This document shows, piece by piece, positions 1 to 64,000 of a stretch of 64,000 nt of DNA. The notes beneath the pieces were generated by a model. That model ran no database searches. It saw nothing but the letters and a program-made list of their open reading frames with translations, and had not been told where the DNA came from. How positions within the stretch are numbered: position 1 is the stretch's first letter; every line of letters starts with the position of its first letter. Source of the stretch: Polyangiales bacterium. GTDB taxonomy: Bacteria > Myxococcota_A > Polyangia > Polyangiales > Polyangiaceae. The stretch covers positions 96,001 to 160,000 of the forward strand of contig JBBRLQ010000007.1 in the NCBI GenBank assembly GCA_038231275.1, in the 5' to 3' direction. Made by a program: the position numbers and the translations under genes.

Positions 1-86
1 CGCGCTTTCGCGGAGTTGCCGCGTGCGCGAGGCCGAAAGAGCGGCCTATTGTCCGCTATGCATCGGACTTCTGTCTGGCGCTGGCT

Positions 87-773
87 TCACGGACACGTGA
101 GGAGCGCGCCGCCGGCGACCGTCGTGCACGCGCACCCCATCAGGTCGCAGCCCGTGCACGACGGGTTCGCGCACGCGGGGCACGCGTTGACGCACGTGTA
201 GCTCGTTTCGCCGCCGCTCGTCCGCGTCGTGCAAAACTCGCCGCACGACGGCACCGCTGTGACGCAGTAGATCGTCCCGCAGCGGTAGCGAAAGCCAGGC
301 GGCGTGCAGTTGGCGGCGGTCGACAAGTCCTGTCCACGCCCGTTGGCGGAGCACTCGTCGGCGTCGACGGTTCCGTCGCACGCGCACACGTAGGGCGCGG
401 CGCTGCACCCGGTCCGCTGCGCGCGGCAGTGCCCCGGCTGGCCGTTGCCGCAGAGGTGGTCGGAGAAGTGGCAATAAAAGCCGGCCGTGCATTCGGTGCT
501 CGCGTGGCACGTCGGACCCGCGTCGACGGGCGGCCCCCCGTCGCCGCTCGAGCCGCTGGAGCCGCTGGTTCCGCTGCCTCCGCTGGTTCCGCTCGACCCG
601 CTGGTTCCGCTCGAGCCGCCGGACGCTCCACTCGACGCGCCGTCCCCTCCACCATCGCGCGGGCCCGCCGGGTCGGACTGGAACCCCCAATCGAGCGCGC
701 AGCCGGCGAGGGCGGTCGCAGCGAGGACGACGCCCCACCGCCCGCCGGGTGTCCCGAGGCGCCGATCGCGCAT
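87..773 (-). CDS. Cys-rich lipoprotein with Gly/Ser linker and Kazal-like segment
   Basis: Lipobox-like LAGC; GSSGTS repeats; motif VCACDGTVDADECSANGRG resembles the Kazal-type VCGCDGxTYxNxC. Confidence 0.65.
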   Translation of the reverse strand: MRDRRLGTPGGRWGVVLAATALAGCALDWGFQSDPAGPRDGGGDGASSGASGGSSGTSGSSGTSGGSGTSGSSGSSGDGGPPVDAGPTCHASTECTAGFYCHFSDHLCGNGQPGHCRAQRTGCSAAPYVCACDGTVDADECSANGRGQDLSTAANCTPPGFRYRCGTIYCVTAVPSCGEFCTTRTSGGETSYTCVNACPACANPSCTGCDLMGCACTTVAGGALLTCP

Positions 774-817
774 GCTCCCATGATACGCGGCCGGTGGTAC
801 ATTGTCCCGACCCCCCC

Positions 818-1834
818 ATGAACGACCGCTTTCTTCGAGCCCTGCGCCGCGAAAAGACCGACGTGACTCCCGTCTGGTTCATGCGCCAGGCCGGCCGCTA
901 CATGCCCGAGTACAGAGCCCTCCGCCAGAAGCACACGCTCCTCGAGCTTTGCAAGACGCCGGAGCTCGCGACCCAAGTTACCCTGCAGCCCCTACGCCTC
1001 GGCGTCGACGCGGCGATCCTCTTCGCGGACATCTTGCTGCCGCTGGAGCCGATGGGGGCGTCGTTCGAGTTCGCGAAAGGGGAGGGGCCCGTCATTCACG
1101 AGCCCATCTCGAACCGCGCGCAGATCGACAAGCTACGCGTCATCGATCCCGAGGAGGGGCTTGGGTACGTGCTCGACGCCATCAAGAGCATCAAGAAGGA
1201 GCTGACCGGAAAGCTTCCGCTCATCGGCTTCGCAGGGGCGCCGTTCACGCTCGCGAGCTACCTCATCGAAGGCGGAAAGTCGGCGCACTTCGCCAAGACC
1301 AAGCGCCTCATGTACGCCGAGCCCGACGCCTGGAACGCGCTCATGGGGAAGCTCGCCGAAGTCGTGCGCAAATACCTGCGCGCGCAGATCGTCGCCGGCG
1401 CCGACTGCGTGCAGCTTTTCGACTCCTGGGTCGGGCAGCTCTCGCCGGAGGACTACAAGGAGTACGTGCAGCCGCACGTCGCGCACATCCTGAAGGACGT
1501 CGAGAAGGCCGGCGTGCCGGTCATCCACTTCGGCACCGGCACGCAGGCGCTCCTCGAGCTTCAACGCGACGCAGGCGGCACCGCCATCGGCCTCGACTGG
1601 CGCACACCTTTCGCCGAAGGATGGAAGCGGATCGGACACGATCGCGCGGTGCAAGGGAACATGGACCCGACCGTGCTCTTCGCGCCGGTCGAGATCGCGC
1701 TGAAGCATGCCAAGCGCGTCCTCGACGCGGCGGGCAAGCGGCCGGGGCACGTCTTCAACCTGGGGCACGGCATCCTCCCGGAGACGCCCGTCGAGACGGT
1801 GCAGGCCGTCATCGACTTCGTTCACGCGCAATGA
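818..1834 (+). CDS. hemE: uroporphyrinogen decarboxylase
   Basis: PVWFMRQAGRYMPEY, DAAILFADIL, LIGFAGAPFTLASY, HVFNLGHGI; ATG at 818. Confidence 0.97.
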   Translation: MNDRFLRALRREKTDVTPVWFMRQAGRYMPEYRALRQKHTLLELCKTPELATQVTLQPLRLGVDAAILFADILLPLEPMGASFEFAKGEGPVIHEPISNRAQIDKLRVIDPEEGLGYVLDAIKSIKKELTGKLPLIGFAGAPFTLASYLIEGGKSAHFAKTKRLMYAEPDAWNALMGKLAEVVRKYLRAQIVAGADCVQLFDSWVGQLSPEDYKEYVQPHVAHILKDVEKAGVPVIHFGTGTQALLELQRDAGGTAIGLDWRTPFAEGWKRIGHDRAVQGNMDPTVLFAPVEIALKHAKRVLDAAGKRPGHVFNLGHGILPETPVETVQAVIDFVHAQ

Positions 1835-2775
1835 CCGCGAAGACGAGCACCGCCGTCGTCCTCATCGCCCACGGCACCGTCGAGCGGCTCGACGATCTCC
1901 CCGAGTTTCTCGCCAACATCCGGCGCGGGCAGCCGGCCGGCGCCGAGCTCGTCGCCGAGGTGCGCCGGCGCTACGAAGCGATCGGCGGCAAATCGCCGCT
2001 CCTCGGCATCACCAAGAGCGTGGCCACGAAGGTCGAGCGCGCGCTATCGGTTCCGACGCGCGTAGCGATGCGGCTGTGGCACCCGTACCCGAAGGACGTG
2101 CTCGCGTCGCTCGGCGCCGAGGGCGTGCGAAAGGTCGCGGTCGTGCCGCTCGCCCAGCACTCGGCGGCGATCTACGGCGCGGCGATGAAGGAGGCGGCGG
2201 CGGCGCTCGCGAAGGAAGGGGGACCCGCGATCGAGGTCGTCGCCGCAGGCAACTGGGGCCGCAAGGGGACGCTGCTCGACGCGTACACGGCGAACATCCA
2301 TCGCGCCGTCTCCAAGATCCCGGAGCCCGAGCGCGCACGCACGCGCATCGTGATGACCGCGCACAGCCTGCCGACGTTCATCATCAAACAAGGCGATCCC
2401 TACGAGGACGAGGTCCGCGCGAGCGCGATGATGATCGCACTGCGCCTCGGCCCCAACGCGCCCGACTACGTCGTCGCGTTCCAGAGTCAGGGGATGAGCG
2501 GCCCAGGCCCCGGCGGAAAGCCGGTCGAGTGGCTCGGCCCCGATCTGCGCGCCGCGATCGACGCCGCCGCGCACGACGGCATGCGCCACCTCGTCGTCGC
2601 GCCGATCGGCTTCCTCGCGGACCACGTAGAGATCCTCTACGACATCGACATCGAGGCGAAGGCGTGGGCGCAGGAGCGCAAGATCGTGCTTCACCGCAGC
2701 GAGTCGCTCAACGACGGCGACGGCCTCGTGCGCGCCGTCGTCGAGGTCGCGCGCCCGCTCGTCGGAGGCCCGTGA
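1831..2775 (+). CDS. hemH: ferrochelatase
   Basis: RYEAIGGKSPL, MTAHSLP, FQSQG, WLGPD, PIGFLADHVEILYDID; ATGA overlap with hemE. Confidence 0.93.
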   Translation: MTAKTSTAVVLIAHGTVERLDDLPEFLANIRRGQPAGAELVAEVRRRYEAIGGKSPLLGITKSVATKVERALSVPTRVAMRLWHPYPKDVLASLGAEGVRKVAVVPLAQHSAAIYGAAMKEAAAALAKEGGPAIEVVAAGNWGRKGTLLDAYTANIHRAVSKIPEPERARTRIVMTAHSLPTFIIKQGDPYEDEVRASAMMIALRLGPNAPDYVVAFQSQGMSGPGPGGKPVEWLGPDLRAAIDAAAHDGMRHLVVAPIGFLADHVEILYDIDIEAKAWAQERKIVLHRSESLNDGDGLVRAVVEVARPLVGGP

Positions 2776-4160
2776 GGAAGCGGCGGGTCGTCGTCGTCGG
2801 CGGCGGCATCTCGGGGCTGGCGACCGCGCACGCGCTGACCGCGGCGTGCGACGTAACGCTGATCGAAGCCTCGCCGCACCTCGGCGGCAACATCGTCACC
2901 GTGGACACCGCCGGCTTCACGCTCGACGGCGGCCCCGACTCGTGGGTCAACGCAAAGCCCGCCGCGGGCGAGCTCGTGCGCTCGCTTGGTCTGTCGGCAG
3001 AGATGATCGAGACCGAGGAGGCGAGCCGCAAGGTCTACGTTTCGCAGCGCGGCGAGCTCTTGCCGATGCCAGACGGCCTCGTCCTCGGCATCCCCACGAA
3101 GCTCGCGCCGATGGTGCTGACGCCGCTCTTCACGTGGGATGGCAAGCTGCGGATGGCGCTCGAGCCGTTCATCCCGGCGCGTCAGGCCGACACCGACGAG
3201 TCGATCGGCGAGTTCTTCTCGCGGCGCCTGGGCGACGAAGTGACCGACAAGCTCATCGCACCGATGCTCGGCGGCATCTTCGCGGGCGACGCGTGGCAGC
3301 TGTCGATCCAGGCGACGTTTCCTCAGTTCCCGGAGTCGGAGCGCAAATATGGATCGCTGGTCCGCGGAATGCGGGCTGCTCGCCACGCCGCGTCCCCGGA
3401 CGGGAAGCCGAAGAGCGCGTTCACCTCGCTGCGCGGCGGCATGGTCACGCTGGTCGAGGCGCTCGCAGCGCGGCTCGAGCCGGTCGCGACGCTGCGCCTT
3501 GGCTGCCGCGTCGACGCGATCGCCCGCCGCGAGGACGGCGCGTGGACGGTCGTTCCAGAGGCGGGCGAGCGAGTGGTCGCCGACGACGTCGTCTTCGCAG
3601 GACCGGCACACGCCCTCGGTCACGCCGCCCGCGACCTCTCCACGCCGCTCTCGTCCGCGCTCGGCGAGATCGCGTACACCTCGACGGCGACCGTCTTCTT
3701 CGCCTTGCGCCGCGAGGACGTCTCGCACCCTCTCGACGGCGTCGGGTACATCGTCCCCCGTTCGGAGCGTCGGTCGACGATGGCGGCGACGTGGGTCTCG
3801 AGCAAGTGGGCCGGGCGCGCGCCGGACCAACACGTCCTCATCCGCTGCTTCTTCGGCGGCGCCGGGCGCGAGGAGATCCTCGATCTCGACGACAAGGAGC
3901 TCGTCCTCCTCGCGTCGCGCGAGCTGGAGGAGATGATGCGCATTCGCGTGCGTCCGGTGTTCACACACGTCTTCCGTTTCCGCCGCGCCAGCCCTCAGCC
4001 CACGCTCGGCCACCTCGGCCGCGTGCGCCGCGTCCGCGACGAGCTCGCGCGCTGGCCGGGCCTTCACGCGAACGGCAGCGGCTTCGCGATCGGAATCCCC
4101 GACTGCATCAAGCTCGCCCACGAAACGGCCGCGGCCGTCGTCGCGCGCGATCTCGGCTGA
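2772..4160 (+). CDS. hemY: HemY-type proto/coproporphyrinogen oxidase (FAD)
   Basis: VVVGGGISGLATA FAD motif, DGGPDS, GGIFAGD, IGIPDCI; GTGA overlap with hemH. Confidence 0.92.
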   Translation: MRKRRVVVVGGGISGLATAHALTAACDVTLIEASPHLGGNIVTVDTAGFTLDGGPDSWVNAKPAAGELVRSLGLSAEMIETEEASRKVYVSQRGELLPMPDGLVLGIPTKLAPMVLTPLFTWDGKLRMALEPFIPARQADTDESIGEFFSRRLGDEVTDKLIAPMLGGIFAGDAWQLSIQATFPQFPESERKYGSLVRGMRAARHAASPDGKPKSAFTSLRGGMVTLVEALAARLEPVATLRLGCRVDAIARREDGAWTVVPEAGERVVADDVVFAGPAHALGHAARDLSTPLSSALGEIAYTSTATVFFALRREDVSHPLDGVGYIVPRSERRSTMAATWVSSKWAGRAPDQHVLIRCFFGGAGREEILDLDDKELVLLASRELEEMMRIRVRPVFTHVFRFRRASPQPTLGHLGRVRRVRDELARWPGLHANGSGFAIGIPDCIKLAHETAAAVVARDLG

Positions 4161-4163
4161 CCA

Positions 4164-5453
4164 TCAAAATCCAGGGTTTCGCGCGATGCCGTGAGGCCCC
4201 GTCGTCGCCGGCTCGGGCTCGGGCGCAGACGCCGAAGGTGCAGGCTGAGCAGGCACGCGCCGCGGCGCGCTCGCGGAGGGGGAGAGGGCGGAGATCGGAG
4301 TCGGAGTCGGCGTCGCGGTCGGAGTCGGCGTCGCGGTCGGAGTCGGAGTCGGAGTCGCGGTCGGAGTCGGAGTCGGAGTCGTGGTCGGCGTCGCGGTCGG
4401 CGTCGCGGTCGCGGTGAGGCGCGAGCGGGTCACAAGGGCGGCGGTCGTGAGGGTCGCCGCGACGAGGAGAAGCCCGAGCGCCCGTCGTGCCGGGGACGTG
4501 GAGGACGCCGCAGCGGTGGGAGTCTCGACGCCGTCGTCGGTGCGGTTGTCGAACCGCTGCGCCGAGGACTGCGGCGCGGGAGGTGGTGCGCGGAGGAGCT
4601 TCGTGAGGGACGTCTCGCTGTGCTCGACCGCCGCCGCGAGGGCGTTCGCCATCTCGCGTGCGGTCGCGTGCCGCTCGCTCGGGCGCTTCGAGAGCGCCCG
4701 CTGAATCTCCAGCCACAGCTTCGGAGGAATGTGCGGATCGGGATCGACCTCGGTCTCGAGCACCGCCGCGAGGCGCGCGGAGGGCGCGGGGGCGTCGAAT
4801 GGCGGCGATCCGGTGAGCATCTCGTAGAGGACGACGCCCATCGAGAAGAGATCGCTGCGCCCGTCCATCTCCTTGCCGTCGGCGCGGATCTGCTCGGGCG
4901 ACATGTACCCCGGCGTCCCGAGCACGTCGCCGTCGAGCGTCGCGAAGCCCTCGTCGACCGGGCCACCCCCCTTCGCGATCCCGAAATCGAGGAGCTTGGG
5001 GATCGTCTCGCCGTCCGGCTCGAGCGACAGGTAGATGTTCGAAGGCTTCAAGTCGCGGTGGAGCACGCCCTGCGTGTGCGCGTGGTCGAGCGCCGAGAGG
5101 ATCGGCACCGCGATCGCGACGGCTTCCTCCGGCGACAGCACCCCGACCTCCCGCAAGCGCGCCTCCAGCGTCTTGCCGCGAAGCAGCTCCATCACGAGGA
5201 CGAGCCCCTCCTCGGTTTCGACGAGATCGAACACGCGCGTGATGCTCCGGTGACCGAGCTTCGAGCCGACGCGCGCCTCATGACGAAACCGGCGCGCGGC
5301 GTCGCCCGTCTCGGCGCCCTCCGCGCGGAGAACCTTGAGGGCGACCTTCCCGTCGACCAGCGTGTTGCGCGCGACCCAGACGGATCCCATGCCGCCCCGG
5401 CCTATCGGGCGAACCAGCACGTATTTTCCGCCGATCGTGTCGCCAGCCTTCAC
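4164..5453 (-). CDS. membrane-anchored Ser/Thr protein kinase
   Basis: GRGGMG, VALK, HRDLKPSN, DFG, GTPGYMSPEQ; one TM segment then Pro/Thr repeats; GTG start chosen at 5453. Confidence 0.93.
   Translation of the reverse strand: MKAGDTIGGKYVLVRPIGRGGMGSVWVARNTLVDGKVALKVLRAEGAETGDAARRFRHEARVGSKLGHRSITRVFDLVETEEGLVLVMELLRGKTLEARLREVGVLSPEEAVAIAVPILSALDHAHTQGVLHRDLKPSNIYLSLEPDGETIPKLLDFGIAKGGGPVDEGFATLDGDVLGTPGYMSPEQIRADGKEMDGRSDLFSMGVVLYEMLTGSPPFDAPAPSARLAAVLETEVDPDPHIPPKLWLEIQRALSKRPSERHATAREMANALAAAVEHSETSLTKLLRAPPPAPQSSAQRFDNRTDDGVETPTAAASSTSPARRALGLLLVAATLTTAALVTRSRLTATATPTATPTTTPTPTPTATPTPTPTATPTPTATPTPTPISALSPSASAPRRVPAQPAPSASAPEPEPATTGPHGIARNPGF
4295..4415. repeat. hexamer tandem repeats (GTCGGA/GTCGGC/GTCGCG) encoding the kinase's TPTPTATP linker
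   Basis: Directly visible; in frame with the minus-strand kinase. Confidence 0.9.
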
Positions 5454-5478
5454 GGGACTAGCAAGCGTATCAAGCGCC

Positions 5479-5865
5479 TCAGGCGGCGACGAGCGAGCGG
5501 AGAGGGCGCAGCGCTTCTGGACCCGCAAGTCCCCGCAAATGCACAAAAAGTGCTCGCTCGGTGCGCGGGTGCATTCCGTAGAATTCGATGCCCAAAGACA
5601 CCCCGAGGTCGTCTCCCGGCCGGCGCCCGTGGAGCACGCGGGTGACGACACCGAGCGCGTCGAACCATACGTTCGACCGCGGCGCCTGGAACGCGACGAC
5701 GACCTCTTCTCCCGTCAGCACACGCGTCTTCGCGCGCACGAGCATCCCCTTGATAGAGAGATCGAGCGCCAGATCGCCGATGAGCGTGAAGTCGTGCTCA
5801 CGGACGACCTCGCACGGCAGGCGAACGTAGCGGCGGAAGGTGCTTCGCACGGGGAGCTTCGGCAT
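5479..5865 (-). CDS. stand-alone PilZ domain protein
   Basis: RSTFR (RxxxR) and DLSIKG (DxSxxG) c-di-GMP-binding motifs; ends LGIEF. Confidence 0.8.
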   Translation of the reverse strand: MPKLPVRSTFRRYVRLPCEVVREHDFTLIGDLALDLSIKGMLVRAKTRVLTGEEVVVAFQAPRSNVWFDALGVVTRVLHGRRPGDDLGVSLGIEFYGMHPRTERALFVHLRGLAGPEALRPLRSLVAA

Positions 5866-5916
5866 GGCGGTGTCCTCGAGACGAAGCGTACCGAGGCGCT
5901 CCGAAGAGGGCCAAGA

Positions 5917-7671
5917 TCAGAACTCCGCAGGGTCGGTGTACGTGCCGTACACGCCGCGCAGCACGTCGCAGATCTCCTGCTGGGTGCAGTAGGCCTTCGC
6001 GGCCAGGATGATCGGCGGCATCAAGTTCTCCTTCGAGGCCGCCGCCACGCGCACCGCTTCGAGGCACGCCTTCGCCTTCGCGGCGTCGCGCGTCTCCTTC
6101 ACGCGCTTCAGGTTGTCGACCTGCTGCTTCTGCACCGCGTCGTCGATCTTGAGGAGCGGGATTTTCGGATCGTTGTCGGTGGCGTACCGGTTCACGCCGA
6201 CCATCACGCGCTCGCCGGCCTCGAGCTGACGCTGGAAGCGATAGGCGCTCGCGGCGATCTCGCGCTGCGGGTAGCCCTTCTCGATCGCCTCGACCATGCC
6301 GCCCATGTCATCGATGCGCTTGATGTACGCCAGCGCCTCGGCCTCGATGCGGTTCGTGAGGTCTTCGATGAACCATGAGCCGCCGAGCGGATCGATCGTG
6401 CCGGCAACGCCGGTCTCCTCGGCGATGATCTGCTGCGTGCGAAGCGCGATCGTGACGCTGTCCTCGGTCGGCAGCGCGTACGTCTCGTCGAGCGAGTTGG
6501 TGTGGAGCGACTGCGTGCCGCCGAGCACCGCGGCGAGCGCTTGGAGCGCGACGCGGACGACGTTGTTGTACGGCTGCTGCGCGGTGAGGCTGACGCCTGC
6601 GGTCTGCGCGTGCGTGCGGAGCTTCATGCTCTCGGCCTTCTTGGCGCCGAAGCGGTCCTTCATCAAGCGCGCCCACATCCGCCGGGCGGCGCGAAATTTG
6701 GCGATTTCTTCGAAGAAATCGTTGTGCACGTCCCAGAAGAACGACAGGCGCGGCGCAAAATCGTCGACCGGGAGGCCGCGCTCGATGCACGACTCCACGT
6801 AGCCGATGCCGTCGGCGATCGTGAACGCCAGCTCCTGCGCCGCCGTCGCTCCGGCCTCGCGAATGTGGTAGCCGCTGATGCTGACCGTGTTCCAGCGAGG
6901 CACTTCCTTGCTGCAGAACTCGATCATGTCGGTGACGATGCGCATCGCGGGCCGCGGCGGCACGAGCCACGCGTGCTGCGCGATGAACTCCTTCAGGCAG
7001 TCGTTCTGCACGGTGCCGCCGATGGTGCTGCGCGGGATGCCGCGGTTGTCGGCGAGCGCGATGTAGAAGCAGAGGAGAACGATCGCCGGACCGTTGATCG
7101 TCATCGACGTCGTCACCTTGTCGAGCGGGATCCCGTCGAACAGGACCTCCATGTCGCGCAACGTGTCGACGGCGACGCCGCACATGCCGACCTCGCCGAG
7201 CGAGCGCGGGCTGTCGGAGTCGTAGCCCATGAGCGTCGGGAAATCGAAGGCGGTCGACAGCCCCGTCTGCCCTTGCGCGAGGAGGTACTTGAACCGCGCG
7301 TTGGTCTGCTCGGGCGCGCCGAAGCCGGCGAACATGCGCATCGTCCAGAGGCGGCTCCGGTACATCGTCGGCTGCACGCCGCGGGTGAACGGGTACTCGC
7401 CCGGGAGGCCGAGATCTTTCATGTAGTCTGCACGGACGTCGGCGGGCGTCAGGACGTCGGGCATGTCCATGTCGCTCCACGTCGCGAAGCGGCTCGCGCG
7501 CGAGGGCATCTTCGCTTCGCTCTTGGCGACCGGTCCGGCGCGCCACGCGGCGGTGGCGGCACGGAGGGCAGCGAGATCGCCGGGGGCCTCGCCGTCGGCG
7601 GACACGTCGTCCGCGTCTTTGCCGTGCGTGATCGAGGGTTTCCGCGAACCCGGGAAGCTGTCGAGCGACAT
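5917..7671 (-). CDS. B12-dependent acyl-CoA mutase large (substrate-binding) subunit, isobutyryl-CoA-mutase-like
   Basis: [39 protein letters not shown]; no DxHxxG B12 domain. Confidence 0.92.
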
Positions 7672-7690
7672 GCCTCGGAATGTAGCGCAG

Positions 7691-9214
7691 TCAGGGGACG
7701 CGGGCGACGTCCGCTTCCGAGAGCCCGAGCACGGCGCGGACAGCGGCGACGAGGTCCCCGAACGCGAAGGGCTTCTGGAGGAAGGGCGCGCCGTTGGCGA
7801 CGGATCCGTGCCGCACGAGATCGGCCTGCGTGTGGCCCGAGATGTAGAGGACACGGAGCCCGACGCGCGTTGCGCGGAGGTTCTCGTAGAGCGCGCGGCC
7901 GCCGCTCGCGGGGATGTTCACGTCGGTGAGGAGCAGATCAAGGGGGCCCTCGACGCTCGACGCGACGCGGAGCGCCTCCTCTTCGGTCGCGGCCTCCAGG
8001 ACATCGAAGCCGATCGCGGCGAGGGAGCGGCGGCACGCGCGACGGACCGGCGCGGTGTCCTCGACGAGGAGAACGCGCCTCACGCGCCGCACCACGCCTT
8101 CGCCGGCGTCGGACGGCGCGATCGCTTGATCCTCGATCGGGCGTGCCCGCGCCAAGCGCACACGGACGGTCGTGCCACGCCCGACTTCGCTCTCGAGCGC
8201 GACGCTACCGCCGGACCGCTGCGCCACGCCGTAGACGATCGACAGACCGAGCCCCGTCCCCCGCGAGGGGGCTTTGGTGGTGAAGAACGGATCGAACGCG
8301 CGCTCGCGGGTGGCCGCGTCCATGCCCACGCCGGTGTCGGTCACCGCGAGCTCGACGAACTCTCCGGCGTTCGCGAGCCCGAGCTCGGCGGCCATGTTCG
8401 CGTCGGCCTCGAGGTTGGCGGCGGCGATCGTGAGCACACCTCCGTCGGGCATCGCGTCGCGCGCGTTCAGGGCCAAATTCAAGACCAGCTGCTCCATCTG
8501 CATCGCGTCCGCGGCGACCGGGTGAAGATCGCCGGCGATCTCCAATCGGAGCGCGATCGGGTCGGGAATAAGGCGCCGCAGCATCGGTTCGAGACCCCGC
8601 GCGGTCTCTCCGAGATCGACGCTCCCCCGCGGCGCCACCTGCTCTTTGCTCAGGGAGAGGAGCTGGCGCAAGAGCGACGCCGCGTGCGCGCCGGCCTGAC
8701 GGATCTCGTCGACCTCGCGGAGGTGCGGGCTGTCAGGGCCGAGCGCGTCGGCGAGCACCGCGCCGGCCCCCTCGATCGCGGCGACGACGTTGTTGAAGTC
8801 GTGGGCCAGCCCGGCGGCGAGCTGGCCGAGCGCGTCCATCTTCTGCGCGCGGCGGAGCTGATCTTGGAGGCGCGCGCGATGCGTGACGTCCTCTGTGTAG
8901 ATCATCACGGTGTCGGGCGGGTGCGGGACGTAGGTGATCGTGAAGCGCCGCGTCTCGCCGGTCGTGCCGGGCGTGAAGTCGACGTCACGTCGCGTGAAGG
9001 GGCCGTCCTCGAGGCTCCGTGCGAGGTCATCCTCGAGCGCTCGTCCGCGCGCGCCGTAGATCTGCTGCGCGGTCTTGCCGACGAGCCCGGGGATGCGACC
9101 CTGGGTGATCACCGTCGCCGCTTGGTTGTGCTCACGGAGGACGAAGCCGCCGTCCGCGCCGCGCCTCCACGTGTACGCCGGCAGAGGCGCGCGATCGAGG
9201 GGCGAGTCGCGCAC
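7691..9214 (-). CDS. hybrid PAS-histidine kinase-receiver protein
   Basis: H-box [31 protein letters not shown]-terminal REC domain (LLVED, LLTDV, FLQKP). Confidence 0.93.
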
Positions 9215-9227
9215 GGACGCGAGACTC

Positions 9228-9962
9228 TCAGTCTTTCGCGCTGGCCGGCTTGGCGGCGGCGCTCTCGGCCGCAGCGCGATCCGCCTCGCGGTACGCCTTC
9301 AGCGCACGGAGCCGGCTCCGGATGAACCACACCGCGGCCAGCACGATGACGATCCCGATGACGAGATCGAACTTGTGCATGAAGGCTTTGAGCGGGCTCG
9401 ACTCCTTCGTGAGCTCGACGCCGAGGTACTGCCCGACGTAGCCGAGCCCGTAGCACCAGGGCAGGGAGCCCGCGAACGTGTAGACGTGGAACTTGGTGCG
9501 GTTCATCCGCGCGACGCCAGCCGGGAACGCGATGAACGTGCGGACGACGGGCAGAAGACGCGCGATGAAGATGATCGCCTCGCCGCGCTTCTCGAACCAT
9601 TTGTCCGCGATGGCGAGCTCGTGCTTGCTCATCAGGATGTAGCGGCCGTACTTCTCGATGGCTTTGCGCCCGCCCTTCGCGCCGACCCAGTAGGCGACCT
9701 CGCTGCCGAGGTTGCACCCGATGGCGCCGGCGAAGGCGGCCCAGAAGAGCGAGAACTGCGGCAGCGCGATGTGGAACTGCGCGGCGAGCTCGGCGTTCGT
9801 CTTCGGATCGGTCATCGCGCCGGCGTACGGCATGATGAGCTCGCTCGGCAGCGGGATGCAGGCGCTCTCGATCCCCATGAGGAGCGCGATGCCCGCATAG
9901 CCGAGGGTCCCCATGACGAGGACGCAGAAGCCGCCGAGCACCGCGAAGATGGCTTTGACCAT
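9228..9962 (-). CDS. DedA family membrane protein
   Basis: ESACIPLPSELIM, ARLLPVVRTFIAFPAG. Confidence 0.92.
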   Translation of the reverse strand: MVKAIFAVLGGFCVLVMGTLGYAGIALLMGIESACIPLPSELIMPYAGAMTDPKTNAELAAQFHIALPQFSLFWAAFAGAIGCNLGSEVAYWVGAKGGRKAIEKYGRYILMSKHELAIADKWFEKRGEAIIFIARLLPVVRTFIAFPAGVARMNRTKFHVYTFAGSLPWCYGLGYVGQYLGVELTKESSPLKAFMHKFDLVIGIVIVLAAVWFIRSRLRALKAYREADRAAAESAAAKPASAKD

Positions 9963-10026
9963 GGGGGCGCCTTCTTACCGCGCGGCGCGCCGCCGTGCAA
10001 AGCTCTCGTTGCGCGGGTCTAGCGGG

Positions 10027-10965
10027 CTACCGTCGCGGAATGACACCCGGGGCGGTGGGCTCTTCTGCGAAGCCCAGCGCACCGTCGTCGTCGTCGCTCG
10101 CGTTTGCTTTGTCGCCCTTGCCGCCCTTGGCAGCCACGGCAGGCTTCGGCGGGCTCGAGACCGGCTTGTCGTTCTTCGGATCGTCGGTAGCGCCCTCGGG
10201 GGCCTCCTCGATCTTGATGAGGACGACGGTAGCGTTGTCCTCGCCGCCCGACTCGTTCGCCTTCTGGATCAGCTTCTTGCAGGCGTCGCGGATGTCGGCC
10301 GCGGTGGTGATGATCTTCTGGATCTCTTCGTCCGAGACCATGCCGGACAGGCCGTCCGAGCAGAGGATGTACACGTCCCCGAGGACGGGCTCGTCGTGCT
10401 GGAGGTCGACGACGACCTGGTCCTGCATGCCGAGGGCGCGCGTGATGACGTTCTTGGGCAGCTCGCTCCGCTGCTCTTCCGTGAGGTCCGGCATCGCGAG
10501 GAGGTAGTCGTTGATGAGCGAGTGGTCGCGCGTGAGCAGCTGGATGACGCCGCTACGAACGCGGTAGCACCGCGAGTCGCCGACGTGGCCGATGTACATC
10601 CGCTTCTTGCGCGGGCTGAACATGGCGCCGACCACGGTGGTCCCCATGCCGTGGTACTCGCGCGAGCGCGTGCTTCTCTCGAAGATCTGCCGATTTGCGA
10701 CGCGGATGCCGGTGAGGAGGCGGTTCTCTTCTTCCGACAGGTTGGTGTCGAAGTGGAACGGCCAGGTCACGTCGTCGTTCGCCGTCGACTTGAAGAACTC
10801 GCTGATGGTCTCGGTGGCGAGCTTGCTCGCGACATCGCCCGCGCGGTGCCCTCCCATACCGTCGGCGACGACGTACAGGTCGTACTCCTTGAGCACGATG
10901 AACGAGTCTTCGTTGTGCTCTCGTTGGAGCCCTACGTCGCTCAGCCCCGCTGCGATGGCCCGCAT
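10027..10965 (-). CDS. PP2C-family (Stp1-type) Ser/Thr phosphatase, soluble
   Basis: REHNED, VADGMGG, HVGDSR, LCSDGL, GGEDN. Confidence 0.95.
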   Translation of the reverse strand: MRAIAAGLSDVGLQREHNEDSFIVLKEYDLYVVADGMGGHRAGDVASKLATETISEFFKSTANDDVTWPFHFDTNLSEEENRLLTGIRVANRQIFERSTRSREYHGMGTTVVGAMFSPRKKRMYIGHVGDSRCYRVRSGVIQLLTRDHSLINDYLLAMPDLTEEQRSELPKNVITRALGMQDQVVVDLQHDEPVLGDVYILCSDGLSGMVSDEEIQKIITTAADIRDACKKLIQKANESGGEDNATVVLIKIEEAPEGATDDPKNDKPVSSPPKPAVAAKGGKGDKANASDDDDGALGFAEEPTAPGVIPRR

Positions 10966-11102
10966 GAACGAACTTGCTCCTCCGGAGAAAGCAAAAGGAT
11001 TTCATCCCCCACCAAGGGTGTCAAGGTGTGGGACACCGAGAGCGGAAATTGACGCGGGTGGTGACAGGCCCCGACGGGAGCTCTGACGCGCCTCCCGCCC
11101 GC

Positions 11103-11660
11103 TCAGACTTCGAGAATGTCCTTCTCTTTGTGGGCGATCATCTGGTCGACCGACTTGCCACCGTCGGCGACGAGCTCCTCTGCTTTTTTCTTCGCGCGGT
11201 CGACCTCATCGGCGCTCGCGCCGCCTTCGGAGTCGATGGAGCTCAGCATGTCGAGCGCGTCGTGGCGCGCTTTGCGGATGGTGACCTTGCACTCCTCGCC
11301 GTATTTCTTGGCGATCTTCACGAACTCTTTGCGGCGCTCTTCCGTCAGCGGCGGGAGGGGGATGCGGATGAGATCGCCGTCGAGCTGCGGGTTGAAGCCG
11401 AGGTCGCTCTCGCGGAGGGCCTTTTCGACGGACTTCGCCGCGCTCTTGTCCCACGGCTTCACCGTGAGCAGGCGCGGCTCGGGGACGTTGATGTTCGCCA
11501 TCTGCGAGAGCGGCGTCAGCGTGCCGTAGTAGTCGACCTTCACGCCGTCGAGCAGGTTCGGGTTGGCGCGCCCGGCGCGGAGCTTGGTGAGCTCGCGCTT
11601 CAGCACATCGTGGGCCTTCACGATCGCTCCCTGCAGCTCTTTGTGAACGTCGTCCAGCAT
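11103..11660 (-). CDS. frr: ribosome recycling factor
   Basis: LRAGRANP, VDYYG, PPLTEERRKE; 185 aa from ATG 11660. Confidence 0.97.
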   Translation of the reverse strand: MLDDVHKELQGAIVKAHDVLKRELTKLRAGRANPNLLDGVKVDYYGTLTPLSQMANINVPEPRLLTVKPWDKSAAKSVEKALRESDLGFNPQLDGDLIRIPLPPLTEERRKEFVKIAKKYGEECKVTIRKARHDALDMLSSIDSEGGASADEVDRAKKKAEELVADGGKSVDQMIAHKEKDILEV

Positions 11661-11842
11661 CGCCGTGTTCTCCCTTCGGGCGTGCGGAACCTTACAACCG
11701 ATCGCCCGCGAGCTGCCAGCGGGATGGTCCGGGGGCATGAAAATGCAGGAAAATGCGAAAAAAAAGCGGAAATTGGGAAGAATCGGCGGGGCCGCTGGAA
11801 CGTCCATCCCGAGGGGCGTAGGGTTTCGCACCCCGGGGAGCG

Positions 11843-12826
11843 ATGAGCGCGACGGTGTCGTGGAGAGGGCGGTCGTGGAGAGGGCGGCTTCTTGCGGCGT
11901 CGGTGGCGACGGCAGGCGGTCTTTGCCTCGCCGCGGGCGGCGCGCGGCCGGGTGATCTGAAGCCCCCGGTGCTCGATGACGTCGAGCAGATGTGCGCGCT
12001 CTTCGCGTCGTGCGAGGGGGTGCCGATTCCGGCGGGGATGATCCCACAGGATTTCCCGAAGTGCGTGCGCGCGATGAGCGAAGAGCTGGCGAAGCCGAGC
12101 GCTGTCGGCTTCTCGCTGACGATCCGCGAATGCGGTCTGCGCGCCAATACGTGCGCGCAGCTCCGGACGTGCGCGCTCCGCGGGGCCAAGCCGGACGCGT
12201 GCGTAGGGCGAGGGGGTCAGGGGGTCGCGGGGTTCTGCGACGCCGACGGGCGCGCGCTGTCGTGCTCCAAGGACAAGGTGCTCGCGGTGCGCGACTGCCC
12301 GCGCGGTGGCGAGCAATGCGCGGTGAGGAGCGGCGAAGCCTACTGCGCGCTGGGGCCGTGCCCCGCCGAGATCCAAGAAGGCGCGGCGCCGGTGTGCTCG
12401 GGCTCCGGCACGCGAATCCTGCGCTGCGAGAAGGGGAAGCTCGTCAGCCTCGACTGCGCGGCGTTCGGCCTGAAGTGCGTCCACGCGGACGGCGCGGCAG
12501 CCTGCGCGCCCGACACCACCGTGTGTACGAACGGCGCAGCGAGCTGTGACGGAGAGGTCGCCATTGGGTGTCACCACGGCCACCAGGTCCGAATCGACTG
12601 CGCGGCCGGCGGCCTCGTGTGCGGCGGCGCGGCGAGCGTCCCAGTCGGCGCGTGCGCGATGCCGGCGCCCGAGAAGGGGGAGAAATGCGATCCCGCCGCC
12701 CCCGCGCGGTGCGAAGGCTCCACCCTCAAGTACTGCGCGGCCGGCCGCCCGCGCAGCTACCCGTGCAAGGCGGTGGGCTTCAACCGCTGCGTGAGCGACG
12801 CCAAGGGAGCGCGCTGCGCGGGGTAA
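11843..12826 (+). CDS. secreted Cys-rich repeat protein
   Basis: Hydrophobic N-terminus; repeated C-x-G...C...DC...G..C units. Confidence 0.7.
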   Translation: MSATVSWRGRSWRGRLLAASVATAGGLCLAAGGARPGDLKPPVLDDVEQMCALFASCEGVPIPAGMIPQDFPKCVRAMSEELAKPSAVGFSLTIRECGLRANTCAQLRTCALRGAKPDACVGRGGQGVAGFCDADGRALSCSKDKVLAVRDCPRGGEQCAVRSGEAYCALGPCPAEIQEGAAPVCSGSGTRILRCEKGKLVSLDCAAFGLKCVHADGAAACAPDTTVCTNGAASCDGEVAIGCHHGHQVRIDCAAGGLVCGGAASVPVGACAMPAPEKGEKCDPAAPARCEGSTLKYCAAGRPRSYPCKAVGFNRCVSDAKGARCAG

Positions 12827-12849
12827 GCGGGTCGTGGTAAGACCACGCG

Positions 12850-14532
12850 GTGGCGCGGTCCCTCGGTCGTCTCCTGGTAGTGGTGGGTTTGCTCGCAGCG
12901 ACGGTCGCGACGGCGCCTGGCTGCACGTGCAACAAGAGCGAGGTGTCGGTGGACGACGCGGCGGCGTTCGGCGGCGTCGTCGTGGAGGCGCCGGTGGCTG
13001 CGCCCGATGGGCTCCTCGCGGACGTCTTCGTCGCGACGCCGAACGCGAGCTGGCAGCGCGTGCAGCGTGGCGTCGGCGGGACGCTGGGAATTCTCCCGTC
13101 GACGCTCGGCAGCTTGACGTGCGCGCTCGCGGGCCTCGATCCCAGCCTCGGCGCGGAAATCGACGGTGCCGCGCTCGCGACCGGCGCGATCGCCGACGAT
13201 CCGAAGGATCTGGCGTGGGCCCTCGCGATGAAGATCGCAGAGCCGCGTCGCGCGCGGGACGTGCTCTTCGAGAGCGAGACGGCGCGCTATTCCCCGCGCC
13301 CGATCGCGGGCGGAGGGATGCTGCTCCTCGCGCCCAAGGGAGGTGGTCGCCTGTCCCTCGCCGTGGCGCTGGCCCCTGGCGGATATCTGGTGATCGCGCG
13401 AAATGAAGACGATCTGAGCCGCCTCGGACCCTACGCGTACCGGACGGTGCCGACCAAGCCGGTGCCGGAAGGCGGCGCGCTCGTCCTCGACGCGCCCACC
13501 ACGGCGCTCAAGGGTCCGCTGCGCGCGCGCGTGTCGTCGCTGTGGGACGCGGCGCGCGGCGATCTCGCCAAGAAGGACGACGCCGCGCGCGCCGCGCATG
13601 GTGGCCGCGCGCCCGACTACGGCGATCCGCGCGCCGTCCTCGCGCTCCTCGACGGCGCGATGCAGAGCCGGCTCGCCATGCTCGGCGATCTCTCCCGCGC
13701 GCGCGTCGTCGTCGACGTCCGCGAGACGAGCCTGCGCGCCGATCTCGTGGTCACGCCGGGCGCCGCCGACGGCCCTTCGAGCGCCGCGTTCTCGAGCATG
13801 CACCCCGGCGACGCGGCGCCGCTCCTCGAGGCGAACGACTCGCCGCTCGCGGTGCTCTTCCGCGACGACGCAGGCGGACGCGCCCAGACGGCGGCGGACG
13901 TGGAGGACGCTGTGAAGAAGGCGCTCGGCGAGCGGCTCGCGGAGCCCGAGGCCAAGCGCCTCCACGGGGCGATCGACGGCTGGACGAAGGCGCGCGGCGA
14001 CTGGACGACTCTGGGCCTCATCGGCACCGACGGCCTCTTCGTCCGTACGCCGGCGACGAACGGCGACGCCGCCGATCACGCGATCCGCGAGTTTCTTTCG
14101 CTCGTCAGCGTCGCACCGCTCAAGCAAGGCCTTCGGATCCACGACGTCACCGTCGGCGCCGGAACCGCGCAAGTCGTCTACGGCGATCCGCCGGCGAAGG
14201 GTGCGCAGCCCAAGAAGGCGAACGTCGCATGGGGCGCCAAGGGCGGGGAGATCGGGGTCACCGTGACGACGCTGACGCCGCCGACGTCCGCCACGCCGCA
14301 GACGAAGAAGATCGGAGAGGACCCCGTCATCGCGTCCCTCGTGCGTGCCCTCGACGCGACGGTGACGTTCGCGGCGGTGGTCCAGCCCCTCAAGCTCGAT
14401 CCGGCGCGCGCCAACGCCGCGGCGGCGCCGGCGATCGTCGCGTGGGGCAAGAGGGCGAAGGGCGCGTACCTCCGCGTCGAGGCGAGCGACGTGCTCGCGC
14501 GTGAGCTCCTCAAGATGCGCTCGGGGTTCTGA
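12850..14532 (+). CDS. hypothetical lipoprotein
   Basis: Signal peptide ending APGCTC; long ORF tightly packed between neighbours. Confidence 0.7.
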   Translation: MARSLGRLLVVVGLLAATVATAPGCTCNKSEVSVDDAAAFGGVVVEAPVAAPDGLLADVFVATPNASWQRVQRGVGGTLGILPSTLGSLTCALAGLDPSLGAEIDGAALATGAIADDPKDLAWALAMKIAEPRRARDVLFESETARYSPRPIAGGGMLLLAPKGGGRLSLAVALAPGGYLVIARNEDDLSRLGPYAYRTVPTKPVPEGGALVLDAPTTALKGPLRARVSSLWDAARGDLAKKDDAARAAHGGRAPDYGDPRAVLALLDGAMQSRLAMLGDLSRARVVVDVRETSLRADLVVTPGAADGPSSAAFSSMHPGDAAPLLEANDSPLAVLFRDDAGGRAQTAADVEDAVKKALGERLAEPEAKRLHGAIDGWTKARGDWTTLGLIGTDGLFVRTPATNGDAADHAIREFLSLVSVAPLKQGLRIHDVTVGAGTAQVVYGDPPAKGAQPKKANVAWGAKGGEIGVTVTTLTPPTSATPQTKKIGEDPVIASLVRALDATVTFAAVVQPLKLDPARANAAAAPAIVAWGKRAKGAYLRVEASDVLARELLKMRSGF

Positions 14533-14534
14533 CG

Positions 14535-15347
14535 ATGGATCTGGCGTTCCTCGCCATCCCGCTCTTCCAGCGCGCGCTCGCAGCGGGCAGTGTGCTCGCG
14601 GCGCTGCTCGCGCTTCTCGGCGTCCTCGTCACCGCCCGCGGTCTCGCGTATTTGGGGGATGGGCTGTCGCACGCGGCGTTCGGCGGGATCGCGCTCGGCA
14701 TGTTCATGGGGCTGGCGTCGCCGCTCGTCGTCGCGATCCCGTTCACGGCGCTTGCGGCGATCGGGATCGGCGCGCTGCGGCGCAAAGGGGGCATGCGCTC
14801 CGACGTCGCGATGGCGACGCTCTTCGCGGTCTGCTTCGCGTTCGGCGCCGTGCTCCTGCGCCGCGCGACGCGCACCGAGCAGACGTTCGATCCCGAGCAG
14901 CTCCTGTTCGGCAACATCGTCCTCGTCGGCTCCGACGAACTCTACCTGGTGCTCGGCATCGCCGCCGTTACGCTCGTCTTCTTCGTGCTCGCGTGGACGC
15001 GCATCGCGTATGCGACGTTCGACGAGGAGCTCGCGCGTCTCTCCGGCATCGAGGTCGGGTGGCTCGAGAGCGCGCTCCTGGCGCTGCTCGCGGCGGTCGT
15101 TGTCGCGGCGATTCGCCTGGCGGGGGTCGTGCTCGTCAGCGCGTTCCTCGTCATCCCCGCCGCGACGGGGCGCGTGATGGGACGGACGCTGGCGAGCGTC
15201 GTCGCGTGGGCGATGGGCTTCGGCGTCATCGGCGTGCTCCTCGGCTTCGTCGTCGCGCGAAGGCTCGACTGGCCGGAGGGCGCCACCATCGTCCTCGTCC
15301 TCGCGGCGCAGCTGTCGATCGTCGGCCTCGCGCGGCGACGGCATTGA
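14535..15347 (+). CDS. metal ABC transporter permease (ZnuB/MntB type)
   Basis: GDGLSHAAFGG, LLFGNI, FDEELARLSG, GVVLVSAFLVIPA; multiple TM helices. Confidence 0.9.
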   Translation: MDLAFLAIPLFQRALAAGSVLAALLALLGVLVTARGLAYLGDGLSHAAFGGIALGMFMGLASPLVVAIPFTALAAIGIGALRRKGGMRSDVAMATLFAVCFAFGAVLLRRATRTEQTFDPEQLLFGNIVLVGSDELYLVLGIAAVTLVFFVLAWTRIAYATFDEELARLSGIEVGWLESALLALLAAVVVAAIRLAGVVLVSAFLVIPAATGRVMGRTLASVVAWAMGFGVIGVLLGFVVARRLDWPEGATIVLVLAAQLSIVGLARRRH

Positions 15348-15414
15348 GCCGGGGCCCGGTGCCCGCGTCGTTTGCCGGTTCCGATCGGACGACTTCTGCT
15401 CTACACCGGTCCCG

Positions 15415-16533
15415 ATGCCTCGCGCCGGCTACGACGACGTCGTCCTCCTGACGGGGTACCCCTCCTTCAGCGCGCGCAAGATGTGCGAGGAGCTGCTGCG
15501 CGGACCGGAGCGCACGCTCGTTCACGCGGTGGTGCGGGCGAAGTTCGCGGCCGAGGCCCAGAGCGCGAAGGACGAGCTCCCCTTGGATGCACGGCAGCGT
15601 GTGAATCTGATCGACGGCGACGCGGCGTCGATGGACCTCGGCCTCAGCGGCGCCGAGTTTCGGGCGATGGCGCGGGAGGTGGATCGCATCCACCACGTCG
15701 CGCACGTCTCGTACATGGGCGTCGACCGCGCGACCGCCGAGCACGTCAACGTCGGCGGCACGCGCGAGATCCTCGAGCTCGGCGCGGCGTGCGCGTCGCT
15801 CAAGTGCCTCGTGATGCACTCGACGTCGCACGTCGCCGGCGATCGCGAGGGCGTCGTACGGGAGGACGAGCTCGCCGCCGGCCAAGCCTTCCGCAACGTC
15901 GTGGAGGAGACGAAGGCCCGCGCCGAGAAGCTCGTCCGCGCCAAGATGAGCAAAATGCCCATCTGCGTCCTCCGCCCCACGATGGTCGTCGGCGACTCGC
16001 GCACCGGGGAGGTCGATCGCTTCGACGGCCCCTACCTCCTCATCCTCCTCATCGTCACGTCGCCCGCCGATTTTGCCTTCCCGCTTCTCGGCCGCGGCGA
16101 CGCGCTCCTGCACCTCGTCCCGATCGACTTCGTCGTCCAGGCGGCCCGCGTTCTCGGCAGGCACCCGAAGGCCCCCGGTCGCACGTTCCACATCGCAGAT
16201 CCGACGGCGCTCACGGTGCGGCGCTGCTTCGAGCTCGTCGCCAAGGCCGGTGGGCGTCGCATGCCGCGCGGCTTCATTCCGGCCAACCTGACCAAGGCGC
16301 TCCTCCGCACGCCGGGCATCGATCGCTTCGCCAAGAGCCCTCGCGCGCTCCTCGATGCCATCGCCACGCCCGTTCGCTACGCGACCCACAACGCCGACGA
16401 GCTCCTCGCGGACTCCGGCGTCGTGTGCCCTCCGTTCGAAGAGTATGTCGATCGCCTCGTTGAGTACGTTCAAGTCCGCCTTCGCGAGAAGCGCGCGCGA
16501 CGCGACGCCGATGTCGCCGATCCGTTGAGTTGA
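15415..16533 (+). CDS. extended SDR / thioester-reductase-like protein with degenerate catalytic motifs
   Basis: TGYPSF, VNVGGT, RPTMVVGDSRTGE, FDGPY, VPIDFV. Confidence 0.85.
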   Translation: MPRAGYDDVVLLTGYPSFSARKMCEELLRGPERTLVHAVVRAKFAAEAQSAKDELPLDARQRVNLIDGDAASMDLGLSGAEFRAMAREVDRIHHVAHVSYMGVDRATAEHVNVGGTREILELGAACASLKCLVMHSTSHVAGDREGVVREDELAAGQAFRNVVEETKARAEKLVRAKMSKMPICVLRPTMVVGDSRTGEVDRFDGPYLLILLIVTSPADFAFPLLGRGDALLHLVPIDFVVQAARVLGRHPKAPGRTFHIADPTALTVRRCFELVAKAGGRRMPRGFIPANLTKALLRTPGIDRFAKSPRALLDAIATPVRYATHNADELLADSGVVCPPFEEYVDRLVEYVQVRLREKRARRDADVADPLS

Positions 16534-16539
16534 GCCGCG

Positions 16540-16782
16540 ATGACGAAGAAGAGCGTCCCACCCTGCATCGGTCCCGGGATGATCACACGCCGCGTGATCG
16601 TGAGGAGCCCAGACGTGGTCTTCTTGAAAGGGATCGTCGAGGCGAGCGAAGGCCTCGCGCAGGTCTTCGCCGAGCGGGGAGGCGAGCTCACCCTGGCATC
16701 TCCGGAGGGGCGCGCGGCGGAGCTCGACGCGCTCATCGACGATCTATGCCGCGAGCTCGGCGCGATGCGGCAGGATGACTGA
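16540..16782 (+). CDS. small protein, DUF4911-like
   Basis: DVVFLKGIVEASEGLA motif; 80 aa, 6 nt after the SDR gene. Confidence 0.55.
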   Translation: MTKKSVPPCIGPGMITRRVIVRSPDVVFLKGIVEASEGLAQVFAERGGELTLASPEGRAAELDALIDDLCRELGAMRQDD

Positions 16783-16879
16783 CCGCCCGAGAAAAAACTT
16801 GGTCACACGCGCGCCCGACGCGCGTTCTCCCTCACGAAACGACGGCGGCTACGTGCCGTCCCCACCCAGGAGACTCCCC

Positions 16880-17446
16880 ATGCGCGCTCTCGTCCTCGCC
16901 TCCGCCCTCGGCGTCCTGACCGCTGCCGCCTCTGCACTCGCTGCGTGCGCGAGCGCCTCGCCCAGTGACGCGTCCGCCGTCGCGGCCACGAACAGCTCGA
17001 AGGAGACGGCGGCGCCGGTTCTCCAAGGTCGCTATCCGTTCGTATTCGAAGAGTCGGAGGTCTTCGCAGGGATGAAGACGAAGTGCGCCGCCGACGCGAG
17101 CGGAGACGCGGCGAAGGCCGACGCGTGCCTCGCCGAGATCCGCGCGGAGGCGGCCAAAGAGGGCCTCCGTTTCGACACGGACGCCCAGGGCAAAGTCACG
17201 TGGAGCTCGTACGGCGACGACCACGGCGCCGAGGTCACCTTCCACCAGGTGGCCATCGCGGTGACCAGCGACGGCCCCAAGCTCGTGACCGCGCGTACGC
17301 TCGCCGCGGCGACCGGCGCCCTCGCGGCCAAGCGTCCCATCCCCGAGGGGACCGTGATGCGCATCGAGCTCGTCGACGATCGCACCATCGCGATGCAGGA
17401 CCCCAAGAAGGGGCGCCTCGTGTTTCGCCGCGCCGCGAGCAAGTGA
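16880..17446 (+). CDS. hypothetical lipoprotein
   Basis: AGGAG SD upstream of ATG 16880; lipobox LAAC. Confidence 0.7.
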   Translation: MRALVLASALGVLTAAASALAACASASPSDASAVAATNSSKETAAPVLQGRYPFVFEESEVFAGMKTKCAADASGDAAKADACLAEIRAEAAKEGLRFDTDAQGKVTWSSYGDDHGAEVTFHQVAIAVTSDGPKLVTARTLAAATGALAAKRPIPEGTVMRIELVDDRTIAMQDPKKGRLVFRRAASK

Positions 17447-17458
17447 TACGTTGAGGGG

Positions 17459-18070
17459 ATGGCGGCGGGAGTAGTGGCGGCGACTGCGGCGGTCGTGGCG
17501 ATGCAGGCCGCGCGCGCCGTGCAGGAGCAGAACGTCCGCATGGCCGGCGACGTTTGGGCCGCGTTCGCCGCGACGCTCGGCTTCTCACCGCCCGGCACGA
17601 CCGCGAGCGCGCTCCCGTTCCTCGCGGGCGTGCTCGACGGCGTTCGCTTCCGCCTCCGCGTCGTGCGCGACGAGCAAGGCTGGGCGCATACGCAGGCCTT
17701 CGCCGACGCCATGGTCCCGATCAGCTGCGAGGTCGGCGTCTACTCGAGCCCGGCGGGGTTTCTCGACTGGGTGAAGGCGCACTTCGAGGAGGACATCGAG
17801 ATCGGCGACGCTCCGTTCGATCGCGCGTTCGTCATTCGCGCGCGTCCGCGCGAGGCCGCGGCGTCGCTGCTCCAGCCCGAGGTCCGCGCGCTCACGACGG
17901 CGTTCCTCGGCCACGCGCTCGCTGGCCTCACGTACAAGGAGGGCGTCATCGCGCTCCAGTGGCGCGGCGTCGAACGCGATCCTGCGGTGCTCGAGCACGC
18001 GCTCCGCTTGGTCTCCCTCGTCGGGAGGTGGGCACCCTCCGAGGGCGGCTACAGGACGATGAGTTTCTAG
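17459..18070 (+). CDS. hypothetical protein
   Basis: Contains DIEIGDAPFDRAFVI; fills the gap between genes. Confidence 0.6.
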   Translation: MAAGVVAATAAVVAMQAARAVQEQNVRMAGDVWAAFAATLGFSPPGTTASALPFLAGVLDGVRFRLRVVRDEQGWAHTQAFADAMVPISCEVGVYSSPAGFLDWVKAHFEEDIEIGDAPFDRAFVIRARPREAAASLLQPEVRALTTAFLGHALAGLTYKEGVIALQWRGVERDPAVLEHALRLVSLVGRWAPSEGGYRTMSF

Positions 18071-20127
18071 GTCAGGTTGGAGCCGCTGTCGTCGTCGTCG
18101 CTCGTCATCTGCGGGCGGACGGTGAGGCCGCCCGGCTCGATCGACAGCGCGCTGCCTTGCTCGGGCTGCGAGTCGGGCGGCGGCGGGAAGCTCGACGTGC
18201 TCGTGCCGAGCGCGTTCTTGTGATCGAGGAAGCGCAGCGTGCCGGGGCCGCTCGTGCGCTCCAGCACCCCGCGGAGATCGCCAGGGAGAGGAGCTTCCAC
18301 GATCAGGCGGTGGCCGTGCCCCGGGTGATCGATCTCGATGCGCACGCAGTGGAGGAAGGCGCGGTCGAGGCCGTTCTTCTCTTCGAAGAAGCGGTTGGTC
18401 GGGCCGTGGCCGTACCGATCGTCGCCCAACACCGGGTGGCCGATCGCGGCGAGGTGGCGGCGGACCTGATGGGTCCTACCTTGCTCGGGGATGACGCGCA
18501 GCACGCTGTGACCGCTCGCGACCGCGAGGCGCCGGTAGCGCGTGCGCGCGGGGAACAGCTTCCCCTCCTCGCGCAGCTCGCGGGTGATGGCGCCCTTCGA
18601 CGGCGTGACGCCGCGCGCGGCGGCGACGTAGATCCTGCGCGAGGCGGCGGAGGCGAGCGCAGCGGCCCATTTGGCGACGAGCTCGGGCTGCCGCGCGAAG
18701 ATCACGAGCCCGCTCGTTCCGATGTCGATGCGGTGGATGGGGACCGCATCGGCGGCCCCGGGGAGACGCCGCACGCGCGACTGGAGAGAGCTCGCGTACT
18801 CCGCCTGCGGCGCCGTCGGTTCGTGCGGGCCCTTCTCGACGATCAAGATCTCTTCGTCCTCGAAGGCGACGCGCGGCGTGGGGATCGAGCCGCGCCGGAG
18901 GATGGCGACCGTCTCCACCTCGTCGGTGAGCGGGATCATGTCGAGCGGCCGCAGCGACGCCGTGGAGTACCCGAGGCGCGAGAGGTGATCGAGATCGCGC
19001 GCGAGCGTGTCGGGATCGCAGGAGACGTACGCGAGCGCGGTGAGCTCGAAGCGCGCGATCCACTCGCGCGCCAGCGCGCTCATTCCGCGGCGTGGTGGGT
19101 TCACGACGGCGGCGTCGAACTTCTCGCCGCGCTCGAGCATTGCGCGCAGCGCCGTCGCCGCGTCGGCGTGATCGGCGGTGAGCCGGACGTCTTGCGATCG
19201 GGCTGCGGCGCGCGCCTGCTCGACCGCCGGACCGAACGACTCGACGAGGTGCACGTCGGCCCCGGCCGCGCCCAGCGCCAACGCGATCGCGCCGCTCCCG
19301 CCGTACAGATCGAGGACGCGCACGCGCTTGCCGTGCAGGACCGCCTTCGCCACGCCCGTGAGCTCGATCAGCATCTGGTGGATGCGCTCGGCCTGCCCGC
19401 GGTGGGCTTGCACGAAGGAGCCGAACGTCGCGAGGTGAATCGACGCGCCGAGCTTGTCGGGGAGCGACGCCTCGCCGAAGAGATGAGACGTCTCGCTGCC
19501 GAGGATCTGCGGCGCCTCGCCGTCGTGGAAGTTGACCGCCACGCCCGCGATCTCCGGCATCTCGCCGATGAGCGCCTGCGCGGCGGCTTTCAGCGCCGCC
19601 AAATCTGGGACGCGCGCGCGGTGGACGACGAGCGTGACGAGCACGCGCGCGCCGTCGTCGCCTCGGACCTCACGAAGGTCCACGGCACGCAGCGCGCCGC
19701 CCCCGCTCGGATCGAACGGCGCGAGCAGTCCATCGCCCGCCGTCGTCGTCCGCGCGCGGAGCGACTCGGCGACGCGCGCGAGGACGGGGGAGAGGACCCG
19801 GCACGTCGGAATGTCGACGACCTGATGACCGCCGCCCTTCGCGAAGAGCCCGACCCTCGGTCCCGACGCGACGATGAGCTTCGCGCGCGTGCGGTAGCCG
19901 ACGATTGGCGACGCGGCCGCGACGGGCTCGGTGTACACGAGCTCGAGGGACGAGTAGCGCGCGACGGATTGAACGACGCGACCGCGCTTGAGCGCGAGCT
20001 GCTCTCCGTACGGGAGCGCGATGATCGGACATCCACCGCAGCGGTCGGCGTGCGAACACTCGACACGCTGGGTGTCCAGTGGCGCAGGCGGACCGAGCTC
20101 GGGCGCGGGGACCATCGGTAGGCTCAT
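18067..20127 (-). CDS. fusion of an RNA m5U methyltransferase (RlmC/RlmD family) and an RluA-family pseudouridine synthase
   Basis: CSHADRCGGC, DLYGGSG, VNPPRRG, YVSCDPDTLARD; then HRIDIGTSG, GRTHQVRRHL, GHPVLGDDRYG in one frame. Confidence 0.9.
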   Translation of the reverse strand: MSLPMVPAPELGPPAPLDTQRVECSHADRCGGCPIIALPYGEQLALKRGRVVQSVARYSSLELVYTEPVAAASPIVGYRTRAKLIVASGPRVGLFAKGGGHQVVDIPTCRVLSPVLARVAESLRARTTTAGDGLLAPFDPSGGGALRAVDLREVRGDDGARVLVTLVVHRARVPDLAALKAAAQALIGEMPEIAGVAVNFHDGEAPQILGSETSHLFGEASLPDKLGASIHLATFGSFVQAHRGQAERIHQMLIELTGVAKAVLHGKRVRVLDLYGGSGAIALALGAAGADVHLVESFGPAVEQARAAARSQDVRLTADHADAATALRAMLERGEKFDAAVVNPPRRGMSALAREWIARFELTALAYVSCDPDTLARDLDHLSRLGYSTASLRPLDMIPLTDEVETVAILRRGSIPTPRVAFEDEEILIVEKGPHEPTAPQAEYASSLQSRVRRLPGAADAVPIHRIDIGTSGLVIFARQPELVAKWAAALASAASRRIYVAAARGVTPSKGAITRELREEGKLFPARTRYRRLAVASGHSVLRVIPEQGRTHQVRRHLAAIGHPVLGDDRYGHGPTNRFFEEKNGLDRAFLHCVRIEIDHPGHGHRLIVEAPLPGDLRGVLERTSGPGTLRFLDHKNALGTSTSSFPPPPDSQPEQGSALSIEPGGLTVRPQMTSDDDDSGSNLT

Positions 20128-20207
20128 CGTATACCTTCGTCGCCTCGGACGAAGAAAGCGTACGCGCATCCCCACACGAACCTACCCGACGAACGTGTTT
20201 GGCGAGG

Positions 20208-21710
20208 ATGGCGCGCGGGCGATACTCTGAAGCAGTGTCGGAGGCCGTGCCCAGAATCGGACTCCCGTCTCCGGGAGACGTGATCGACGAGAAATACCGG
20301 ATCATCCGGTCGATCGGCGAGGGCGGCATGGGGCACGTGTTCGAGGCCGCGCACCTGCGGATGGGACAACGCGTCGCCATCAAGGTCCTGAAGCCCGCCG
20401 CCAGCCAGGCTCCCGAGGTCCTCTCGCGGTTCGATCGCGAGGCCCGCGCGGCGGGGCGCCTTCGCGGGGCTCACAGCGCGCGCGTCATCGACGTCGACAT
20501 CACGCCCGATCACCTGCCGTACATGGTCATGGAATACCTCGACGGGCACGATCTCCAGACGGAGCTCGAGCAGCGTCAGGTGTTCCCGGTCCTCGAGGCG
20601 ATCGACTACGTGCTGCAGGCGTGCGCCGGAATGGCCGAGGCCCACGACATCGGCATTGTGCACCGCGACCTCAAGCCGTCGAACCTCTTTTTGTGCGACG
20701 ACGGGGACCGGCGCATCGTCAAGATCCTCGATTTCGGGATCTCCAAGATCCTCGACGAGGCCTCGAAGCTCACCTCGACCGAGCTGACCGTCGGGACGCC
20801 GCTCTACATGTCGCCCGAGCAGGTTCGGTCGGCGCGCACCGTCGACGCGCGGACCGACATCTGGGCCCTCAGCATCATCCTGTTCGAGCTCTTGACGGGC
20901 AGGCCGCCCTGGGTCGGCAGCGGGCCGTCGGTGGCCGCCGCGATCGTGACCGATCCTCCTCCGCCGCTCTCCGAGTTTCGAGGAGACATTCCGCCAGGGC
21001 TCGAAGCCGTGCTCGTGAAGGCGCTCGCCAAGTCCGCCGGTGAGCGGTACCTCGACGTGTGCTCGTTCGCCGACGCGCTCCTGCCGTACTGCGCGAGCCC
21101 CACCAGCCTCGGCCGCGCGTCGCTGGAGAGCGCGCGTCGCGCCGCGCAGAGCGGGGTGTCGCTGATCAGGATCGGCAACCGATCGCCGGAGCTCGCGAAC
21201 GCTCCGACCGTGCTGAGCATGCCGAACGGCGGGGTCGCGGAGGTGTCTTCGGTGCCCGCGAGCGTTTCCGAGCGGAAAGCGGCCGTCACGACCGCCGGAT
21301 GGACGACGGGTTCTGGGCGGCGCTCGGCCCAGCGCACGCGCCTCCTCTTCGGCACCGCGCTCCTCGTCGCGGTCTCCGCCGTGGCCGTCGCGGTCTCCGT
21401 TGTCGTGCTCGCTCGGAAAGCTCCGCGGCTCTCGGCGACGGCGGAAGCTTCGAGCCTCGCGGCCGTACTGCCGCCGCCGCAGCCGATCGCCGAGCCGCCG
21501 CCGCTCGCGTCGTCCTCGCTGCCCATCGCGCTCGCGTTGCCCGCGCCCGTGCCGTCGGGTCCATCGTCCGCGAAGCCTGGTGTGGGAACGACGCGGCCGG
21601 TTCGACCCCCGCCCACGCGCGCGCCGACAGGGATCGCGTCGAGCCCTCCTCCGGTCCTGTATCCGCCCCCGTCGACGTCGCAGAAGCCCCCTCCGCTCTA
21701 CATGCCGTGA
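20208..21710 (+). CDS. membrane-anchored Ser/Thr protein kinase
   Basis: GEGGMG, VAIK, HRDLKPSN, DFG, GTPLYMSPEQ; TM segment and Pro-rich tail; start uncertain (20208 or 20235). Confidence 0.93.
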   Translation: MARGRYSEAVSEAVPRIGLPSPGDVIDEKYRIIRSIGEGGMGHVFEAAHLRMGQRVAIKVLKPAASQAPEVLSRFDREARAAGRLRGAHSARVIDVDITPDHLPYMVMEYLDGHDLQTELEQRQVFPVLEAIDYVLQACAGMAEAHDIGIVHRDLKPSNLFLCDDGDRRIVKILDFGISKILDEASKLTSTELTVGTPLYMSPEQVRSARTVDARTDIWALSIILFELLTGRPPWVGSGPSVAAAIVTDPPPPLSEFRGDIPPGLEAVLVKALAKSAGERYLDVCSFADALLPYCASPTSLGRASLESARRAAQSGVSLIRIGNRSPELANAPTVLSMPNGGVAEVSSVPASVSERKAAVTTAGWTTGSGRRSAQRTRLLFGTALLVAVSAVAVAVSVVVLARKAPRLSATAEASSLAAVLPPPQPIAEPPPLASSSLPIALALPAPVPSGPSSAKPGVGTTRPVRPPPTRAPTGIASSPPPVLYPPPSTSQKPPPLYMP

Positions 21711-21724
21711 TACGATCCGCGGGG

Positions 21725-22660
21725 ATGCGTTGGCTCCCTGCGCGCGCGGCGCTCTTCCTCTGTCTGGTAGGCCTATGTCTCCTCGCGAGCCCCGGCCCGG
21801 CGGCCGCCCAGGAGCGCACCGCCGTCGAGCTGAAGAAGAGCGGCAACGAGAAGATGGACGCCTCCGATTTCGTCGGCGCCCTCGAGGACTACACCGCCGC
21901 GCTCAAGCAGACGCCCGACGACGCGTCGCTCTACTTCAACATCGGCCGCGCCCACGGCTTGCTCGGCCACAATGTCGAGGCCCTCGGCGCGCTCGAGGAG
22001 TTCGGCAAGCGCGCGACGCCGGAGGTCCGCGCGCGCGCGCAGTTCGAGCAGCTCCAGACGCAGGCGCGCGCGAAGGTCTCGTACCTGACGGTCACGTGCG
22101 CAGTCGCCGGCGCGCGGGTCCTCGTTGGGCAGAAGGTCATCGGTGATGTCCCCCTCACGCGCGCGCCGGTCGACGCCGCGACGGAGCCGGTCCGAGTCCG
22201 CATCGAGGCCGACGGATACCGGGAGGACGTGCGCACGCTCGCTCTCCCCGGCACGCAGGAGTCTCGCCTCGAGTGTCGCCTCCTGACGAAGGCGACCTCC
22301 GGCACACTCGTCGTCACGACCGAGCCGCCTGGCTCGACGATCGCCGTCGATGGCCGCGAGCTCGGCAACCCGCCCCTCGAGGTTCCGCTCCCCGCCGGCG
22401 CGCACACAGTCCTCGCGCGTCGCGACGGCTACGAGGACGCACAGGTCCCGGTCGTCGTGAACGCGGGCGACGCCAAACGCACAGTGGACATCAAGCTCAC
22501 CAAGAACGCCCCGCTCACCTCGAAGTGGTGGTTCTGGACGACGATCGGCGTGGCGGTCGTCGGCGGCGTCGTCGTGACGGCGGCGCTCCTCACCGAGAAG
22601 CCGGCCGACAAGGGCAGCATCCCGCCCGGTCAGCTCTCCGCGCCGCTCGTTCGCTTTTAG
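21725..22660 (+). CDS. TPR + PEGA domain membrane protein
   Basis: Signal peptide, TPR-like YFNIGRAH, PEGA-like TEPPGSTIAVDG, C-terminal KWWFW TM segment. Confidence 0.85.
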   Translation: MRWLPARAALFLCLVGLCLLASPGPAAAQERTAVELKKSGNEKMDASDFVGALEDYTAALKQTPDDASLYFNIGRAHGLLGHNVEALGALEEFGKRATPEVRARAQFEQLQTQARAKVSYLTVTCAVAGARVLVGQKVIGDVPLTRAPVDAATEPVRVRIEADGYREDVRTLALPGTQESRLECRLLTKATSGTLVVTTEPPGSTIAVDGRELGNPPLEVPLPAGAHTVLARRDGYEDAQVPVVVNAGDAKRTVDIKLTKNAPLTSKWWFWTTIGVAVVGGVVVTAALLTEKPADKGSIPPGQLSAPLVRF

Positions 22661-22700
22661 TCTCTCTCCCTAGTCTCTCTTTCGCGCGTCGACGCTCGCT

Positions 22701-23339
22701 CTAGAACTCGACGCGCGACGCGAGGAAGGTGCCCCACATGCGCGGGGTCGTGAGCTGCTGCGGCTCGTGCACCTCACGGTAGAGCACGGTGAGATCGGTC
22801 TCGAGCGCGAGCTCCCAGCCGCGCATCATGTGGACCTCCACGCCGGCGCCAAACTGCCCAGCGAGCTCGACGTTGCGCGGGAGGTGCGGGATGATGTCCG
22901 TGTCGACGCGCCACTGACCGAGGCCGAGCTGTCCGAACGGAACGATGCGCCCCTCGCCGAGGCGGATGCGCGTCATGACCATGCGCGACGAGCGGCTGAC
23001 GCGGATGGCGTCGGTGACGGCGATGGGCCCGCCTGCCAGGCTTCGCGCGCCGCCCCAATCACGCGCAACGAAGGAGACATGCGGCGCCACGCCGAACGAC
23101 GCGCTGCCAAGCTCGCTCGAGGGCGACGTGCTGGGGCTCGTCTCCGTCGCGCGCGGCTGACCTTCGCGGCCACGCTCCGACTGCGACGCGAGCCACGTCA
23201 TTCCCTTGCCGAGCGCCTCTCCCCAGTCGACCGTCATCCTCGGAGAAATCCCACCGGACTCCGCGCGAGCATCCAAACCGACCACCATGATGGCGAGAGC
23301 ACATCCCGTCGCGAGCAACCGACAACCGACTCCGGGCAT
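22701..23339 (-). CDS. secreted protein, probable small outer-membrane beta-barrel
   Basis: AGGAGG SD; signal peptide ending ARA; alternating amphipathic strands; terminal Phe. Confidence 0.6.
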   Translation of the reverse strand: MPGVGCRLLATGCALAIMVVGLDARAESGGISPRMTVDWGEALGKGMTWLASQSERGREGQPRATETSPSTSPSSELGSASFGVAPHVSFVARDWGGARSLAGGPIAVTDAIRVSRSSRMVMTRIRLGEGRIVPFGQLGLGQWRVDTDIIPHLPRNVELAGQFGAGVEVHMMRGWELALETDLTVLYREVHEPQQLTTPRMWGTFLASRVEF

Positions 23340-23395
23340 CCGACCTCCTAGAGCGCCAATCGAAAGAGTGTCGACTGGACCTGGTTGGATCAATG

Positions 23396-23411
23396 AGCAA
23401 GGCGCGTGCCC
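23396..23411 (-). promoter_or_regulatory. sigma54 -24/-12 promoter upstream of the 22701..23339 gene
   Basis: Minus strand GGGCACGCGCCTTGCT = GG-N10-GC, matching TGGCACG-N4-TTGCW. Confidence 0.65.
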
Positions 23412-23670
23412 TTGCGGATTGCTCGCCCAATGTGCGGAGAAAGCCGCAGCTTTTGTGACAATGACGGGTCTTTTGCCGTGTGGCGAAGATGCACGTCGTG
23501 TGCGCATACGACTCGGCCGCGTTCACAGATGAGGCCGCTCGCCCTCAGACATGGATCCGGTGGGGATCAGGTCGGCGTTCACACCCGGTCCGCTGCAGCA
23601 GCTCGACGTCACTGGAAAAATCGCGCAGATTAGCGCGCGCGTGAGGGCTGGCTCGGCCGCGCGCGAAGCC

Positions 23671-24771
23671 ATGAAGCTCGCTTGCGTCCTTTTCGTCTCA
23701 TGCAGCGCGCTGGCGCCACTCGCCGGCTGCGGAGCGATCCTCGGCGCCGACTTCGATCGCGGCGCGGCCGTGGACGGCGACAGCGACGGCGGTCTCGGAT
23801 CGAGTGACGGCGCTGCCAGCGACGGCGCGACGACGGCCGACGGGCATGGGGGTTGCTGCGGCGCCGATGGAAGCGTCGACGACGGGAGCGGCGGTACGGA
23901 TGGTCCCTTCGTCGGGCCCGACGGCGCCGTGATCGCGCCGCGCGTCGTGCTGTTCGGCGGCTGGAACGGCTCGCAGGATTACGACGACACGTGGGAGCTC
24001 GACGGCGCGCGCTGGACCAAGAAGGTTGGCCTCGCGCCGTCTCCGCCCGCGCGTTCGAACCACGCGATGGCGACGCTCGCGGGCAAGGTCGTCCTCTTCG
24101 GTGGCTTCGATCTCGCGAAGACTCCGTTCGGCGACACGTGGGAATACGACGGCGCCGCGTGGACGAGCCGCAGCGTCTCGGGGCCGCCGGCGCGCTCCGG
24201 CCACGCGATGACGACGCTCGGAAACAAGGTCGTCCTCTTCGGCGGCGTCGGGGCGGCGGGGACCCCGCTAGGTGACACCTGGGTGTGGGACGGCGCGTCG
24301 TGGACGAAGGCAAGCGACGTCGGCCCGTCACCACGCAACGCACCGTCGATGGCGCCGCTCGAAAACAAGGCGGTGTTGGTGGGCGGCACCGACGCCGCGA
24401 AGAACGATCTCAACGACACGTGGCTCTGGGACGGCGCGACGTGGAGGTCCACCGGCGCCGTAGGACCGCCGCTCGCGACGCACGCGGGAATGGCGTCGCT
24501 CGCCGGCCACACGTTCCACTTCGGCGGCGCGGCGCTCGTCGCCGAGACGTGGGCGTGGGACGGCAGCGGCTGGACGCTCGTCAGCCAGACCGGCCCCGGA
24601 ATCCGCTACAGCCACACGATGGCCGCGCTGGGGAGCGTCATCTTCCTCTTCGGCGGCACCAACGGCGCGCCGCAAGGGGACACGTGGACGCTCGACGGAT
24701 CGACGTGGACCAAGCAGAGCTACCTCGGCCCCGCCGCGCGCCAAAACCACGCCGCCGTCACGTTCCCGTGA
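23671..24771 (+). CDS. Kelch-repeat (beta-propeller) lipoprotein
   Basis: Lipobox LAGC; six repeats of VVLFGG...DTW.(W/Y)DG..W. Confidence 0.88.
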   Translation: MKLACVLFVSCSALAPLAGCGAILGADFDRGAAVDGDSDGGLGSSDGAASDGATTADGHGGCCGADGSVDDGSGGTDGPFVGPDGAVIAPRVVLFGGWNGSQDYDDTWELDGARWTKKVGLAPSPPARSNHAMATLAGKVVLFGGFDLAKTPFGDTWEYDGAAWTSRSVSGPPARSGHAMTTLGNKVVLFGGVGAAGTPLGDTWVWDGASWTKASDVGPSPRNAPSMAPLENKAVLVGGTDAAKNDLNDTWLWDGATWRSTGAVGPPLATHAGMASLAGHTFHFGGAALVAETWAWDGSGWTLVSQTGPGIRYSHTMAALGSVIFLFGGTNGAPQGDTWTLDGSTWTKQSYLGPAARQNHAAVTFP

Positions 24772-26166
24772 TCACCGCACGCGGACGATGACCGGCCAGT
24801 CGTGGGAGTCGGTGGGCTCGAGCACCGACCGAACCACGAAATGAAAGTCTCCGCGCACCGCGTTGGCGGGCGCAGACACGGTCATGGTGAGCGCGTTTCC
24901 GTTGTGCGCCTCGGTGCGCGAGAGATCGGCGGTGATCCCATTGGCGATCGGGCCGACGTCGGTGGGATCGCCGGTCCCCTTGTCGCGGCCCGCGAACACA
25001 CGCGCGTCGTGGGGCAGCGCCGCGGTGCTGAAGAAATCGAGATCCGCGGTCACCGATCCGCCCGGCGCGACGACGAGGTAGCCGAGCACCTCGCGGCCGT
25101 TGCCCTTGATCTTCGGCGTGCGCACGGCGGCGCCGTAGTAGATGGGGCTGGCGAGCGGTGGCTGCGGCTCGCACGGCTCCTTGCTGGCGGCAGCGGCGGC
25201 GTTCGACCAGATCGGCTGCACTTTGTATCCGCTCTCGTCGTAGTCCGGCGCGAAGATGCAGACGTCGCCGTTCTCGTTGCCGGCCGTGCCGCCGCCGAGG
25301 AGCGGGATCCAGGCGTCGTTCGTGATGAGGCGGTAGGTGCCGTTCGTCAGCGGGAGAGGATCGCTCGCCGCCTCCGCGAACTCGTGGCTGGCCGTCACGG
25401 TGAGGCGATCCTTCGTCGCGGTCTTCGTCGCCGCGGGGCACCGCGGCATGACCGCGTACGAGACCTGCGATTGCTTTCCTTGGAACGTGACCGTCGCCTC
25501 GTCGTGGTAGCCGAGGAAGTCCGTGCACGCCGACGCGTTGCCGCTACTGATCTGCGTCGAGGTCGGGAAGTAGATCGCGTAGAGGATCTGATCTTGAGGA
25601 GGGGGGAGGTCGCCGCTGGCGATGCCGTCGGCGAGGAGTGTCTGGATGTCGCCGTCGGTGAGCGATTTCCCGGCGACCTTGGCGTCGTCGAGCTCCGCAT
25701 AGAGACCGCCGGTGCCGGCGCTCACGCGGTAGCCGGCCATCGTCTGGCTCCACCAGCTGCTCTTCGAAGACACGATGTAGTCGTCGAACGTCCGAAGCGA
25801 GTCGCGCCACTCGTCGGGGACGCGTCCGCTGCCGCCGTCGCCTGCGCCTCCCTCTCCGCCGCCGTCGCCCGCGCCGCCGTCGCCGACCGGCACGGCGTGG
25901 AAAAAGGTGACCGTGGCGAGCTTCATGTGATCGAGGACGGGGCCGCCTTGATCGTCGAGCTGCGGAATGGGCTGGTGCTGCGAGGGGTAGACGTCGGGTG
26001 GCTGCTCGCGGTCGGAACCGGCATCGACGGCGGGTGTCGTGTCGTCGATCGCGTCGGCGCCTGCGTCGGCGGGGGCCGCGGGAGAGTCGCCGCCGGTGCA
26101 TGCAAAGACGACGACGGGGAGCGCCAGCGCCGCGACGACGGCGAGGCTCGGAAGGATGCGGCTCAC
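24772..26166 (-). CDS. lipoprotein with Phi-1/EXORDIUM-like HExxE domain
   Basis: Signal ending VFAC; GYHD, TASHEFAEAASDP, ENGDVC, VQPIWSN; GTG start with GAGGAG SD. Confidence 0.65.
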   Translation of the reverse strand: MSRILPSLAVVAALALPVVVFACTGGDSPAAPADAGADAIDDTTPAVDAGSDREQPPDVYPSQHQPIPQLDDQGGPVLDHMKLATVTFFHAVPVGDGGAGDGGGEGGAGDGGSGRVPDEWRDSLRTFDDYIVSSKSSWWSQTMAGYRVSAGTGGLYAELDDAKVAGKSLTDGDIQTLLADGIASGDLPPPQDQILYAIYFPTSTQISSGNASACTDFLGYHDEATVTFQGKQSQVSYAVMPRCPAATKTATKDRLTVTASHEFAEAASDPLPLTNGTYRLITNDAWIPLLGGGTAGNENGDVCIFAPDYDESGYKVQPIWSNAAAAASKEPCEPQPPLASPIYYGAAVRTPKIKGNGREVLGYLVVAPGGSVTADLDFFSTAALPHDARVFAGRDKGTGDPTDVGPIANGITADLSRTEAHNGNALTMTVSAPANAVRGDFHFVVRSVLEPTDSHDWPVIVRVR

Positions 26167-26605
26167 ATTCTCTCCTCTTCCAATCATTTCGCGATCACCG
26201 CTGCCGGCCAGAAACGGGTGCACGAGCTGCTCCCCTTGGGTGAGCAGTAGCCGGCGCGGACCGCGTCCCCGCGGGAAGCGGGGCGAGCGCGATCATGGAA
26301 GCCGGCGCGAAGCGAAGGACCGCGAGCATGAGAGGAATACGGTTTCATAGCCGCTCCCCCTCATGCCGTCCCGTCTCACCGACGCCGTCTCTGGGAAAAA
26401 AGCAGCCCCGCGTGCTCTCCACCAGGGTTTTCCGAGTTGGCACGCCTGGTGGGACATGTGCGCGCCGACCGGGATCGGAGGCTGCCGCGAAACCCGAGAC
26501 GCGCCACTGCGTACGAGGGTCATGGACGCCGCGCTTCCGATCTGGTCGGTGATCGGCTGCGCGCCGTCGCCGCAGGTACGCGTGTTCCATGGTAGAAGCG
26601 CGGGC

Positions 26606-27178
26606 GTGGAAGAGGGCGACGGTGGCCGCGAGACGGCGCGCGTGGATGGCGCCATGGAGCGGTACGCGGCGGGTGACGAGTCCGCGTTCGCCGAGCTCTA
26701 CGATCTCCTGGCGCCGCGGCTCTTCGGCTACCTGATGCGCCAGACCCGCGAGCGCGCGCGCGCCGAAGATCTCCTCCAGCAGACGCTCCTCCAGATGCAC
26801 GCCGCGCGCGGGCGGTTCATCCCCGGCGCGCAGGTCACGCCGTGGGCCTTCGCGATCGCGCGGCGCCTCATGATCGACGGGCTGCGCCGCGGCAAGCGTG
26901 AGGTGCTCCGCGCGGAGGGCGAAGGCGGGGAGGGGAGCGAGCCGGTGGCCGACGCTCCCGCCGCGGACGATCTCGTGCAAGCGCAGCAGCTCGCCGGGCG
27001 CATCCAGAAGGAGCTCGCGCGCCTCCCCGAGAACCAGCGCGTCGCGTTCGAGCTGATCAAGCAAGAGGGGCTCAGCGTCGCGCAGGCCGCGCAGGTCCTC
27101 GGCACGACCGTCACCGCCGTGAAGCTCCGCGCGCATCGCGCGTACGAGGCGCTCCGCGGTATTCTGGGGGATACATGA
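26606..27178 (+). CDS. ECF sigma factor
   Basis: GDESAFAELY, AEDLLQQT, PWAFAIARR, LPENQR, AVKLRAHRA; start uncertain. Confidence 0.92.
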   Translation: MEEGDGGRETARVDGAMERYAAGDESAFAELYDLLAPRLFGYLMRQTRERARAEDLLQQTLLQMHAARGRFIPGAQVTPWAFAIARRLMIDGLRRGKREVLRAEGEGGEGSEPVADAPAADDLVQAQQLAGRIQKELARLPENQRVAFELIKQEGLSVAQAAQVLGTTVTAVKLRAHRAYEALRGILGDT

Positions 27179-27825
27179 AGACCGAGCTGCCTGCCGATCT
27201 TCGCGCGCGCGTCCTGTCGGCGGCGCAGGCGAGCCCGGCTCCGGCGCGCGCCGCGGTTCAGCGCGGCACGCTCGTCACGCTCCTCGTTGGGGTCGCGGCG
27301 CTCCTGGTCGTGTTCATCGCCGGCGGCGCGGACTTGAAGACGCGGCCTCCAGCCTTCGTCGCGATGACGGCCGGCGGATGGGCGCTGATCGCGGCGGCGG
27401 CGACGTGGGCAGGAGCGGCGCGCGGCGGAAAGATGCTCGGACGGAGCGCGCCGATCCTCGTCGTTGCCACCCTCGTCATCGGGCCGAGCTTCATGGCGTG
27501 GATGTTCCTCGGGACGACCATGTGGCCGGGCACCCTAGGCTACGACGCGCCGCTCCGCGCGCATCTCGTCTGCCTCGCGTTCGTCTGCGCGATGGCGATC
27601 GGGCCGTTCTTTGCGCTCGCCGTGATCCGTCGCGCGAGCGACCCGGTGCACCCGCGCGCGACCGGCGCGGCGCTCGGCGCGATCGCGGGCGCGTGGGCAG
27701 GGGTCATGGGCGATCTGCATTGCCCGGTCTCCGAGGCGATGCACGTCGGGATAGGTCACGTGTTGCCTGTCGTCTTGTTCGCGATCGTGGGCGCGCTCGT
27801 GGGGCGTCGCGTGCTCGGGATCTGA
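27175..27825 (+). CDS. NrsF/DUF1109-like membrane anti-sigma factor
   Basis: ATGA overlap with the sigma gene; several TM helices; HLVC, PVHPRATGA, DLHCP..HVGIGH. Confidence 0.75.
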   Translation: MKTELPADLRARVLSAAQASPAPARAAVQRGTLVTLLVGVAALLVVFIAGGADLKTRPPAFVAMTAGGWALIAAAATWAGAARGGKMLGRSAPILVVATLVIGPSFMAWMFLGTTMWPGTLGYDAPLRAHLVCLAFVCAMAIGPFFALAVIRRASDPVHPRATGAALGAIAGAWAGVMGDLHCPVSEAMHVGIGHVLPVVLFAIVGALVGRRVLGI

Positions 27826-27841
27826 GGACCGACGAACGGGA

Positions 27842-29338
27842 ATGGCCGAACCTCCGCTGCGCATCGTCATGGTCTCGGCCGAGATGGAGTCGCTCGCACG
27901 CACGGGCGGGCTCGGGGACGTCGTTCAGGCGGTGAGCGCTCACGTCGCGCGCCTCGGCGATCACGTCCTCGTCGTCACGCCGCTCTACGCGGTCACCAAG
28001 GTCCCGCCGGGCTGCACGCGTTGGCCGGATACCGTCCCCGTTCGCGTCGGGTGGGGACCGAGCGACGTGCGCGAGGTCGGCGTCCTCGAGCTTCCTCGCG
28101 CCGAGGCGGGTAGGCTGCGCGTCTGCCTCCTCGACGATCCGGCGCTCTTCGCGCGCGCGGGCCTGTACGGCGACGGGCAGGGTCCGTTCGGCGACAACGA
28201 TCTCCGCTTCGCCACCCTCTCGCGCGGCGCGCTCGGGATCGCGGCGCGCGCCTGGGGCACGGAGCCCGACATCGTGCACGCGCACGACTGGCACGCCGCG
28301 CTCGCGGTCATCTACGCGCGTCTGACGATGGGCGAAGCGTGGTCGCGCGTGAAGAGCGTCGTGACCATCCACAACCTCGGCTTCCAAGGCGCGCTCGGCG
28401 AGGACGCGCTCGACAGGCTCTCCATTCCGCGCGAGGCGTTCACCTCGGGCGCGCTCGATCATTTCGGCGCCGTGAACCTGATGAAGGGCGCGATCGCGTA
28501 CGCCGATTGCGTCACCGCCGTGAGCCCGACGTACGCGCGGGAGATCCAGACGGTAGAGGGTGGCTTCGGCCTCGACGGGTTCTTGCGGGATCACGCGACC
28601 AAGCTCGTCGGCATCCTGAACGGCATCGACGCCGAGCGCTTCGATCCGGCGACCGACTCCGCCCTCGCCGAACGCTACGATGCGGCGAGCCTCGAGCACG
28701 GCCGCGCGACCTGCAAGCGCGCGCTCTCGTTGGAGCTCGGCCTGAACGGCGGCGTGGGCGATCCGCTCTTCTCCACGGTGACGCGCCTGACCTGGCAGAA
28801 GGGGATCGATCTCTTTCTCGACGTCGTCCCGCTGCTCGTCGAACGCGGCGCGCGCGTCGTCATCGTGGGTCAGGGCGATCCCGACCTCGAAGGGCGCGTC
28901 CTCGCGATCGCCGCGCGTCATCCAGGCCGCGTCGCCGCGCGCATCGCCTTCGATCCCGCGCTCGCACGAAGGACGTACGCGGGCAGCGACTTTTTCGTCG
29001 TTCCTTCCCGCTACGAGCCGTGCGGCCTCACGCAGCTGTACGCGATGCGCTACGGGGCAGTGCCGCTGGTGACCGCGGTGGGGGGGCTCAAAGACACGGT
29101 CGTGCCGGTGCGCGCCGCGCAAAGCGAGGGGACGGGCATCGTCGCGTCGCACGCGTCCTCGACCGAGCTCGTGTTCGCAGTCGAGGACGCGCTCACGCTG
29201 TACGGCGATCCGCTGGCGATGCGCGAGCTGCGGCGTCGCGCGATGGCGCGTGACAGCTCGTGGACGACGTCCGCCGCCGCCTACGTCGCCCTCTACCGCG
29301 ACGTCGTCGATCGCTCTACGCCGCGCGCGTCGACTTGA
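27842..29338 (+). CDS. glgA: glycogen synthase (GT5)
   Basis: RTGGLGDV, HAHDWH, TIHNLGFQG, RLTWQKG, PSRYEPCGLTQL. Confidence 0.93.
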   Translation: MAEPPLRIVMVSAEMESLARTGGLGDVVQAVSAHVARLGDHVLVVTPLYAVTKVPPGCTRWPDTVPVRVGWGPSDVREVGVLELPRAEAGRLRVCLLDDPALFARAGLYGDGQGPFGDNDLRFATLSRGALGIAARAWGTEPDIVHAHDWHAALAVIYARLTMGEAWSRVKSVVTIHNLGFQGALGEDALDRLSIPREAFTSGALDHFGAVNLMKGAIAYADCVTAVSPTYAREIQTVEGGFGLDGFLRDHATKLVGILNGIDAERFDPATDSALAERYDAASLEHGRATCKRALSLELGLNGGVGDPLFSTVTRLTWQKGIDLFLDVVPLLVERGARVVIVGQGDPDLEGRVLAIAARHPGRVAARIAFDPALARRTYAGSDFFVVPSRYEPCGLTQLYAMRYGAVPLVTAVGGLKDTVVPVRAAQSEGTGIVASHASSTELVFAVEDALTLYGDPLAMRELRRRAMARDSSWTTSAAAYVALYRDVVDRSTPRAST

Positions 29339-30437
29339 TCGAGTCGACGCGAATGACGATGACGGTCACGTTGTCGAGTCCGCCGTTGGCGTTGGCCGCG
29401 GCGATGAGCAACTCGACTGCTTTTTTGGGCGGATTGTCGCGAAGGACCGCGCCGACGCTCTCGTCGGAGACCATCTTCGAGAGCCCGTCCGAGCAGAGGA
29501 GGTACGTGTCCCCAGGGAGCGGCTTGCCGAGCACGACGTCGATCGATACGCGCGGCCAGACCCCCACGGCGCGGCTCAGATGCGTCGCCGACGCGCCGCC
29601 GACGCCGAGGTCCTTCATCGTGTGATCGGCGGTCATCTGCCTGAGCATCCCGCCGCGCAAACGATAAACGCGGCTGTCGCCGACGTGCGCCAGGTAGAGG
29701 CGCTGCTTGTTGGGGGAGAAGCGCGCCGCGCACACCGTCGTTCCCATCCCGGACAGCGCGCGGTCCTGCTGCGCGTGACGGTAGATGTTCTCGTTCGCCA
29801 GCTGAACGGCGCGCGCGAGCTCGCGGGCGCGCTTCGGGATCTCGCCGGCATCCTTCTCCGTGAAGGTGTGCTCTTGGAACGCCTTCGCGATCGTCTCCAC
29901 GGCGAGCTTGCTCGCGACGGCGCCGCCGGTGTAGCCGCCCATACCGTCGGCGACGACGAAGAGGTTCGCGTCCTCGAGGACCAGCAAGCTGTCCTCGTTG
30001 CGCTTGCGGCGCCGGCCCGCATCCGTCTGCCCCGTCGCGCTGACCAGGATGAGCGCGCCCGCCTGCGTGGGCTCCTCGGGCTCGGCGTCCGTGTCGTAAA
30101 CGATCTTCGTCGTCGTCGCCGAGGCTCCTGGCGGCAGCCGTGCGCCTTCGCCGACGACCGTGCCGTCGGCCTCGGCGTCCTCGTCGTATTCGATGCGCGG
30201 CAGGCCCGGACCGGTGAGCGCGCGGATGTCCGACTTCAGCGGCACCTCGCCCTCCGAATCCGATGGCTCCGGCGCCACGCTGCGCGCGTCCCGCGGATTT
30301 GCCGGCGCAACGGGGAGGCCGGGCCTCGAGGGGGAACCATCGCGGCTTGCGCTCGAAAATAGACGAGCCACGACGAGGAGCGCCAAGAGGGCACCCACTA
30401 CGATCGCGACCAGCGTTTCAAACGGCACAGCGCTCAT
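29316..30437 (-). CDS. PP2C-family phosphatase with N-terminal TM anchor
   Basis: TM segment, acidic linker, NEDS, VADGMGG, HVGDSR, LCSDGL, GGLDN. Confidence 0.92.
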   Translation of the reverse strand: MSAVPFETLVAIVVGALLALLVVARLFSSASRDGSPSRPGLPVAPANPRDARSVAPEPSDSEGEVPLKSDIRALTGPGLPRIEYDEDAEADGTVVGEGARLPPGASATTTKIVYDTDAEPEEPTQAGALILVSATGQTDAGRRRKRNEDSLLVLEDANLFVVADGMGGYTGGAVASKLAVETIAKAFQEHTFTEKDAGEIPKRARELARAVQLANENIYRHAQQDRALSGMGTTVCAARFSPNKQRLYLAHVGDSRVYRLRGGMLRQMTADHTMKDLGVGGASATHLSRAVGVWPRVSIDVVLGKPLPGDTYLLCSDGLSKMVSDESVGAVLRDNPPKKAVELLIAAANANGGLDNVTVIVIRVDSIKSTRAA

Positions 30438-30754
30438 TCCGACCAAGAGCTCATGAGTGGCAACAACCAAAAGCACGCACCTGTGGACGGGGCCGCCACA
30501 AGCGTCTCAATCGGCTCAACGAAGCAACCCTCGTGCCTCGCTGAGGTTTCGGTGGGTTGGGTTGCAAAAACCGTTGCGTGGGGTGCGACACAGGGATCGC
30601 CGGTCCACACGTGCGAGGCGCCGCGTTCGGTCGGACCTCGGCGACGTGGCTCCCCCGCACCGCTCGAGACCAAGCATCGCCGCAGAACCTACGGGCTTTC
30701 TTGGTGGTCGCCAAGAATTTCACGTACCCTGAGGTGGGGTTTGCGCTGCCGCTC

Positions 30755-31426
30755 ATGGCCGACGAAGAAGAGAAGGAAGACGGAGCGATCTACAAGGTCG
30801 ACACCGTCCCCCCGCCGCCCGGGGAGGACGACGCTTACAGCGCTCCCACCCGCGTCGGTGAGATGCCGCCGGAGGTGCTCGAAGCCATGCGCGGGGCCGG
30901 GCTCGTCCCGGGCAAAGACGCGTCGACGTCGAAGGTGCCATCGGCGCTGAGGCCGCCTCGCCCGCCGTCGTTCGAGATCGCCGCGGACGCGGTCAGCACG
31001 CCGGCCGCGAACGACAAGGCGCTGGACGCGCCGCCGGCGCCGTCGTCGGCCAAGGTGAAGGCCGTCGCCCCGAGCCCACTCAAGGTCCCGAGCACTCCAC
31101 CCACGGGGGAGACGGATCCATCCTCTGACGACGTTCCCGCGCGTCCGTCGCCGCTCCCTGACCTGTCGCAGCTGCAGCGCGAGGACCACGAGGCGGCCCA
31201 AGAGTTGGGGGACTCGTCCATCGAGGAGATCGAGCGGCCCTATGCGCGCGACGACGACGCCGACGATGCACCCACCCAAATGCATCCGTCCGCCAAACCG
31301 CTGCCTCCGGCCTTGGGGGCGGGGAGCATTCCCGGCGCTCGCCCGCCGATTCCACGCGAGGCGCTGCTCGTTCTCGCGCTCGTCGTCGCGCTCATCACAC
31401 TCGCGCTCGCGCTCGGCATGAAGTAG
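30755..31426 (+). CDS. acidic/Pro-rich tail-anchored hypothetical protein
   Basis: DTVPPPPGEDDAYSAPTRVG; low complexity; C-terminal TM segment. Confidence 0.7.
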   Translation: MADEEEKEDGAIYKVDTVPPPPGEDDAYSAPTRVGEMPPEVLEAMRGAGLVPGKDASTSKVPSALRPPRPPSFEIAADAVSTPAANDKALDAPPAPSSAKVKAVAPSPLKVPSTPPTGETDPSSDDVPARPSPLPDLSQLQREDHEAAQELGDSSIEEIERPYARDDDADDAPTQMHPSAKPLPPALGAGSIPGARPPIPREALLVLALVVALITLALALGMK

Positions 31427-31458
31427 CGGCCGAGCGTTTCCTCGCTGCGCTTCGCTGC

Positions 31459-32871
31459 TCAGAGCTCGTGCTTGCGAATCAGCCGGTAGATGTACGTGCG
31501 ATCGATGCCCGCCTTCTTCGCGGCGGCCGACACGTTGCGGTTGTGACGCATGAGGAGCTGCCGGACGTACTCTTTTTCGCCGGCGTCGATCCACGACTCC
31601 CGGAAGTCCTTGTAGGCGAGCTCGAACATGTGCGGATCGTCGATGGCGAGCGACGAGCCCGTCGCCTGCGGAAGCGGCGGAGGGATCGACGCCGAGGGCT
31701 GCGGTGGGCTCATCGACGGAGGCGGGCCCCCGTCACGAAGCGCAGCCGCCTCGCGTGCGGTGCCCGCCATCGCGAGCGCCTCGGCGGCCCCGAGGGCCCT
31801 CAGGCGATCGATGAAGTTTCGAAGCTCGCGAACGTTGCCGCGCCACGGGCGCGCGACGAGCTCGCGGATCACGTCGGAGCTGAGGTGGCTGCTCCCCGCG
31901 GTCTGTCGCAAGAAGTGGTTCGCGAGCAGCTCGATGTCCTCGCGACGCTCGCGGAGAGGCGGCACCGACACCGGGAGCACCGAGATGCGGAAGTAGAGGT
32001 CCTCGCGGAACTCGCCGACGTTGACCATCGTGAGGAGATCGCGGTGCGTCGCCGAGACGAAGCGCACGTCGATGGTGCGGTACGTCGTCTCGCCGATTCG
32101 ACGGACCGTGCGCGACTCGAGGACGCGCAGGAGCTTGGGCTGCATGGAGATCGGCATCTCGCCGATCTCGTCGAGGAACACGGTGCCGCCGTCCGCCGAC
32201 TCGATCGCGCCGGCGCGGGCGCCGACCGCACCGGTGAATGCGCCCTTGGCGTGGCCGAAGAGCTCCGCGTCGAGCAGGTTCTCCGGGAGCGCCGCGCAGT
32301 CGACGACGACGAAAGGCTTCGTCGCGCGAGGCGACGCGTCGTGGATGGCGCGGGCGACGAGCTCCTTGCCGGTCCCGGTTTCTCCCTGGATGAACACCGA
32401 GGTGTCCATGGGCGCGACCTTGGCGAGGCGTGCGAAGAGCTCGCGCATTGGTGTGCTGCGTCCGACGAGCTTCTCGAAGATGTCGTGCGGCCACAGATCG
32501 ACCGGGCGCTTGGCCGCCGCGTTGTAGTCGACGAGGAAATCCGTGGAACCGAGGCGCACCCGCGCTCCCTGCGGGACGAGCGCGCCGGTCACCTGGAGGC
32601 CTTCGACGAACGTCCCGTTGCGGCTCCCCAGATCGCGCACCCAGAGGCCGTCCTCGCGCGCCTCGAACTCGGCGTGGAGGCGTGACACCGTCGGGTCCTG
32701 CACGACGAGGCCGCTTCCGGGCGCCGAGCCAACGACGACAGGGCCTTCGATGAGGCGCCCCTGTCGGCCACTGGCGTCCGTCCACTCGACCCTCGGCCGG
32801 CTGCGAAACTGCGGGGCGAACGCGGCTTGGTTCAGCTGCGTCTCCTCGGGCGGCGGCTCGGAGTAAGGCAT
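31459..32871 (-). CDS. FHA-domain sigma54 enhancer-binding protein
   Basis: FHA (VSRLHA, DLGSRNGT), GETGTGKE, GAFTGA, FLDEIGE, WRGNVREL, C-terminal HTH. Confidence 0.95.
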   Translation of the reverse strand: MPYSEPPPEETQLNQAAFAPQFRSRPRVEWTDASGRQGRLIEGPVVVGSAPGSGLVVQDPTVSRLHAEFEAREDGLWVRDLGSRNGTFVEGLQVTGALVPQGARVRLGSTDFLVDYNAAAKRPVDLWPHDIFEKLVGRSTPMRELFARLAKVAPMDTSVFIQGETGTGKELVARAIHDASPRATKPFVVVDCAALPENLLDAELFGHAKGAFTGAVGARAGAIESADGGTVFLDEIGEMPISMQPKLLRVLESRTVRRIGETTYRTIDVRFVSATHRDLLTMVNVGEFREDLYFRISVLPVSVPPLRERREDIELLANHFLRQTAGSSHLSSDVIRELVARPWRGNVRELRNFIDRLRALGAAEALAMAGTAREAAALRDGGPPPSMSPPQPSASIPPPLPQATGSSLAIDDPHMFELAYKDFRESWIDAGEKEYVRQLLMRHNRNVSAAAKKAGIDRTYIYRLIRKHEL

Positions 32872-33002
32872 TGGGCCACCCAGTATACCGTCTCTGCCCT
32901 GTCCACAACGGAGTGTCGGCGTGATGCCCCGCAGACGACAGGTTCCCTCGTTGGTGGCCGTGGGGTCCACGCTCCGTCACGCCCCTTCCACGAGTTCAGC
33001 AG

Positions 33003-33018
33003 TGGAACGGGCCTTGCT
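33003..33018 (+). promoter_or_regulatory. sigma54 -24/-12 promoter
   Basis: TGGAACGGGCCTTGCT = GG-N10-GC, divergent from the sigma54 activator gene. Confidence 0.75.
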
Positions 33019-33029
33019 CAGTGGTTGAC

Positions 33030-33677
33030 ATGGTGCCCACCAAGCCCTTCGCCAAGGCCGCGGGACCCCGCTTCGCCCAGCTGGGCACGGTAAGAGTGCT
33101 AGACGTCGCCGACGCGAGCCGTACGGCGGCGGTCGCATTTCTCGAAGGGACCGCGACCGGATGGGGTCGAGCGGAGCTGGCCGCGTGGCTCACGGGCGCC
33201 TACCGCGCCTCGACCACGCGCAACCCGACCGCGCTCGCGGGCGCAGGCAACGGCGACACGACGATCTCCGACGGCACCGTGGAGCGCGTCCTCTTGCGCA
33301 CGCGCGAGCGCCTCATCGACCTCTTGGCAGGCGGCGCGTGCGAGTGGAGCAAGGCGGGATTCACGACGCACGCCGTCGAAGCAGGGCTCGTCGTTGGCGT
33401 CACCGACGAGAGCGGCGCGCTGGGGTATGCCCCGCTCGATCTGCCCGGGATGCGCCTCTACGATCGCGTGTCCGCGCTGTTCGTCGCCGACTACCTCACG
33501 CGTCCTCGCGACTACGAGGGGCTCTCGCTCTGCGAAGAGTGCTCGGAGCTCTCGTTTTCTTGGGCGCCGTCTCACCACCGCCACTGCTCCACTCCTCCCG
33601 TGGTCAGCGGGGTCGTCGCACGTCACACGGGGCTCGTCGCACCGATCACGAGCAGGGGCCTGGGAGACGACAGCTAG
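33030..33677 (+). CDS. hypothetical protein with possible C-terminal zinc site
   Basis: LCEECSELSF...HHRHC; sits directly behind the sigma54 promoter. Confidence 0.65.
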   Translation: MVPTKPFAKAAGPRFAQLGTVRVLDVADASRTAAVAFLEGTATGWGRAELAAWLTGAYRASTTRNPTALAGAGNGDTTISDGTVERVLLRTRERLIDLLAGGACEWSKAGFTTHAVEAGLVVGVTDESGALGYAPLDLPGMRLYDRVSALFVADYLTRPRDYEGLSLCEECSELSFSWAPSHHRHCSTPPVVSGVVARHTGLVAPITSRGLGDDS

Positions 33678-33702
33678 AGCGCGTACGCTTCGCGCAGGCT
33701 CG

Positions 33703-34443
33703 ATGAGGCGCTCCATCCCCGAGGACTCGGTCGACGTGTGGGCAGTTCGGCCGGCGACCGTCGAGCCGGCGTACATCGCGGCGTACCGCGGGCTCCTGAC
33801 TCCGGACGAGGAGGCCCGCGCCGCGCGCTATCGGTTCGACGAGCACCGACGCGAGTATCTGGTGACGCGCGCCCTCGTTCGAACGACGCTTTCCCGCTAC
33901 CGCGACGTCGCGCCGAAGGACTGGCGCTTCACTGCGAACGCCTACGGGAGGCCCTCGACGTCTCCGGCGTGTGGTCTCGAGTTCAATCTGTCGAACACTC
34001 TCTCGCTCGTTGTCTGCGCAGTCTCCGAGCATCGCGAGCTCGGCATCGACGTGGAGCCGCTGGCTCGCGCGAAGGACATTCTCGAGGTCGCCGAGACCGT
34101 CTTCACCGACGTCGAGCGCGCCGAGCTGCGCGCCCTCGACGCCGCGGGCGCGGCCGACCGTGCGGTCTCGTTGTGGACGCTGAAAGAGGCGTACATGAAG
34201 GCGCGGGGAATGGGGATGAGCCTGCCGCCGAAGGAGATCTCGCTGGGGTTTCCGAGCGGTGGAGCGCCGTCCATCGAGGTCGCCGCCCAGTACGCGGACG
34301 GTCGCACGTGGTCGCTTCGTACCGTAGACGTGGACGGACATCGCCTAGCGTTGGCCGTAGCAGCGCCGAGCTCCGTGGAGCTCCTGACGACGGTACAGAT
34401 TGTGATTCCAGAATTGTTCGAAGGAGGACCTCGTGAATCGTGA
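33703..34443 (+). CDS. Sfp-type 4'-phosphopantetheinyl transferase
   Basis: NAYGRP, FNLSNT, LGIDVE, WTLKEAYMKARGMG. Confidence 0.93.
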   Translation: MRRSIPEDSVDVWAVRPATVEPAYIAAYRGLLTPDEEARAARYRFDEHRREYLVTRALVRTTLSRYRDVAPKDWRFTANAYGRPSTSPACGLEFNLSNTLSLVVCAVSEHRELGIDVEPLARAKDILEVAETVFTDVERAELRALDAAGAADRAVSLWTLKEAYMKARGMGMSLPPKEISLGFPSGGAPSIEVAAQYADGRTWSLRTVDVDGHRLALAVAAPSSVELLTTVQIVIPELFEGGPRES

Positions 34444-34495
34444 ATGCCGCAGCTCGGTCGGTCTCTTGGCCCACGTTTCGCAGGTACGCGGCCCG

Positions 34496-35221
34496 ATGAA
34501 TCGACGTGCGACGACGCTGTTGCCGATACTGACCGTCCTTGCCCTCGGGTGCGGAGGAGCGAGGCCCGCGGGCTCTCGGGCTCAGGCCGATGCCGCGCTG
34601 CCCGAGGCGCTGACGTGCGACGGTGCGCTGCCTCCTGGCGAACGCATCGCCATGGAGCCGGGCGGGACGGAGGCGAGGCGGCAAGTGACGCAACCCATGA
34701 GCGCGGGCGGTGCAGAGGGCCTACGCATGTTCAAGCAGCAGCGGTGGGACGCGTCCATTCCCTTCCTGCGAAACGCTGCGGGTGGGCGAGGTGGTGACGA
34801 TCGCGCGAACCGCGATCTGTCGCAATTCCGCCTCGGGGTCGCGCTCCTCTTCACCGGCCAGGACAGCGAGGCGAAGGCGCTGCTCGGCGTCATCGCGCGC
34901 GACCCGGCGAACGCCGCACGACCGGAGATGCTTGTCTGGCTCGCGGATACGTCCGTCGTCCACCCGGGCCTGGCCCACTACTTCGGCGCGTTCGACGACG
35001 CCGACGTGGCCGCCATCGAAGGACCCGAGGCGCAGAGATCCAAGGTCAATTACATGATTGGACGGCAGCGGTTCGAACAGAAGACCTTCGCCGACGCGAT
35101 GTTCTTCTTCTCTCAGGTGAAGCCGCCGAGCACGTTCACGCGCCACGCGCAGCGCTGCGTCGCCAAGATCGATGCGAACACCAATGCGGCGAGAGGCGCC
35201 ACGCCCCAGGCCGCGCGCTGA
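34496..35221 (+). CDS. lipoprotein with TPR-like helices
   Basis: Lipobox LALGC; helical repeats. Confidence 0.6.
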   Translation: MNRRATTLLPILTVLALGCGGARPAGSRAQADAALPEALTCDGALPPGERIAMEPGGTEARRQVTQPMSAGGAEGLRMFKQQRWDASIPFLRNAAGGRGGDDRANRDLSQFRLGVALLFTGQDSEAKALLGVIARDPANAARPEMLVWLADTSVVHPGLAHYFGAFDDADVAAIEGPEAQRSKVNYMIGRQRFEQKTFADAMFFFSQVKPPSTFTRHAQRCVAKIDANTNAARGATPQAAR

Positions 35222-35228
35222 AGCGCCG

Positions 35229-36254
35229 TCATATCTGAGAGGGCGAGGTCACGCGGACGAGGATTGCCGTGATGTTGTCGAGGCCACCCTTCTCGTTCGC
35301 GACGGCGATCAGCCGCTCGACCGCCGCCTCCGGGTTCTTCTCCGCGACGAGCACTTTCGCGATTCCTTCACTCGATACCATCTTGCTCAGGCCGTCGGAG
35401 CAAAGGAGGTAGACGTCGTCGGGCAGCGGCTTCGCGAAGATGATGTCGATCGGCACGAGCGGCCAGACCCCGATGGCGCGCGAGAGATGTCCACCCTCGG
35501 GGCCCGTGATTCCGTGCTGCTTCATGGTGTGGTCGGTGGTCATCCGCTTCAAGACGCCGTCGCGTAGTCGGTAGGCGCGGCTGTCGCCGACGTGACCGAG
35601 GTAGAGGCGCTGCTTGTTCGGCGAGAAACGGGCGGCAGTGAGCGTCGTCCCCATCCCGCTGAGCGCTTTGTCGCGGCTAGCTCTGGCCAGCACGGCGGCG
35701 TTGGCCATTTGCATCGCCCGCGCGAGCTCCGACGCCCGCCGCGGAAGGTTGTCGTGAGGGGCGCCGTCGAACTTCTGCTCGGCGAGCGCGCGTCCGATCG
35801 TCTCCACCGCGAGCTTGCTCGCGATCTCGCCGCCGCGGTAACCGCCCATGCCGTCGGCGACGACGAAGGTGGAGTTCGCGTCGTCGATGAGCAAGCTGTC
35901 CTCGTTCGCCTTCCGGCGCTTGCCCTTGTCCGTCTGCGCCTTCGCGGAGACGAGGATGAGCGCCGAGGCTTGCGTCGGCTCGTCGGTCGCGGCGTCGTCG
36001 TCGTAGACGATCGCGGTCGTCGGGGGCTGCTGCACGCCCTGCGTGACGTCGGAGCCGACCTTGGTGGGATCGATGCTCGCGTCCTCTTCGTAGTCGATGC
36101 GCGGCAGATCGCCGAGCGTGGGACGGCGTTCCCCCTGGGGGCCGAGCTTCGGCGCGGCAGGAGAGGCGGCCTCCTCGGGAGGCGCGGTGAAATAGGCGAC
36201 CACGAGCGCGATGGTGAAGCCCGCGCCGAGCAGGACCCAAAGCCAGCTGTTCAC
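35229..36254 (-). CDS. PP2C-family phosphatase with N-terminal TM anchor (paralog of 29316..30437)
   Basis: NEDS, VADGMGG, HVGDSR, LCSDGL, GGLDN; GTG start overlaps the MbtH-like stop (GTGA). Confidence 0.92.
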
Positions 36255-36496
36255 GGCGCCGAGGTGCCCTTGTCCTTCGCCTCTTGCTCGGCCATCCACT
36301 TGCGAAGGCTCAGCGGACGCATGTCCGTCCAGACCTCGCCGATGTGCTTCAGGCACTCCGCCTTCGGTCCGCTCTTGCCGTCCGTTCGCCACCCCGCGGG
36401 CACGTCGCGATCGGCGAGCCAGATCGAGTATTGCTCCTCGTCGTTGATCACGACGATGTATGCGCGCGTGTCCTCTTCTTCGTCGGCGGGGGGCAT
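36251..36496 (-). CDS. MbtH-like protein
   Basis: [34 protein letters not shown]; alternative start at 36538. Confidence 0.95.
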
Positions 36497-36556
36497 GAGG
36501 CGAGAGTAGCCGATTTCGAAGGCACTTTGGTTCTCCATGGGGGTAGCTTCAACTTC

Positions 36557-37357
36557 GTGAGGCTCCTCGCCATCAGCGACACACACCTGCGCTCGCCGGG
36601 GAACCGAGCCTTCGTGGAAGGTCTGCCGCCGCAGCCCGACGACTGGCTCATCCTCGGCGGAGACGTCTGCGAACGTGAGGAAGATCTCGCGTTCGTGCTC
36701 GACACCCTCGGCCCGAAATTCGCGAAGCTCATTTGGATCCCGGGAAATCACGAGCTCTGGACGGTCCCGCAAGGGGGACTACGGGGTGTGCAGAGGTACG
36801 AACGCTTCGTCGCGATCTGCCGCGCGCGCGGCGTGTTGACGCCCGAGGACCCCTATCCCTCGTGGCCCGGCGATGGGCCGCCGACCGTCATCGCGCCGCT
36901 TTTCCTCCTCTACGACTACTCGTTTCGACCGGACGAGGTGAGCCGCGAGGGGGCCATCGACTGGGCGATGGAGCATGATCTGCTCTGCGCCGACGAGAAG
37001 CTCCTTCATCCCGATCCGTACGCGACGCGTGACGCGTGGTGCGAGGCCCGCTGCGCGTCGACCGAGGAGAGGCTCGCCGCGCTCGGGTCCGATGTGCAGA
37101 CCGTCCTCGTGAACCATTTCCCGCTTCGTCGCGCGCACGCGCGGTTGCCGCTCATCCCGCGCTTCTCGATTTGGTGCGGCACGCGGCGCACCGAAGAGTG
37201 GCACCTTCGTTTTCGCGCGCGCGCCGTCGTCTACGGCCACCTCCACATCCGTCGTACGCACGTCGAGGACGGGGTGCGGTTCGAGGAGGTCTCGTTGGGC
37301 TACTCCGGTCAGTGGTCCGGCGATCCGTCGCGGTACCTCCGCGTCGTCCTCGAGTGA
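36557..37357 (+). CDS. calcineurin-like metallophosphoesterase, PptH (phosphopantetheine hydrolase)-like
   Basis: [66 protein letters not shown]. Confidence 0.88.
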
Positions 37358-37376
37358 CCGGACTTCCGCGCGCGCT

Positions 37377-38609
37377 TCAACGTCTCGGGCGGCGAGAGCG
37401 TCCGGCGGGGAGGCTGGCCGCCGAGTCCACGAAGATGGGGAGGTTCACATCGGTCTCCGCTTCCGTGGGCGATTGCGCGCGGACTCCGCGGCCCTTCGCA
37501 AATTGCGTCCCGCGCGCGATCCCTTCCGCGCGGATCTTCGCCCAGCACTCGAGCAGCGCTTGCCGGAACGCCGCGGCATTCGCGTACCTCCGGATGCGCT
37601 GCTTCGCGAGCGCGTGCCCGATGACCTGCTCGAGCTCTTGTGGGACGTCGTCGCGCGAGATGCGGATGCTCTCCGGCTCGCGCAGCGCGATCGACGCGAT
37701 GAGCGTGTGGTAGTTCGGCGCGTCGAAGGCGCGGTGGCCGGCAAGCATCTCGTAGAGGACGAGCCCCGACGCCCAGACGTCCGCGCGCTCGTCGAGGTTC
37801 TTCGGGGCGTCGAGCTGCTCGGGCGATAGGTAGTGCGGCGTTCCGGGGATCACGCCGGTCTCGGTGATGGAGCTGAGATCCTCGGGCTGGCTCATGCGCA
37901 TCCACGTCGGGAGGAGCTTCGCCAGACCGAAGTCGATGAGCTTCGCGATCGGCGCTTGCCCGCGCGGGCTGATCAGGAACACGTTGCTCGGCTTCACGTC
38001 GCGATGGAGCACGCCGCGCGCGTGGGCGGCCGAAAGTCCATCGAGCAGCTGGAGTGCCACGGAGATCGCGTCGCCGAGTGCCATCGGCCCTTCTTCGTAG
38101 AGGCGCGAGCGCAGCGTCTCTCCGTGGAGCCGCTCCATCACGATGTACGGCGATCCGTCCTTCACCGTGCCGCTGCCGAAGACTTGGCAGACGTTGGGAT
38201 GACGGAGCGCGTGCGCGGCGCGACGCTCGCGTCGAAACCTCCGGAGGTTCTCCGAGTTGAACGCCGACGGGTGCAGGACCTTCAGCGCGATCTCCTGCCC
38301 ACTGTCGACGTCGACCGCCGAGAAGACCACGCCCATCCCGCCCGCACCGATGACGCTCGCGATGCGGAAGCGACCCTCGACGAGCTGCCCGATCAGACCG
38401 TCGGCGGCCGTCTTGCGCGCCTGGAGCACATGCCCGCTCGATCGAAGCTGGTTCGGCGCGAGCGACGAGTCCCGATCGCGCGTCTCGGCGTCCTGTGGGG
38501 TGCGGCGTCGGGGGGGATTGGGAATCACGAGATCGTGCGGCCGACGGGTGCTCGCCGGGCCATCCTCGTGGAGCGGAGGACGTCGGGGAGGGGGAAAGCG
38601 CCGCACCAT
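37377..38609 (-). CDS. soluble Ser/Thr protein kinase
   Basis: GAGGMG, IALK, HRDVKPSN, DFG, GTPHYLSPEQ; no TM segment; start uncertain. Confidence 0.9.
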   Translation of the reverse strand: MVRRFPPPRRPPLHEDGPASTRRPHDLVIPNPPRRRTPQDAETRDRDSSLAPNQLRSSGHVLQARKTAADGLIGQLVEGRFRIASVIGAGGMGVVFSAVDVDSGQEIALKVLHPSAFNSENLRRFRRERRAAHALRHPNVCQVFGSGTVKDGSPYIVMERLHGETLRSRLYEEGPMALGDAISVALQLLDGLSAAHARGVLHRDVKPSNVFLISPRGQAPIAKLIDFGLAKLLPTWMRMSQPEDLSSITETGVIPGTPHYLSPEQLDAPKNLDERADVWASGLVLYEMLAGHRAFDAPNYHTLIASIALREPESIRISRDDVPQELEQVIGHALAKQRIRRYANAAAFRQALLECWAKIRAEGIARGTQFAKGRGVRAQSPTEAETDVNLPIFVDSAASLPAGRSRRPRR

Positions 38610-38808
38610 CTCGCTAAGCATGCACCATGCCCATGCCAAACGACCAGATTCCGTGGGCTCTTGGTGGCCCGTGGTGACGGTGTGGATGGCCAGGCTTCGG
38701 GCGTGTCGACGTGGACGCGACGGTAGGCGCGAGAGCTGCTTTGTGGGTGTTCGTGCGCGGTGAACACGAGCGACCACTTGCGGTACGGTGATTGGACCGA
38801 TCACCCGC

Positions 38809-39561
38809 ATGCCTCGGCCCACCGATCTAGCTTCACGCGTTCCCTTCCGTCTGCCCCGTCCGTCGGCCAATGTTCGTCTTTTTTGTCTCCCGTTCGCCGG
38901 CGGCGGCGCCGTCAACTACCGCGGGTGGGAGCGGTCGTTGCCCGAGTCGATCGAGGTGTGCCCGGTCGAGCTCCCAGGTCGTGGAACGCGTTTTCGCGAG
39001 GCTCCTCTGGCGGCGATGGGGGCGCTCGTCGACGACCTCCTCGCCGGCCTCGCGCCGCTCTTCGATCGCCCGGTGGCGTTCTTCGGCCACAGCATGGGCG
39101 CTCGCATCGCGCTCGAGCTCGCGCGGCGTCACGGCGACGACGTCGTGCATCTCTTCGCGTCCGGCGCGCCGGCTCCGCACCTCGATCGGCCCTCGGTCGG
39201 GCGGTCGTGGACGAGGTTGTCCAACGCGGAGCTCGTGGAGCAGCTGCGCGCCTGGGGAGGCACGCCGCCGGCAATCATCGACAACGCCGAGCTGATGGAG
39301 CTCGCGCTTCCCGTTCTGAGGAGCGACCTCTCCCTCATCGAGACGTACGAGGGCACCGTCGAACCTCCGCTCGCGTGCGACCTGACGGCCTTCGCCGGGA
39401 TCGATGATCACGAAGTGCCGGTCCGTGACGTCGGCGCGTGGGCGAACTACACGCGCGCGTCGTTCTCCCTGGTCGAGGTAGAAGGCGATCACTTCTTCGT
39501 GAACGACGCGCGCGGTCGCGAGACGATCTTCCGCGCCATCGTGCGTTCGCTGGTACCTTGA
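38809..39561 (+). CDS. type II thioesterase (RifR/GrsT-like)
   Basis: LFCLPFAGG, VELPGRG, FFGHSMG, LPVLRSD, GDHFF. Confidence 0.92.
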   Translation: MPRPTDLASRVPFRLPRPSANVRLFCLPFAGGGAVNYRGWERSLPESIEVCPVELPGRGTRFREAPLAAMGALVDDLLAGLAPLFDRPVAFFGHSMGARIALELARRHGDDVVHLFASGAPAPHLDRPSVGRSWTRLSNAELVEQLRAWGGTPPAIIDNAELMELALPVLRSDLSLIETYEGTVEPPLACDLTAFAGIDDHEVPVRDVGAWANYTRASFSLVEVEGDHFFVNDARGRETIFRAIVRSLVP

Positions 39562-39568
39562 CCGAACG

Positions 39569-40414
39569 ATGAAGGCACACCTCTTCGCGTCGATCGCCGC
39601 AGCGTGCGCTGTCGGGTGCGGCGCCTCCCAGGTCAAGGTCATCGGCGCGGAAGGTCCCGAGTACTCCGCGACGCAGCGCGCCGACCCCAACCTCCGCGGG
39701 CACGCGCACAACGACAGCACGATCGAGCTCCCGAGCGACGAGCAGATCGTCGAGCCCGCGCATCCCGCCGTCGGCACGCCGCAAGAGCGCGCGCTCGTCC
39801 ACATCCACACGCCGAAAGCGGTCTGCTCGGGCGTCGTGATCGGCCCGCGCCTCATCCTCACCGCCCACCAGTGTGTCGCTCCCGAGGCGCGCGCGGCCGC
39901 GGCGGTCGTCGGCTTGCACCGCGTCGAGGTCGCGTCGAGCACGCTGACGTGGACCAACCGCGAGGCGTCGCACTTCGTGGTGCCCGCATGCGAGTGGTCG
40001 AAGCTCGATCTTGCGGTGATGATCCTGAAGGAGCCCGTCGAGTGGGTCCAGCCGCTCAAGGTCACCTCGGCCCCTGGTCCTGGCGGCGGCGTCCAGGCGC
40101 TCGGCTTCGGCAAGTGCGTCGGCGAGACGCGCGGCGTGCACGAGCGTATCGGCGCGGTGCTGAGCAGCGAGCCCGACGCAGTCATCATCGATGTCCCCTT
40201 GTGCCGTGGCGACGTTGGCGGCCCGGTCGTCGAGCGCGCCGCAGGAGATCTCGTCGGCGTCATTTCGCACCAGGACGATCCCGACGGCTCGCCCCGCCGA
40301 ACCACCACGATCGTGCGCTTCGACACGGTCGCCACCCGCGCGCTCGTCGATCAAGCCGCGGCGATCCTCAAGGGCGGCGATCCCGCGAAGCTCACGCCGC
40401 TCGCCTGCGAATGA
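39569..40414 (+). CDS. trypsin-like (S1) lipoprotein, catalytically degenerate
   Basis: CSGVVIGPRLILTAHQC, DLAV, CRGDVGGP. Confidence 0.8.
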   Translation: MKAHLFASIAAACAVGCGASQVKVIGAEGPEYSATQRADPNLRGHAHNDSTIELPSDEQIVEPAHPAVGTPQERALVHIHTPKAVCSGVVIGPRLILTAHQCVAPEARAAAAVVGLHRVEVASSTLTWTNREASHFVVPACEWSKLDLAVMILKEPVEWVQPLKVTSAPGPGGGVQALGFGKCVGETRGVHERIGAVLSSEPDAVIIDVPLCRGDVGGPVVERAAGDLVGVISHQDDPDGSPRRTTTIVRFDTVATRALVDQAAAILKGGDPAKLTPLACE

Positions 40415-40444
40415 CCGCGCGTCGGCGTGGTAGAGTCCGCGCCC

Positions 40445-41845
40445 ATGAGCGCCACGTCCGTTCGTGAAATCCTCCGCGGCTCACTCCCCGCCGGCAGCAA
40501 GGTCAAGGTCCAGGGCTGGGTCCGCACCCGCCGCGACTCGAAGGCGGGCCTGTCGTTCGTCCACGTCAGCGACGGCTCGTGCTTCGATCCGATCCAGGTC
40601 GTCGCGCCGAGCGCCCTCCCCAACTACGTCAGCGAGGTCCTCAAAATCACCGCGGGCTGCGCGGTCGAGGTCGAGGGCGAGGTCGTGGCCTCGCAAGGCC
40701 AAGGCCAGAAGCTCGAGGTGAGCGCCGCATCGGTGCGCGTCGTCGGTTGGGTCGAAGATCCCGAGAAGTATCCGATCCAACCCAAGCCCCACAGCCTCGA
40801 GTTCCTGCGAGAGGTGGCGCACCTCCGGCCGCGCACCAACACGTTCGGCGCCGTGTCCCGTGTCCGTCACACGATGGCGCAGGCGATGCACCGCTTCTTC
40901 GATCAGCAGGGCTTCGTCTGGGTGAACACGCCCATCGTGACGACCAGCGACGCCGAGGGCGCCGGCCACATGTTCCGCGTCAGCACGCTCGACGCGCTCA
41001 ACATGCCCAAGGGACCCGACGGCCAGATCGACTACGCGCAGGATTTTTTCGGCAAGCCCGCCTTCCTCACAGTGAGCGGCCAGCTCAACGTCGAGTCCTA
41101 CTGCCTCGCGCTCTCCAAGGTCTACACGTTCGGTCCCACGTTCCGCGCCGAGAACTCCAACACGACCCGCCACCTCGCGGAGTTCTGGATGGTCGAGCCC
41201 GAGATCGCTTTCGCGGATCTCACCGCCAACGCCGATCTCGCCGAGGCCTTCCTCAAGCACGTCGTGAAGGCGGTCCTCACCGAGCGCCCCGACGACATGA
41301 AGTTCTTCGTCGACCGCATCGAGAAGACGGCCATCTCCCGCCTCGAGAAGCTCGTCGACGTCCAGTTCGAGCGCATCGACTACGGCGAAGCGGTGAAGCT
41401 CCTCGAGGCGTCGAAGAAAAAATTCGAGTTCCCCATCAAATGGGGCAGCGACCTCCAGACCGAGCACGAGCGGTACCTCACCGAGGAGAAGATCGGCCGC
41501 CCCGTCGTGGTCATGAACTACCCCGAGCAGATCAAGGCGTTCTACATGCGCCTGAACGACGACGAGAAGACCGTCGCGGCGATGGACATCCTCGCGCCCG
41601 GCATCGGCGAGATCATTGGCGGCTCGCAGCGCGAGGAGCGGCTCGATCACCTCGAGCGGCGCATGGAGAAGCTCAAGCTCGAGAAGAAGCACTACGAGTG
41701 GTACCTCGATCTTCGCCGCTACGGCACCGTCCCGCACGCGGGCTTCGGCCTCGGTTTCGAGCGGATGCTCGTGTACATCACCGGCCTCGGAAACATCCGC
41801 GACGCGATCCCGTACCCGCGCGCCCCAAAGACGGCGGAGTACTGA
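40445..41845 (+). CDS. asnS: asparagine--tRNA ligase
   Basis: [51 protein letters not shown]. Confidence 0.98.
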
Positions 41846-41852
41846 GTCTGTA

Positions 41853-41870
41853 CCCACGGCGACCCGTGGG
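41853..41870. terminator. hairpin between convergent genes
   Basis: CCCACGG-CGAC-CCGTGGG just after the asnS stop; no U-tract. Confidence 0.5.
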
Positions 41871-41885
41871 ATGGGCTCGACCTCT

Positions 41886-42368
41886 CTAGGTCGCGGCGGA
41901 TGCGGTTTGGCCTAGCCGACCTGCGGCCGCGGAGCGATGGCCGGTCGCCTCCACCATTCCGGATGCCTTCGCCAAGCCGAACGCGGGCATGTTCACGTAG
42001 ACCGTCTCGAAATTTCCTGCCGGAACGCGGTACGTCTCGTGCCATATGCCGACGTCGCCGTTCGTGCCGATGTGCTTGTTGAACGCGCGCCACGCCGGCA
42101 AGTGCGCCGAGTCTCGCGCCTTGGCGTACGCGAGCAGCTGCTCCGTCGACTTCCAGTAGCTGACCATGACGGTCGTGCGGCCGAGCCAGCCGTCGGCGCC
42201 GAGCATCCCGAGCTCGGGATGCGCCTTGAGCTCGGCGAGCATCCGCGGCATCGCCATCGCGGTACGCAACCACTGCAACGGCTTCCACCAGCGGTTGAAC
42301 CGCATGCCAATGAGGAAAACGACGACGTCCCCTTGATGCGAGCTCGTCAGGCGCTTGTCGATGATCAT
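41886..42368 (-). CDS. DUF4188-like protein
   Basis: VVVFLIGMR, MPRMLAEL, YW...L..YA, HLPAWRAF, VGIWHETY, YVNMPAFGL. Confidence 0.85.
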   Translation of the reverse strand: MIIDKRLTSSHQGDVVVFLIGMRFNRWWKPLQWLRTAMAMPRMLAELKAHPELGMLGADGWLGRTTVMVSYWKSTEQLLAYAKARDSAHLPAWRAFNKHIGTNGDVGIWHETYRVPAGNFETVYVNMPAFGLAKASGMVEATGHRSAAAGRLGQTASAAT

Positions 42369-42382
42369 GGGCTTCTCCTTCT

Positions 42383-42401
42383 TTGTGAACATTGTTCACA
42401 A
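42383..42401. promoter_or_regulatory. palindromic operator (probable TetR site)
   Basis: TTGTGAAC-ATT-GTTCACAA just upstream of the DUF4188 SD. Confidence 0.75.
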
Positions 42402-42416
42402 CGAGAGCAAAAAAAA

Positions 42417-43142
42417 TCAGGAACCGAGGCTCTGGAGCATCCGTTCGACGGACTCGCGGTAGAGGGCTGCGAACGACGCTTCGTCGCCCACCGGGCCGAG
42501 GTGACCGGAGAGGCGGAGCGAGATGAGACCGTGCAGGTGGGACCAGATCAAGACCGCGATTTTTTCGGGCAGCCCCTCGTCGAGCATTCCGGCGGCCATG
42601 CATTCGCGGACGCGATCGACCAGGAACCGGAACGTCGGGTCTTCGGCCATGGCGGCCAGATCCTTGCGCCCGGCGCGCGCGGGGAGGGAAGGCGCCGAAC
42701 GATGGATATCTTCTGCGGTGCTCATGAAGATGAAGCGGTAGTCCCTCGGGTTCTCGAGCGCGAAACGCAGGTATTGGTCTGCGCTCGTGAGCATTCGCTC
42801 GCGCGGGGTGCCCGCTCCCAGGGCGCGAACGAGGTAACTCGAGAAGACCGCGAAGCCCTGCGCGCACGCCGCATCCACGAGGGCGTCTTTGCCATCGAAG
42901 TGGCGGTAGACGCCGGCCGCGGAGACTCCCACGCGACGCGCGACTTCTCTGAGCGAAAAATTGGCGACGCCCCCTTCCAGAAAGACGTCCCGCGCGGCGG
43001 CGACGAGGCGAGAGCGCGTGTCATCGGAGGCGTGTTGGGCAGGCCGCCCCATCCCGCGTCCGCGTCCCTCGGCCGAGGGACGACCACCCCCGCGCCCGCT
43101 CGGTGCGGCGGCGGGCATGCGTGAACGAGCGGGGCGCATCAT
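42417..43142 (-). CDS. TetR family regulator
   Basis: FSLREVARRVGVSAAGVYRHFDGK; WSHLHG; start may be at 43052. Confidence 0.92.
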   Translation of the reverse strand: MMRPARSRMPAAAPSGRGGGRPSAEGRGRGMGRPAQHASDDTRSRLVAAARDVFLEGGVANFSLREVARRVGVSAAGVYRHFDGKDALVDAACAQGFAVFSSYLVRALGAGTPRERMLTSADQYLRFALENPRDYRFIFMSTAEDIHRSAPSLPARAGRKDLAAMAEDPTFRFLVDRVRECMAAGMLDEGLPEKIAVLIWSHLHGLISLRLSGHLGPVGDEASFAALYRESVERMLQSLGS

Positions 43143-43158
43143 GTGAACAGTGTTAACT
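43142..43158. promoter_or_regulatory. second copy of the operator (autoregulatory)
   Basis: TGTGAAC-AGT-GTTAACT at the TetR 5' end. Confidence 0.65.
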
Positions 43159-43225
43159 TAGCTTCGTCGGGGGGGACCGTCAACCGATCCCTGCGAAAAA
43201 TCCGGCGCGGTGGTAAATCAGCGCC

Positions 43226-44254
43226 ATGCCCGACGTGCTCGACCCGCGTGCCACACCCGCCGCGAGCGCTCGCTCGCTTCTCCGAGTCCTCGTCGTGACC
43301 GCTGCTACCGCGATGGGGTGCGCCTCCGCGGAAGGCGGGCGTCCCTCCTCTGTCCCCGCGCCCGCGTCTGTACGCGCGGCCGGAACCTGCATCGCCGCTC
43401 CAGCAAGGTCGGCGCGCCCGTCGCGGTTGGCGTTGGCGGTCCTCGGCTCAGGCGGGCCCCGCAGCTTCGGCCGCGCAGCCTCGGGCTACGTGCTCTTCGT
43501 GGATGGCGTCGCTCGTGCCCTCGTCGACGTTGGTCCCGGAGCGTTCGTTCGCCTCGGCGAGATGGGCGTCGATCTTCATCGGCTCGACACGGTGCTCCTC
43601 ACCCACCTTCACATCGATCACGCTGGGGATCTTCCGGCGTTCGTGAAATCGCGTGACCTCACGTACGACGAACCGCTCGATTTTCGCATATTCGGCCCGA
43701 ACGGCGCCGGTGCCTACCCGAGCACCACCGCATTCGTCGATCGTCTCTTCGGCGCGCACGGCGCGTTCGCATACTTGCCGAAATTCCGAAACACTCTCTC
43801 GCTCAATACCGTGGACCTTCCCATCGCGCCTGACGCGCCCATTCGGGAGGTCCTTCGCGATGGAGACCTGCGCGTGACGTCGACCGCGGTCGATCATGAC
43901 GACGTCCCTGCGGTCGCGTTTCGCGTCGCCTACGCGGGGCGCGCGATCGTCGTCTCCGGCGACCTGGCGTCGAAGAACGACAACCTCACACGCCTCGCCG
44001 AGGGCGCCGACCTCCTCGTCTACGACACGGCGGTGCTCGACCCGCCCGGGTCGCCCGACAAACTCTACGATTTGCACACCCCGCCGTCGCGCATCGGCGA
44101 AGTCGCTGCAAGCGCGCACGTGAAGTCGCTCCTTCTGAGCCACCTGCCGCCGCCCGTCGAGAAGGCCGAAGACGCCGTCCTGCGATCCGTGCGAACAGCG
44201 TTCGCAGGCCCGGCCCGGTTCGCGACCGACTGCATGCGCGTCGACATGGACTGA
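43226..44254 (+). CDS. MBL-fold metallohydrolase (RNase Z/arylsulfatase-like), probable lipoprotein
   Basis: LGSGGP, VDVGPG, THLHIDHAGD, SGD, HTPP, LSHL; AMGC signal. Confidence 0.85.
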   Translation: MPDVLDPRATPAASARSLLRVLVVTAATAMGCASAEGGRPSSVPAPASVRAAGTCIAAPARSARPSRLALAVLGSGGPRSFGRAASGYVLFVDGVARALVDVGPGAFVRLGEMGVDLHRLDTVLLTHLHIDHAGDLPAFVKSRDLTYDEPLDFRIFGPNGAGAYPSTTAFVDRLFGAHGAFAYLPKFRNTLSLNTVDLPIAPDAPIREVLRDGDLRVTSTAVDHDDVPAVAFRVAYAGRAIVVSGDLASKNDNLTRLAEGADLLVYDTAVLDPPGSPDKLYDLHTPPSRIGEVAASAHVKSLLLSHLPPPVEKAEDAVLRSVRTAFAGPARFATDCMRVDMD

Positions 44255-44269
44255 CGCAGACGAAGTCGC

Positions 44270-44746
44270 TCAGCGCGTCCTCGCGAGGCGCTGCTGGCGT
44301 CTCGCTTCGCCGGAGGCTTGTGAGGCGCGCACGTCGTCGCCGTCGAGGAGGAGGCGCGGGACGGGCGTCGGGGTGCCGTCGTCCGCGATGGCGACGAACG
44401 TGACGAGCGCGTCGACGCAGGGCCAGCGCCTTCCGGTCCTGCTGTCCTCGCCTTCGACCATCACCTCGACTTCCATCGACGTGCGGAAGGTCGCAGTCAC
44501 GCGGGCGCGCAGGCGGACGACCTCGCCCACTTTGACCGGGGCCTGGAATTTGAGATCGTCGACGAAGGCGGTGACGGCCATTTTTCCGGAGTGGCGTTGG
44601 GCGGAGATGGCCGCGCAGAGATCGACCCACGCCATGATCTGTCCGCCGAAGACGTTGCCCAGCGCGTTGGCGTGCTGGGGGAGGACGTACTCGGTCATTT
44701 CGGTGACCGAGGCGGCCTGGGGGCGGGCGGGGGTTTCGGTCGGCAT
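44270..44746 (-). CDS. hotdog-fold acyl-CoA thioesterase (YciA-like)
   Basis: VLPQHANALGNVFGG, VTAFVD, RTSMEV. Confidence 0.92.
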   Translation of the reverse strand: MPTETPARPQAASVTEMTEYVLPQHANALGNVFGGQIMAWVDLCAAISAQRHSGKMAVTAFVDDLKFQAPVKVGEVVRLRARVTATFRTSMEVEVMVEGEDSRTGRRWPCVDALVTFVAIADDGTPTPVPRLLLDGDDVRASQASGEARRQQRLARTR

Positions 44747-44815
44747 TTCGGGTTTGTAGCGCTTGGATGGGGTGATTGGCGAAGTTCGCTTGACCTCCCG
44801 CCGGCACGCGCTAGA

Positions 44816-44833
44816 GGAATGAACGTTCATTCC
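44816..44833. promoter_or_regulatory. perfect 18-bp palindromic operator
   Basis: GGAATGAACGTTCATTCC, 8 nt before the TetR ATG. Confidence 0.8.
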
Positions 44834-44841
44834 GGACTTCA

Positions 44842-45420
44842 ATGACTGACAAGACCGACAAAACCGACAAACGCGACCTGATCCTGGCTGCCGCGCTCAC
44901 GCTGTTCGCGGAGCGGGGCTTCCACGGGACCGCGGTGCCGCTGCTCGCCAGCGAGGCCGGCGTCGGCGCGGGCACCATCTATCGCTACTTCGAAAACAAG
45001 GAGGCGATCGTCAACGCGCTCTACTTGAAATGGAAGTGGGAGCTCGGTCACGCCATCCTGACGGACTTTCCCACTGGCGCCCCGGCAAGGCAGCAATTTA
45101 AGCACTTTTGGCAGCGCGCCGCTTGTTTCGCGAGCGATAACCCGCTCGCGTTCAAGTTCCTCGAGCTGCATCACCACGCGCCCTATCTGAACAAGGACGC
45201 ACGCACGCTCGAGGATCAGGTCCTCGCACCGGCGTTCCAGTTTTTCGCGGCCACATCCGCCCAAAAAATCACAAAGCCGCTCCCCACGGAGCTACTGGGC
45301 TCTGTGGTCTGGGGCGCGCTCGTCGGCCTCGTGAAATCGGCGTGGGAAGGCCGGATCGGGCTCACTCAGGAGGTCATCGACGCCGCCGAGCAATGCTGCT
45401 GGGAGGCGATTCGTGCGTAA
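44842..45420 (+). CDS. TetR family regulator
   Basis: LFAERGFHGT, AGVGAGTIYRYFENK. Confidence 0.93.
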   Translation: MTDKTDKTDKRDLILAAALTLFAERGFHGTAVPLLASEAGVGAGTIYRYFENKEAIVNALYLKWKWELGHAILTDFPTGAPARQQFKHFWQRAACFASDNPLAFKFLELHHHAPYLNKDARTLEDQVLAPAFQFFAATSAQKITKPLPTELLGSVVWGALVGLVKSAWEGRIGLTQEVIDAAEQCCWEAIRA

Positions 45421-45448
45421 ATATGCGTTGTTTTTGTTGTTTCATCAC

Positions 45449-45466
45449 GGAATGAATGTTCATTCC
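45449..45466. promoter_or_regulatory. second copy of the TetR operator
   Basis: GGAATGAATGTTCATTCC (17/18 identical to 44816..44833), upstream of the SDR gene. Confidence 0.8.
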
Positions 45467-45485
45467 GCATAGGAGAATTTTGGCC

Positions 45486-46367
45486 ATGAAGTCGCTCATC
45501 ATCCTCATCACCGGCGCTACCGCCGGCATCGGCCGCCACGCCGCCCTCCACCTCGCCCGCGCCGGCCACCGCGTCATCGCGACCGGTCGCAAGCCCGCCC
45601 TCCTCGCGGACCTCCGCAAACAGGCCGCCGGCACCAATCTCGAGACCCTGGAGCTCGACGTCACCCGCGCCGAGTCGATCGACGCCGCGCGCGAAGAGAT
45701 TGCCGCGCGGACGAGCGGTTACGGCATCGACGTCCTCGTCAACAACGCCGGCTATGGCCTCATGGGGCCCCTCGAAGAGATCAGTGACGTCGATCTTCGC
45801 GCGCAGTACGACACGAACGTTTTCGGCCTCGTCGCCATGATCCGCGCGTTCGTGCCGCAGATGCGCGCGCGCGGCGCCGGACGCGTCATCAACGTGAGCA
45901 GCATGGGCGGGCGAATGACGTTCCCGTTCATGGGCGCGTACAACTCGACGAAGTACGCCGTCGAATCGCTCAGCGACGCGCTGCGGATGGAGCTGGCTCC
46001 GTTCGGGGTCGCGGTATCGCTCATCGAGCCGGGCGCGATCAAGAGCGACTTCGCCGACCGCGCGATGTCCACGACCCGGTCGGTCGCCGGCTCACCGTAC
46101 GCGCCGATCCTCTCGGACGCCGATCGGATGAAGAAGCAGTTCGAGGCGACCGAGGTCGGGCCCGAGTGCGTCTCGCGCGCCATCGAGAAGGCGGCGACGG
46201 CGCGGTGGCCTCGCGCGCGCTATGTCGCGCCGGCCCGGACGCTCTTTGCGCTCTTCCTGATGCGCGTTCTTCCCACGTCGTGGACCGACGCGCTCCTGCG
46301 GACCGCTACGGGCTTGACGCGGCGGAAGCTCGGCGCAGGCGCCGGCGCGCATCCCGCGCTCGGATGA
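45486..46367 (+). CDS. classical SDR oxidoreductase
   Basis: TGATAGIG, NNAG, YNSTK; AGGAG SD. Confidence 0.93.
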   Translation: MKSLIILITGATAGIGRHAALHLARAGHRVIATGRKPALLADLRKQAAGTNLETLELDVTRAESIDAAREEIAARTSGYGIDVLVNNAGYGLMGPLEEISDVDLRAQYDTNVFGLVAMIRAFVPQMRARGAGRVINVSSMGGRMTFPFMGAYNSTKYAVESLSDALRMELAPFGVAVSLIEPGAIKSDFADRAMSTTRSVAGSPYAPILSDADRMKKQFEATEVGPECVSRAIEKAATARWPRARYVAPARTLFALFLMRVLPTSWTDALLRTATGLTRRKLGAGAGAHPALG

Positions 46368-46425
46368 CGTCTCGTCCTCACGCCTGCGTCGTCGTGCGCT
46401 CGTCCGGGGACGCGCGTCCAGATCG

Positions 46426-48561
46426 TCACGGGGCGAGCACGCGCACGTCGAGGTTCCACGCGCCCTGCGCGCCCGCGTAGCCGTCAACCACGATCCAGTA
46501 CGTGCCCGCATCGAGGGTGAGGTCGAGGAAGCTGCGCGCGCCCGTCGCGCCGACGTAGCACGCGCCGGGGACCTCCAGCCCGGGGCACGTCGCGCCGGTG
46601 CGCACGTCGAGTATCGTCGAATAGACGGAGCCCTCCATGTCGAAGACAACGCGCCGCGTCTGGGTGAGCACGAGGCGGAGCACCTGATCGGGCGCGCCGC
46701 CGGTGCCCGCGGGCGGCGCGTCGCACCCGTCGTCGAAGTCGGACGCCAGAGCGGTGGTGTCGCCGCTGAAAAAACCGCCTCCCGAGGGAATGTCGATGGC
46801 GGCGGCGCACCCGTCTGCGCCCGACCCCACGATCGTCGCCGCGACGGTCGGCCGCACGAGCACGCTGACCGAGTCGAGCTCTCCCAGTGTATCCGAGAGC
46901 ACGACGCGGTAGTCGCCGGCCGGCACCGCGCGCCTGTCGACGCGCACGGGGGTAGGGCCCGACGCGCAGGCAAGGTTGTCGGCGGGCTGGCACGCCGCGA
47001 GATCCAGCGCCACGCCGCCGAGCTCGTTCTGCGGGAAGCGCGCGATGATCAGCACGTCGCTCGTTTGCGCCAGCGGCAGCGCGAGGGCCGCGTTTGGCCG
47101 CCCGGGGTTGCATCCGTCCCGGATCGCGTCCTCGTGGTCGGCGAGCGAGATGGCCGTCGGCGCAGCGTTGATCGTCGCCGCGGGCGCGGTCACGCACGTT
47201 TGATCCGTCGGCGTTGCGGTCGGCGCCGATGCGATCACCGTGACGCTCGCGTCGAGCACCGTGCTTCCGGCGATCGCGACGAAATACGTCCCCGCCGGGA
47301 GGTTCCGCGCGAAGAGCGGCAGCGACGACGACGAGGTGCAGCGAAGCTCGTCGGAGAGCAGGGCGCAGCCGGGGCCACGCAGCTCGACGACGGGCACGCC
47401 GCTCCCACGCGACGTCGACGTGAGCACCTTCACGTCGGCCGGAGCCGCAAGCGCGAACGAGTACACGAGCTCCCCGGTCTTCGACGGGCACGCGCTCGGG
47501 AGATCTTTCGTCGCGTCGATGAGCTCGACGGTCAGCGCTGCGCCGAGCGTCAGCGGCGCGGCAGTCGCGCAGGTCTCGTTGCTCGGACGCGCCGTCGGCG
47601 CGCGGAAATCGACCGCGAGCTCCACCGTCGCCTCGAGCTGCGAGGTAACGACGACCGCGTAGGTGCCCGGCGGGAGGTCGCGCGCGCGCGCGCGGGTGGT
47701 CGTCCCTCCGCCCGCGCCGCACGCGAGCTCGGATGCGGGAACGCCGCACGTGCCGAGGATCGCGAGCGCGACCTCGGTCCCGGAGGCGGTCGCCCAAAGG
47801 TCCAGGTCCTTGTTTCCACCGGCGGGAATCGTGACGAGCGCGACCACGTCGTGCGCGGCGGCCGGCGTCGTCACCCCGCACGTCGCCGCGTAGTCGGGCC
47901 GCGCGCCCACCGTCGACAGCGCGTACGTGCCAGGCCCTCCGATCGCGTCGCCGTTCGCGCACGTGTCGTAGGCCGGTGTCGCGCACGGCGTCTCGTCGAC
48001 GACACCGTCGCAGTCGTCGTCTTTGGAGTTGCCACAGACTTCTTCGTGCGTCGACGCCACGGTCGGATCGCGATCGTCGCAATCTTTCCCTGGGGCGCAG
48101 TGTTCGTCCGCATCGCCGTCGCGGTCCAGATCACGCGGGTCGTGCGCGCACGACTTCATGTCCTCGAGGCACGTGTCGATCGTGCACGCGGTTCCGTCTT
48201 GGCAAGTCTGCGCAGCGCCAGCGCCGCAGCCCGTGCCCAGCGCGCATTGCTCGCGACCGTTGCAGTAGAGGTGATCGTCGCAGAGCGAGTCGTCCGGCAC
48301 ATTGCGGCAGCGGTGCAGCGCCGCGTCGCAGGCGTCGGCCGTGCAGGCCACACGATCGTCGCATTGGGTGTCGTCGAGGCAGGGCCCGCCAAGGGTCGGA
48401 TCGGCGTCGGCGCGCGCGTCGGGAGGCGGCGCCTCTACGTCCGCGGCGTCCGTCGCGTCGGGGCCCGCGTCGGCGCGCACGAGCACGTCGCGCGACGGAG
48501 AGCCGCACCCGACGACCGCGGCGAGCGCGACGATCGTGGCAGTGCGGCGCGCGACGCTCAT
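46426..48561 (-). CDS. large Cys-rich lipoprotein with MopE-like metal-binding motif and four tandem beta-sandwich repeats
   Basis: VVGC lipobox; DCDDRDPTV..EEVCGNSKDDDCDGVVDE; repeats opening DTC/ETC/QTC/DGC and containing GTY/GDY. Confidence 0.78.
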   Translation of the reverse strand: MSVARRTATIVALAAVVGCGSPSRDVLVRADAGPDATDAADVEAPPPDARADADPTLGGPCLDDTQCDDRVACTADACDAALHRCRNVPDDSLCDDHLYCNGREQCALGTGCGAGAAQTCQDGTACTIDTCLEDMKSCAHDPRDLDRDGDADEHCAPGKDCDDRDPTVASTHEEVCGNSKDDDCDGVVDETPCATPAYDTCANGDAIGGPGTYALSTVGARPDYAATCGVTTPAAAHDVVALVTIPAGGNKDLDLWATASGTEVALAILGTCGVPASELACGAGGGTTTRARARDLPPGTYAVVVTSQLEATVELAVDFRAPTARPSNETCATAAPLTLGAALTVELIDATKDLPSACPSKTGELVYSFALAAPADVKVLTSTSRGSGVPVVELRGPGCALLSDELRCTSSSSLPLFARNLPAGTYFVAIAGSTVLDASVTVIASAPTATPTDQTCVTAPAATINAAPTAISLADHEDAIRDGCNPGRPNAALALPLAQTSDVLIIARFPQNELGGVALDLAACQPADNLACASGPTPVRVDRRAVPAGDYRVVLSDTLGELDSVSVLVRPTVAATIVGSGADGCAAAIDIPSGGGFFSGDTTALASDFDDGCDAPPAGTGGAPDQVLRLVLTQTRRVVFDMEGSVYSTILDVRTGATCPGLEVPGACYVGATGARSFLDLTLDAGTYWIVVDGYAGAQGAWNLDVRVLAP

Positions 48562-48565
48562 GGGA

Positions 48566-50221
<1,656 letters not shown>

Positions 50222-50246
50222 GGATGCCGGTCGGTGTAGCACGAGC

Positions 50247-51593
50247 TCAGCCTTTTTCGGCCCGATCGCGGACGATCCGCGCGAGGGCCTCGCCCGCGGC
50301 GGTCGCGAGCTCCTCCATGCGACGGGTCGCGATCATCGACTCGCCGAGCTCGTCGGCCAGCACCATCACCGTCGCCCGGCCGAAGACCTGCACGCTCGCG
50401 ACCGCGACGTCGCGCGTCGGCGTCCCCATCACGCGCAAGAGGCTCGCGTGCGCGTCGGTCGTGTTGAGCGGACCCAAATAGGCGCCGTGGGTCGCCGCGT
50501 ACGAGAGGATGCTCGCCGCACCGGTCGACACCGAGACCTCTCGGATCGCCGCGACGTCGCCGAGCTCGGGGGTGCAGGTCCAGCCGAGGAACTCGTCGCG
50601 CTTCACGATGAAGAGCGCCACCTTTCGCGCGACGGCGCGCGTGCCCGCGAGGAGCAAATCGAGGACGTCGTCGCGATCGCGCGCCGCGCGCATGCCCGAG
50701 AAGATCGCTCCCGCGTCGGCGTAGAATCCGGGCGGCGGCTGACTTCGGCGCATTCCCGTGGGCATCGCCGGTGGAGGCGGCACCGACGCGAACGTGGGTG
50801 GACGCGGCTCGGTGTTCGGCGGCGGGGGCACCGACTCGGCGGGTGGCGGGATCAGCGTCGTCGGCTCGCGAATGAAGATGACGCGTTCGAGCGCGTTCTC
50901 GAGCGCCTGGCTCAGGTTGTCCCCCGGCGCGAACTCTCCGGCGCCGTCGGGGTCGGCCAGGAGCAGCGCCGGCCGCTGGCTCGGGGTTGGCGGCTCGGGA
51001 TGAATGGAGCGCCGGGTCAGCGGAATGGGGATGTCCCACGTGGGCGGCACCGGCGTGCTGTGCCGCGCGAGCTCGAGCACTCGCGCGTTGGTCAGCGGCG
51101 GCGGGGTCGCTTCGATCGACTGCGTTCCCCACGCCGGCGTGTGGCCGCTGCTCTTGCGCGGCGCCGCACCATTTCCTCCTTCGAGCTCGGCGACCGCGCG
51201 CTCGATCGCCTGCAGCGGTGCGCGCACGACGCGGATCGGCACGTTGAGGAGGTAACCGATCTCGAACGCGCCGTGTGCGTCACGGACGTCGGGCACGACG
51301 ACGTCGACCGTGCCGGTGCGCGGATCCCTGCGGACGGGCACCGCACAGAGGCGCGCGCAGAGCCCGGGCGGCAGGCGCCCGACGAGATCCTTCACCGGCA
51401 CCACCGCGCGCATGCTCGGCGTCTCCGCGCGCGAAATCTCCGCCTCGAGTCGCTCACGCGTCATCGCGCCCACCGACAGGATCGCGCGCACGAGGCACAC
51501 CCGCTCGCGCGCGGACGCCAGGAGCGCTTGCCCCAGCCCCTCCTGCGTAATCGCCTCCGTGAGGAGCAGCGCGCGTCCGAGCTCGAAGCTCAC
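50247..51593 (-). CDS. GspE/MshE N-terminal-like domain protein without ATPase
   Basis: LGRALL...[19 protein letters not shown]; Pro-rich linker; no Walker A. Confidence 0.6.
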
Positions 51594-51600
51594 GCGCCGA

Positions 51601-51903
51601 TTATCGCCTAAACTGGAACACGACCTCGCTCTTTCGAACGAGCCCCAGCTGATCCCTGGCGATGCGCTCGACGGCCGCCGGATCGTCGCGGAGGGCTCGC
51701 ACCTGCACGCGGAGGTGCGCGACGTCCCGGCGCAGCTCGGCGTTCTCTGCGTTCAGCTCGGTCAGCTCCTTTCCGAGGGCGCGCATGCGCGGCAATCCCT
51801 CGGGCTGGAGGATGAGGAGGGGCGCGCCGACGAACGCGATCCCCAGGATCGCCATGGGGAGCGTCCTCTCGAGGAACTGGGCGAGCTGAGCGGACGAGCG
51901 CAA
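51601..51903 (-). CDS. ftsB: septum formation initiator (FtsB/DivIC family)
   Basis: TM segment, coiled coil, ERIARDQLGLVRKSEVVF. Confidence 0.85.
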   Translation of the reverse strand: MRSSAQLAQFLERTLPMAILGIAFVGAPLLILQPEGLPRMRALGKELTELNAENAELRRDVAHLRVQVRALRDDPAAVERIARDQLGLVRKSEVVFQFRR

Positions 51904-51977
51904 GGGTCCTCCACGATAAAACGGCCGCCCCGATCCTGCCCAGTTTGCGGCGCCGCGTGCTACGACTGCGCCTACCC

Positions 51978-53393
51978 ATGGCGTCGCACGAGCCGGTCAT
52001 CGGACTCGAGGTCCACGCGCAGCTCCTCACGCGGACCAAGGTCTTTTGCAGCTGCAGCACGGCCTTCGGGGCCCCTCCAAACACCCATGTCTGCCCGGTG
52101 TGCCTCGGCCTCCCGGGGGCGCTTCCGGTCTTGAACGGGGACGCCGTCACCTTGGCGGTCCGCGCGGCGCTCGCCCTCGGCTGCGCCATCCGCCCGACGA
52201 GCCGCTTCGCCCGCAAGAACTACTTCTACCCGGATCTGCCGAAGGGCTATCAGATCAGCCAGTTCGACGAGCCGTTCGCCGAGCACGGCCACGTCGATCT
52301 GGCGGAGCGTCGCGTGCGCATCCTCCGCGTCCACATGGAGGAAGACGCCGGCAAGAACCTCCACGGCCGCGGCGGCGACTCCATCGTCGACCTCAACCGC
52401 GCCGGCACGCCCCTCGTGGAGATCGTCAGCGAGCCCGACCTTCGCAGCGCAAAAGAGGCCGCCGAATACCTGCGAATCGTCCGCGACGTCCTCGTCTTCC
52501 TCGCCGTGAACGACGGCAACCTCGAGGAGGGCTCGTTCCGCTGCGACGCCAACGTCTCCATCCGGCCCGTCGGTCAGGAGAAGCTGGGCACGCGCGTCGA
52601 GCTGAAGAACATCAACTCGTTCCGCTTCGTCGAGAAGGCGATCGAGCACGAGATCGCGCGCCAGGAGGCGGTCCTCGCCGCCGGTGGCCGCATCACCCAA
52701 GAGACGCGCGGCTGGGAGGAGAAGTCCGGGACCACTTTTTCGCTCCGCAGCAAAGAGGAGGCGCAGGACTATCGCTACTTCCCCGATCCCGATTTGCCGC
52801 CGCTCACGATCGACGAGGTGTTCGTCGCCAAGGTGCGCGCCGAGAGCCCGGAGCTGCCGAAGGACAAGCGCGCGCGCTTCGTCGACGAGCTCCACCTCAC
52901 GCCGTACGCCGCCGACGTGATGACGCAGCACCCGCGCGTCGCGGCGTTCTTCGAGGAGGCGTCGATGCTCCACGGGGACGCCGTGCGCATCGCCAACTTC
53001 GTCCAGAGCGAGGTCCTGCGCGACGTGACGACCCACGGTCTCACCGCGATCCTGCCCATTTCCCCGCGCCAGCTGGCGGACGTGCTCAAGCTCGTCGACG
53101 CCGGCAAGATCAGCGGCAAGCAGGCGAAGGAGGTCTACGCCAAGCTCAAGGGCACCGAAAAAGCCGCCGCCGACGTGGTCGCCGAGTCCGGCATGGCGGT
53201 CGTCAGCGACGAGAAGGCAATCGAGGCGCTCGTCCGCCGCATCGTGGACGCGAACCCGAAGCAGGCGGAGTCACTCAAAGGGGGCAAGACGAACCTTCTC
53301 GGATTCTTCGTCGGTCAGGTCATGAAGGAGACCAAGGGGAGCGCGAGCCCGCAGGTCGTCAACGACGTCCTGAAGCGCGTCTTGGGGATCTGA
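51978..53393 (+). CDS. gatB: Asp/Glu-tRNA amidotransferase subunit B
   Basis: IGLEVHAQL, RKNYFYPDLPKGYQISQ, EEDAGK, RCDANVS, DYRYFPDPDL. Confidence 0.98.
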   Translation: MASHEPVIGLEVHAQLLTRTKVFCSCSTAFGAPPNTHVCPVCLGLPGALPVLNGDAVTLAVRAALALGCAIRPTSRFARKNYFYPDLPKGYQISQFDEPFAEHGHVDLAERRVRILRVHMEEDAGKNLHGRGGDSIVDLNRAGTPLVEIVSEPDLRSAKEAAEYLRIVRDVLVFLAVNDGNLEEGSFRCDANVSIRPVGQEKLGTRVELKNINSFRFVEKAIEHEIARQEAVLAAGGRITQETRGWEEKSGTTFSLRSKEEAQDYRYFPDPDLPPLTIDEVFVAKVRAESPELPKDKRARFVDELHLTPYAADVMTQHPRVAAFFEEASMLHGDAVRIANFVQSEVLRDVTTHGLTAILPISPRQLADVLKLVDAGKISGKQAKEVYAKLKGTEKAAADVVAESGMAVVSDEKAIEALVRRIVDANPKQAESLKGGKTNLLGFFVGQVMKETKGSASPQVVNDVLKRVLGI

Positions 53394-53395
53394 GC

Positions 53396-54838
53396 GTGGG
53401 CAAGGTCCTCATCGTCGACGACAACGCCGATCTCGTCTCGACGTTGAAGGCGGTGCTCGAGGCGCCGAGCGCCCGGTTCGACGTGGTGACCGCCTCGAAC
53501 GGCGCCGAAGCCCTGAAAATCGCAGCCCGCCAGGGGTTCGACGTCGCCATCGTGGACGTGAAGCTCCCCGACGCGAGCGGCGTGGATCTCATCCAGCCGC
53601 TGCGCGATCGCGCGAAGCTCTCGGAGGTCGTCCTCATCACCGGCTTCGCGAGCGTCGACGCGGCCATCGCCGCGCTACGATCGGGCGCCTTCGCGTTCGT
53701 CCTCAAATCGTTTCGCCCCGAGGAGCTCATCTCGACGGTCGAGCAGGCGCTCACCAAGGTGCAGCTCAAACGCGAGCGCGAAGAGCTCGAGCGCCGCTAC
53801 CGCGCCCTCGTCGAGCTCACCGACGTCCTCGTCGTGGGCCTCGACGATCGCGACTGCGTCGGCCTCTTCAATCCGAAGGCGGCCGCCGTCACGAAGGTCG
53901 CGGCCGATCAGGCGCTCGGCCGCCCGTTCGTCGAGAGCTGGATCCCACAAGAGGACCAGTCGCGGATGAAGGACGCGATCGCGCTCGCGCGGGCATCTGG
54001 CGCGCGAGAGGTCGAGACCGGCTTCACCGAGTCGCGGCGCCGCGTGCGCTGGCACCTGTCATGGGCCCCTGAGGACGTGGGGCGCGGGATGGTCTACGGC
54101 ATCGGGATCGACGTCACCGAGCGCCGCGCGCTCGAACGCCGCGCCGCCGACGCCGAGGCCCTGAGCGCGATGGGCACGCTGGCGATGAACCTCGCGCACG
54201 AGATCCGCAACCCCCTGAACGCCGCGGTCCTCCAGCTGAACCTGATGAACCGCCAGGTCGACAAGCTGGACGCCGAACCGGACATCCGTGCTGCACTGCA
54301 CAAGCGCGCGGAGATCGTTGGCGACGAGATCGGTCGCCTGAACCGCCTGCTCACCGAGTTCCTGGAGCTGGCCCGCCCGCGCGGGATCGGGCGCGAGCCG
54401 GTGCACGTCGGCGCGCTCGTGGACGACGTGCTCGACCTCGAGCTCGACCGCGCGCGCGAGCATGGCATCTCGGTCAAGCGCGAGATCGCCGCCGACGGGT
54501 GCGTGGCCATCGGCGATCGCGAGAAGTTGAAGCAGGTCGTCATCAACCTGGTCGTCAACGCGATAGAGGCGATGAAGACCGGCGGCACGCTCACCGCGCG
54601 CGTCACGCCGCAGAACGAGCACGTGACCATCGCGATCAGCGACACCGGTCCGGGGATCGAGCCTCAGAACCTCACGAGCGTCTTTGATCCGTTCTTCACC
54701 ACGAAGGAGGCCGGGACCGGCCTCGGCCTCTCGATCGTGCGCAAAATCGTGGACCAGCACGCCGGTGAGGTGCGCCTCGAGAGCGAGCGCGGAAGAGGCA
54801 CCCGCGTCGAGGTCACAATCCCGACGGGGCGAAACTAG
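53396..54838 (+). CDS. REC-PAS-histidine kinase
   Basis: [45 protein letters not shown] 2 nt after the gatB stop. Confidence 0.92.
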   Translation: MGKVLIVDDNADLVSTLKAVLEAPSARFDVVTASNGAEALKIAARQGFDVAIVDVKLPDASGVDLIQPLRDRAKLSEVVLITGFASVDAAIAALRSGAFAFVLKSFRPEELISTVEQALTKVQLKREREELERRYRALVELTDVLVVGLDDRDCVGLFNPKAAAVTKVAADQALGRPFVESWIPQEDQSRMKDAIALARASGAREVETGFTESRRRVRWHLSWAPEDVGRGMVYGIGIDVTERRALERRAADAEALSAMGTLAMNLAHEIRNPLNAAVLQLNLMNRQVDKLDAEPDIRAALHKRAEIVGDEIGRLNRLLTEFLELARPRGIGREPVHVGALVDDVLDLELDRAREHGISVKREIAADGCVAIGDREKLKQVVINLVVNAIEAMKTGGTLTARVTPQNEHVTIAISDTGPGIEPQNLTSVFDPFFTTKEAGTGLGLSIVRKIVDQHAGEVRLESERGRGTRVEVTIPTGRN

Positions 54839-54871
54839 CTCAGGAAGCGGAGCTGCCTGAGCTAGTTTCTT
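54831..54871. terminator. strong hairpin, probable intrinsic terminator
   Basis: GAAACTAGCTCAGG...CCTGAGCTAGTTTC, a 14-bp stem overlapping the kinase stop. Confidence 0.7.
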
Positions 54872-55011
54872 CCGTTCGCCTGGTGGAACCGTGGCCGGTT
54901 CCCTCATCGCTTCGCGACGAGCCCCCTCCGCGTGCTTCGCGGCTCGTGCTGTGCACGAGCGGGGAGGGCAACGCGAAATCAGGGAGCGGTGGGAGGGGGA
55001 CAGAAGTGAAT

Positions 55012-55236
55012 TCAGGAAGCGGTGGACGGCGCGGTGGCGCCGGGCATGTTCGCGACGAAGACCTTGCGGACCTCGGCGGCGAGCTTCTGCTGATAGGCGA
55101 TCGACTCCTTCGCCATCCGCGCGCTCTCCTCGATCGCCACCTGCGTGTGCGCTGCGGCCCGCGTCGTCTGCTGATCGACCATCTCCCACCAGAGGTTCGC
55201 GAACTGCTGCACCTGGGTCACGTATTCGTTCTTCAT
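55012..55236 (-). CDS. small helical protein, probable phasin-like granule protein
   Basis: AAAGGAG SD; 74 aa, Ala/Gln-rich helical; downstream of phaR with a PhaR-type box upstream. Confidence 0.6.
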   Translation of the reverse strand: MKNEYVTQVQQFANLWWEMVDQQTTRAAAHTQVAIEESARMAKESIAYQQKLAAEVRKVFVANMPGATAPSTAS

Positions 55237-55304
55237 TGGGTGGGCGTCTCCTTTCAACGCCGACCCCAACCCTAAGCATCCACGCGGGAGGGTCAATCCC
55301 ATTT

Positions 55305-55319
55305 TGTTGCAGTGCACAA
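55305..55319. promoter_or_regulatory. PhaR-type box 1
   Basis: TGTTGC-AGT-GCACAA, 8 bp upstream of minus-strand TTGACC-N16-TAGGGT. Confidence 0.7.
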
Positions 55320-55329
55320 AGATAGTTGT

Positions 55330-55866
55330 TCAGCTCCGGCGTCGCGGGCGCTTCAGCGCGCGCTTCAGCTCGTCGAGCTCGCGGCGCAGCTCGTCGACGT
55401 CGCTGGCCTGCGGGGAAGGCGCGGGAGGGGACGGCATCGGCGGAGGCGCGGCCGCTTGCTGCTGCCACGGGAGCCCGCCCATGAACATACGGGCGATCGC
55501 GTTGGTCGCCGAGAACGGCACCGTCGCGAGGGGGTTGTACGGCGAGAGCTGCTGCGCCCCCTGCTTCGCCTGCATGTAGAGCTCGAGAGCCCACGTCATG
55601 TACCGGCCGAAAAACTCGGCGAGCGCCTCGTCGCGCATTCGGATCAACTGCACGAGGAGCGGCACCGGAAGAAGCTTCGCTCGGTGCTCGAGGATGATCT
55701 GGGTGAGCGTCGACTGGGTCAGGTCCTCGTTCGTCTTGGCATCGACGACGCGCACGTCGACCCCCTCGCGGATCCGAACGGCGAGCTCGTCGAGCGTGAT
55801 GTAGTGGCTCGCGTCCGTGTCGTAGAGGCGACGGTTCGAGTACTTCTTGACGATCATCACGGCCAT
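55330..55866 (-). CDS. phaR: PHA synthesis repressor
   Basis: IVKKYSNRRLYDT, YITLDEL, VVDAKTNEDLT..TLTQII. Confidence 0.92.
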   Translation of the reverse strand: MAVMIVKKYSNRRLYDTDASHYITLDELAVRIREGVDVRVVDAKTNEDLTQSTLTQIILEHRAKLLPVPLLVQLIRMRDEALAEFFGRYMTWALELYMQAKQGAQQLSPYNPLATVPFSATNAIARMFMGGLPWQQQAAAPPPMPSPPAPSPQASDVDELRRELDELKRALKRPRRRS

Positions 55867-55943
55867 CTGGGGCCTTCTCCGTACTTGGCGAAGGGCCCCC
55901 GCGCAAGGAAGGATCGGCCTATGGCCGACCATGGGAAAGGTCG

Positions 55944-55995
55944 TGTTGCATCGCAACAAAAGCGCCTTGACGGACTCGCCGCCGGATCGTAGGTT
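55944..55995 (+). promoter_or_regulatory. PhaR-type box 2 plus sigma70-type promoter of the rightward operon
   Basis: TGTTGC-ATC-GCAACA (55944-55958), then 8 bp, TTGACG (55967)-N17-TAGGTT (55990). Confidence 0.75.
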
Positions 55996-56045
55996 CCGCC
56001 CGCCCTAACGCGGTGGACCGCGTTAGCCCTCGTGTGGGTCGTAAA

Positions 56046-57011
56046 ATGAAGTTGGGCGTGCGTTTCGTGGTCGCGTGCGCGTTCGCACTGCCGGCGTGTA
56101 CCAGCGGGGCCGACCGTGCGTGTACCGTCGGAGCGGAATGCGCCTCGGGTGTATGCCGGGGCGATGGCACCTGCGCACCCGCGGGGTCGGACGGCGGCGC
56201 GGGTCTCGAAGGCGGGGCGACGGGCGGCGACGGCGGAAGCGCGGACGGCGCGAGCGACGACGGCGCGAGCCTCGACGCGCCCACCCAAGGAGACGGAGCG
56301 GGAACCGGGTGCCTCCCGAATCACGACGGGACGATCCTGCGCACGGAGATCCCGCTCGGGCCCGGCCTCCACGCCAAATACACCGTCGCCCAGAGCGCCC
56401 CCGTCTCCACCGGCGGCACCGCGCAGCCGGACGGATCCCGCGTGTGGGATCTCACCGGCGCGCTTTCCGGCGATCACTCTCTGCTCGTCGAGACGCTCGC
56501 CCCGACCGGCCAATGGTTCGCCGGCGACTTTCCGCAGGCGTCGTACACCGCGCGCCTCACCGACTCGTCCGACTTGCTCGGCGTGTTCCAGACGACGCCG
56601 TCCGCGATCCTGCTGCTCGGGGCGGTGTCACCGTCCTCGGGCGCGAACGCGACGGAGCTGCCCAACAGCGCCGGCGTCCCTTCGCTCGCGTTCCCGATGA
56701 AGATGGGCTCGTCGTGGAATTCGAACGTGACGATCAACGGCAAGGTGAACGGCGTGCCGACCTTGTACGGCGACGCGTACGAGTCGTCGGTCGACGCGCA
56801 CGGCCTCATGAAGACGCCGTACGCCGACTTCCAGGTGCTGCGCATCAACACCAAGCTCACGCGCTCGGTGGGCGGCGTGCCGTCGCTCATTCTGCGGACG
56901 TACGCGTACGTCGCCGAGTGCGCGGGGCCGGTGGCGACGATCCTCTCGCAGAACAACGAGACGCAGGTGGAGTTCACGACGGCGGCCGAAGTGCAGAGGC
57001 TCGGCAAGTGA
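56046..57011 (+). CDS. hypothetical lipoprotein A
   Basis: Lipobox LPAC; small Cys module; beta-rich domain paralogous to 59502..60374. Confidence 0.8.
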   Translation: MKLGVRFVVACAFALPACTSGADRACTVGAECASGVCRGDGTCAPAGSDGGAGLEGGATGGDGGSADGASDDGASLDAPTQGDGAGTGCLPNHDGTILRTEIPLGPGLHAKYTVAQSAPVSTGGTAQPDGSRVWDLTGALSGDHSLLVETLAPTGQWFAGDFPQASYTARLTDSSDLLGVFQTTPSAILLLGAVSPSSGANATELPNSAGVPSLAFPMKMGSSWNSNVTINGKVNGVPTLYGDAYESSVDAHGLMKTPYADFQVLRINTKLTRSVGGVPSLILRTYAYVAECAGPVATILSQNNETQVEFTTAAEVQRLGK

Positions 57012-57913
57012 AGGCGCGACTCGCCATCGTCTGCGCGCTGCTCGTGTCGCTGCAGCCGATGGGCTGCGCCTCGTACCACCAGGGCGCGATCGCCGGCGAG
57101 CCCCGCACCGCAACATTCGCGGAGGTCGATGGCGTACGTGTCAGGTACACCGACGTCGGCGAGGGATCGCCGGTGGTCCTCGTGCACGGCTTCGCGTCGT
57201 CGCTCGATACATGGGGCGCGCTCGTGCCGGAGCTCTCGAAGAAGCACCGCGTCGTCGCGCTCGACCTGAAGGGCTTCGGCTGGAGCGATCGCCCCGAGGG
57301 GGACTACTCGCCGCGCGCACAGGCCGAGCTCGTCATGAAGCTCGCGGCGAGCCGCGGCATCGACACGTTCATGCTCGTCGGCCACTCGTTCGGCGCGTCG
57401 GTCGTCCTCGCCGCCACGCTCGCGCATCCGGAGAAGGTGACCAAGATCGCCCTCTACGACGCGTTCGTCTACGAGGAGCAGATCCCGACGTTCTTCCACT
57501 GGGCGAAGGCGGACGGCCTCGGTGAGGCTCTTTTCTCGCTGTATTACAAGGAGCGCGCCGACGAGCGGATGCGCCTGGCGTTCTACGATCCGAAGTTCGT
57601 GACCGAGCCGCTCGTCGAGAGCGTCGAGGCGCAGCTCGATCGGCCCGGCACCGTCGCCGCCGCGCTCGGCACCGTGCGCGCGATGCGCTACGCCGAGGTC
57701 GAGTCGCAGTACAAAAAGGTGCAGGTCCCGGCGCTGCTCTTGTGGGGGCGCGAGGACACGGTCACGACGCTCGCGTACGGTGAACGTCTCGCCGCCGATT
57801 TGCCGAAGTCTCGCCTCGTCGTCTACCCGCGGTGCGGTCACTTCCCGATGATCGAGGCGCGCGTCGCGTCGAACGCCGAGCTCGTCGCCTTCGCCGAGGA
57901 CGCGAAGCCGTGA
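57008..57913 (+). CDS. alpha/beta-hydrolase lipoprotein
   Basis: PMGC signal, VHGF, DLKGFG, GHSFG nucleophile elbow, WGRED, GHFP; GTGA overlap. Confidence 0.9.
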   Translation: MKARLAIVCALLVSLQPMGCASYHQGAIAGEPRTATFAEVDGVRVRYTDVGEGSPVVLVHGFASSLDTWGALVPELSKKHRVVALDLKGFGWSDRPEGDYSPRAQAELVMKLAASRGIDTFMLVGHSFGASVVLAATLAHPEKVTKIALYDAFVYEEQIPTFFHWAKADGLGEALFSLYYKERADERMRLAFYDPKFVTEPLVESVEAQLDRPGTVAAALGTVRAMRYAEVESQYKKVQVPALLLWGREDTVTTLAYGERLAADLPKSRLVVYPRCGHFPMIEARVASNAELVAFAEDAKP

Positions 57914-59499
57914 AGGCGTCGCGCGCGGTCTCGTGTTGCGTCGCGGCAATCGCCATCTCCGCGATGCTGCCCCGCAGCGCACGCGCGACCGGCTTCACCG
58001 ACACGGGTCAAGATCTCCAGCCGCGCGAGAAGGCGGAGGTCACGCTGCACGGCTACCTCCGCACGCGCTTCGAGGCGCTCGGCAACCTCGATCTCGATCG
58101 CGGCCTCACGCCGTCCGGCGACCCGCTCTTTCCGGTCTCGCGTTCGGACCCGAAGGCGCAGTGGCTGACGTACGCCGACATGCGCCTGCGCACGGACCTG
58201 GCGGTGTACGCGCCGGGCGCGGCGGTCGCGGTGAAGGCGCGCATCGACACGCTCGACAATTTCCCGCTCGGTGGCTCGGCCGACGGCATCCCGTCCGCGA
58301 GCACTACCCAGCGCGCCGCGGGCGACGCGATCCGCGTGAAACGAGCCTACGGCGAGGTGCTGACGCCGTTCGGCGTCGTCGTCGCTGGGCGCACCGGGAG
58401 CCACTGGGGCCTCGGCATCCTCACCAACTCTGGCGACTGCCTCGACTGCGACTCGGGCGATGCTGCCGATCGCATCGCGCTCATCTCGCCGCTCCTCGGA
58501 CACATCCTCGCGGTGGCCTACGATTTTTCGGCGACCGGCCCGTTCGACACGCGCCGCGCGAGCGGGCGCTCCATTGCGATCGAGCCGTCGACGAATGTGC
58601 GTTCCGTGACCGTGGCGCTCCTCAACTGGCGCGATGACATGGCACGCGAGCGTCGACGGGGAGCAGGGAAGGCGACGTTCGAGTACGGCGCGTATGGTGC
58701 AGTGCGAAGTCAGAAGGACGATCTATCGGCCGCGTACCTGCCCACGACGCAGCCGCTGCCGCTCGCGCCTTCGCAGGTGATGAGCCGCGGCTACCAGGCC
58801 TACGCGATCGACGGTTGGGCGCGGCTCACGCTGCCGAACGTCCGCATCGAGGCCGAGGCGGCGTACCTCAACGCGACGGTCGATCAGCCGTCGCTCATCC
58901 CCGGCGTGCTCCTTCACGACAAGGCGACGTCGAGCCAGCTCGGCGCGGCGCTCGAGAGCGAGGTGTCGCCCAAGGACGGGAGCTTCGGCGCCGGTGTCGA
59001 TCTCGGCTACGCGAGCGGCGATCCGGCGCCCGGCTTCGGCGTGAATCCGCAGCCGGGAGGGCGCCCGCCCAAGGCCGGCGATCTCGACGGCGCGCAGGCG
59101 ACGCCGCCGTTCGACAACAAGGTCGACAACTTCCGTTTCCACCCCGACTACCGGATCGATCGGATCCTCTTCCGCGAGATCATTGGCACGGTCACCGACG
59201 CGACGTACCTCCGCCCGCACGCGCGCGTGCGCCTCGCCAAGATCGGCCCGCACGCCGAGCTCACCGCGGCGGTGGCCGGCGTCGCGTCGTGGGCGGTGTA
59301 CGCCCAGTCGACCCCAGGTCAGCGGCGGCCCCTGGGGATCGAAGTGGATCCTACGCTTTCCTACGTGCATCGCGACGGATTCGCGGTCGCCCTCGAGCAC
59401 GCCGTGCTTTTTCCCCTGTCCGGGCTAGACAATCCGGTCCAGCACCTCGACGCCAAGCCCGCGCAGCTCGTCCGGCTGCGCCTCGCGTTCCGGTTTTGA
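57910..59499 (+). CDS. outer-membrane beta-barrel protein (TIGR04551-like)
   Basis: Signal peptide; HGYLRTR, SHWGLG, DCLDCDSGD, NFRFHPDYRIDRILFREIIG; terminal FRF. Confidence 0.78.
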   Translation: MKASRAVSCCVAAIAISAMLPRSARATGFTDTGQDLQPREKAEVTLHGYLRTRFEALGNLDLDRGLTPSGDPLFPVSRSDPKAQWLTYADMRLRTDLAVYAPGAAVAVKARIDTLDNFPLGGSADGIPSASTTQRAAGDAIRVKRAYGEVLTPFGVVVAGRTGSHWGLGILTNSGDCLDCDSGDAADRIALISPLLGHILAVAYDFSATGPFDTRRASGRSIAIEPSTNVRSVTVALLNWRDDMARERRRGAGKATFEYGAYGAVRSQKDDLSAAYLPTTQPLPLAPSQVMSRGYQAYAIDGWARLTLPNVRIEAEAAYLNATVDQPSLIPGVLLHDKATSSQLGAALESEVSPKDGSFGAGVDLGYASGDPAPGFGVNPQPGGRPPKAGDLDGAQATPPFDNKVDNFRFHPDYRIDRILFREIIGTVTDATYLRPHARVRLAKIGPHAELTAAVAGVASWAVYAQSTPGQRRPLGIEVDPTLSYVHRDGFAVALEHAVLFPLSGLDNPVQHLDAKPAQLVRLRLAFRF

Positions 59500-59501
59500 C
59501 C

Positions 59502-60374
59502 ATGAGACACGCCGCCGTCCTCCCGTTCACCCCCTTCATCGCGCTCGTCGCGTTGGCGCTCGTGGGCCTCGCGGCGTGCGGCGACAACCAGACGCACCCC
59601 GATCGCGCGACGTACGACGCCGGTCCCGCGCAGCCGCTGTCGTGCGTGCCGAACCTCGACGGAAAGATCGATCGCTCCGAGCTCGGTGCGGCCATCGGTG
59701 TGCCGGCGCGGTACTTGGTGTCGCCGGTCGGCGTCTCGCGCACCGTGAACCAGTCGGGCGGCGTCGATGCTGCGGGGCACAAAACGTGGGATTTCTCCAC
59801 CGACTACGCCGACGACCAGGCCGCGACGATCTCCGCGAGCGCGCCGACCGGCAAGTGGTACGCGGACAAGTTCCCCGGCGCGCAGTTCGTTTCACCGTTC
59901 GACGCGGGCGGCGCCGTCGACGCCGTGTACTCGGAGGACGACACCGCGATCTACCTGCTCGGCCTCGCGTCCTCCATCCAGAACCCCGCCGACGGTCAGA
60001 CCCTCTACGTCTACGACGCGCCGGTCCCGTTCCTCCGCTTCCCGCTGGCGCCCGGCAAGACGTGGACGAGCGTGGGCACGACGAAGAACCAAATGCTTCG
60101 CGGCCTGCCGTTCGCCGGCAAGGACACCTACGAGGTGACGGTCGACTCCGAGGGCCAGATGATCCTCCCCGACGTCACCTTCACCCAGGCGATCCGCGTC
60201 CGCACGAAGATCACGATCGAGCCCACCGTCGGCGCCACGACCGCGCAGTTCCAGACGAGCTGGTTCTTCGAGTGCTTCGGCGAGGTGGCGCGCGCCACGA
60301 GCAAGATCAACGAGGGCAGCCCCGACTTCACCAGCGCGCTGGAGATCCGTCGGCTAGGGCTGCCGGGACGCTAG
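59502..60374 (+). CDS. hypothetical lipoprotein B (paralog of lipoprotein A)
   Basis: Lipobox [37 protein letters not shown]. Confidence 0.8.
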
Positions 60375-60415
60375 AGATCGCGAACGAACGAACGAACGAG
60401 ACGGCAGAGGCGGGC

Positions 60416-60703
60416 ATGATGAACAAGGAACAGGGCAAGAAGGCGTTCGACGCGTGGGAGAACACCAGCGCGGCGTACATCGAGAAGTGGATGAAGAGCC
60501 CGCTCGTCCTCGCGCCGGTGGGCGCGCTCCTGACGCAGGCCATGCGCCTCAAAGAAGCGCACGAGAAGGTGATGACCTCGATGTGGTCGGCGTTGGGCCT
60601 GTCCACGAGGCGGGATCAGGAGCGGACCCTTTTTGCGCTGCACAAATTGGAGAGCCGCCTGATGGACCTCGAAGAGAAGCTCGACAAGAGGAACGGGGGT
60701 TGA
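60416..60703 (+). CDS. mini PhaE-like PHA synthase partner subunit
   Basis: 95 aa; [10 protein letters not shown]...LHKLESRL resembles the PhaE C-terminal L-x-L-P-T-R coiled-coil motif; in the phaC operon. Confidence 0.6.
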
Positions 60704-60705
60704 GG

Positions 60706-62283
60706 ATGGACGCGTCGCACTTTCAGGAGATCATGATCGCCCCGCGCGCGGTTTTCAACGCGCTGCCCGCGCACGGAGGCAAGCCGCGCTTCATGGTGCA
60801 GACGCCGGAGGGCGGCTGGCGGCCCGTCACCTGGCAAGAGTTCGCAGACCAGATCCGCGACATCGCGCTCATGTTGCAGGCCCGCGGCCTGAAGAGTGGC
60901 GACCGCGCGGCGGTGTTCGCGCACAACTCCGTGGAGTGGGCAGCGAGCGCGCTGGCGATCCAGGCGGCCGGTGGCGTGATGGTGCCAATTTACCCGGCGA
61001 GCACGCCGGCGCAGGCGCTCTACGTCCTCGAGCACTCCGACGCGCGCTTCGTCTTCACGGACAAGGCCTCGCGCATCCCCGCGGGGTGGAAGGGGGACGT
61101 GGTCGCGTTCGAGCCGGCGTCGTGGAAGCACGCGCGCACCGTCGGCGCCGAGGCGCACGCGAAGGATCCCGATCTCTTCACCCGCACGATGCTCGCGGTC
61201 CCGCTCGAGCAGCCGGGGATGATGCTCTACACGAGCGGCACCAGCGGCAACCCCAAGGGCGTGCCCCTCACGCACATGAACGTGGGCGTCAACGGACGCG
61301 ACTGGTTCAACGCGCTCCTCGCGCAGATCGACGAAAATAGCGTGGATCTCCTGTGGCTGCCGATGAGCCACATCTTCGGCTTCGGCGAGATGTGCCTCGG
61401 CAATACGCTCGGCTTCACGACCTACTTGGTGGAGCCCGCGAGCGTCTTTGCGAAGCTCCCGGAGGTGAAGCCGAACGTCTTCATGAGCGTCCCGTCGCAC
61501 TGGGAGAAGATCTCGATCCTCGCCGAGGGCAGCAAAGAGAAGCTCGATCAGATCACCGGCGGTCACTTCAAGTTCTGCCTCTCCGGCGGCGCCGGCCTCA
61601 AGCGCGAGGTGAAGGAGGCGTACCACAAGGCGGGCGTCCTCATCATCGAGGGGTACGGCCTCACCGAGACGTCGCCGACGCTGACCATGAACACGCCCAA
61701 GGCGTTTCGGTTCGACACCGTCGGCAAGCCGTTCCCGAGCGTCGAGGTGAAGCTCGCGGAGGACGGAGAGATCCTGGCGCGCGGCCCCAGCGTCTTCAGC
61801 GGCTACCACAAGGAGCCGGCGGCGACGAAAGAGGCGTTCACCGACGACGGCTGGTTCAAGACCGGCGACGTCGGTCAGTTCACCGAGGACGGCTTCCTCA
61901 AGATCGTCGACCGCAAGAAGGACATCCTGGTGACCGCCGGCGGCAAGAACGTTCCGCCGGCGAACATCGAGCTCCGCTTCCGCGACGATCCGCTCGTTTT
62001 GCACCTTGTCGTATACGGCGATGCAAAAAAGTACCTCGTCGCCGGCGTGTGGCTAAACCCTGACGTCGCCCGCGGTCTGTCGAAGGACGAGATCCAGGCG
62101 AAGGTGCAGGCCACCGTCGACCGCATCAACCGTGAGCTCGCGAGCTTCGAGACGATCAAGAAATTCGCGATCATCGATCACCCGCTCACCGTCGAGGGCG
62201 AGCTCTTGACCGCGTCGCTCAAGGTACGTCGCAAGAAGATCTACGAGACGTTCCGGACCACCTTCGAAGGGCTCTACGCATGA
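60706..62283 (+). CDS. acyl-CoA synthetase (long-chain fatty acid--CoA ligase family)
   Basis: [37 protein letters not shown]. Confidence 0.93.
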
Positions 62284-63359
62284 CCCCCCCCGACGAGACG
62301 AAGCGCTGGCGGAACCTGTCGTCGCTGCTCACGAAGCCGCCGCCGCCGGTGGGGACGACGCCGTCCGACGTGGTTCTCAGCGAGAACAAGATGCGCGTGA
62401 TCCGGTACCGGGGAACGCCCACGAAGAAGACGCCGGTGCTCGTCGTCCCGTCGCTCATCAACCGTCACTACGTGCTCGACCTCTTGCCCGGCAAGAGCTT
62501 CGTCGAGTTCATGGTCGCGCAAGGGCACGACGTCTACATGATCGATTGGGGTCGGCCGACGAGCGAGGATCGCTACGTCACCTTCGACGACCTGTGCGAC
62601 GGGTACCTTGGCCGCGCGATCCGCAAGGTCGCGCGCCTCTCGGGGAGCAAGGTGCATCTCCTCGGCTATTGCCTCGGCGGAACGCTGGCCGCGATCCACA
62701 CGGCGAAGAACCCCGAGCACGTGGCGTCGATCGCGCAGCTCGCGGCGCCGGTCAGCTTCGCGGACGACGGGCAGCTCGCCGTGTGGACGCGATCGTCCAC
62801 GTTCGACATCGGATCGGTGTTGGCCGCGTGCGGCAACGTGCCGTCGTGGCTGATGCAAGCCTCCTTCCAAATGCTCCGGCCGACGATGAACCTCTCGAAG
62901 ATCGTGCACCTCGTCGACAAGGCGGGGGACGACGATTTTCTGGAGGGCTTCCGCGCGATCGAGGCGTGGGCGAACGACAACGTCGACTTCCCAGGCGAGG
63001 TCTACCGTCGCTACATCCAGGAGCTGTACCGAGAGGACCGCCTCATCAAGGGGACGTTCCGCCTCGGAGGCGCCCCGGCCCGCCTCGAGTCCATCACGTG
63101 CCCGGTCATGTGCGTCACGTTCGAGCACGATCACATCGTGCCGTGGCGGAGCGCGGCCGTGATGCTCGACAAGGTGTCGTCGATCGACAAGGAGCACCTG
63201 CACCTGCCGGGCGGTCACGTCGGCTCGGTCATCTCCCGCGCCGCGAAGAAACACCTCTGGCCGAAGATCAGCGCCTTCTGGTCATCCCGCCCGCGCGCGA
63301 TCGAGATCCTCGACCCCCCCCTTGCAAATGCTGCGGTGCAACATACAATGCAGGGCTGA
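62280..63359 (+). CDS. phaC: class III PHA synthase subunit PhaC
   Basis: [39 protein letters not shown]; 359 aa; ATGA overlap. Confidence 0.92.
63322..63349 (+). promoter_or_regulatory. internal promoter for phaZ containing PhaR-type box 3
   Basis: TTGCAA-N16-TACAAT with TGCTGC-GGT-GCAACA (63329-63343) in the spacer. Confidence 0.7.
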
Positions 63360-63386
63360 ACGGGGTGGGCGAGGACAACCGACGAC

Positions 63387-64000
63387 ATGCTCTACAAGAT
63401 TCACGAGCTACAACGCTCGTTTCTGACCCCGATGGCGGCCTTCGCCGAGCTGAGCGCGCGCGCGTTCGCGGAGGGGCCGCTGGCGGTGCTCCCTTTCGCG
63501 GAGCGCGCGGCCGCCGGGTACGAGCTGCTGTACCGCCTCGGCAAGGAGTACGAGAAGCCTGCGTTCGGTCTCGAGGAGACGACGCTGGACGGACCCTCGG
63601 GCGCGACGGTCGCCGTGCGGGAGCGCGTGGTCGTGGAGAAGCCGTTCTGCCGCCTGCTCCACTTCGAGCGGGACGTCCCCAAGGGCCGGGCAAAAGACCC
63701 CAAGGTGCTCGTGGTCGCGCCGCTCTCGGGCCACCACGCGACGCTCCTCCGCGACACGGTTCGCCAGCTGCTCCATTCACACGACGTCTACGTCACCGAC
63801 TGGATCGACGCGCGCATGGTGCCGCTCTCCAAGGGGCCGTTCCACCTCGACGACTACGTCTCCTACGTGGAGGAGTTCTTGCGACGGCTCGGGCCGGATC
63901 TGCACGTTTTGTCGGTGTGCCAGCCCACGGTGCCGGTCCTCGCGGCGATCGCGCTCATGGCGACGGAGAGCGATCCGAAGCTCCCGCGCACGATGACGAT
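63387..64000 (+). CDS. phaZ: intracellular PHB depolymerase (truncated by the window edge)
   Basis: Translated by hand (absent from the ORF track): MLYKIHE, YEKPAFGL, KPFCRLLHF, VAPLSGHHATLLRDTV, DVYVTDW, SVCQPTVP. Confidence 0.93.
   Translation, partial: MLYKIHELQRSFLTPMAAFAELSARAFAEGPLAVLPFAERAAAGYELLYRLGKEYEKPAFGLEETTLDGPSGATVAVRERVVVEKPFCRLLHFERDVPKGRAKDPKVLVVAPLSGHHATLLRDTVRQLLHSHDVYVTDWIDARMVPLSKGPFHLDDYVSYVEEFLRRLGPDLHVLSVCQPTVPVLAAIALMATESDPKLPRTMT

Follow-up and report, generated by a model that had tools for sequence, protein, structure and literature searches.

A single-chain fusion of an m5U methyltransferase and an RluA-family pseudouridine synthase in Polyangiales, with both active sites predicted to work in this copy

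An open reading frame on the minus strand of the window (the whole 64,000-nucleotide stretch of Polyangiales DNA that was analysed) joins a RumA-type m5U methyltransferase domain to an RluA-family pseudouridine synthase domain. Our reading, with a probability of roughly 0.6, is that the gene encodes a two-domain RNA-modification enzyme and that this copy installs m5U as well as pseudouridine in one and the same region of an RNA, probably 23S rRNA. The architecture, the catalytic residues, their pattern of conservation and the inventory of paralogues are established here; from the residues we infer that both sites would be active, and a docking role and a substrate are proposed alongside. This copy is probably bifunctional, because both sites are intact here and in nearly all of its close relatives.

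In the proposed mechanism, the N-terminal half with its [4Fe-4S] cluster would transfer a methyl group from SAM to C5 of a flipped-out uridine, Cys370 attacking C6 and Glu405 taking the C5 proton, and the C-terminal half would convert a uridine to pseudouridine by means of Asp468. Neither half carries the RNA-binding appendage usual for its type (TRAM or S4), the place of S4 being occupied by the synthase domain itself. In general, the synthase module most likely docks or remodels the RNA on which the methyltransferase acts, and the foremost candidate for that RNA is 23S hairpin 35 (U747 and U746).

Each half on its own is a member of a well-known enzyme family. A literature search for an m5U methyltransferase–pseudouridine synthase fusion returned no paper, and a characterised enzyme joining the two was not found. 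Public annotation of these proteins is generic ("pseudouridine synthase", "RsmD family RNA methyltransferase", "23S rRNA (uracil1939-C5)-methyltransferase"). What appears to be new is a pattern at the level of the family, in which the methyltransferase site has stayed intact, the synthase site has repeatedly decayed and its domain has been retained. If both sites work, the coordination of neighbouring rRNA modifications could be tested directly with this protein.

Two enzyme domains in one chain

The first-pass annotation had described one uninterrupted reading frame at 18067..20127, and the ORF listing and the translation from the ATG at 20127 bear this out, giving 686 amino acids with no internal stop. 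The frame as listed on the minus strand (18067..20175, 702 aa) begins at an alternative GTG at 20175, which adds 16 residues. The methyltransferase (residues 20-412) is followed by the synthase (418-626) with no linker between them, and then by a disordered tail. The features are as follows.

18067..20127, minus strand: whole open reading frame, 686 aa plus the stop codon at 18067-18069 (ORF listing, translation)
19363..20070, minus strand: RumA-type central domain, residues ~20-255 (alignment to RumA)
20029-20058, minus strand: predicted [4Fe-4S] cysteines C24, C30 and C33 (aligned to RumA)
19801-19803, minus strand: predicted [4Fe-4S] cysteine C109 (aligned to RumA)
Within the RumA-type central domain, minus strand: uracil-pocket residues F238 and Q240, equivalent to RumA F263/Q265
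18892..19362, minus strand: SAM-dependent Rossmann methyltransferase domain, residues 256-412 (Pfam, NCBIfam, alignment)
19288-19314, minus strand: motif I, LDLYGGSGA
19090-19101, minus strand: NPPR, residues 343-346, inside VNPPRRG
19018-19020, minus strand: predicted nucleophile C370, in YVSC, equivalent to RumA C389
18913-18915, minus strand: predicted general base E405, equivalent to RumA E424
18250..18876, minus strand: S4-less RluA-family pseudouridine synthase domain, residues 418-626 (Pfam, NCBIfam, alignment, Foldseek)
18724-18735, minus strand: HRID, residues 465-468, with the predicted catalytic D468, equivalent to RluA D64 and TruC D54
18628-18630, minus strand: Y500, equivalent to RluA Y96
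18451-18480, minus strand: motif III, GRTHQVRRHL (alignment)
Within the synthase domain, minus strand: LDRAFLH, with R589 and H593
18070..18249, minus strand: C-terminal tail, residues 627-686 (AF2, alignment)

Residues 20-412 form a TRAM-less, Fe-S, RumA-type m5U methyltransferase. By its residues this half is a member of the RumA/RlmC/RlmD/TrmA group (PF05958, COG2265), with the Rossmann fold, the Cys/Glu catalytic pair and the F..Q pocket, and Pfam places PF05958 on residues 258-411 (30.8 bits, cut-off 23). The motifs named in the first-pass annotation (an Fe-S cysteine motif, VNPPRRG, YVSC and HRID) are all found when their coordinates are translated, the first of them as CSHADRCGGC at residues 24-33. 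In the alignment with the E. coli enzymes, C24, C30, C33 and C109 match the RumA Fe-S cysteines C81, C87, C90 and C162, so that the four cysteines of the RumA/RlmC type are present as predicted [4Fe-4S] ligands; G277/G279 and E296, the acidic residue after strand 2, match RumA G296/G298 and E315. The top Foldseek match is RlmCD of Streptococcus pneumoniae (5zq0, E 1.5e-33), and RumA and TrmA are matched as well. Among the NCBIfam models an RlmC model scores best and aligns end to end, at 167 bits, and all three RlmC equivalog models stay below their cut-offs (NF002910, 167.4 vs 558; NF002909, 142.2 vs 553; TIGR02085, 79.3 vs 429.5). The RlmD equivalog TIGR00479 is likewise missed (151.4 vs 183.55), its model aligning only from position 55, past the TRAM part. 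A chain with neither TRAM nor S4 had been proposed at the outset, and Pfam and NCBIfam report neither domain anywhere in the protein.

The C-terminal half is by its residues an RluA-family enzyme (PF00849, TIGR00005), having the HRxD aspartate, the tyrosine and motif III of the form GRxHQxR. PF00849 matches residues 427-561 with 70.6 bits (cut-off 26.8), R466, R551, H553, Q554 and R556 correspond to RluA R62, R160, H162, Q163 and R165, and the fold is matched by RluA (2i82, target TM 0.79), RluC and RluD in Foldseek. For want of the S4 part, the TIGR00005 score (119 bits) falls short of the cut-off (192.7). Motif I is atypical, reading KGPHEP in place of the KPxG of the E. coli enzymes, and a loop of 14 residues found in E. 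coli RluA, TruC, RluC and RluD is absent from the alignment. Neither the RluA equivalog, for psi746 and tRNA psi32 (NF007543, 47.5 vs 286 bits), nor the TruC equivalog, for tRNA psi65 (NF008321, 78 vs 328, C-terminal part only), is reached, and the profile built from the family's own synthase domains gives TruC-like proteins 155-186 bits and E. coli RluA 87 bits. In the synthase-domain tree, whose backbone is without resolution so that no parent subfamily can be named, RluA does not join the fused domains.

AF2, run with 90 sequences, models the whole chain with a mean pLDDT of 91.8 and a pTM of 0.90, values that point to a fixed orientation of the two domains relative to each other. The tail, common only to the closest sequences of the family alignment, consists of a short helix (LRFLDHKNALG) and a low-complexity region with an acidic end that is predicted to be disordered, with pLDDT below 50 at residues 648-651 and 653-686. 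The neighbouring genes encode a Ser/Thr kinase, a PEGA/TPR protein, an NAD_binding_4 reductase, a DUF4911 protein and ORFs with no family, and no RNA-related gene was seen among them. Elsewhere in the same genome there is a second conserved pseudouridine synthase/methyltransferase fusion, which suggests that this lineage is prone to fusing such enzymes.

Candidate substrates

The genome's other RNA-modification genes narrow the choice of targets. TrmFO is present above its cut-off (518 bits vs 428.65). The only other PF05958 gene has an N-terminal extension, matching the TRAM portion of the RlmD model, and scores best as RlmD. TrmFO and this RlmD-like paralogue plausibly cover U54 and U1939. 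Nine PF00849 genes are found, none of which reaches the RluA cut-off, and a separate TruC-like gene scores 193.6 bits.

A credible possibility, well short of even odds, is that the enzyme is bifunctional and acts at sites with no counterpart in E. coli, whether an m5U/pseudouridine pair in rRNA that is specific to the lineage or a tRNA site, for example in the T-arm, the TRAM-bearing paralogue covering the classical m5U sites of 23S rRNA. Target shifts have precedents in this group: Bacillus subtilis RlmCD is described as methylating both U747 and U1939 (PMC3241648), YfjO/RlmS as methylating U620 (bioRxiv 2026.04.17.719261), and a RumA-like enzyme of Pyrococcus abyssi acts on tRNA U54 according to the title of its PDB entry (2jjq). 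Since RumA paralogues change targets, a TRAM-bearing paralogue could cover both classical sites and leave a new one to this enzyme. The fusion clade forms a separate lineage in the careful methyltransferase tree (support 99/98) and occurs only under myxobacterial-type names, and its synthase domain most resembles TruC-like tRNA enzymes. However, with TrmFO and a stand-alone TruC-like gene already in the genome, tRNA U54 and psi65 would be covered, and nothing positive favours any particular alternative site.

The first-pass annotation had proposed RlmC and RluA in one chain, modifying the adjacent U747 (to m5U) and U746 (to pseudouridine) of 23S hairpin 35, a reading that we find somewhat doubtful in this exact form. 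Its E. coli premises agree with the alignment, in which RlmC lacks TRAM and its motif IV is also NPPR, identical to that of the fusion. In its favour, an RlmC model is the NCBIfam model on which the protein scores highest, the genome has no RluA equivalog, and U54 and U1939 plausibly fall to the two other enzymes. A synthase domain that served for RNA docking should, moreover, contact the same region as the methyltransferase. A 23S rRNA gene was sought in the MAG itself and none was found, so that hairpin 35 is known from relatives only. In four of these, a DNA search with the E. coli segment recovered the hairpin-35 loop as GUUGAAAA, as in E. coli; G745-U746-U747 is kept and is followed by GAAAA.

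The assignment to RlmC and RluA as such is not supported, with every score far under the equivalog cut-offs and a synthase domain nearer to TruC-like proteins, both by the family profile and by the NCBIfam scores (TruC 78, RluA 47.5). Separate phylogenies of the two domains had been suggested as a check; the careful methyltransferase tree supports the fusion clade and leaves RlmC in a polytomy, and the synthase tree does not join RluA to the fused domains. A quick methyltransferase tree that set E. coli RlmC apart from the fusion clade was superseded by the constrained and the careful trees. With a single characterised RlmC in the data, a joint clade of RlmC and the fusions is not rejected (p-AU 0.868) and has a likelihood 24.3 log units above the quick free tree; the polytomy of the careful 31-row tree likewise involves only that one characterised RlmC. 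There is also no shared sequence signature of U747 specificity. The U747-specificity residues F145, Q162 and N249 of RlmCD align to L94, L112 and P206 here, a comparison that is uninformative because these residues are reported not to be conserved in E. coli RlmC either (PMC6235398).

A further difficulty for a U746/U747 pair is that the two sites could hardly act on adjacent bases simultaneously, because each enzyme type remodels the whole loop, as seen in solved complexes. Hairpin 35 lies in the binding region of macrolides and ketolides.

Conservation and decay of the synthase site

Across the family the two active sites have had different fates. The methyltransferase set (PPR, C370 and E405) is intact in 101 of 103 family representatives, and the synthase set (D468, R466, Y/F500 and R556) in only 44, being lost in the other 59. 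All four Fe-S cysteines are present in 94 of the 103, and six of the remaining ones lack the N-terminus. Of the 338 members that reach 560 aa or more, 337 keep C370, 336 keep E405 and 291 keep D468. The fold residues G473, G568, R589 and H593 are almost invariant across the family. The methyltransferase-domain tree, with 18 members whose synthase site is intact and 30 in which it has decayed, requires no fewer than 12 switches between the two states. Methylation thus appears to be the conserved and selected job of the family, and the synthase domain, seen across the family, is probably a non-catalytic module for RNA docking, given that it is retained after the loss of its active site.

The extreme of this series is a nested, derived clade (11 of 201 sampled genomes of the phylum) in which only a synthase remnant of ~130 aa is left, with neither HRxD nor motif III. 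The remnant is recognised by the family synthase profile (E 1e-11 to 1e-19), and the truncated form is modelled as well folded (pLDDT 95.5, pTM 0.93); the top 50 Foldseek matches of this model are all methyltransferases, so the putative synthase fold of the remnant is assigned from sequence profiles. The synthase domain is, judged by residues, catalytically dead in most of these proteins, which matters to annotators. Whether pseudouridine synthases have a non-catalytic role as RNA chaperones or docking modules has long been debated, and the passage from active through dead to minimised forms is a natural experiment that separates catalytic from chaperone roles.

An extension of this picture, which we consider fairly unlikely as a whole, would make the synthase module a built-in recognition and remodelling domain that replaced TRAM and whose chemistry became optional after the fusion; where it is still active, as in this lineage, the enzyme would need to bind only once to place a coupled pseudouridine/m5U pair at neighbouring positions in 23S hairpin 35. 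Optional chemistry would explain why the site was lost a dozen or more times and the fold never discarded. If the coupled pair is real, this would be the first natural enzyme to hard-wire two kinds of modification at adjacent positions in rRNA.

The decay also raises the question of whether, in the present protein too, the synthase domain does no more than bind RNA or act as a chaperone, which would make the protein a monofunctional m5U methyltransferase. The 59 representatives that kept the domain without its site, the atypical KGPHEP and the missing 14-residue loop point in this direction, but HRxD, Y500 and RTHQVR are intact here, and of the 145 closest relatives (at least 65% identity) 142 have an intact synthase site and all have an intact methyltransferase site. 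Such retention is a signature of selection on catalysis, and we regard a dead synthase in this copy as improbable. That one domain might prove inactive had been named beforehand as evidence against a bifunctional enzyme; this is true of many relatives, the synthase site being degenerate in more than half of the family, and not of this protein.

The fusion itself is real and neither a chance event nor an assembly artefact, because hundreds of independent assemblies carry it, which also answers the suggestion to search for its domain architecture elsewhere. The homologue search gave 1083 matches, of which the 120 listed are 673-736 aa long and 67-100% identical. A cluster search found 537 representatives of 50%-identity clusters at E<=1e-30, with a single unbroken match over about residues 20-625 of the query in most of the 150 listed, and 17 of the 201 sampled genomes of the phylum have both domains in one match. 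Where carriers of the fusion are named, the names are all of the Polyangiaceae/Labilithrix type. Searches for stand-alone relatives of either half with the single domains returned none; the matches were all fusions of slightly reduced length or fragments from short contigs. A related-locus search, based on a 10-sequence alignment dominated by one methyltransferase pattern and hence a partial taxonomic view, gave 72 methyltransferase-only loci, mostly from Clostridia, and 8 fused ones; the 12 methyltransferase-only loci that were examined have an N-terminal extension of TRAM length.

That an assembly or sequencing error joined two adjacent genes is practically negligible as an explanation and was effectively refuted by the homologue, cluster-representative and phylum-genome searches: the source is a MAG in 164 contigs and a few database entries look split (pieces of 427 and 225 aa both on a 4745-base contig; pieces of 361 and 295 aa both listing a 19714-base contig), but the identical unbroken architecture recurs in independent assemblies from several sources, megabase-size contigs included, and the domains follow each other without a spacer and are packed by AF2 as one body.

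Comparison with known systems

E. coli RlmC (RumB), which makes m5U747 in 23S rRNA, resembles the methyltransferase half in lacking TRAM and in having the four Fe-S cysteines, the NPPR motif IV, the catalytic cysteine and the glutamate base, but it is a stand-alone protein of 375 aa with no synthase domain, and the score of the fusion against its model is 167 bits vs a cut-off of 558. RlmCD (YefA), the dual U747/U1939 enzyme of S. pneumoniae and B. subtilis, is the best match among solved structures (sequence E 5e-30, fold E 1.5e-33; 5zq0, with the U747 loop). Its RNA-binding residue R127 aligns to the invariant R79 of the fusion and its F159 aligns at C109; it has a TRAM domain, which the fusion lacks. 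E. coli RluA and TruC share with the synthase half a common fold (2i82, target TM 0.79), the catalytic aspartate in HRxD, the tyrosine and motif III, and all are without S4; the fused domain differs in its missing 14-residue loop and its attachment to a methyltransferase, and it is nearer to the TruC-like clade than to RluA.

As a combination of activities, the closest parallel is E. coli RlmKL (YcbY), described as uniting two 23S rRNA modification activities in one chain of ~700 aa, with separate genes in other bacteria (PMC3367195). RlmKL joins two methyltransferases, both described as active, whereas the fusion joins a methyltransferase to an isomerase that is decaying in many lineages. The idea of a fold kept for RNA binding and not for chemistry is shared with modification-enzyme homologues that are dispensable as catalysts or inactive and serve as ribosome assembly factors. 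Chains of trypanosomatid mitoribosome assembly intermediates are among the Foldseek matches (6yxx, 7aoi and 7am2), and we take these chains to be inactive synthase homologues. For METTL15, activity is reported to be dispensable for its role in biogenesis (PMC11197891). These assembly-factor homologues are separate mitochondrial proteins, unlike the fusion described here.

Architecture of the fused protein

The m5U methyltransferase and pseudouridine synthase that the first-pass annotation had read as a single gene are indeed fused: one uninterrupted frame of 686 residues, in a window of about 70% G+C, holds both Pfam domains together with aligned and translated catalytic residues.

Features of the locus (window positions and strand, or residues of the protein)
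18067..20175 (-), uninterrupted frame of the fusion; 686 residues when read from the ATG at 20127, the start chosen in the first-pass annotation
residues 258-411, tRNA/rRNA U5-methyltransferase domain (PF05958, 30.8 bits, Pfam cut-off 23)
residues 427-561, RluA/RsuA-type pseudouridine synthase domain (PF00849, 70.6 bits, Pfam cut-off 26.8)
residues 627-686, 18070-18249 (-), C-terminal tail: first a short, conserved helix (LRFLxxKxALG), next a low-complexity stretch rich in proline, and acidic residues at the end
17459-18070 (+), convergent neighbour, a 203-aa ORF without Pfam family, overlapping the end of the fusion by 4 bases
20079-21710 (+), divergent neighbour, a Ser/Thr protein kinase gene

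Catalytic residues were mapped by alignment with the Escherichia coli enzymes of the annotated K-12 record, and motif coordinates were checked by translation. The Fe-S ligands C24, C30, C33 and C109 correspond to C81, C87, C90 and C162 of RumA (RlmD) and to C3, C11, C14 and C87 of RlmC, while F238/Q240, C370 and E405 align with F263/Q265, C389 and E424 of RumA. The NPPR motif is that of RlmC (N307-R310), whereas RlmD has DPAR and TrmA DPPR. In the synthase half, D468 is the counterpart of RluA D64 and TruC D54, and Y500 and R556 are those of RluA Y96 and R165. Judged by such sequence features, both halves belong to known superfamilies, whose membership features they carry. Residues 23-412 match the NCBIfam RlmC model end to end (167 bits); the alignment of residues 21-405 with the RlmD model begins at model position 55, so that the TRAM part is not covered, and that of residues 418-623 with the RluA-subfamily model begins at position 73, which leaves the S4 part uncovered. 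None of the 19 NCBIfam families listed for the fusion reaches its curated cut-off.

Near residue 520 (window about 18560-18580, minus strand), the synthase domain is shorter than E. coli RluA, TruC, RluC and RluD by a loop of about 14 residues, and alignment with the E. coli enzymes shows KGPHEP at motif I instead of KPxG; together, these two features may reflect an altered RNA-binding mode. The tail (627-686) is common only to the closest sequences in a 40-sequence alignment. In the AF2 model (90-sequence alignment; mean pLDDT 91.8, pTM 0.90), disorder is confined to the first 11 residues and, in the tail, to positions from 648 onward, and the two domains are therefore predicted to form one rigid body without a linker. 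Foldseek relates the first half to RlmCD, RumA, archaeal RumA-like enzymes and TrmA, and the second half to RluD, RluC and RluA; no chain spanning both halves is among the matches listed.

Distribution of the fusion and decay of the synthase site

The fused architecture is confirmed by homologues from NCBI, JGI, ENA and Logan assemblies, most of which have the same single-stretch layout. Scoring of 8000 candidates from a 90%-clustered collection gave 1083 homologues, the best 120 of which (673-736 aa, 67-100% identity, at least 96% query coverage) are annotated with both the methyltransferase and PF00849 in all but a few cases. Where named, these come from MAGs of Polyangiaceae or Labilithrix, or from "Deltaproteobacteria", and the products are named only in general terms ("pseudouridine synthase", "methyltransferase", "RsmD family RNA methyltransferase"; in JGI "23S rRNA (uracil1939-C5)-methyltransferase"). 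An exhaustive search of 50%-identity representatives returned 49,164 matches at E<=1e-3, of which 537 reach E<=1e-30; the best 150 of the latter are mostly 560-800 aa long and match query residues ~20-625 unbroken, at identities down to 37%. At least 17 genomes in an even sample of 201 from the window's phylum have a single match spanning both domains, 10 of them within the window's own family (16 genomes sampled) and the others in four further families; 113 weaker matches were found besides, two more genomes have partial matches, and one has the gene split over two contigs. Two pairs of database proteins (P0122 with P0278, P0194 with P0276) each comprise a methyltransferase-only and a synthase-only piece with the same contig size (4745 and 19714 bases, respectively), and may be frameshifted or truly split copies. 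At the fusion locus, RNA-related operon context is absent, the neighbours being unrelated and arranged convergently and divergently.

More interesting than the first reading of the locus is the repeated decay and minimisation of the synthase domain, next to a methyltransferase that always stays intact. When 40 diverse members are aligned, the catalytic and Fe-S residues of the methyltransferase are invariant and the synthase HRxD, Y500 and motif III vary. Counts follow for the 103 representatives that reach 560 aa and for bands of identity to the query.

Intact residues among the 103 representatives, and intact sites by identity to the query
PPR, C370 and E405: 101/103
all four Fe-S cysteines: 94/103 (N-terminus missing in 6 of the remainder)
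D468: 65/103
full set of D468, R466, Y/F500 and R556: 44/103
identity at least 65%: synthase site 142/145, methyltransferase set 145/145
identity 55-65%: synthase site 59/94, methyltransferase set 94/94
identity 45-55%: synthase site 28/48, methyltransferase set 46/48
identity below 45%: synthase site 12/50, methyltransferase set 50/50

Of the full set of 338 members with 560 aa or more, 337 have C370 and 291 have D468. Despite the decay of the site, the synthase-fold residues G473, G568, R589 and H593 are nearly invariant. On a 72-row tree of the methyltransferase domain only, at least 12 state changes are needed to account for the 18 intact and the 30 decayed members, and since the deepest branches include intact members, repeated loss of the synthase site is the simple reading.

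Reduction goes further in other families of the phylum, where seemingly stand-alone TRAM-less methyltransferases have a C-terminal extension of ~130-175 aa that matches the family's synthase-domain profile (E 1e-11 to 1e-19). This truncated form is present in 11 of the 201 genomes, in three families.

Loci of the truncated form in other genomes of the phylum
L099, L101-L104, L106-L108, L124-L134

Internal deletions have removed motif I, as well as the last hairpin and the helix that follows motif II; HRxD and motif III are lost, GHPxAG...RFFxEKAGLxRPFxH is kept, and motif IV reads NPAR or NPSR instead of NPPR. In a careful 31-row tree, the truncated clade is nested within the fusion clade (99/98 for the whole) as sister to a full-length member (96/87). 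Its AF2 model is confident (pLDDT 95.5, pTM 0.93), with each 10-residue block of the remnant averaging at least 89. The best 50 Foldseek matches of this model are methyltransferases only, so the identity of the remnant rests on sequence profiles and not on a fold match; by these profiles, the ~130 aa probably represent a reduced synthase domain without active site.

Orthology and candidate targets

The first-pass annotation had further proposed RlmC and RluA in one chain, acting on the adjacent 23S positions 747 and 746; of this the fusion stands, while neither orthology to the two enzymes nor the target pair is established. Scores lie under the cut-offs, and separate domain phylogenies leave RlmC in a polytomy (methyltransferase) or have a backbone without resolution (synthase). 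E. coli RlmC sits on a long branch in the methyltransferase trees. The quick 72-row tree places it away from the fusion clade, and constraining it to that clade is not rejected (24.3 log-likelihood units better than the quick tree, p-AU 0.868); the polytomy is that of the careful tree, where E. coli RlmD and the paralogue on contig C2 fall outside an 84/89 group. The family profile of the synthase domain scores TruC-like proteins of the phylum highest (155-186 bits, including the one on contig C37 of the same genome), followed by E. coli TruC and RluC (119), RluD (108) and RluA (87). Score and tree comparison gave a negative or unclear result for membership in the RlmC, RlmD, RluA and TruC equivalogs.

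In the MAG itself (9.28 Mb in 164 contigs, completeness 94%), PF05958 occurs in two genes, the fusion and a 455-aa frame on C2; the C2 frame scores best with the RlmD model (177 bits), and its N-terminal extension aligns with that model from position 16. TrmFO passes its cut-off of 428.65 bits with a score of 518, which accounts for tRNA U54. The nine PF00849 genes are TruC-like, RluD-like, RluB-like, four more of the RluA subfamily, the fusion and a second fusion; none of them reaches the RluA equivalog cut-off. A search of the MAG found no 23S gene; four relatives, of which three belong to the family of the MAG, have GUUGAAAA as their hairpin-35 loop, identical to E. coli G745-U746-U747-GAAAA. 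Given the paralogue inventory, TrmFO and this loop, U747 and U746 are a reasonable candidate pair of targets. Against a firm assignment stand the target shifts documented in this methyltransferase family: YefA/RlmCD is described as forming both m5U747 and m5U1939 (PMC3241648), and YfjO/RlmS as forming m5U620, the counterpart of E. coli U576 (bioRxiv 10.64898/2026.04.17.719261). The U747 specificity of RlmCD is ascribed to F145, Q162 and N249, residues that E. coli RlmC does not conserve (PMC6235398), so that there is no sequence signature of U747 specificity to test; they align with L94, L112 and P206 of the fusion, and RlmCD R127 with the invariant R79.

Proposed function and comparison with known systems

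On the alignments, m5U formation is the predicted activity that selection has conserved in the family, and the synthase domain is retained as a folded module, catalytic or not. The most economical view is that this module would bind or remodel the RNA substrate of the methyltransferase, standing where relatives have TRAM or S4. The window's protein is probably a true bifunctional enzyme, as its synthase site is under constraint in the query and close relatives.

The second fusion, outside the window, has the opposite domain order by profile scores.

Second fusion
contig C8 of the same genome, 253052-254989 (-) (locus L007, 280-2217 (-)), RluA-family synthase followed by a SAM methyltransferase

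Its N-terminal synthase has an intact HQRLD (TIGR00005, 131.8 bits), its C-terminal methyltransferase is of the RlmI/Rlm(C2499)/RlmK type (~120-131 bits), and a search of 31 related genomes gave near-full-length matches (query ~5-18 to ~582-586) in 11 or more of them.

A described fusion of m5U methyltransferase and pseudouridine synthase was not found in the literature searched, which does not imply absence from all print. Among fused rRNA modification enzymes, RlmKL is the closest precedent; as described in PMC3367195, it joins two methyltransferases, whereas the present fusion joins a methyltransferase to a pseudouridine synthase.

Follow-up and report, generated by a model that had tools for sequence, protein, structure and literature searches.

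The locus described here raises the question of what a set of proteins predicted to serve carrier proteins does at a place where no assembly line is encoded. The window, by which we mean the whole stretch of 64,000 nucleotides that was analysed, corresponds to C7:96001-160000 of contig C7 in a high-GC, Myxococcota-like genome, the assembly of which comprises 9.28 Mb and is 94% complete. Four intact genes are encoded between positions 33703 and 39561, namely those of an Sfp-type phosphopantetheinyl transferase (PPTase), an MbtH-like protein, a metallophosphoesterase and a discrete type II thioesterase (TEII). A preliminary description of the DNA had placed these four within 6 kb, and their Pfam and PDB matches bear out both positions and identities. 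Profile scans of the 94%-complete assembly found each of them to be the sole one of its kind. One DNA sequencing run contained 0.95 of the sampled sequence words, and among the public runs checked for the window sequence no RNA run was listed. Judged by its gene content, we consider it fairly probable that this is a carrier-protein service locus standing free of any biosynthetic gene cluster (BGC), with a putative action in trans on NRPS and PKS lines.

The four putative service genes and their neighbours

The first gene (33703..34443, plus strand) encodes an Sfp-type 4'-phosphopantetheinyl transferase of 246 amino acids, counted from the methionine at 33703, which is the putative writer of the set. 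It has the two-domain, pseudo-dimeric architecture of this type, with the N-terminal domain PF22624 (3.7e-06) at residues 134-211 and PF01648 (1.2e-17) at residues 216-320 of the long open reading frame. In the PDB search, Sfp (1qr0) was the best solved relative with 3.4e-20 over residues 29-231, and at E <= 1e-5 Sfp was the only one. The residues G114, D116, E118, W158, K161 and E162 are invariant in 33 PptH-linked PPTases. Against the NCBIfam HetI equivalog NF042922 the protein reached 112.7 bits, below the cut-off of 370; it is Sfp/HetI-like and is not filed as HetI. The assembly contains three matches to the ACPS family, of which only that of the window has two domains, while the other two are single-domain and AcpS-sized, one lying beside pdxJ and the other beside a small ACP.

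The MbtH-like protein (36251..36538, minus strand) has 95 amino acids if translated from the ATG at 36538, with the ATG at 36495 as an alternative start. Its PF03621 match, with 74.7 bits at a cut-off of 27, is the sole one in the genome, and its best solved relatives are MbtH-like chains of the PDB (1.8e-20), PA2412 among them. The alignment to 9lco_B spans the motifs SIW, GW and VWTDMRP, and the usual W-P is W-L here. In the window and in one further genome (G001), the MbtH gene ends in a TGA that shares bases with the GTG start codon of the PP2C phosphatase gene following it (GTGA), from which the two genes are predicted to be translationally coupled.

The discrete type II thioesterase (38788..39561, plus strand, 257 amino acids, within an open frame of 265) is the putative editor. 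It matches PF00975 at 4.6e-42 with 145.2 bits as opposed to a cut-off of 26.4, its translation contains GHSMG and GDHFF, in keeping with an alpha/beta-hydrolase that has a Ser/His catalytic set, and among solved structures it is closest to the discrete editing enzymes RifR (1.4e-37), YbtT and the surfactin TEII. PF00975 exceeds its cut-off three times in the assembly; two of these matches lie inside frames of 2861 and 1939 amino acids, and the window protein is the only one outside a megasynthase frame. The next genes downstream, a trypsin-like gene and that of AsnRS, follow at distances of 7 bp and 12 bp.

The metallophosphoesterase (36557..37357, plus strand, 266 amino acids) is assigned here to the PptH family and is therefore a putative phosphopantetheinyl hydrolase, i.e., the eraser. 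The generic domain PF00149 is found at 8.5e-13, and residues 3-265 align with residues 20-287 of the chain 6unc_A at 2.8e-79, with 134 identities in 263 aligned residues by hand count (about 51%), while the next PDB match reaches an E-value of only 0.18. We take 6unc to be PptH (Rv2795c) of Mycobacterium tuberculosis; the PDB entry names only a "Metallophos domain-containing protein", and the open-access literature search found no paper pairing 6UNC with PptH. This equation is supported by two published mutation sites: PMC8557913 mentions C225R as an expressed PptH variant and describes H246N as inactive or lacking function, and with the same offset of +3 the two positions coincide with a Cys and a His in 6unc. 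In the window protein, C207 (in WCGT) aligns with the Cys of C225R and H228 (in GHLH) with the His of H246N. In a comparison of 24 diverse family members, H228 and H230 do not vary and only two sequences lack C207; the window protein has the full set of metal-site residues (D8/H10, D36, N64/H65, H187 and H228/H230), which vary little or not at all across the same 24. Every motif that had been quoted beforehand for its resemblance to PptH is found in the translation, and the family motifs are kept, namely SDxH, GD, GNHE, LYDYSF, WC, NHxPL, WCGT, GHLH and EVSLGY.

It could be argued that the protein is a general or cyclic-nucleotide phosphodiesterase whose place near a PPTase is unrelated to carrier proteins. 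Close relatives are named "CpdA", "metallophosphoesterase" or "predicted phosphodiesterase" by automatic annotation, no NCBIfam model names the window protein, and about half of the loci surveyed below have no PPTase nearby. However, the full-length similarity to 6unc_A, the conserved motifs beyond the generic metallophosphoesterase set and the adjacency and fusion to PPTases described below make this reading very improbable. Current annotation misses the PptH family, because no NCBIfam model names it and the database names are those given above. The assembly contains a single PptH, and AcpH (PF04336) was looked for in the 94%-complete assembly and not found.

The four genes are distributed over both strands and form at least four transcription units, with four seemingly unrelated genes interleaved. 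The PPTase gene comes first, and 2.1 kb with three other genes separate it from the PptH gene. A hypothetical protein (33021..33677, plus strand) ends 25 bp upstream of the PPTase; it has no Pfam or NCBIfam match, Protein Atlas returns only hypothetical clusters for it, most commonly from Myxococcota, and it occurs beside the pair in two genus mates only. Downstream of the PPTase follows a genus-specific putative lipoprotein (34433..35221, plus strand), which has no match in the Pfam search and shows a lipobox-like stretch, LALGC, after an internal Met. The PP2C Ser/Thr phosphatase (35229..36254, minus strand; PF13672 at 2.7e-16) has an N-terminal hydrophobic segment and matches the Stp1/IreP model at 2.9e-57, which is under the cut-off of that model. 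A Ser/Thr protein kinase frame (37377..38915, minus strand; PF00069 at 1.2e-43) is convergent on PptH. Its kinase domain begins at residue 185 of the frame and a genus mate aligns from residue 81 on; translation probably begins near 38621. The locus is flanked by the housekeeping genes of AsnRS, glycogen synthase, GatB, RRF and methylmalonyl-CoA mutase.

Linkage of PptH and PPTase in other genomes

The surroundings of PptH were surveyed in 80 named genomes or loci, and 87 stretches were fetched, corresponding to 86 loci and the window segment. In 36 of the 80 named genomes, no more than 300 bp separate a PPTase gene from PptH; these genomes belong to about seven phyla including Myxococcota, Acidobacteriota, Pseudomonadota, Actinomycetota and Chloroflexota. 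In 41 of the 80 loci no PPTase was detected by our own iterated HMM in the fetched flanks of up to 6 kb. Twelve of these PPTase-less loci were inspected and have varied neighbours, among them an FAD monooxygenase, a sulfatase with an S51 peptidase, a DUF790/HTH/response regulator/M4 peptidase arrangement, and SHMT. Both domains are joined in one predicted protein in 18 of 34 longer database relatives; such fused forms are known from database protein predictions only, and none was found in one stop-to-stop frame among the 87 fetched stretches.

The window block is syntenic as a whole in two genus mates, housekeeping flanks included, so that three genomes of the genus share it. The hypothetical proteins, PP2C, the trypsin-like gene and AsnRS were found again near PptH in these genus mates only. 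A Ser/Thr kinase neighbours PptH in four further loci; given the high kinase density of these genomes, this is treated as chance. In two genomes of other genera of the same family (G020 and G005), PptH and the PPTase follow one another on one strand, PptH being the upstream gene, and are separated by 12 and 23 bp.

Both an MbtH and a TEII gene near PptH were found in only two of the 80 other loci. In an Alphaproteobacteria MAG (L023) they form a compact TEII-MbtH-PPTase-PptH tandem on one strand, with no NRPS or PKS within about 5 kb, and in a Thermoflexales MAG (L025) the four-gene set directly follows a KS-AT-KR-ACP PKS. On the PptH tree both lineages are separate from that of the window, and their proteins are only 34-61% identical to those of the window, so that the set does not stem from one recent transfer. 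The conserved evolutionary core is the PPTase-PptH pair, and only this pairing is broadly conserved. Conservation of the neighbourhood, proposed as a check in the preliminary description, is seen for this pair, for the block within the genus and for the four families in two unrelated MAGs.

These counts invite a narrower reading, in which the PPTase-PptH pair alone is a functional unit and MbtH and TEII came to lie nearby through drift in gene order, without shared regulation or a joint role. The rarity of the four-gene set is in line with it, as are the separate transcription units of the window and the sister lineage G020, in which MbtH and TEII are on another contig than the pair; in G005, MbtH is located in an NRPS contig. 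On the other hand, the four families are brought together inside 6 kb in three separate lineages, in one of them as a close tandem on a single strand, and all four genes are single-copy here. The chance that three single-copy genes come to lie no more than 6 kb to either side of the fourth in 9.28 Mb can be estimated as (12 kb / 9.28 Mb)^3, roughly 2e-9 per genome. We regard the narrower reading as unlikely.

Possible clients and the reading as a trans-acting locus

According to the preliminary description, A, C, KS and carrier domains are all absent from the 64 kb. This holds for the C, KS and carrier domains, but one AMP-binding enzyme is encoded at 60454-62283, inside the window. With its AMP-binding_C_3 tail, the lack of a carrier domain and a PhaC-like gene next to it, this enzyme resembles an acyl-CoA ligase more than the A domain of an NRPS. 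In the genome-wide scan, contig C7 has no condensation domain, and its KS and PP-binding matches are confined to C7:25166-26181, outside the window. The megasynthases are encoded on the contigs C13, C42, C2 and C125, and further frames bearing A-PCP on C3 and C16. Condensation domains on C42, C13 and C125, two complete and one a fragment at a contig edge, indicate few NRPS modules; modular KS are present on C13 and C2. Carrier-linked A domains were found on C42 (two), C13 (two), C125, C3 and C16, and the genome has 19 PP-binding matches. None of these other megasynthases has an MbtH, a discrete TEII or an Sfp-type PPTase of its own.

PPTases, TEIIs and MbtH proteins are common accessories of BGCs, and the locus might accordingly be what is left of an NRPS/PKS cluster after deletion of the megasynthase genes, all the more as the same four families end a modular PKS in the Thermoflexales MAG. 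However, the four frames are intact with their catalytic motifs, the block is conserved with its housekeeping flanks in three genomes, no megasynthase fragment is found within 64 kb, the other megasynthases of the genome lack these accessories, and the alphaproteobacterial MAG has the same set free-standing. We consider a remnant highly improbable.

A free-standing locus acting in trans, as was proposed from the outset, is plausible and fits the gene inventory, with one gene of each kind, no AcpH, and the megasynthases on other contigs; what is not supported is the unity of the set, as the four genes do not form a single unit in the window. The Sfp-type PPTase would move 4'-phosphopantetheine from CoA onto apo carrier domains, and the binuclear metallophosphoesterase of the PptH family would remove the phosphopantetheine arm by hydrolysis. 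Mis-acylated arms would be cleared by the type II thioesterase, and the MbtH-like protein would activate NRPS adenylation domains, so that all four proteins may act in trans on the megasynthases of the other contigs, possibly under some co-regulation. The MbtH and TEII genes would have come to lie at the PPTase-PptH locus in this genus. Against this reading stand the small number of NRPS modules in the genome and two related genomes: the genus mate G002 has the locus and no detected condensation domain, which is weak evidence in an assembly of 83% completeness and 970 contigs, and the family member G007 has 39 condensation-domain matches and a PptH, with no MbtH found and no PPTase adjoining PptH.

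More tentatively, and with slightly more doubt than confidence, the PPTase-PptH pair could be seen as a pan-bacterial module instead of a mycobacterial peculiarity, which occurs in at least 598 species genomes, can nucleate a BGC-independent four-gene operon with MbtH and TEII, and repairs assembly-line enzymes quite generally through a regulated cycle in which the arm is removed and re-installed. The cycle may be wired, in this lineage, to Ser/Thr signalling via the coupled MbtH and PP2C genes. The role of PptH becomes testable in producers that are harmless and tractable, for instance Streptomyces, Sorangium or Aurantimonas, because PptH is broadly distributed, is tightly linked and occasionally fused to Sfp-type PPTases, and is occasionally accompanied by MbtH and an editing thioesterase. 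In natural-product engineering, an unrecognised eraser beside a PPTase could limit the level of holo-carrier in native or heterologous hosts.

Comparison with known systems

The closest known counterpart is the PptH-PptT pair of M. tuberculosis (Rv2795c-Rv2794c), in which the same two enzyme families share one locus; the window PptH keeps its motifs for metal binding as well as both residues known from the published mutants. From our own reading of the Rv numbering, PptH presumably lies upstream of the PPTase in mycobacteria, and G020 and G005 match this order. The window differs in its Myxococcota-like, Gram-negative host, in the pair being split by three genes with the PPTase first, in a PPTase whose only solved relative at the above threshold is Sfp, and in the presence of MbtH and TEII at the locus. 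PMC8557913 states that it is unknown what PptH does physiologically, in M. tuberculosis as elsewhere, and that PptH appears to be limited to mycobacteria; the latter does not fit the distribution of the sequences found here. The open-access papers that were found to name the phosphopantetheinyl hydrolase are all on mycobacteria, M. tuberculosis drug work or bacterial PPTase inhibition. An analogous eraser reaction on holo-carrier proteins is catalysed by AcpH of E. coli, an ACP phosphodiesterase of the HD family, according to the same text (PMC8557913), but its fold and family are unrelated to PptH.

For the MbtH-like protein, a parallel is offered by MXAN_3118 of Myxococcus xanthus, an orphan outside any NRPS cluster for which interaction with seven NRPSs from other loci is reported (PMC7593251, with reference to Esquilin-Lebron 2018). 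The window MbtH is likewise the sole one of its genome and far from NRPS genes, and differs in its predicted coupling to a PP2C gene. The PptH loci in the Myxococcus, Corallococcus and Hyalangium records have neither MbtH nor PPTase nearby, and the open-access literature search returned no paper combining phosphopantetheinyl transferase, MbtH and type II thioesterase in myxobacteria.

Finally, accessory sets of NRPS/PKS clusters bring the same families together, as seen at the PKS-adjacent locus of the Thermoflexales MAG. In the megapolipeptin cluster, MgpI is a proofreading thioesterase, MgpJ a PPTase and MgpM a metallophosphoesterase whose role is called "unclear" (PMC11411415), and for sesbanimide a preprint counts a PPT and a metallophosphoesterase as cluster genes. 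MgpM and the sesbanimide esterase are at most candidate members of the PptH family. In contrast to such accessory sets, that of the window is free-standing among housekeeping genes.

Carrier-protein service genes and their genomic setting

Since the window has a G+C content of about 69%, reading frames were picked by third-position GC and then by family searches. These searches recovered the four carrier-protein genes of the preliminary description at their coordinates: a Sfp-type phosphopantetheinyl transferase (PPTase) at 33703-34443 on the plus strand (PF01648, E 1.2e-17, with PF22624; Sfp 1qr0, E 3.4e-20), an MbtH-like protein at 36251-36538, which sits on the minus strand (PF03621, 74.7 bits; PDB MbtH-like chains, E 1.8e-20), a metallophosphoesterase at 36557-37357 on the plus strand, and a discrete thioesterase at 38788-39561 on the plus strand (PF00975, E 4.6e-42; RifR, E 1.4e-37), which also matched YbtT and the surfactin type II thioesterase (TEII). 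Between them lie a putative lipoprotein without a family match (34433-35221, plus), a PP2C phosphatase with an N-terminal hydrophobic segment (35229-36254, minus) and a Ser/Thr kinase reading frame (37377-38915, minus).

Genes for a trypsin-like lipoprotein and asparagine-tRNA ligase come 3' of the thioesterase at intervals of 7 and 12 bp, and the tight spacing of the three genes on one strand (38788-41845) suggests co-transcription of the editing thioesterase with a housekeeping aminoacyl-tRNA synthetase. On the minus strand, the MbtH gene ends in a TGA that overlaps the GTG start of the PP2C gene (GTGA, 36251-36254), which suggests translational coupling of the two; the same overlap is present in one genus mate (G001, locus L010 near 9359), and the MbtH C-terminus is longer in the other (G002). 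Ser/Thr signalling genes are dense in the window (29316-30476, 31459-32970, 4164-5651, 10027-10965 and 20079-21710), with three kinases, three PP2C phosphatases and one FHA-sigma54 activator in 64 kb; one of the three PP2Cs is a paralogue of that in the cluster (55-62% identical). Chance may therefore explain why kinase or phosphatase genes adjoin the cluster.

The remaining genes of the window are housekeeping or regulatory according to the family searches, including URO-D, RRF, glycogen synthase, GatB, PhaR/PhaC-like genes, an acyl-CoA-ligase-type AMP-binding enzyme, kinases and PP2Cs, as well as two methylmalonyl-CoA mutase-family genes (PF01642) located 40 kb apart at 5917-7854 and 48566-50242 (E 3.8e-224 and 9.3e-219). 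The window is positions 96001-160000 of contig C7 in an assembly of 9.28 Mb (164 contigs, 94% complete), in which one copy each of the phosphoesterase and of MbtH was found. Three ACPS-family matches are present, the two-domain form only at the window; one of the others adjoins pdxJ (contig C45), and the second is a 146-aa single-domain protein adjoining a small ACP (C26). PF00975 scored above cut-off three times, two of these within reading frames 2861 and 1939 aa long, and the search of the 94%-complete assembly for an ACP phosphodiesterase (AcpH) found none. All 19 PP-binding matches lie outside the window; condensation domains are encoded on C42, C13 and C125, modular KS domains on C13 and C2, and carrier-linked adenylation domains on C42, C125, C13, C3 and C16. 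On this inventory, each carrier-protein service function is encoded once, at the window locus, and its potential clients elsewhere.

Identity of the phosphoesterase

A search of all PDB sequences returned one strong match for the window phosphoesterase, 6unc_A (E 2.8e-79, residues 3-265), with 134 identities in 263 aligned residues counted by hand in the printed alignment; the second-best match had an E-value of only 0.18. The PDB labels 6unc only as "Metallophos domain-containing protein", and we take it to be the phosphopantetheinyl hydrolase PptH (Rv2795c) of M. tuberculosis (reportedly Mosior et al. 2020). Independent support for this assignment is provided by site mapping. At a constant offset of +3, the positions of the PptH variants C225R and H246N, the latter described as inactive (PMC8557913), coincide with a cysteine and a histidine in the 6unc chain, and by alignment they correspond to C207 (WCGT) and H228 (GHLH) of the window protein. 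Across 24 diverse aligned family members, H228 and H230 do not vary and C207 is retained in all but two, and the other motifs SDxH, GD, GNHE, LYDYSF, NHxPL and EVSLGY are also conserved. The likeness to PptH proposed in the preliminary description is borne out, and the protein is filed here as a PptH-family member with putative hydrolase activity.

The four-gene set as a possible hub

The preliminary description read the four genes as one trans-acting hub that loads, strips, proofreads and activates NRPS/PKS lines. In such a scheme, the PPTase would prime carrier domains, PptH would strip the phosphopantetheine arm, the TEII would clear mis-primed acyl groups and the MbtH-like protein would support adenylation domains, all four acting in trans. 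A two-tier repair, in which the TEII would free blocked thiols while PptH and the PPTase would swap arms that cannot be freed, is plausible, if speculative. The observation behind this reading is confirmed and the interpretation is supported in part: the gene identities, the conserved catalytic motifs, their single copies in this assembly and the conserved linkage of PPTase and PptH are established, but the genes do not form one unit. They are split among four or more transcription units with signalling genes in between, linkage to MbtH and TEII is rare, and half of the PptH loci (41 of the best 80 of at least 598) are without a nearby PPTase, which argues against a single hub.

The whole block is kept in the same order in two genus mates. 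Apart from these and the window, two of the best 80 of at least 598 loci bring all four families together within 6 kb. An Alphaproteobacteria MAG (L023) carries them as a head-to-tail series on a single strand, in the order TEII-MbtH-PPTase-PptH, and no NRPS or PKS was found in its flanks of about 5 kb; in a Thermoflexales MAG (L025), MbtH, PptH, TEII and PPTase directly follow a KS-AT-KR-ACP PKS. On the PptH tree of 86 rows, from which two short rows (L015, L016) were left out, the window, L023 and L025 form separate lineages, the window PptH grouping with the PPTase-adjacent one of a same-family genome (G020), and the identities of the L023 and L025 proteins to those of the window are 34-44% (PPTase), 43% (TEII), 61% (MbtH) and 58-59% (PptH). 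The set therefore came together more than once, or is ancient with frequent loss.

Within the family, G020 carries free-standing MbtH and TEII genes about 1 kb apart, on a different contig from its PptH-PPTase pair, MbtH is located in an NRPS contig in G005, and the search for MbtH in G007 found none despite 39 condensation-domain matches. In G020 the MbtH domain is fused to a region that matches CBF_beta (PF02312) above cut-off (L103:5603-6220, E 3.7e-10), and in the Thermoflexales MAG such a region, likewise above cut-off, is encoded directly 3' of MbtH (L025:4225-4563, E 2e-6); the region looks like an unexplained MbtH companion.

PPTase linkage and distribution of the PptH family

HMMs iterated on the fetched loci detected a PPTase at a distance of up to 300 bp from PptH in 36 of the best 80 of at least 598 loci, on the same strand upstream (17) or downstream (11), or on the opposite strand downstream (6) or upstream (2). 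It lies farther away inside the fetched flanks in three of the 80, and none was seen within these flanks in 41; no recurring alternative partner was found in the 12 PPTase-less loci examined. In G020 and G005, two other genera of the same family, PptH directly precedes the PPTase in the same orientation, the genes being 12 and 23 bp apart. Further carriers of the adjacent pair include Sorangium, Polyangium, Streptomyces virginiae and Aurantimonas coralicida (loci L096, L055, L077 and L062).

Of 34 longer database relatives (E <= 1e-20), 18 are predicted to hold the PPTase and PptH domains in a single protein, so that writer and eraser would be fused; in eight of the 18 the PptH part is full-length and the PPTase part covers at least about 165 positions of its profile. 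The predicted fusions P0271, P0274, P0280-P0285 and others comprise 476-556 aa with a full PptH and a Sfp/EntD-type PPTase; PptH is usually N-terminal, and one cluster has 14 member sequences. In other long predicted forms (P0273, P0275, P0298, P0299, P0276, P0278, P0148, P0137), which may be true fusions or merged gene calls, the partners are HSP90/HATPase parts, a histidine kinase, MBL-plus-NUDIX, an MFS transporter and bacterial PH domains.

Of 41 relatives' genomes, the window's own included, PptH was found in 8 (6 of 24 same-family genomes and 1 of 16 from other families of the order), and it was found in 42 of 301 genomes (31 of 209 genera) of the phylum sample. Where a single genome per species was searched, at least 598 encode a relative, and the best 80 of these, which make up the named set, span Myxococcota, Acidobacteriota, Pseudomonadota, Actinomycetota, Chloroflexota, Planctomycetota, Latescibacterota and one record labelled Spirochaetota. 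The record titled Comamonas sp. KCTC 72670 (L021, 71% GC) appears to be a misnamed Myxococcus genome: its PptH and that of Myxococcus vastator are sisters on end branches of about 0.03, and both loci have DUF790, HTH, response regulator and M4 peptidase neighbours. The family is compact, with 175 clusters (50% identity) at E <= 1e-30 among 1.84 billion representatives, its database names are only "metallophosphoesterase" or "CpdA", and none of the NCBIfam models searched covers it.

The statement in PMC8557913 that PptH is apparently limited to mycobacteria does not fit these sequence data. The most useful result is that the PptH family, together with its linkage to PPTases and the predicted fusions, reaches far beyond mycobacteria. 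Metallophosphoesterases beside a PPTase in two BGCs, the role of one (MgpM of the megapolipeptin cluster) being called "unclear" (PMC11411415) and the other, in the sesbanimide cluster, being treated as a tailoring esterase (bioRxiv 10.1101/2020.09.18.303172), may be unrecognised PptH-family genes.

Follow-up and report, generated by a model that had tools for sequence, protein, structure and literature searches.

A conserved Myxococcota gene cluster joins polyester synthesis to a predicted outer-membrane module and suggests a route for salvage of acids into storage polymer

The window analysed here, a 64-kb stretch of DNA at contig positions 96001–160000, carries at 55012–64000 (window positions throughout) PHA genes that adjoin genes for outer-membrane proteins. 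Genes were called by third-position GC (GC3) frame analysis together with family scans (Pfam and NCBIfam), which bore out the gene list of a first-pass annotation made from the sequence. A small helical ORF (55012–55317) and phaR (55330–55959) lie on the reverse strand, and all remaining genes of the locus lie on the forward strand. Between phaR and the lipoprotein A gene is a putative divergent control region (55960–56045), in which a perfect 8-bp inverted repeat with a 6-base loop stands at 56005–56026, 20 bases upstream of the lipoprotein A start. Forward-strand genes overlap by 4 bases at three junctions (57008/57011, 57910/57913 and 62280/62283) and are separated by 2 bases at two (59499/59502 and 60703/60706), with larger gaps of 41 bases at 60374/60416 and 27 bases at 63359/63387. 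A transcription break had been considered for the interval between the envelope and pha genes, and no terminator-like site was found in 60374–60416.

The phaR product (PF07879, E 4.1e-26; TIGR01848 at 97.9 bits, below the cut-off of 109.45) is predicted to be a PhaR-type regulator, and its gene diverges from the envelope operon. The small ORF, whose likely start is an internal Met giving ~74 aa, matches no Pfam or NCBIfam family; an orthologue in a same-genus genome has 82% identity over 66 aa. It was initially called phasin-like, and although it has no phasin family match, it is distantly homologous (best E 2.3e-6) to a conserved family of ~100-aa proteins, which in 36 related loci are encoded between phaR and a second phaC. 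The 95-aa protein encoded at 60416–60703 matches PF09712 (E 0.018) over profile positions 235–295 of 311, and 10 of 12 orthologues match the C-terminal part of this profile (best E 2.7e-6), in agreement with its earlier designation as a mini-PhaE. The genome (94% complete) yielded no full-length PhaE, and the protein is, judging by its profile matches, a PhaE remnant and the presumed partner of PhaC.

The acyl-CoA ligase (60706–62283; PF00501, E 6.5e-68, plus PF23562) has Mtb FadD5 as its best solved relative (E 2.6e-36) and is shorter than its orthologues through four deletions, with core motifs intact. Its stop overlaps the phaC start, and it is predicted to be a ligase of fatty-acyl-CoA type, translationally coupled to phaC. 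PhaC (62280–63359), the sole phaC found in the genome by tblastn, aligns to the catalytic domain of 5hz2 with the Cys (G-Y-C-L-G-G), D-H-I-V-P-W and G-H all matched; its earlier assignment to class III holds as a class III-like protein, but the TIGR01836 score (278.4 bits) lies under the cut-off (365.3). The intracellular PHA depolymerase PhaZ begins at 63387 and continues past the window end to the equivalent of 64616, scoring 258.8 bits against TIGR01849 for the in-window part and 601.5 bits for the complete protein of 409 aa. Beyond the window, a 3-hydroxybutyrate dehydrogenase gene follows phaZ on the same strand (TIGR01963, 321.4 bits, cut-off 307.05).

Three of the four envelope proteins carry lipoprotein-type signals and one carries an outer-membrane-protein signal. 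The alpha/beta-hydrolase (57008–57913; PF00561, E 4e-31) has G-H-S-F-G around its nucleophile, a lipobox with Cys is present in 12 of 13 orthologue N-termini, and the protein is predicted to be a lipoprotein serine hydrolase of esterase or lipase type. Its nearest solved relative is 6i8w (E 5.1e-27, residues 37–288), which paper listings give as PlaF, a membrane-bound phospholipase A1 of P. aeruginosa. No PHB depolymerase family matches it above cut-off (NF050089, 79.4 bits versus 300), and alignment with the solved PHB depolymerase 8ynv is limited to residues 23–153. The barrel (57910–59499; TIGR04551, 323.8 bits, cut-off 300) is a pha-linked paralogue inside the TIGR04551 family, and a Pfam scan up to E 10 returned no family match; 12 of 13 orthologues have a signal peptide and a C-terminal aromatic residue. 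Its AF2 model (pLDDT 71.9) has 18 strands by DSSP, and neither a plug domain nor a TonB box was identified in the DSSP string. By VIA the model is close to MOMP (Z 24.4) and, over ~330–370 aligned residues, to AlgE (23.9) and Occ/OprD channels (22–23), and AlgE is the top Foldseek match (E 2.1e-13), with sequence identity to AlgE and Occ/OprD of 9–13%. The models thus give an 18-strand barrel of OprD/AlgE/MOMP type, equally near to uptake channels (Occ/OprD) and an exporter (AlgE).

Lipoprotein A (56046–57011; 321 aa) has no family match and consists of a lipobox (LPAC), a Cys-rich motif, a Gly/Ser/Asp-rich linker and a domain paralogous to lipoprotein B (~33% identity across ~250 aa), the two being the sole copies in the genome. 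Of the true lipoprotein A orthologues listed, 10 of 12 have the N-terminal Cys-rich motif, a count that leaves out L004, which is a lipoprotein B. Lipoprotein B (59502–60374; 290 aa), likewise lacking a family match, has two Cys invariant in its alignment (C48 and C258) and was modelled by AF2 at pLDDT 84.6. The model matches 4fvs (VIA Z 9.9, 174 aligned, rmsd 4.1), YmcC 2in5 (Z 7.5) and 3fzx (Foldseek probability 0.89), where the Z scores are near VIA's stated background of 7–8 and identity to structures of this type is 6–10%; the models give a soluble closed beta-barrel lipoprotein of YmcC-like fold. The pairing of barrel and lipoprotein suggested by the first-pass annotation passed its controls in complex modelling, with a score of 0.63 for barrel plus lipoprotein B versus 0.00 for the best control; solved complexes attained the 0.63 mark in 116 of 157 cases and mismatched pairs in 2 of 215. 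Runs agreed on 86% or more of the contacts, and partner pLDDT was at least 81. The modelled lipoprotein contacts barrel residues 274–289 and 330–336, predicted to be extracellular loops 5 and 6 by strand count on the pLDDT 71.9 model, which supports lipoprotein B seated as a lid on the extracellular loops.

Across 41 relatives, one and the same set of 14 genomes (own genome included) carries the barrel orthologue, both lipoproteins and this PhaC, and all 13 fetched loci contain the cluster. We further collected 80 named Myxococcota MAG loci with a lipoprotein B profile, in which phaC is present in 73, the ligase in 74, phaR in 58 and the exact gene order in 52; in six of the seven loci lacking phaC the contig stops ≤1.4 kb past lipoprotein B, and in testable close loci phaC adjoins the cassette in 73 of 74. 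PhaZ is found at merely two of the 80 loci and therefore lies outside the conserved unit. A second phaC stands beside a FabG/PhaB-like reductase in 37 of the 80, whereas the phaC described here stands beside the ligase instead. In 18 deeply diverged loci (~30–57% identity), which show several differing gene orders and differing PhaC clades, phaC is nearby in 14 and a ligase is beside the cassette in 13; in all five loci checked by Pfam this ligase is of another subfamily (PF13193 C-domain), and three of three checked against NCBIfam match PRK06187. The lipoprotein family occurs in 103 of 401 sampled Myxococcota genomes, mostly in two copies. Clustering of neighbouring ORFs revealed no further family in more than 17 of 105 loci, and the neighbourhoods in these 105 contain no conserved inner-membrane transporter, inner-membrane translocase or membrane-bound synthase.

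The linkage of envelope and pha genes is not due to chance, and the four envelope genes do not usually stand apart from pha genes (73/80 and 14/18 loci with phaC), a possibility that had been raised against a joint function. The unit is a conserved Myxococcota cluster of PhaC, a PhaE remnant and a dedicated ligase, joined to an outer-membrane module of four proteins under a divergently encoded PhaR; as modelled, this module would comprise a lipoprotein serine esterase, an 18-strand barrel and a pair of paralogous lipoproteins with a YmcC-like barrel fold.

To the first-pass annotation, the absence of phaA, phaB and phaJ had suggested that monomers might come from outside. Within the 64-kb window no match to a thiolase, acetoacetyl-CoA reductase or MaoC exceeded its cut-off, but the genome elsewhere holds five thiolases and two MaoC hydratases over cut-off (one hydratase adjoining a thiolase) and a PhaB-like reductase orthologous (69.6% identity) to that beside the second phaC in relatives. 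De novo supply is therefore possible in this genome, and salvage is not forced.

We consider the best reading to be that esters are captured at the surface and hydrolysed, and that the acids are taken up, trapped as CoA thioesters and polymerized; to this we give a probability of roughly 50%, with substrate and direction inferred. Lipoproteins on the outer face of the barrel would bind ester-linked hydroxyacyl or acyl material, possibly PHA oligomers or lipids released by lysed cells; the lipoprotein esterase would free the acids, which could pass the outer membrane through the barrel and traverse the inner membrane with no transporter of their own; conversion to CoA thioesters by the ligase would trap them, following FadL/FadD logic, and PhaC would carry hydroxyacyl-CoA into granules. 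The lack of a conserved inner-membrane transporter fits trapping by the ligase during inner-membrane crossing. That the ligase may supply monomers to PhaC is suggested by the stop/start overlap, the phaC-ligase pairing in relatives and the precedent of P. putida, in which reactivation of free 3-hydroxy acids for PhaC by acyl-CoA synthetase is established (PMC8764540). Proximity of the hydrolase to a membrane-bound phospholipase A1 also supports this reading, and the 10 Esterase_PHB (PF10503) matches in the genome, three in tandem, are compatible with it. Counted against it are the likeness of the barrel to AlgE, as close as to uptake channels, the hydrolase's lack of an above-cut-off PHB depolymerase match, a locus (L132) with the cassette but no phaC within 4 kb upstream or 10 kb downstream, and the resemblance of both ligase types to medium-/long-chain rather than short-chain fatty-acid ligases, short monomers being the usual substrates of class III synthases. 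The scavenging idea put forward earlier therefore gains from the envelope-pha linkage, the PhaE remnant and the barrel-lipoprotein model, but is weakened in that the missing monomer supply is only local and PhaZ is outside the unit.

By analogy with synthase-dependent exopolymer secretion, PhaC-made hydroxyacyl oligomers or polymer could instead reach the periplasm or surface through the barrel, with the lipoproteins serving as a scaffold and the hydrolase in a trimming role. The top Foldseek rank of AlgE and its place among the VIA leaders speak for such export, as do the YmcC likeness of lipoprotein B, since the E. coli YmcC/GfcB gene presumably belongs to an operon for capsule assembly that also encodes a predicted barrel, and the hydrolase, periplasmic hydrolases being typical of exopolymer secretion systems. 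We nevertheless regard export as unlikely: Occ/OprD uptake channels match the barrel just as well, the surrounding genes include no conserved inner-membrane translocase or membrane-bound synthase, the PhaC, PhaE-remnant and ligase translations have no visible signal peptide or clear transmembrane segment, and a ligase activating free acids with a PhaR-type regulator better suits storage metabolism. The modelled lipoprotein also sits on extracellular loops, unlike AlgK and PelC, which are periplasmic partners of exporters.

It is similarly doubtful that the cassette recycles the cell's own envelope lipids, with the barrel-lipoprotein complex and PlaF-like hydrolase removing and cleaving outer-membrane or mislocalised phospholipids, the ligase reactivating the fatty acids, and carbon reaching PHA by beta-oxidation and a hydratase encoded elsewhere. 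PlaF as nearest solved relative, the fatty-acid type of both ligase subfamilies and the over-cut-off MaoC hydratases in the genome would fit, and precedents exist in MlaA-OmpC, a lipoprotein-porin complex acting in lipid asymmetry, and in E. coli FadD, which acts on PldA products. However, this leaves unexplained why the cassette follows phaC, and not beta-oxidation or lipid-synthesis genes, across rearrangements; it requires an extra step (the hydratase) that is never within the cluster; and a housekeeping role sits oddly with a cassette confined to about a quarter of the genomes sampled. We estimate it to be very improbable that the function of the envelope cassette has nothing to do with PHA and that the cassette only shares its location or regulation with the pha genes. 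The link between the halves comes from gene context, L132 has the cassette without nearby phaC, and in at least eight loci the halves are separate transcription units, but both halves share the same 14 of 41 genomes and remain adjacent in close and distant loci despite varied order, differing PhaC clades and a swapped ligase subfamily.

In many uncultured myxobacteria, then, polyester-storage genes adjoin four uncharacterised outer-membrane genes, and this suggests that ester-bound acids may be collected at the cell surface and stored as polymer. The nearest metabolic parallel is the P. putida PHA cycle (PhaC, PhaZ and FadD1/ACS1), which likewise combines an intracellular depolymerase and a synthase with an acyl-CoA ligase reactivating free 3-hydroxy acids (PMC8764540); here all three are encoded together. 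The present locus differs in having the ligase in the operon and coupled to phaC, a class III-like synthase with a 95-aa PhaE remnant and an attached four-gene outer-membrane module, with PhaZ rarely in the cluster. Vectorial acylation by E. coli FadL-FadD likewise combines an outer-membrane barrel and a cytoplasmic acyl-CoA ligase without a dedicated inner-membrane transporter; in contrast to the 14-strand FadL fold, the barrel here is of the 18-strand OprD/AlgE/MOMP type, and the cluster has a hydrolase and two lipoproteins besides and would pass its product to PhaC. Among matches to the lipoprotein model FadL entries come low down, and the barrel match lists do not include them. AlgE and the Occ/OprD carboxylate channels share the 18-strand monomeric fold class, but their partner is AlgK, a TPR lipoprotein, or none, whereas here the partners are YmcC-like. 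The hydrolase, like PlaF, is predicted to be membrane-tethered, although abstracts place PlaF on the cytoplasmic membrane and the hydrolase here has a lipoprotein signal. Lipoprotein B shares the soluble closed beta-barrel of YmcC/GfcB-like and BDI_3050-like lipoproteins (2in5, 4fvs and 3fzx). In SusCD and TbpAB, as in our model, a lipoprotein forms a lid on extracellular barrel loops, and a lipoprotein hydrolase is encoded alongside, but those barrels are 22-strand TonB-dependent transporters, compared with the 18 strands modelled here.

The G+C content of the region (~65–70%) fills raw open reading frame lists with spurious frames, and genes were therefore called by third-position GC; combined with family scans, this approach reproduced the gene list of the first-pass annotation. 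On the minus strand lie a small ORF of 101 aa (55012–55317; no family) and phaR (55330–55959; PF07879, E 4.1e-26). On the plus strand, lipoprotein A (56046–57011; no family), a lipoprotein alpha/beta-hydrolase (57008–57913; PF00561, E 4e-31), an outer-membrane barrel (57910–59499; TIGR04551) and lipoprotein B (59502–60374; no family), together the envelope cassette, are followed by a 95-aa protein without a family in standard scans (60416–60703), an acyl-CoA ligase (60706–62283), PhaC (62280–63359) and PhaZ (63387 onward, past the window edge; TIGR01849). Plus-strand junctions comprise three 4-base overlaps and two 2-base gaps, with the widest gaps measuring 41 and 27 bases. A scan of 54800–64000 returned two promoter-like and three terminator-like sites, the latter count being at or below shuffle expectation, and no terminator-like site in 60374–60416. 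Much of this 41-base spacer is taken up by four tandem copies of CGAA (60380–60399), in which a hairpin is absent. An inverted repeat with perfect 8-bp arms and a 6-base loop (56005–56026) lies in the divergent region, 20 bases before the start of lipoprotein A, and could be an operator or leader hairpin. Outside the cluster, a protein at ~53409–54838 (plus strand) resembles, as judged by eye, a receiver domain joined to a histidine kinase; it lies between gatB and the 101-aa ORF and is convergent with the latter. About 5 kb upstream of the pha locus, a methylmalonyl-CoA mutase large subunit (48566–50242, minus strand; TIGR00641, 756 bits) could bear on propionyl/3-hydroxyvalerate metabolism.

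The linkage between the cassette and the pha genes is more than chance. An orthologue-level barrel (39–90% identity), a pair of lipoprotein-family genes and an orthologous PhaC all coincide in 14 of 41 genomes of the same order, our own included; the other barrel matches among the 41 belong to a different, ubiquitous TIGR04551 paralogue. In loci examined from close relatives, the cassette adjoins pha genes in 13 of 13 cases. Scanning one genome per species with a lipoprotein B profile yielded 236 stretches, of which 80 were analysed; all 80 named loci are titled as Myxococcota-type MAGs, and experiments will therefore need heterologous expression or new isolates. Across these 80 loci we found the barrel in 77, the hydrolase in 72, lipoprotein A in 67, the 95-aa gene in 68 and the ligase in 74, with the exact gene order of the window retained in 52. 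Seven loci have no phaC: six end ≤1.4 kb after lipoprotein B, and the seventh (L123) has none in 6.9 kb downstream but is cut upstream. At least eight loci are rearranged, with the ligase-phaC pair placed across phaR and another phaC directly before lipoprotein A.

At the scale of the phylum sample, the lipoprotein family occurs in 103 of 401 genomes, spread over 77 of 255 genera, and two copies lie ~3.3 kb apart in most carrier genomes. Among 18 distant loci from other families (~30–57% identity), some with three lipoprotein A-like copies, the ligase adjoins the cassette in 13; four have no phaC, two of them being cut by contig ends, while L130 has the ligase alone and L132 neither gene in the 18.6 kb examined. 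Five of five distant loci checked by Pfam carry a ligase of another subfamily (PF00501 plus PF13193), and the three of these ligases run against NCBIfam match PRK06187, so that more than one kind of ligase occupies the position next to phaC. In four genomes with cassette loci lacking phaC (G429, G291, G122 and G106), phaC-like genes are present on other contigs; these assemblies are fragmented, and linkage is neither supported nor refuted by them. The proposed association of envelope and pha genes holds across Myxococcota, with phaC in 73/80 close and 14/18 distant loci. Because the adjacency persists when genes are reordered, paralogues exchanged and the ligase replaced by a non-orthologous one, we regard it as strong evidence for functional coupling of the cassette and the pha genes. 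One locus, L043 (G025:C25:16000–35999), contains the whole cluster with phaR, lipoprotein A, the barrel, the 95-aa gene and the ligase in several frames and phaC matches interrupted by TGA stops; its genome is 70% complete, and the cluster is either in decay or poorly assembled.

The synthase, depolymerase and ligase of a PHA cycle are all encoded in the cluster. PhaC (359 aa, in keeping with the ~40 kDa of class III synthases) has their Cys nucleophile in a lipase-like box, plus the Asp and His, and on alignment with the class I catalytic domain 5hz2 its G-Y-C-L-G-G pairs with the Cys box of the solved enzyme, and its D-H-I-V-P-W and G-H pair too. Its score against the curated TIGR01836 model is 278.4 bits, below the cut-off of 365.3, so the first-pass assignment to class III is softened to class III-like. 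The 95-aa protein is a PhaE remnant: it matches positions 235–295 of the 311 in PF09712 (E 0.018), and 10 of 12 orthologues match the same family (best E 2.7e-6). No full-length PhaE partner was found, the genome (94% complete) giving no PF09712 match at E up to 0.1. The ligase belongs to the AMP-forming acyl-CoA ligase family (PF00501, E 6.5e-68, plus PF23562), with M. tuberculosis FadD5 as its nearest solved relative (E 2.6e-36). Four separate loop-region deletions make the ligase of this genus ~50–70 aa shorter than its orthologues, and the adenylation/core motifs are intact. An acetoacetyl-CoA synthetase acting as partner of a dehydrogenase was considered for this gene and rejected, with no such family among the best 25 of 105 NCBIfam matches.

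Just beyond the window edge, PhaZ is complete (409 aa; TIGR01849, 601.5 bits) and is followed on the same strand by a 3-hydroxybutyrate dehydrogenase (TIGR01963, 321.4 bits, cut-off 307.05) and then by unrelated genes. PhaZ lies inside the cluster in 2/80 loci, and by tblastn the phaC and phaZ found here are the sole copies in the genome. In many relatives (L054:3611–5371 and 36–37 other loci), phaR, a ~100-aa protein, a second phaC (~40% identical) and a FabG/PhaB-like reductase diverge from the envelope operon. The 101-aa ORF belongs, as a distant member (best E 2.3e-6), to the ~100-aa family located between phaR and the second phaC in 36 loci, and for this reason we take it to be a real pha-associated gene. 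The second phaC is missing from our genome, and the reductase is represented there by an orthologue (69.6% identity) in a non-pha context (C8:261435–262193). One phaC in the relatives pairs with the reductase and the cluster phaC with the ligase, an arrangement suggesting that the former would draw on de novo supply and the latter on free acids.

The absence of monomer-supply genes reported for the window proved to be local. Within the genome (9.28 Mb, 164 contigs; the window is C7:96001–160000), five thiolases and two MaoC hydratases exceed their cut-offs, one hydratase adjoining a thiolase on contig C36, and with the reductase orthologue elsewhere a classical monomer supply is not lacking; no acetoacetyl-CoA reductase exceeds the TIGR01829 cut-off (best 216.7 bits). 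Genome searches gave no match for Phasin_2 (PF09361) and none for 3HB-oligomer hydrolase (PF10605), although the control of the latter also matched nowhere, which makes that negative uninformative. Ten genes match Esterase_PHB (PF10503). Three in tandem on another contig (G000:C17:55234–59552; open frames of 478–1091 aa) may encode PHB depolymerases that are secreted, or esterases of the feruloyl type.

The cassette hydrolase is not one of these ten; it matches only generic alpha/beta-hydrolase families (PF00561, PF12697 and PF12146) and carries G-H-S-F-G and a lipobox, the latter present in 12/13 orthologue N-termini. The solved PHB depolymerase 8ynv aligns with it over residues 23–153 only. 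Its nearest solved relative, 6i8w (E 5.1e-27, 98 bits, residues 37–288 of 301), is described in paper titles and opening lines of abstracts as the membrane-bound phospholipase A1 PlaF.

The barrel scores 323.8 bits against the curated TIGR04551 cut-off of 300 and has no Pfam family, even at E up to 10. In its model (pLDDT 71.9), 18 antiparallel strands were counted from the DSSP string, joined by short turns at one end of the barrel and by long loops at the opposite end. Fold comparison returned MOMP (Z 24.4), AlgE (23.9; also the first Foldseek match) and Occ/OprD channels (22–23), with 16-strand porins at ~15; as the leading matches tie, the fold does not tell import from export. A second TIGR04551 copy (C2:64267–65940; 542.3 bits) lies outside any pha context, beside an IHF-like protein, a MerR-like protein and a response regulator as judged by eye. 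No lipoprotein A/B relatives were found near it, and the context of this canonical paralogue was accordingly rejected as an explanation of the pha-linked barrel.

Lipoproteins A and B are ~33% identical to each other, with no other copies in the genome, and belong to a family of at least 748 sequence clusters in which all source names among the 120 listed read 'hypothetical protein'. A (56046–57011) and B (59502–60374) have in common a C-terminal E-x-R/Q-R-L-G motif and two conserved Cys positions, invariant in B; A also has a conserved Cys-rich motif just behind the lipid anchor and, after this motif, a linker rich in Gly/Ser/Asp. Lipoprotein B has no family by sequence and is modelled (pLDDT 84.6) as a soluble, closed beta-barrel that may share the fold of YmcC/GfcB-like lipoproteins. 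Its nearest structures, the lipoprotein 4fvs from Parabacteroides (Z 9.9; rmsd 4.1 over 174 aligned residues) and YmcC (2in5; Z 7.5), exceed the tool's stated background by a modest margin only. Foldseek gave no match at E 0.001 or better (3fzx, E 0.04), and the ESM Atlas returned its own Myxococcota clusters only, one of them auto-named as a lipoprotein-sorting family, plus a weak DUF3108-like lead at 0.80.

When the barrel and lipoprotein B were modelled together, the median complex score was 0.63, against 0.00 for the best of three controls, with runs sharing at least 86% of contacts and partner pLDDT of at least 81. In the tool's calibration, which holds only roughly here as our own alignments were used, 116/157 solved complexes and 2/215 mismatched pairs reach this score. 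The prediction supports binding of lipoprotein B to the barrel. Modelled contacts involve barrel residues 274–289 and 330–336, which, whichever end the strand count starts from, would belong to extracellular loops 5 and 6; if this loop count is right, lipoprotein B would be a surface lid. Lids of this kind are more typical of uptake machines than of exporters.

The conserved set comprises phaR, the four cassette genes, the PhaE remnant, the ligase and PhaC, with the small protein, second phaC and reductase being optional. Beside it, an inner-membrane transporter does not appear to be conserved. An MFS transporter follows phaC in 11/80 loci only, an MBOAT + SGNH pair occurs in two loci of one distant family, and neighbour clustering of 105 loci, a coarse screen whose GC3 filter missed the hydrolase and barrel, found no further family in more than 17; a conserved inner-membrane component was therefore rejected. 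In the two loci with the pair (L128:11373–15487 and L136:3695–9155), the cassette adjoins a phaC-like gene, behind which come the MBOAT membrane acyltransferase and the GDSL/SGNH protein; pairs of this type are known to move acyl groups across the inner membrane.

The simplest chain using every conserved part is salvage into storage polyester, the reading already put forward by the first-pass annotation, and we keep it as the best one at a probability of about 0.5. Ester-bound acyl material would be captured and cleaved at the outer membrane, the products would pass through the barrel, the acids would be trapped as CoA thioesters, and PhaC would polymerise these. The synthase and the genome's ten Esterase_PHB genes would suit PHA oligomers as substrate, and acyl lipids would suit the PlaF-like hydrolase and ligases of fatty-acid type. 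A rival reading, in which the same PlaF-like hydrolase serves to recycle envelope lipids of the cell itself, seems unlikely to us. Polyester export, the alternative raised at the outset, is compatible with the AlgE-like fold and sits less well with lid geometry; we consider it improbable. Its more specific form, in which the cluster serves polyester secretion or surface display, with ligase-PhaC chains leaving through the AlgE-like barrel, YmcC-like lipoproteins assisting and the hydrolase trimming, is distinctly doubtful. Mere co-location of cassette and pha genes without functional relation could draw on loci such as L132, and faces an adjacency that persists through rearrangement; it is very improbable.

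PHA loci rank with the most thoroughly studied loci for storage compounds, and we know of none with an outer-membrane module. Literature searches outside subscription journals found no paper on TIGR04551 and, in titles and opening lines of abstracts on PHA, phaC and Myxococcota, no published description of the cluster. The pha enzymes are ordinary; what is new, to our knowledge, is that an outer-membrane module is attached to them and is tightly coupled to phaC throughout the phylum, tracking it in a quarter of the sampled genomes. If salvage is correct, predatory or saprophytic myxobacteria can convert ester-bound acids of other cells straight into storage polymer of their own; this would be a short-cut in carbon cycling and would offer a natural ligase-plus-synthase route from free hydroxy acids to PHA. 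Export would imply a new class of secreted biopolymer, and secretion or display would mean myxobacteria with extracellular or envelope-bound polyester and a first polyester counterpart of synthase-dependent exopolysaccharide secretion. Either way, one branch of TIGR04551 barrels and a large lipoprotein family gain their first testable context.

Set against known systems, the hydrolase resembles PlaF over the catalytic domain at the level of sequence. The barrel model has the fold of 18-strand OprD/AlgE/MOMP-type barrels, outside any Pfam membership, and its predicted 18 strands differ from the 14 of FadL, so that of the FadL/FadD uptake pair the cluster matches only the AMP-forming acyl-CoA ligase. 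In P. putida, it is established that an acyl-CoA synthetase reactivates free 3-hydroxy acids for PhaC (PMC8764540), and the salvage reading proposes a likeness to that PHA cycle, with an acyl-CoA ligase that would supply PhaC from free acids.
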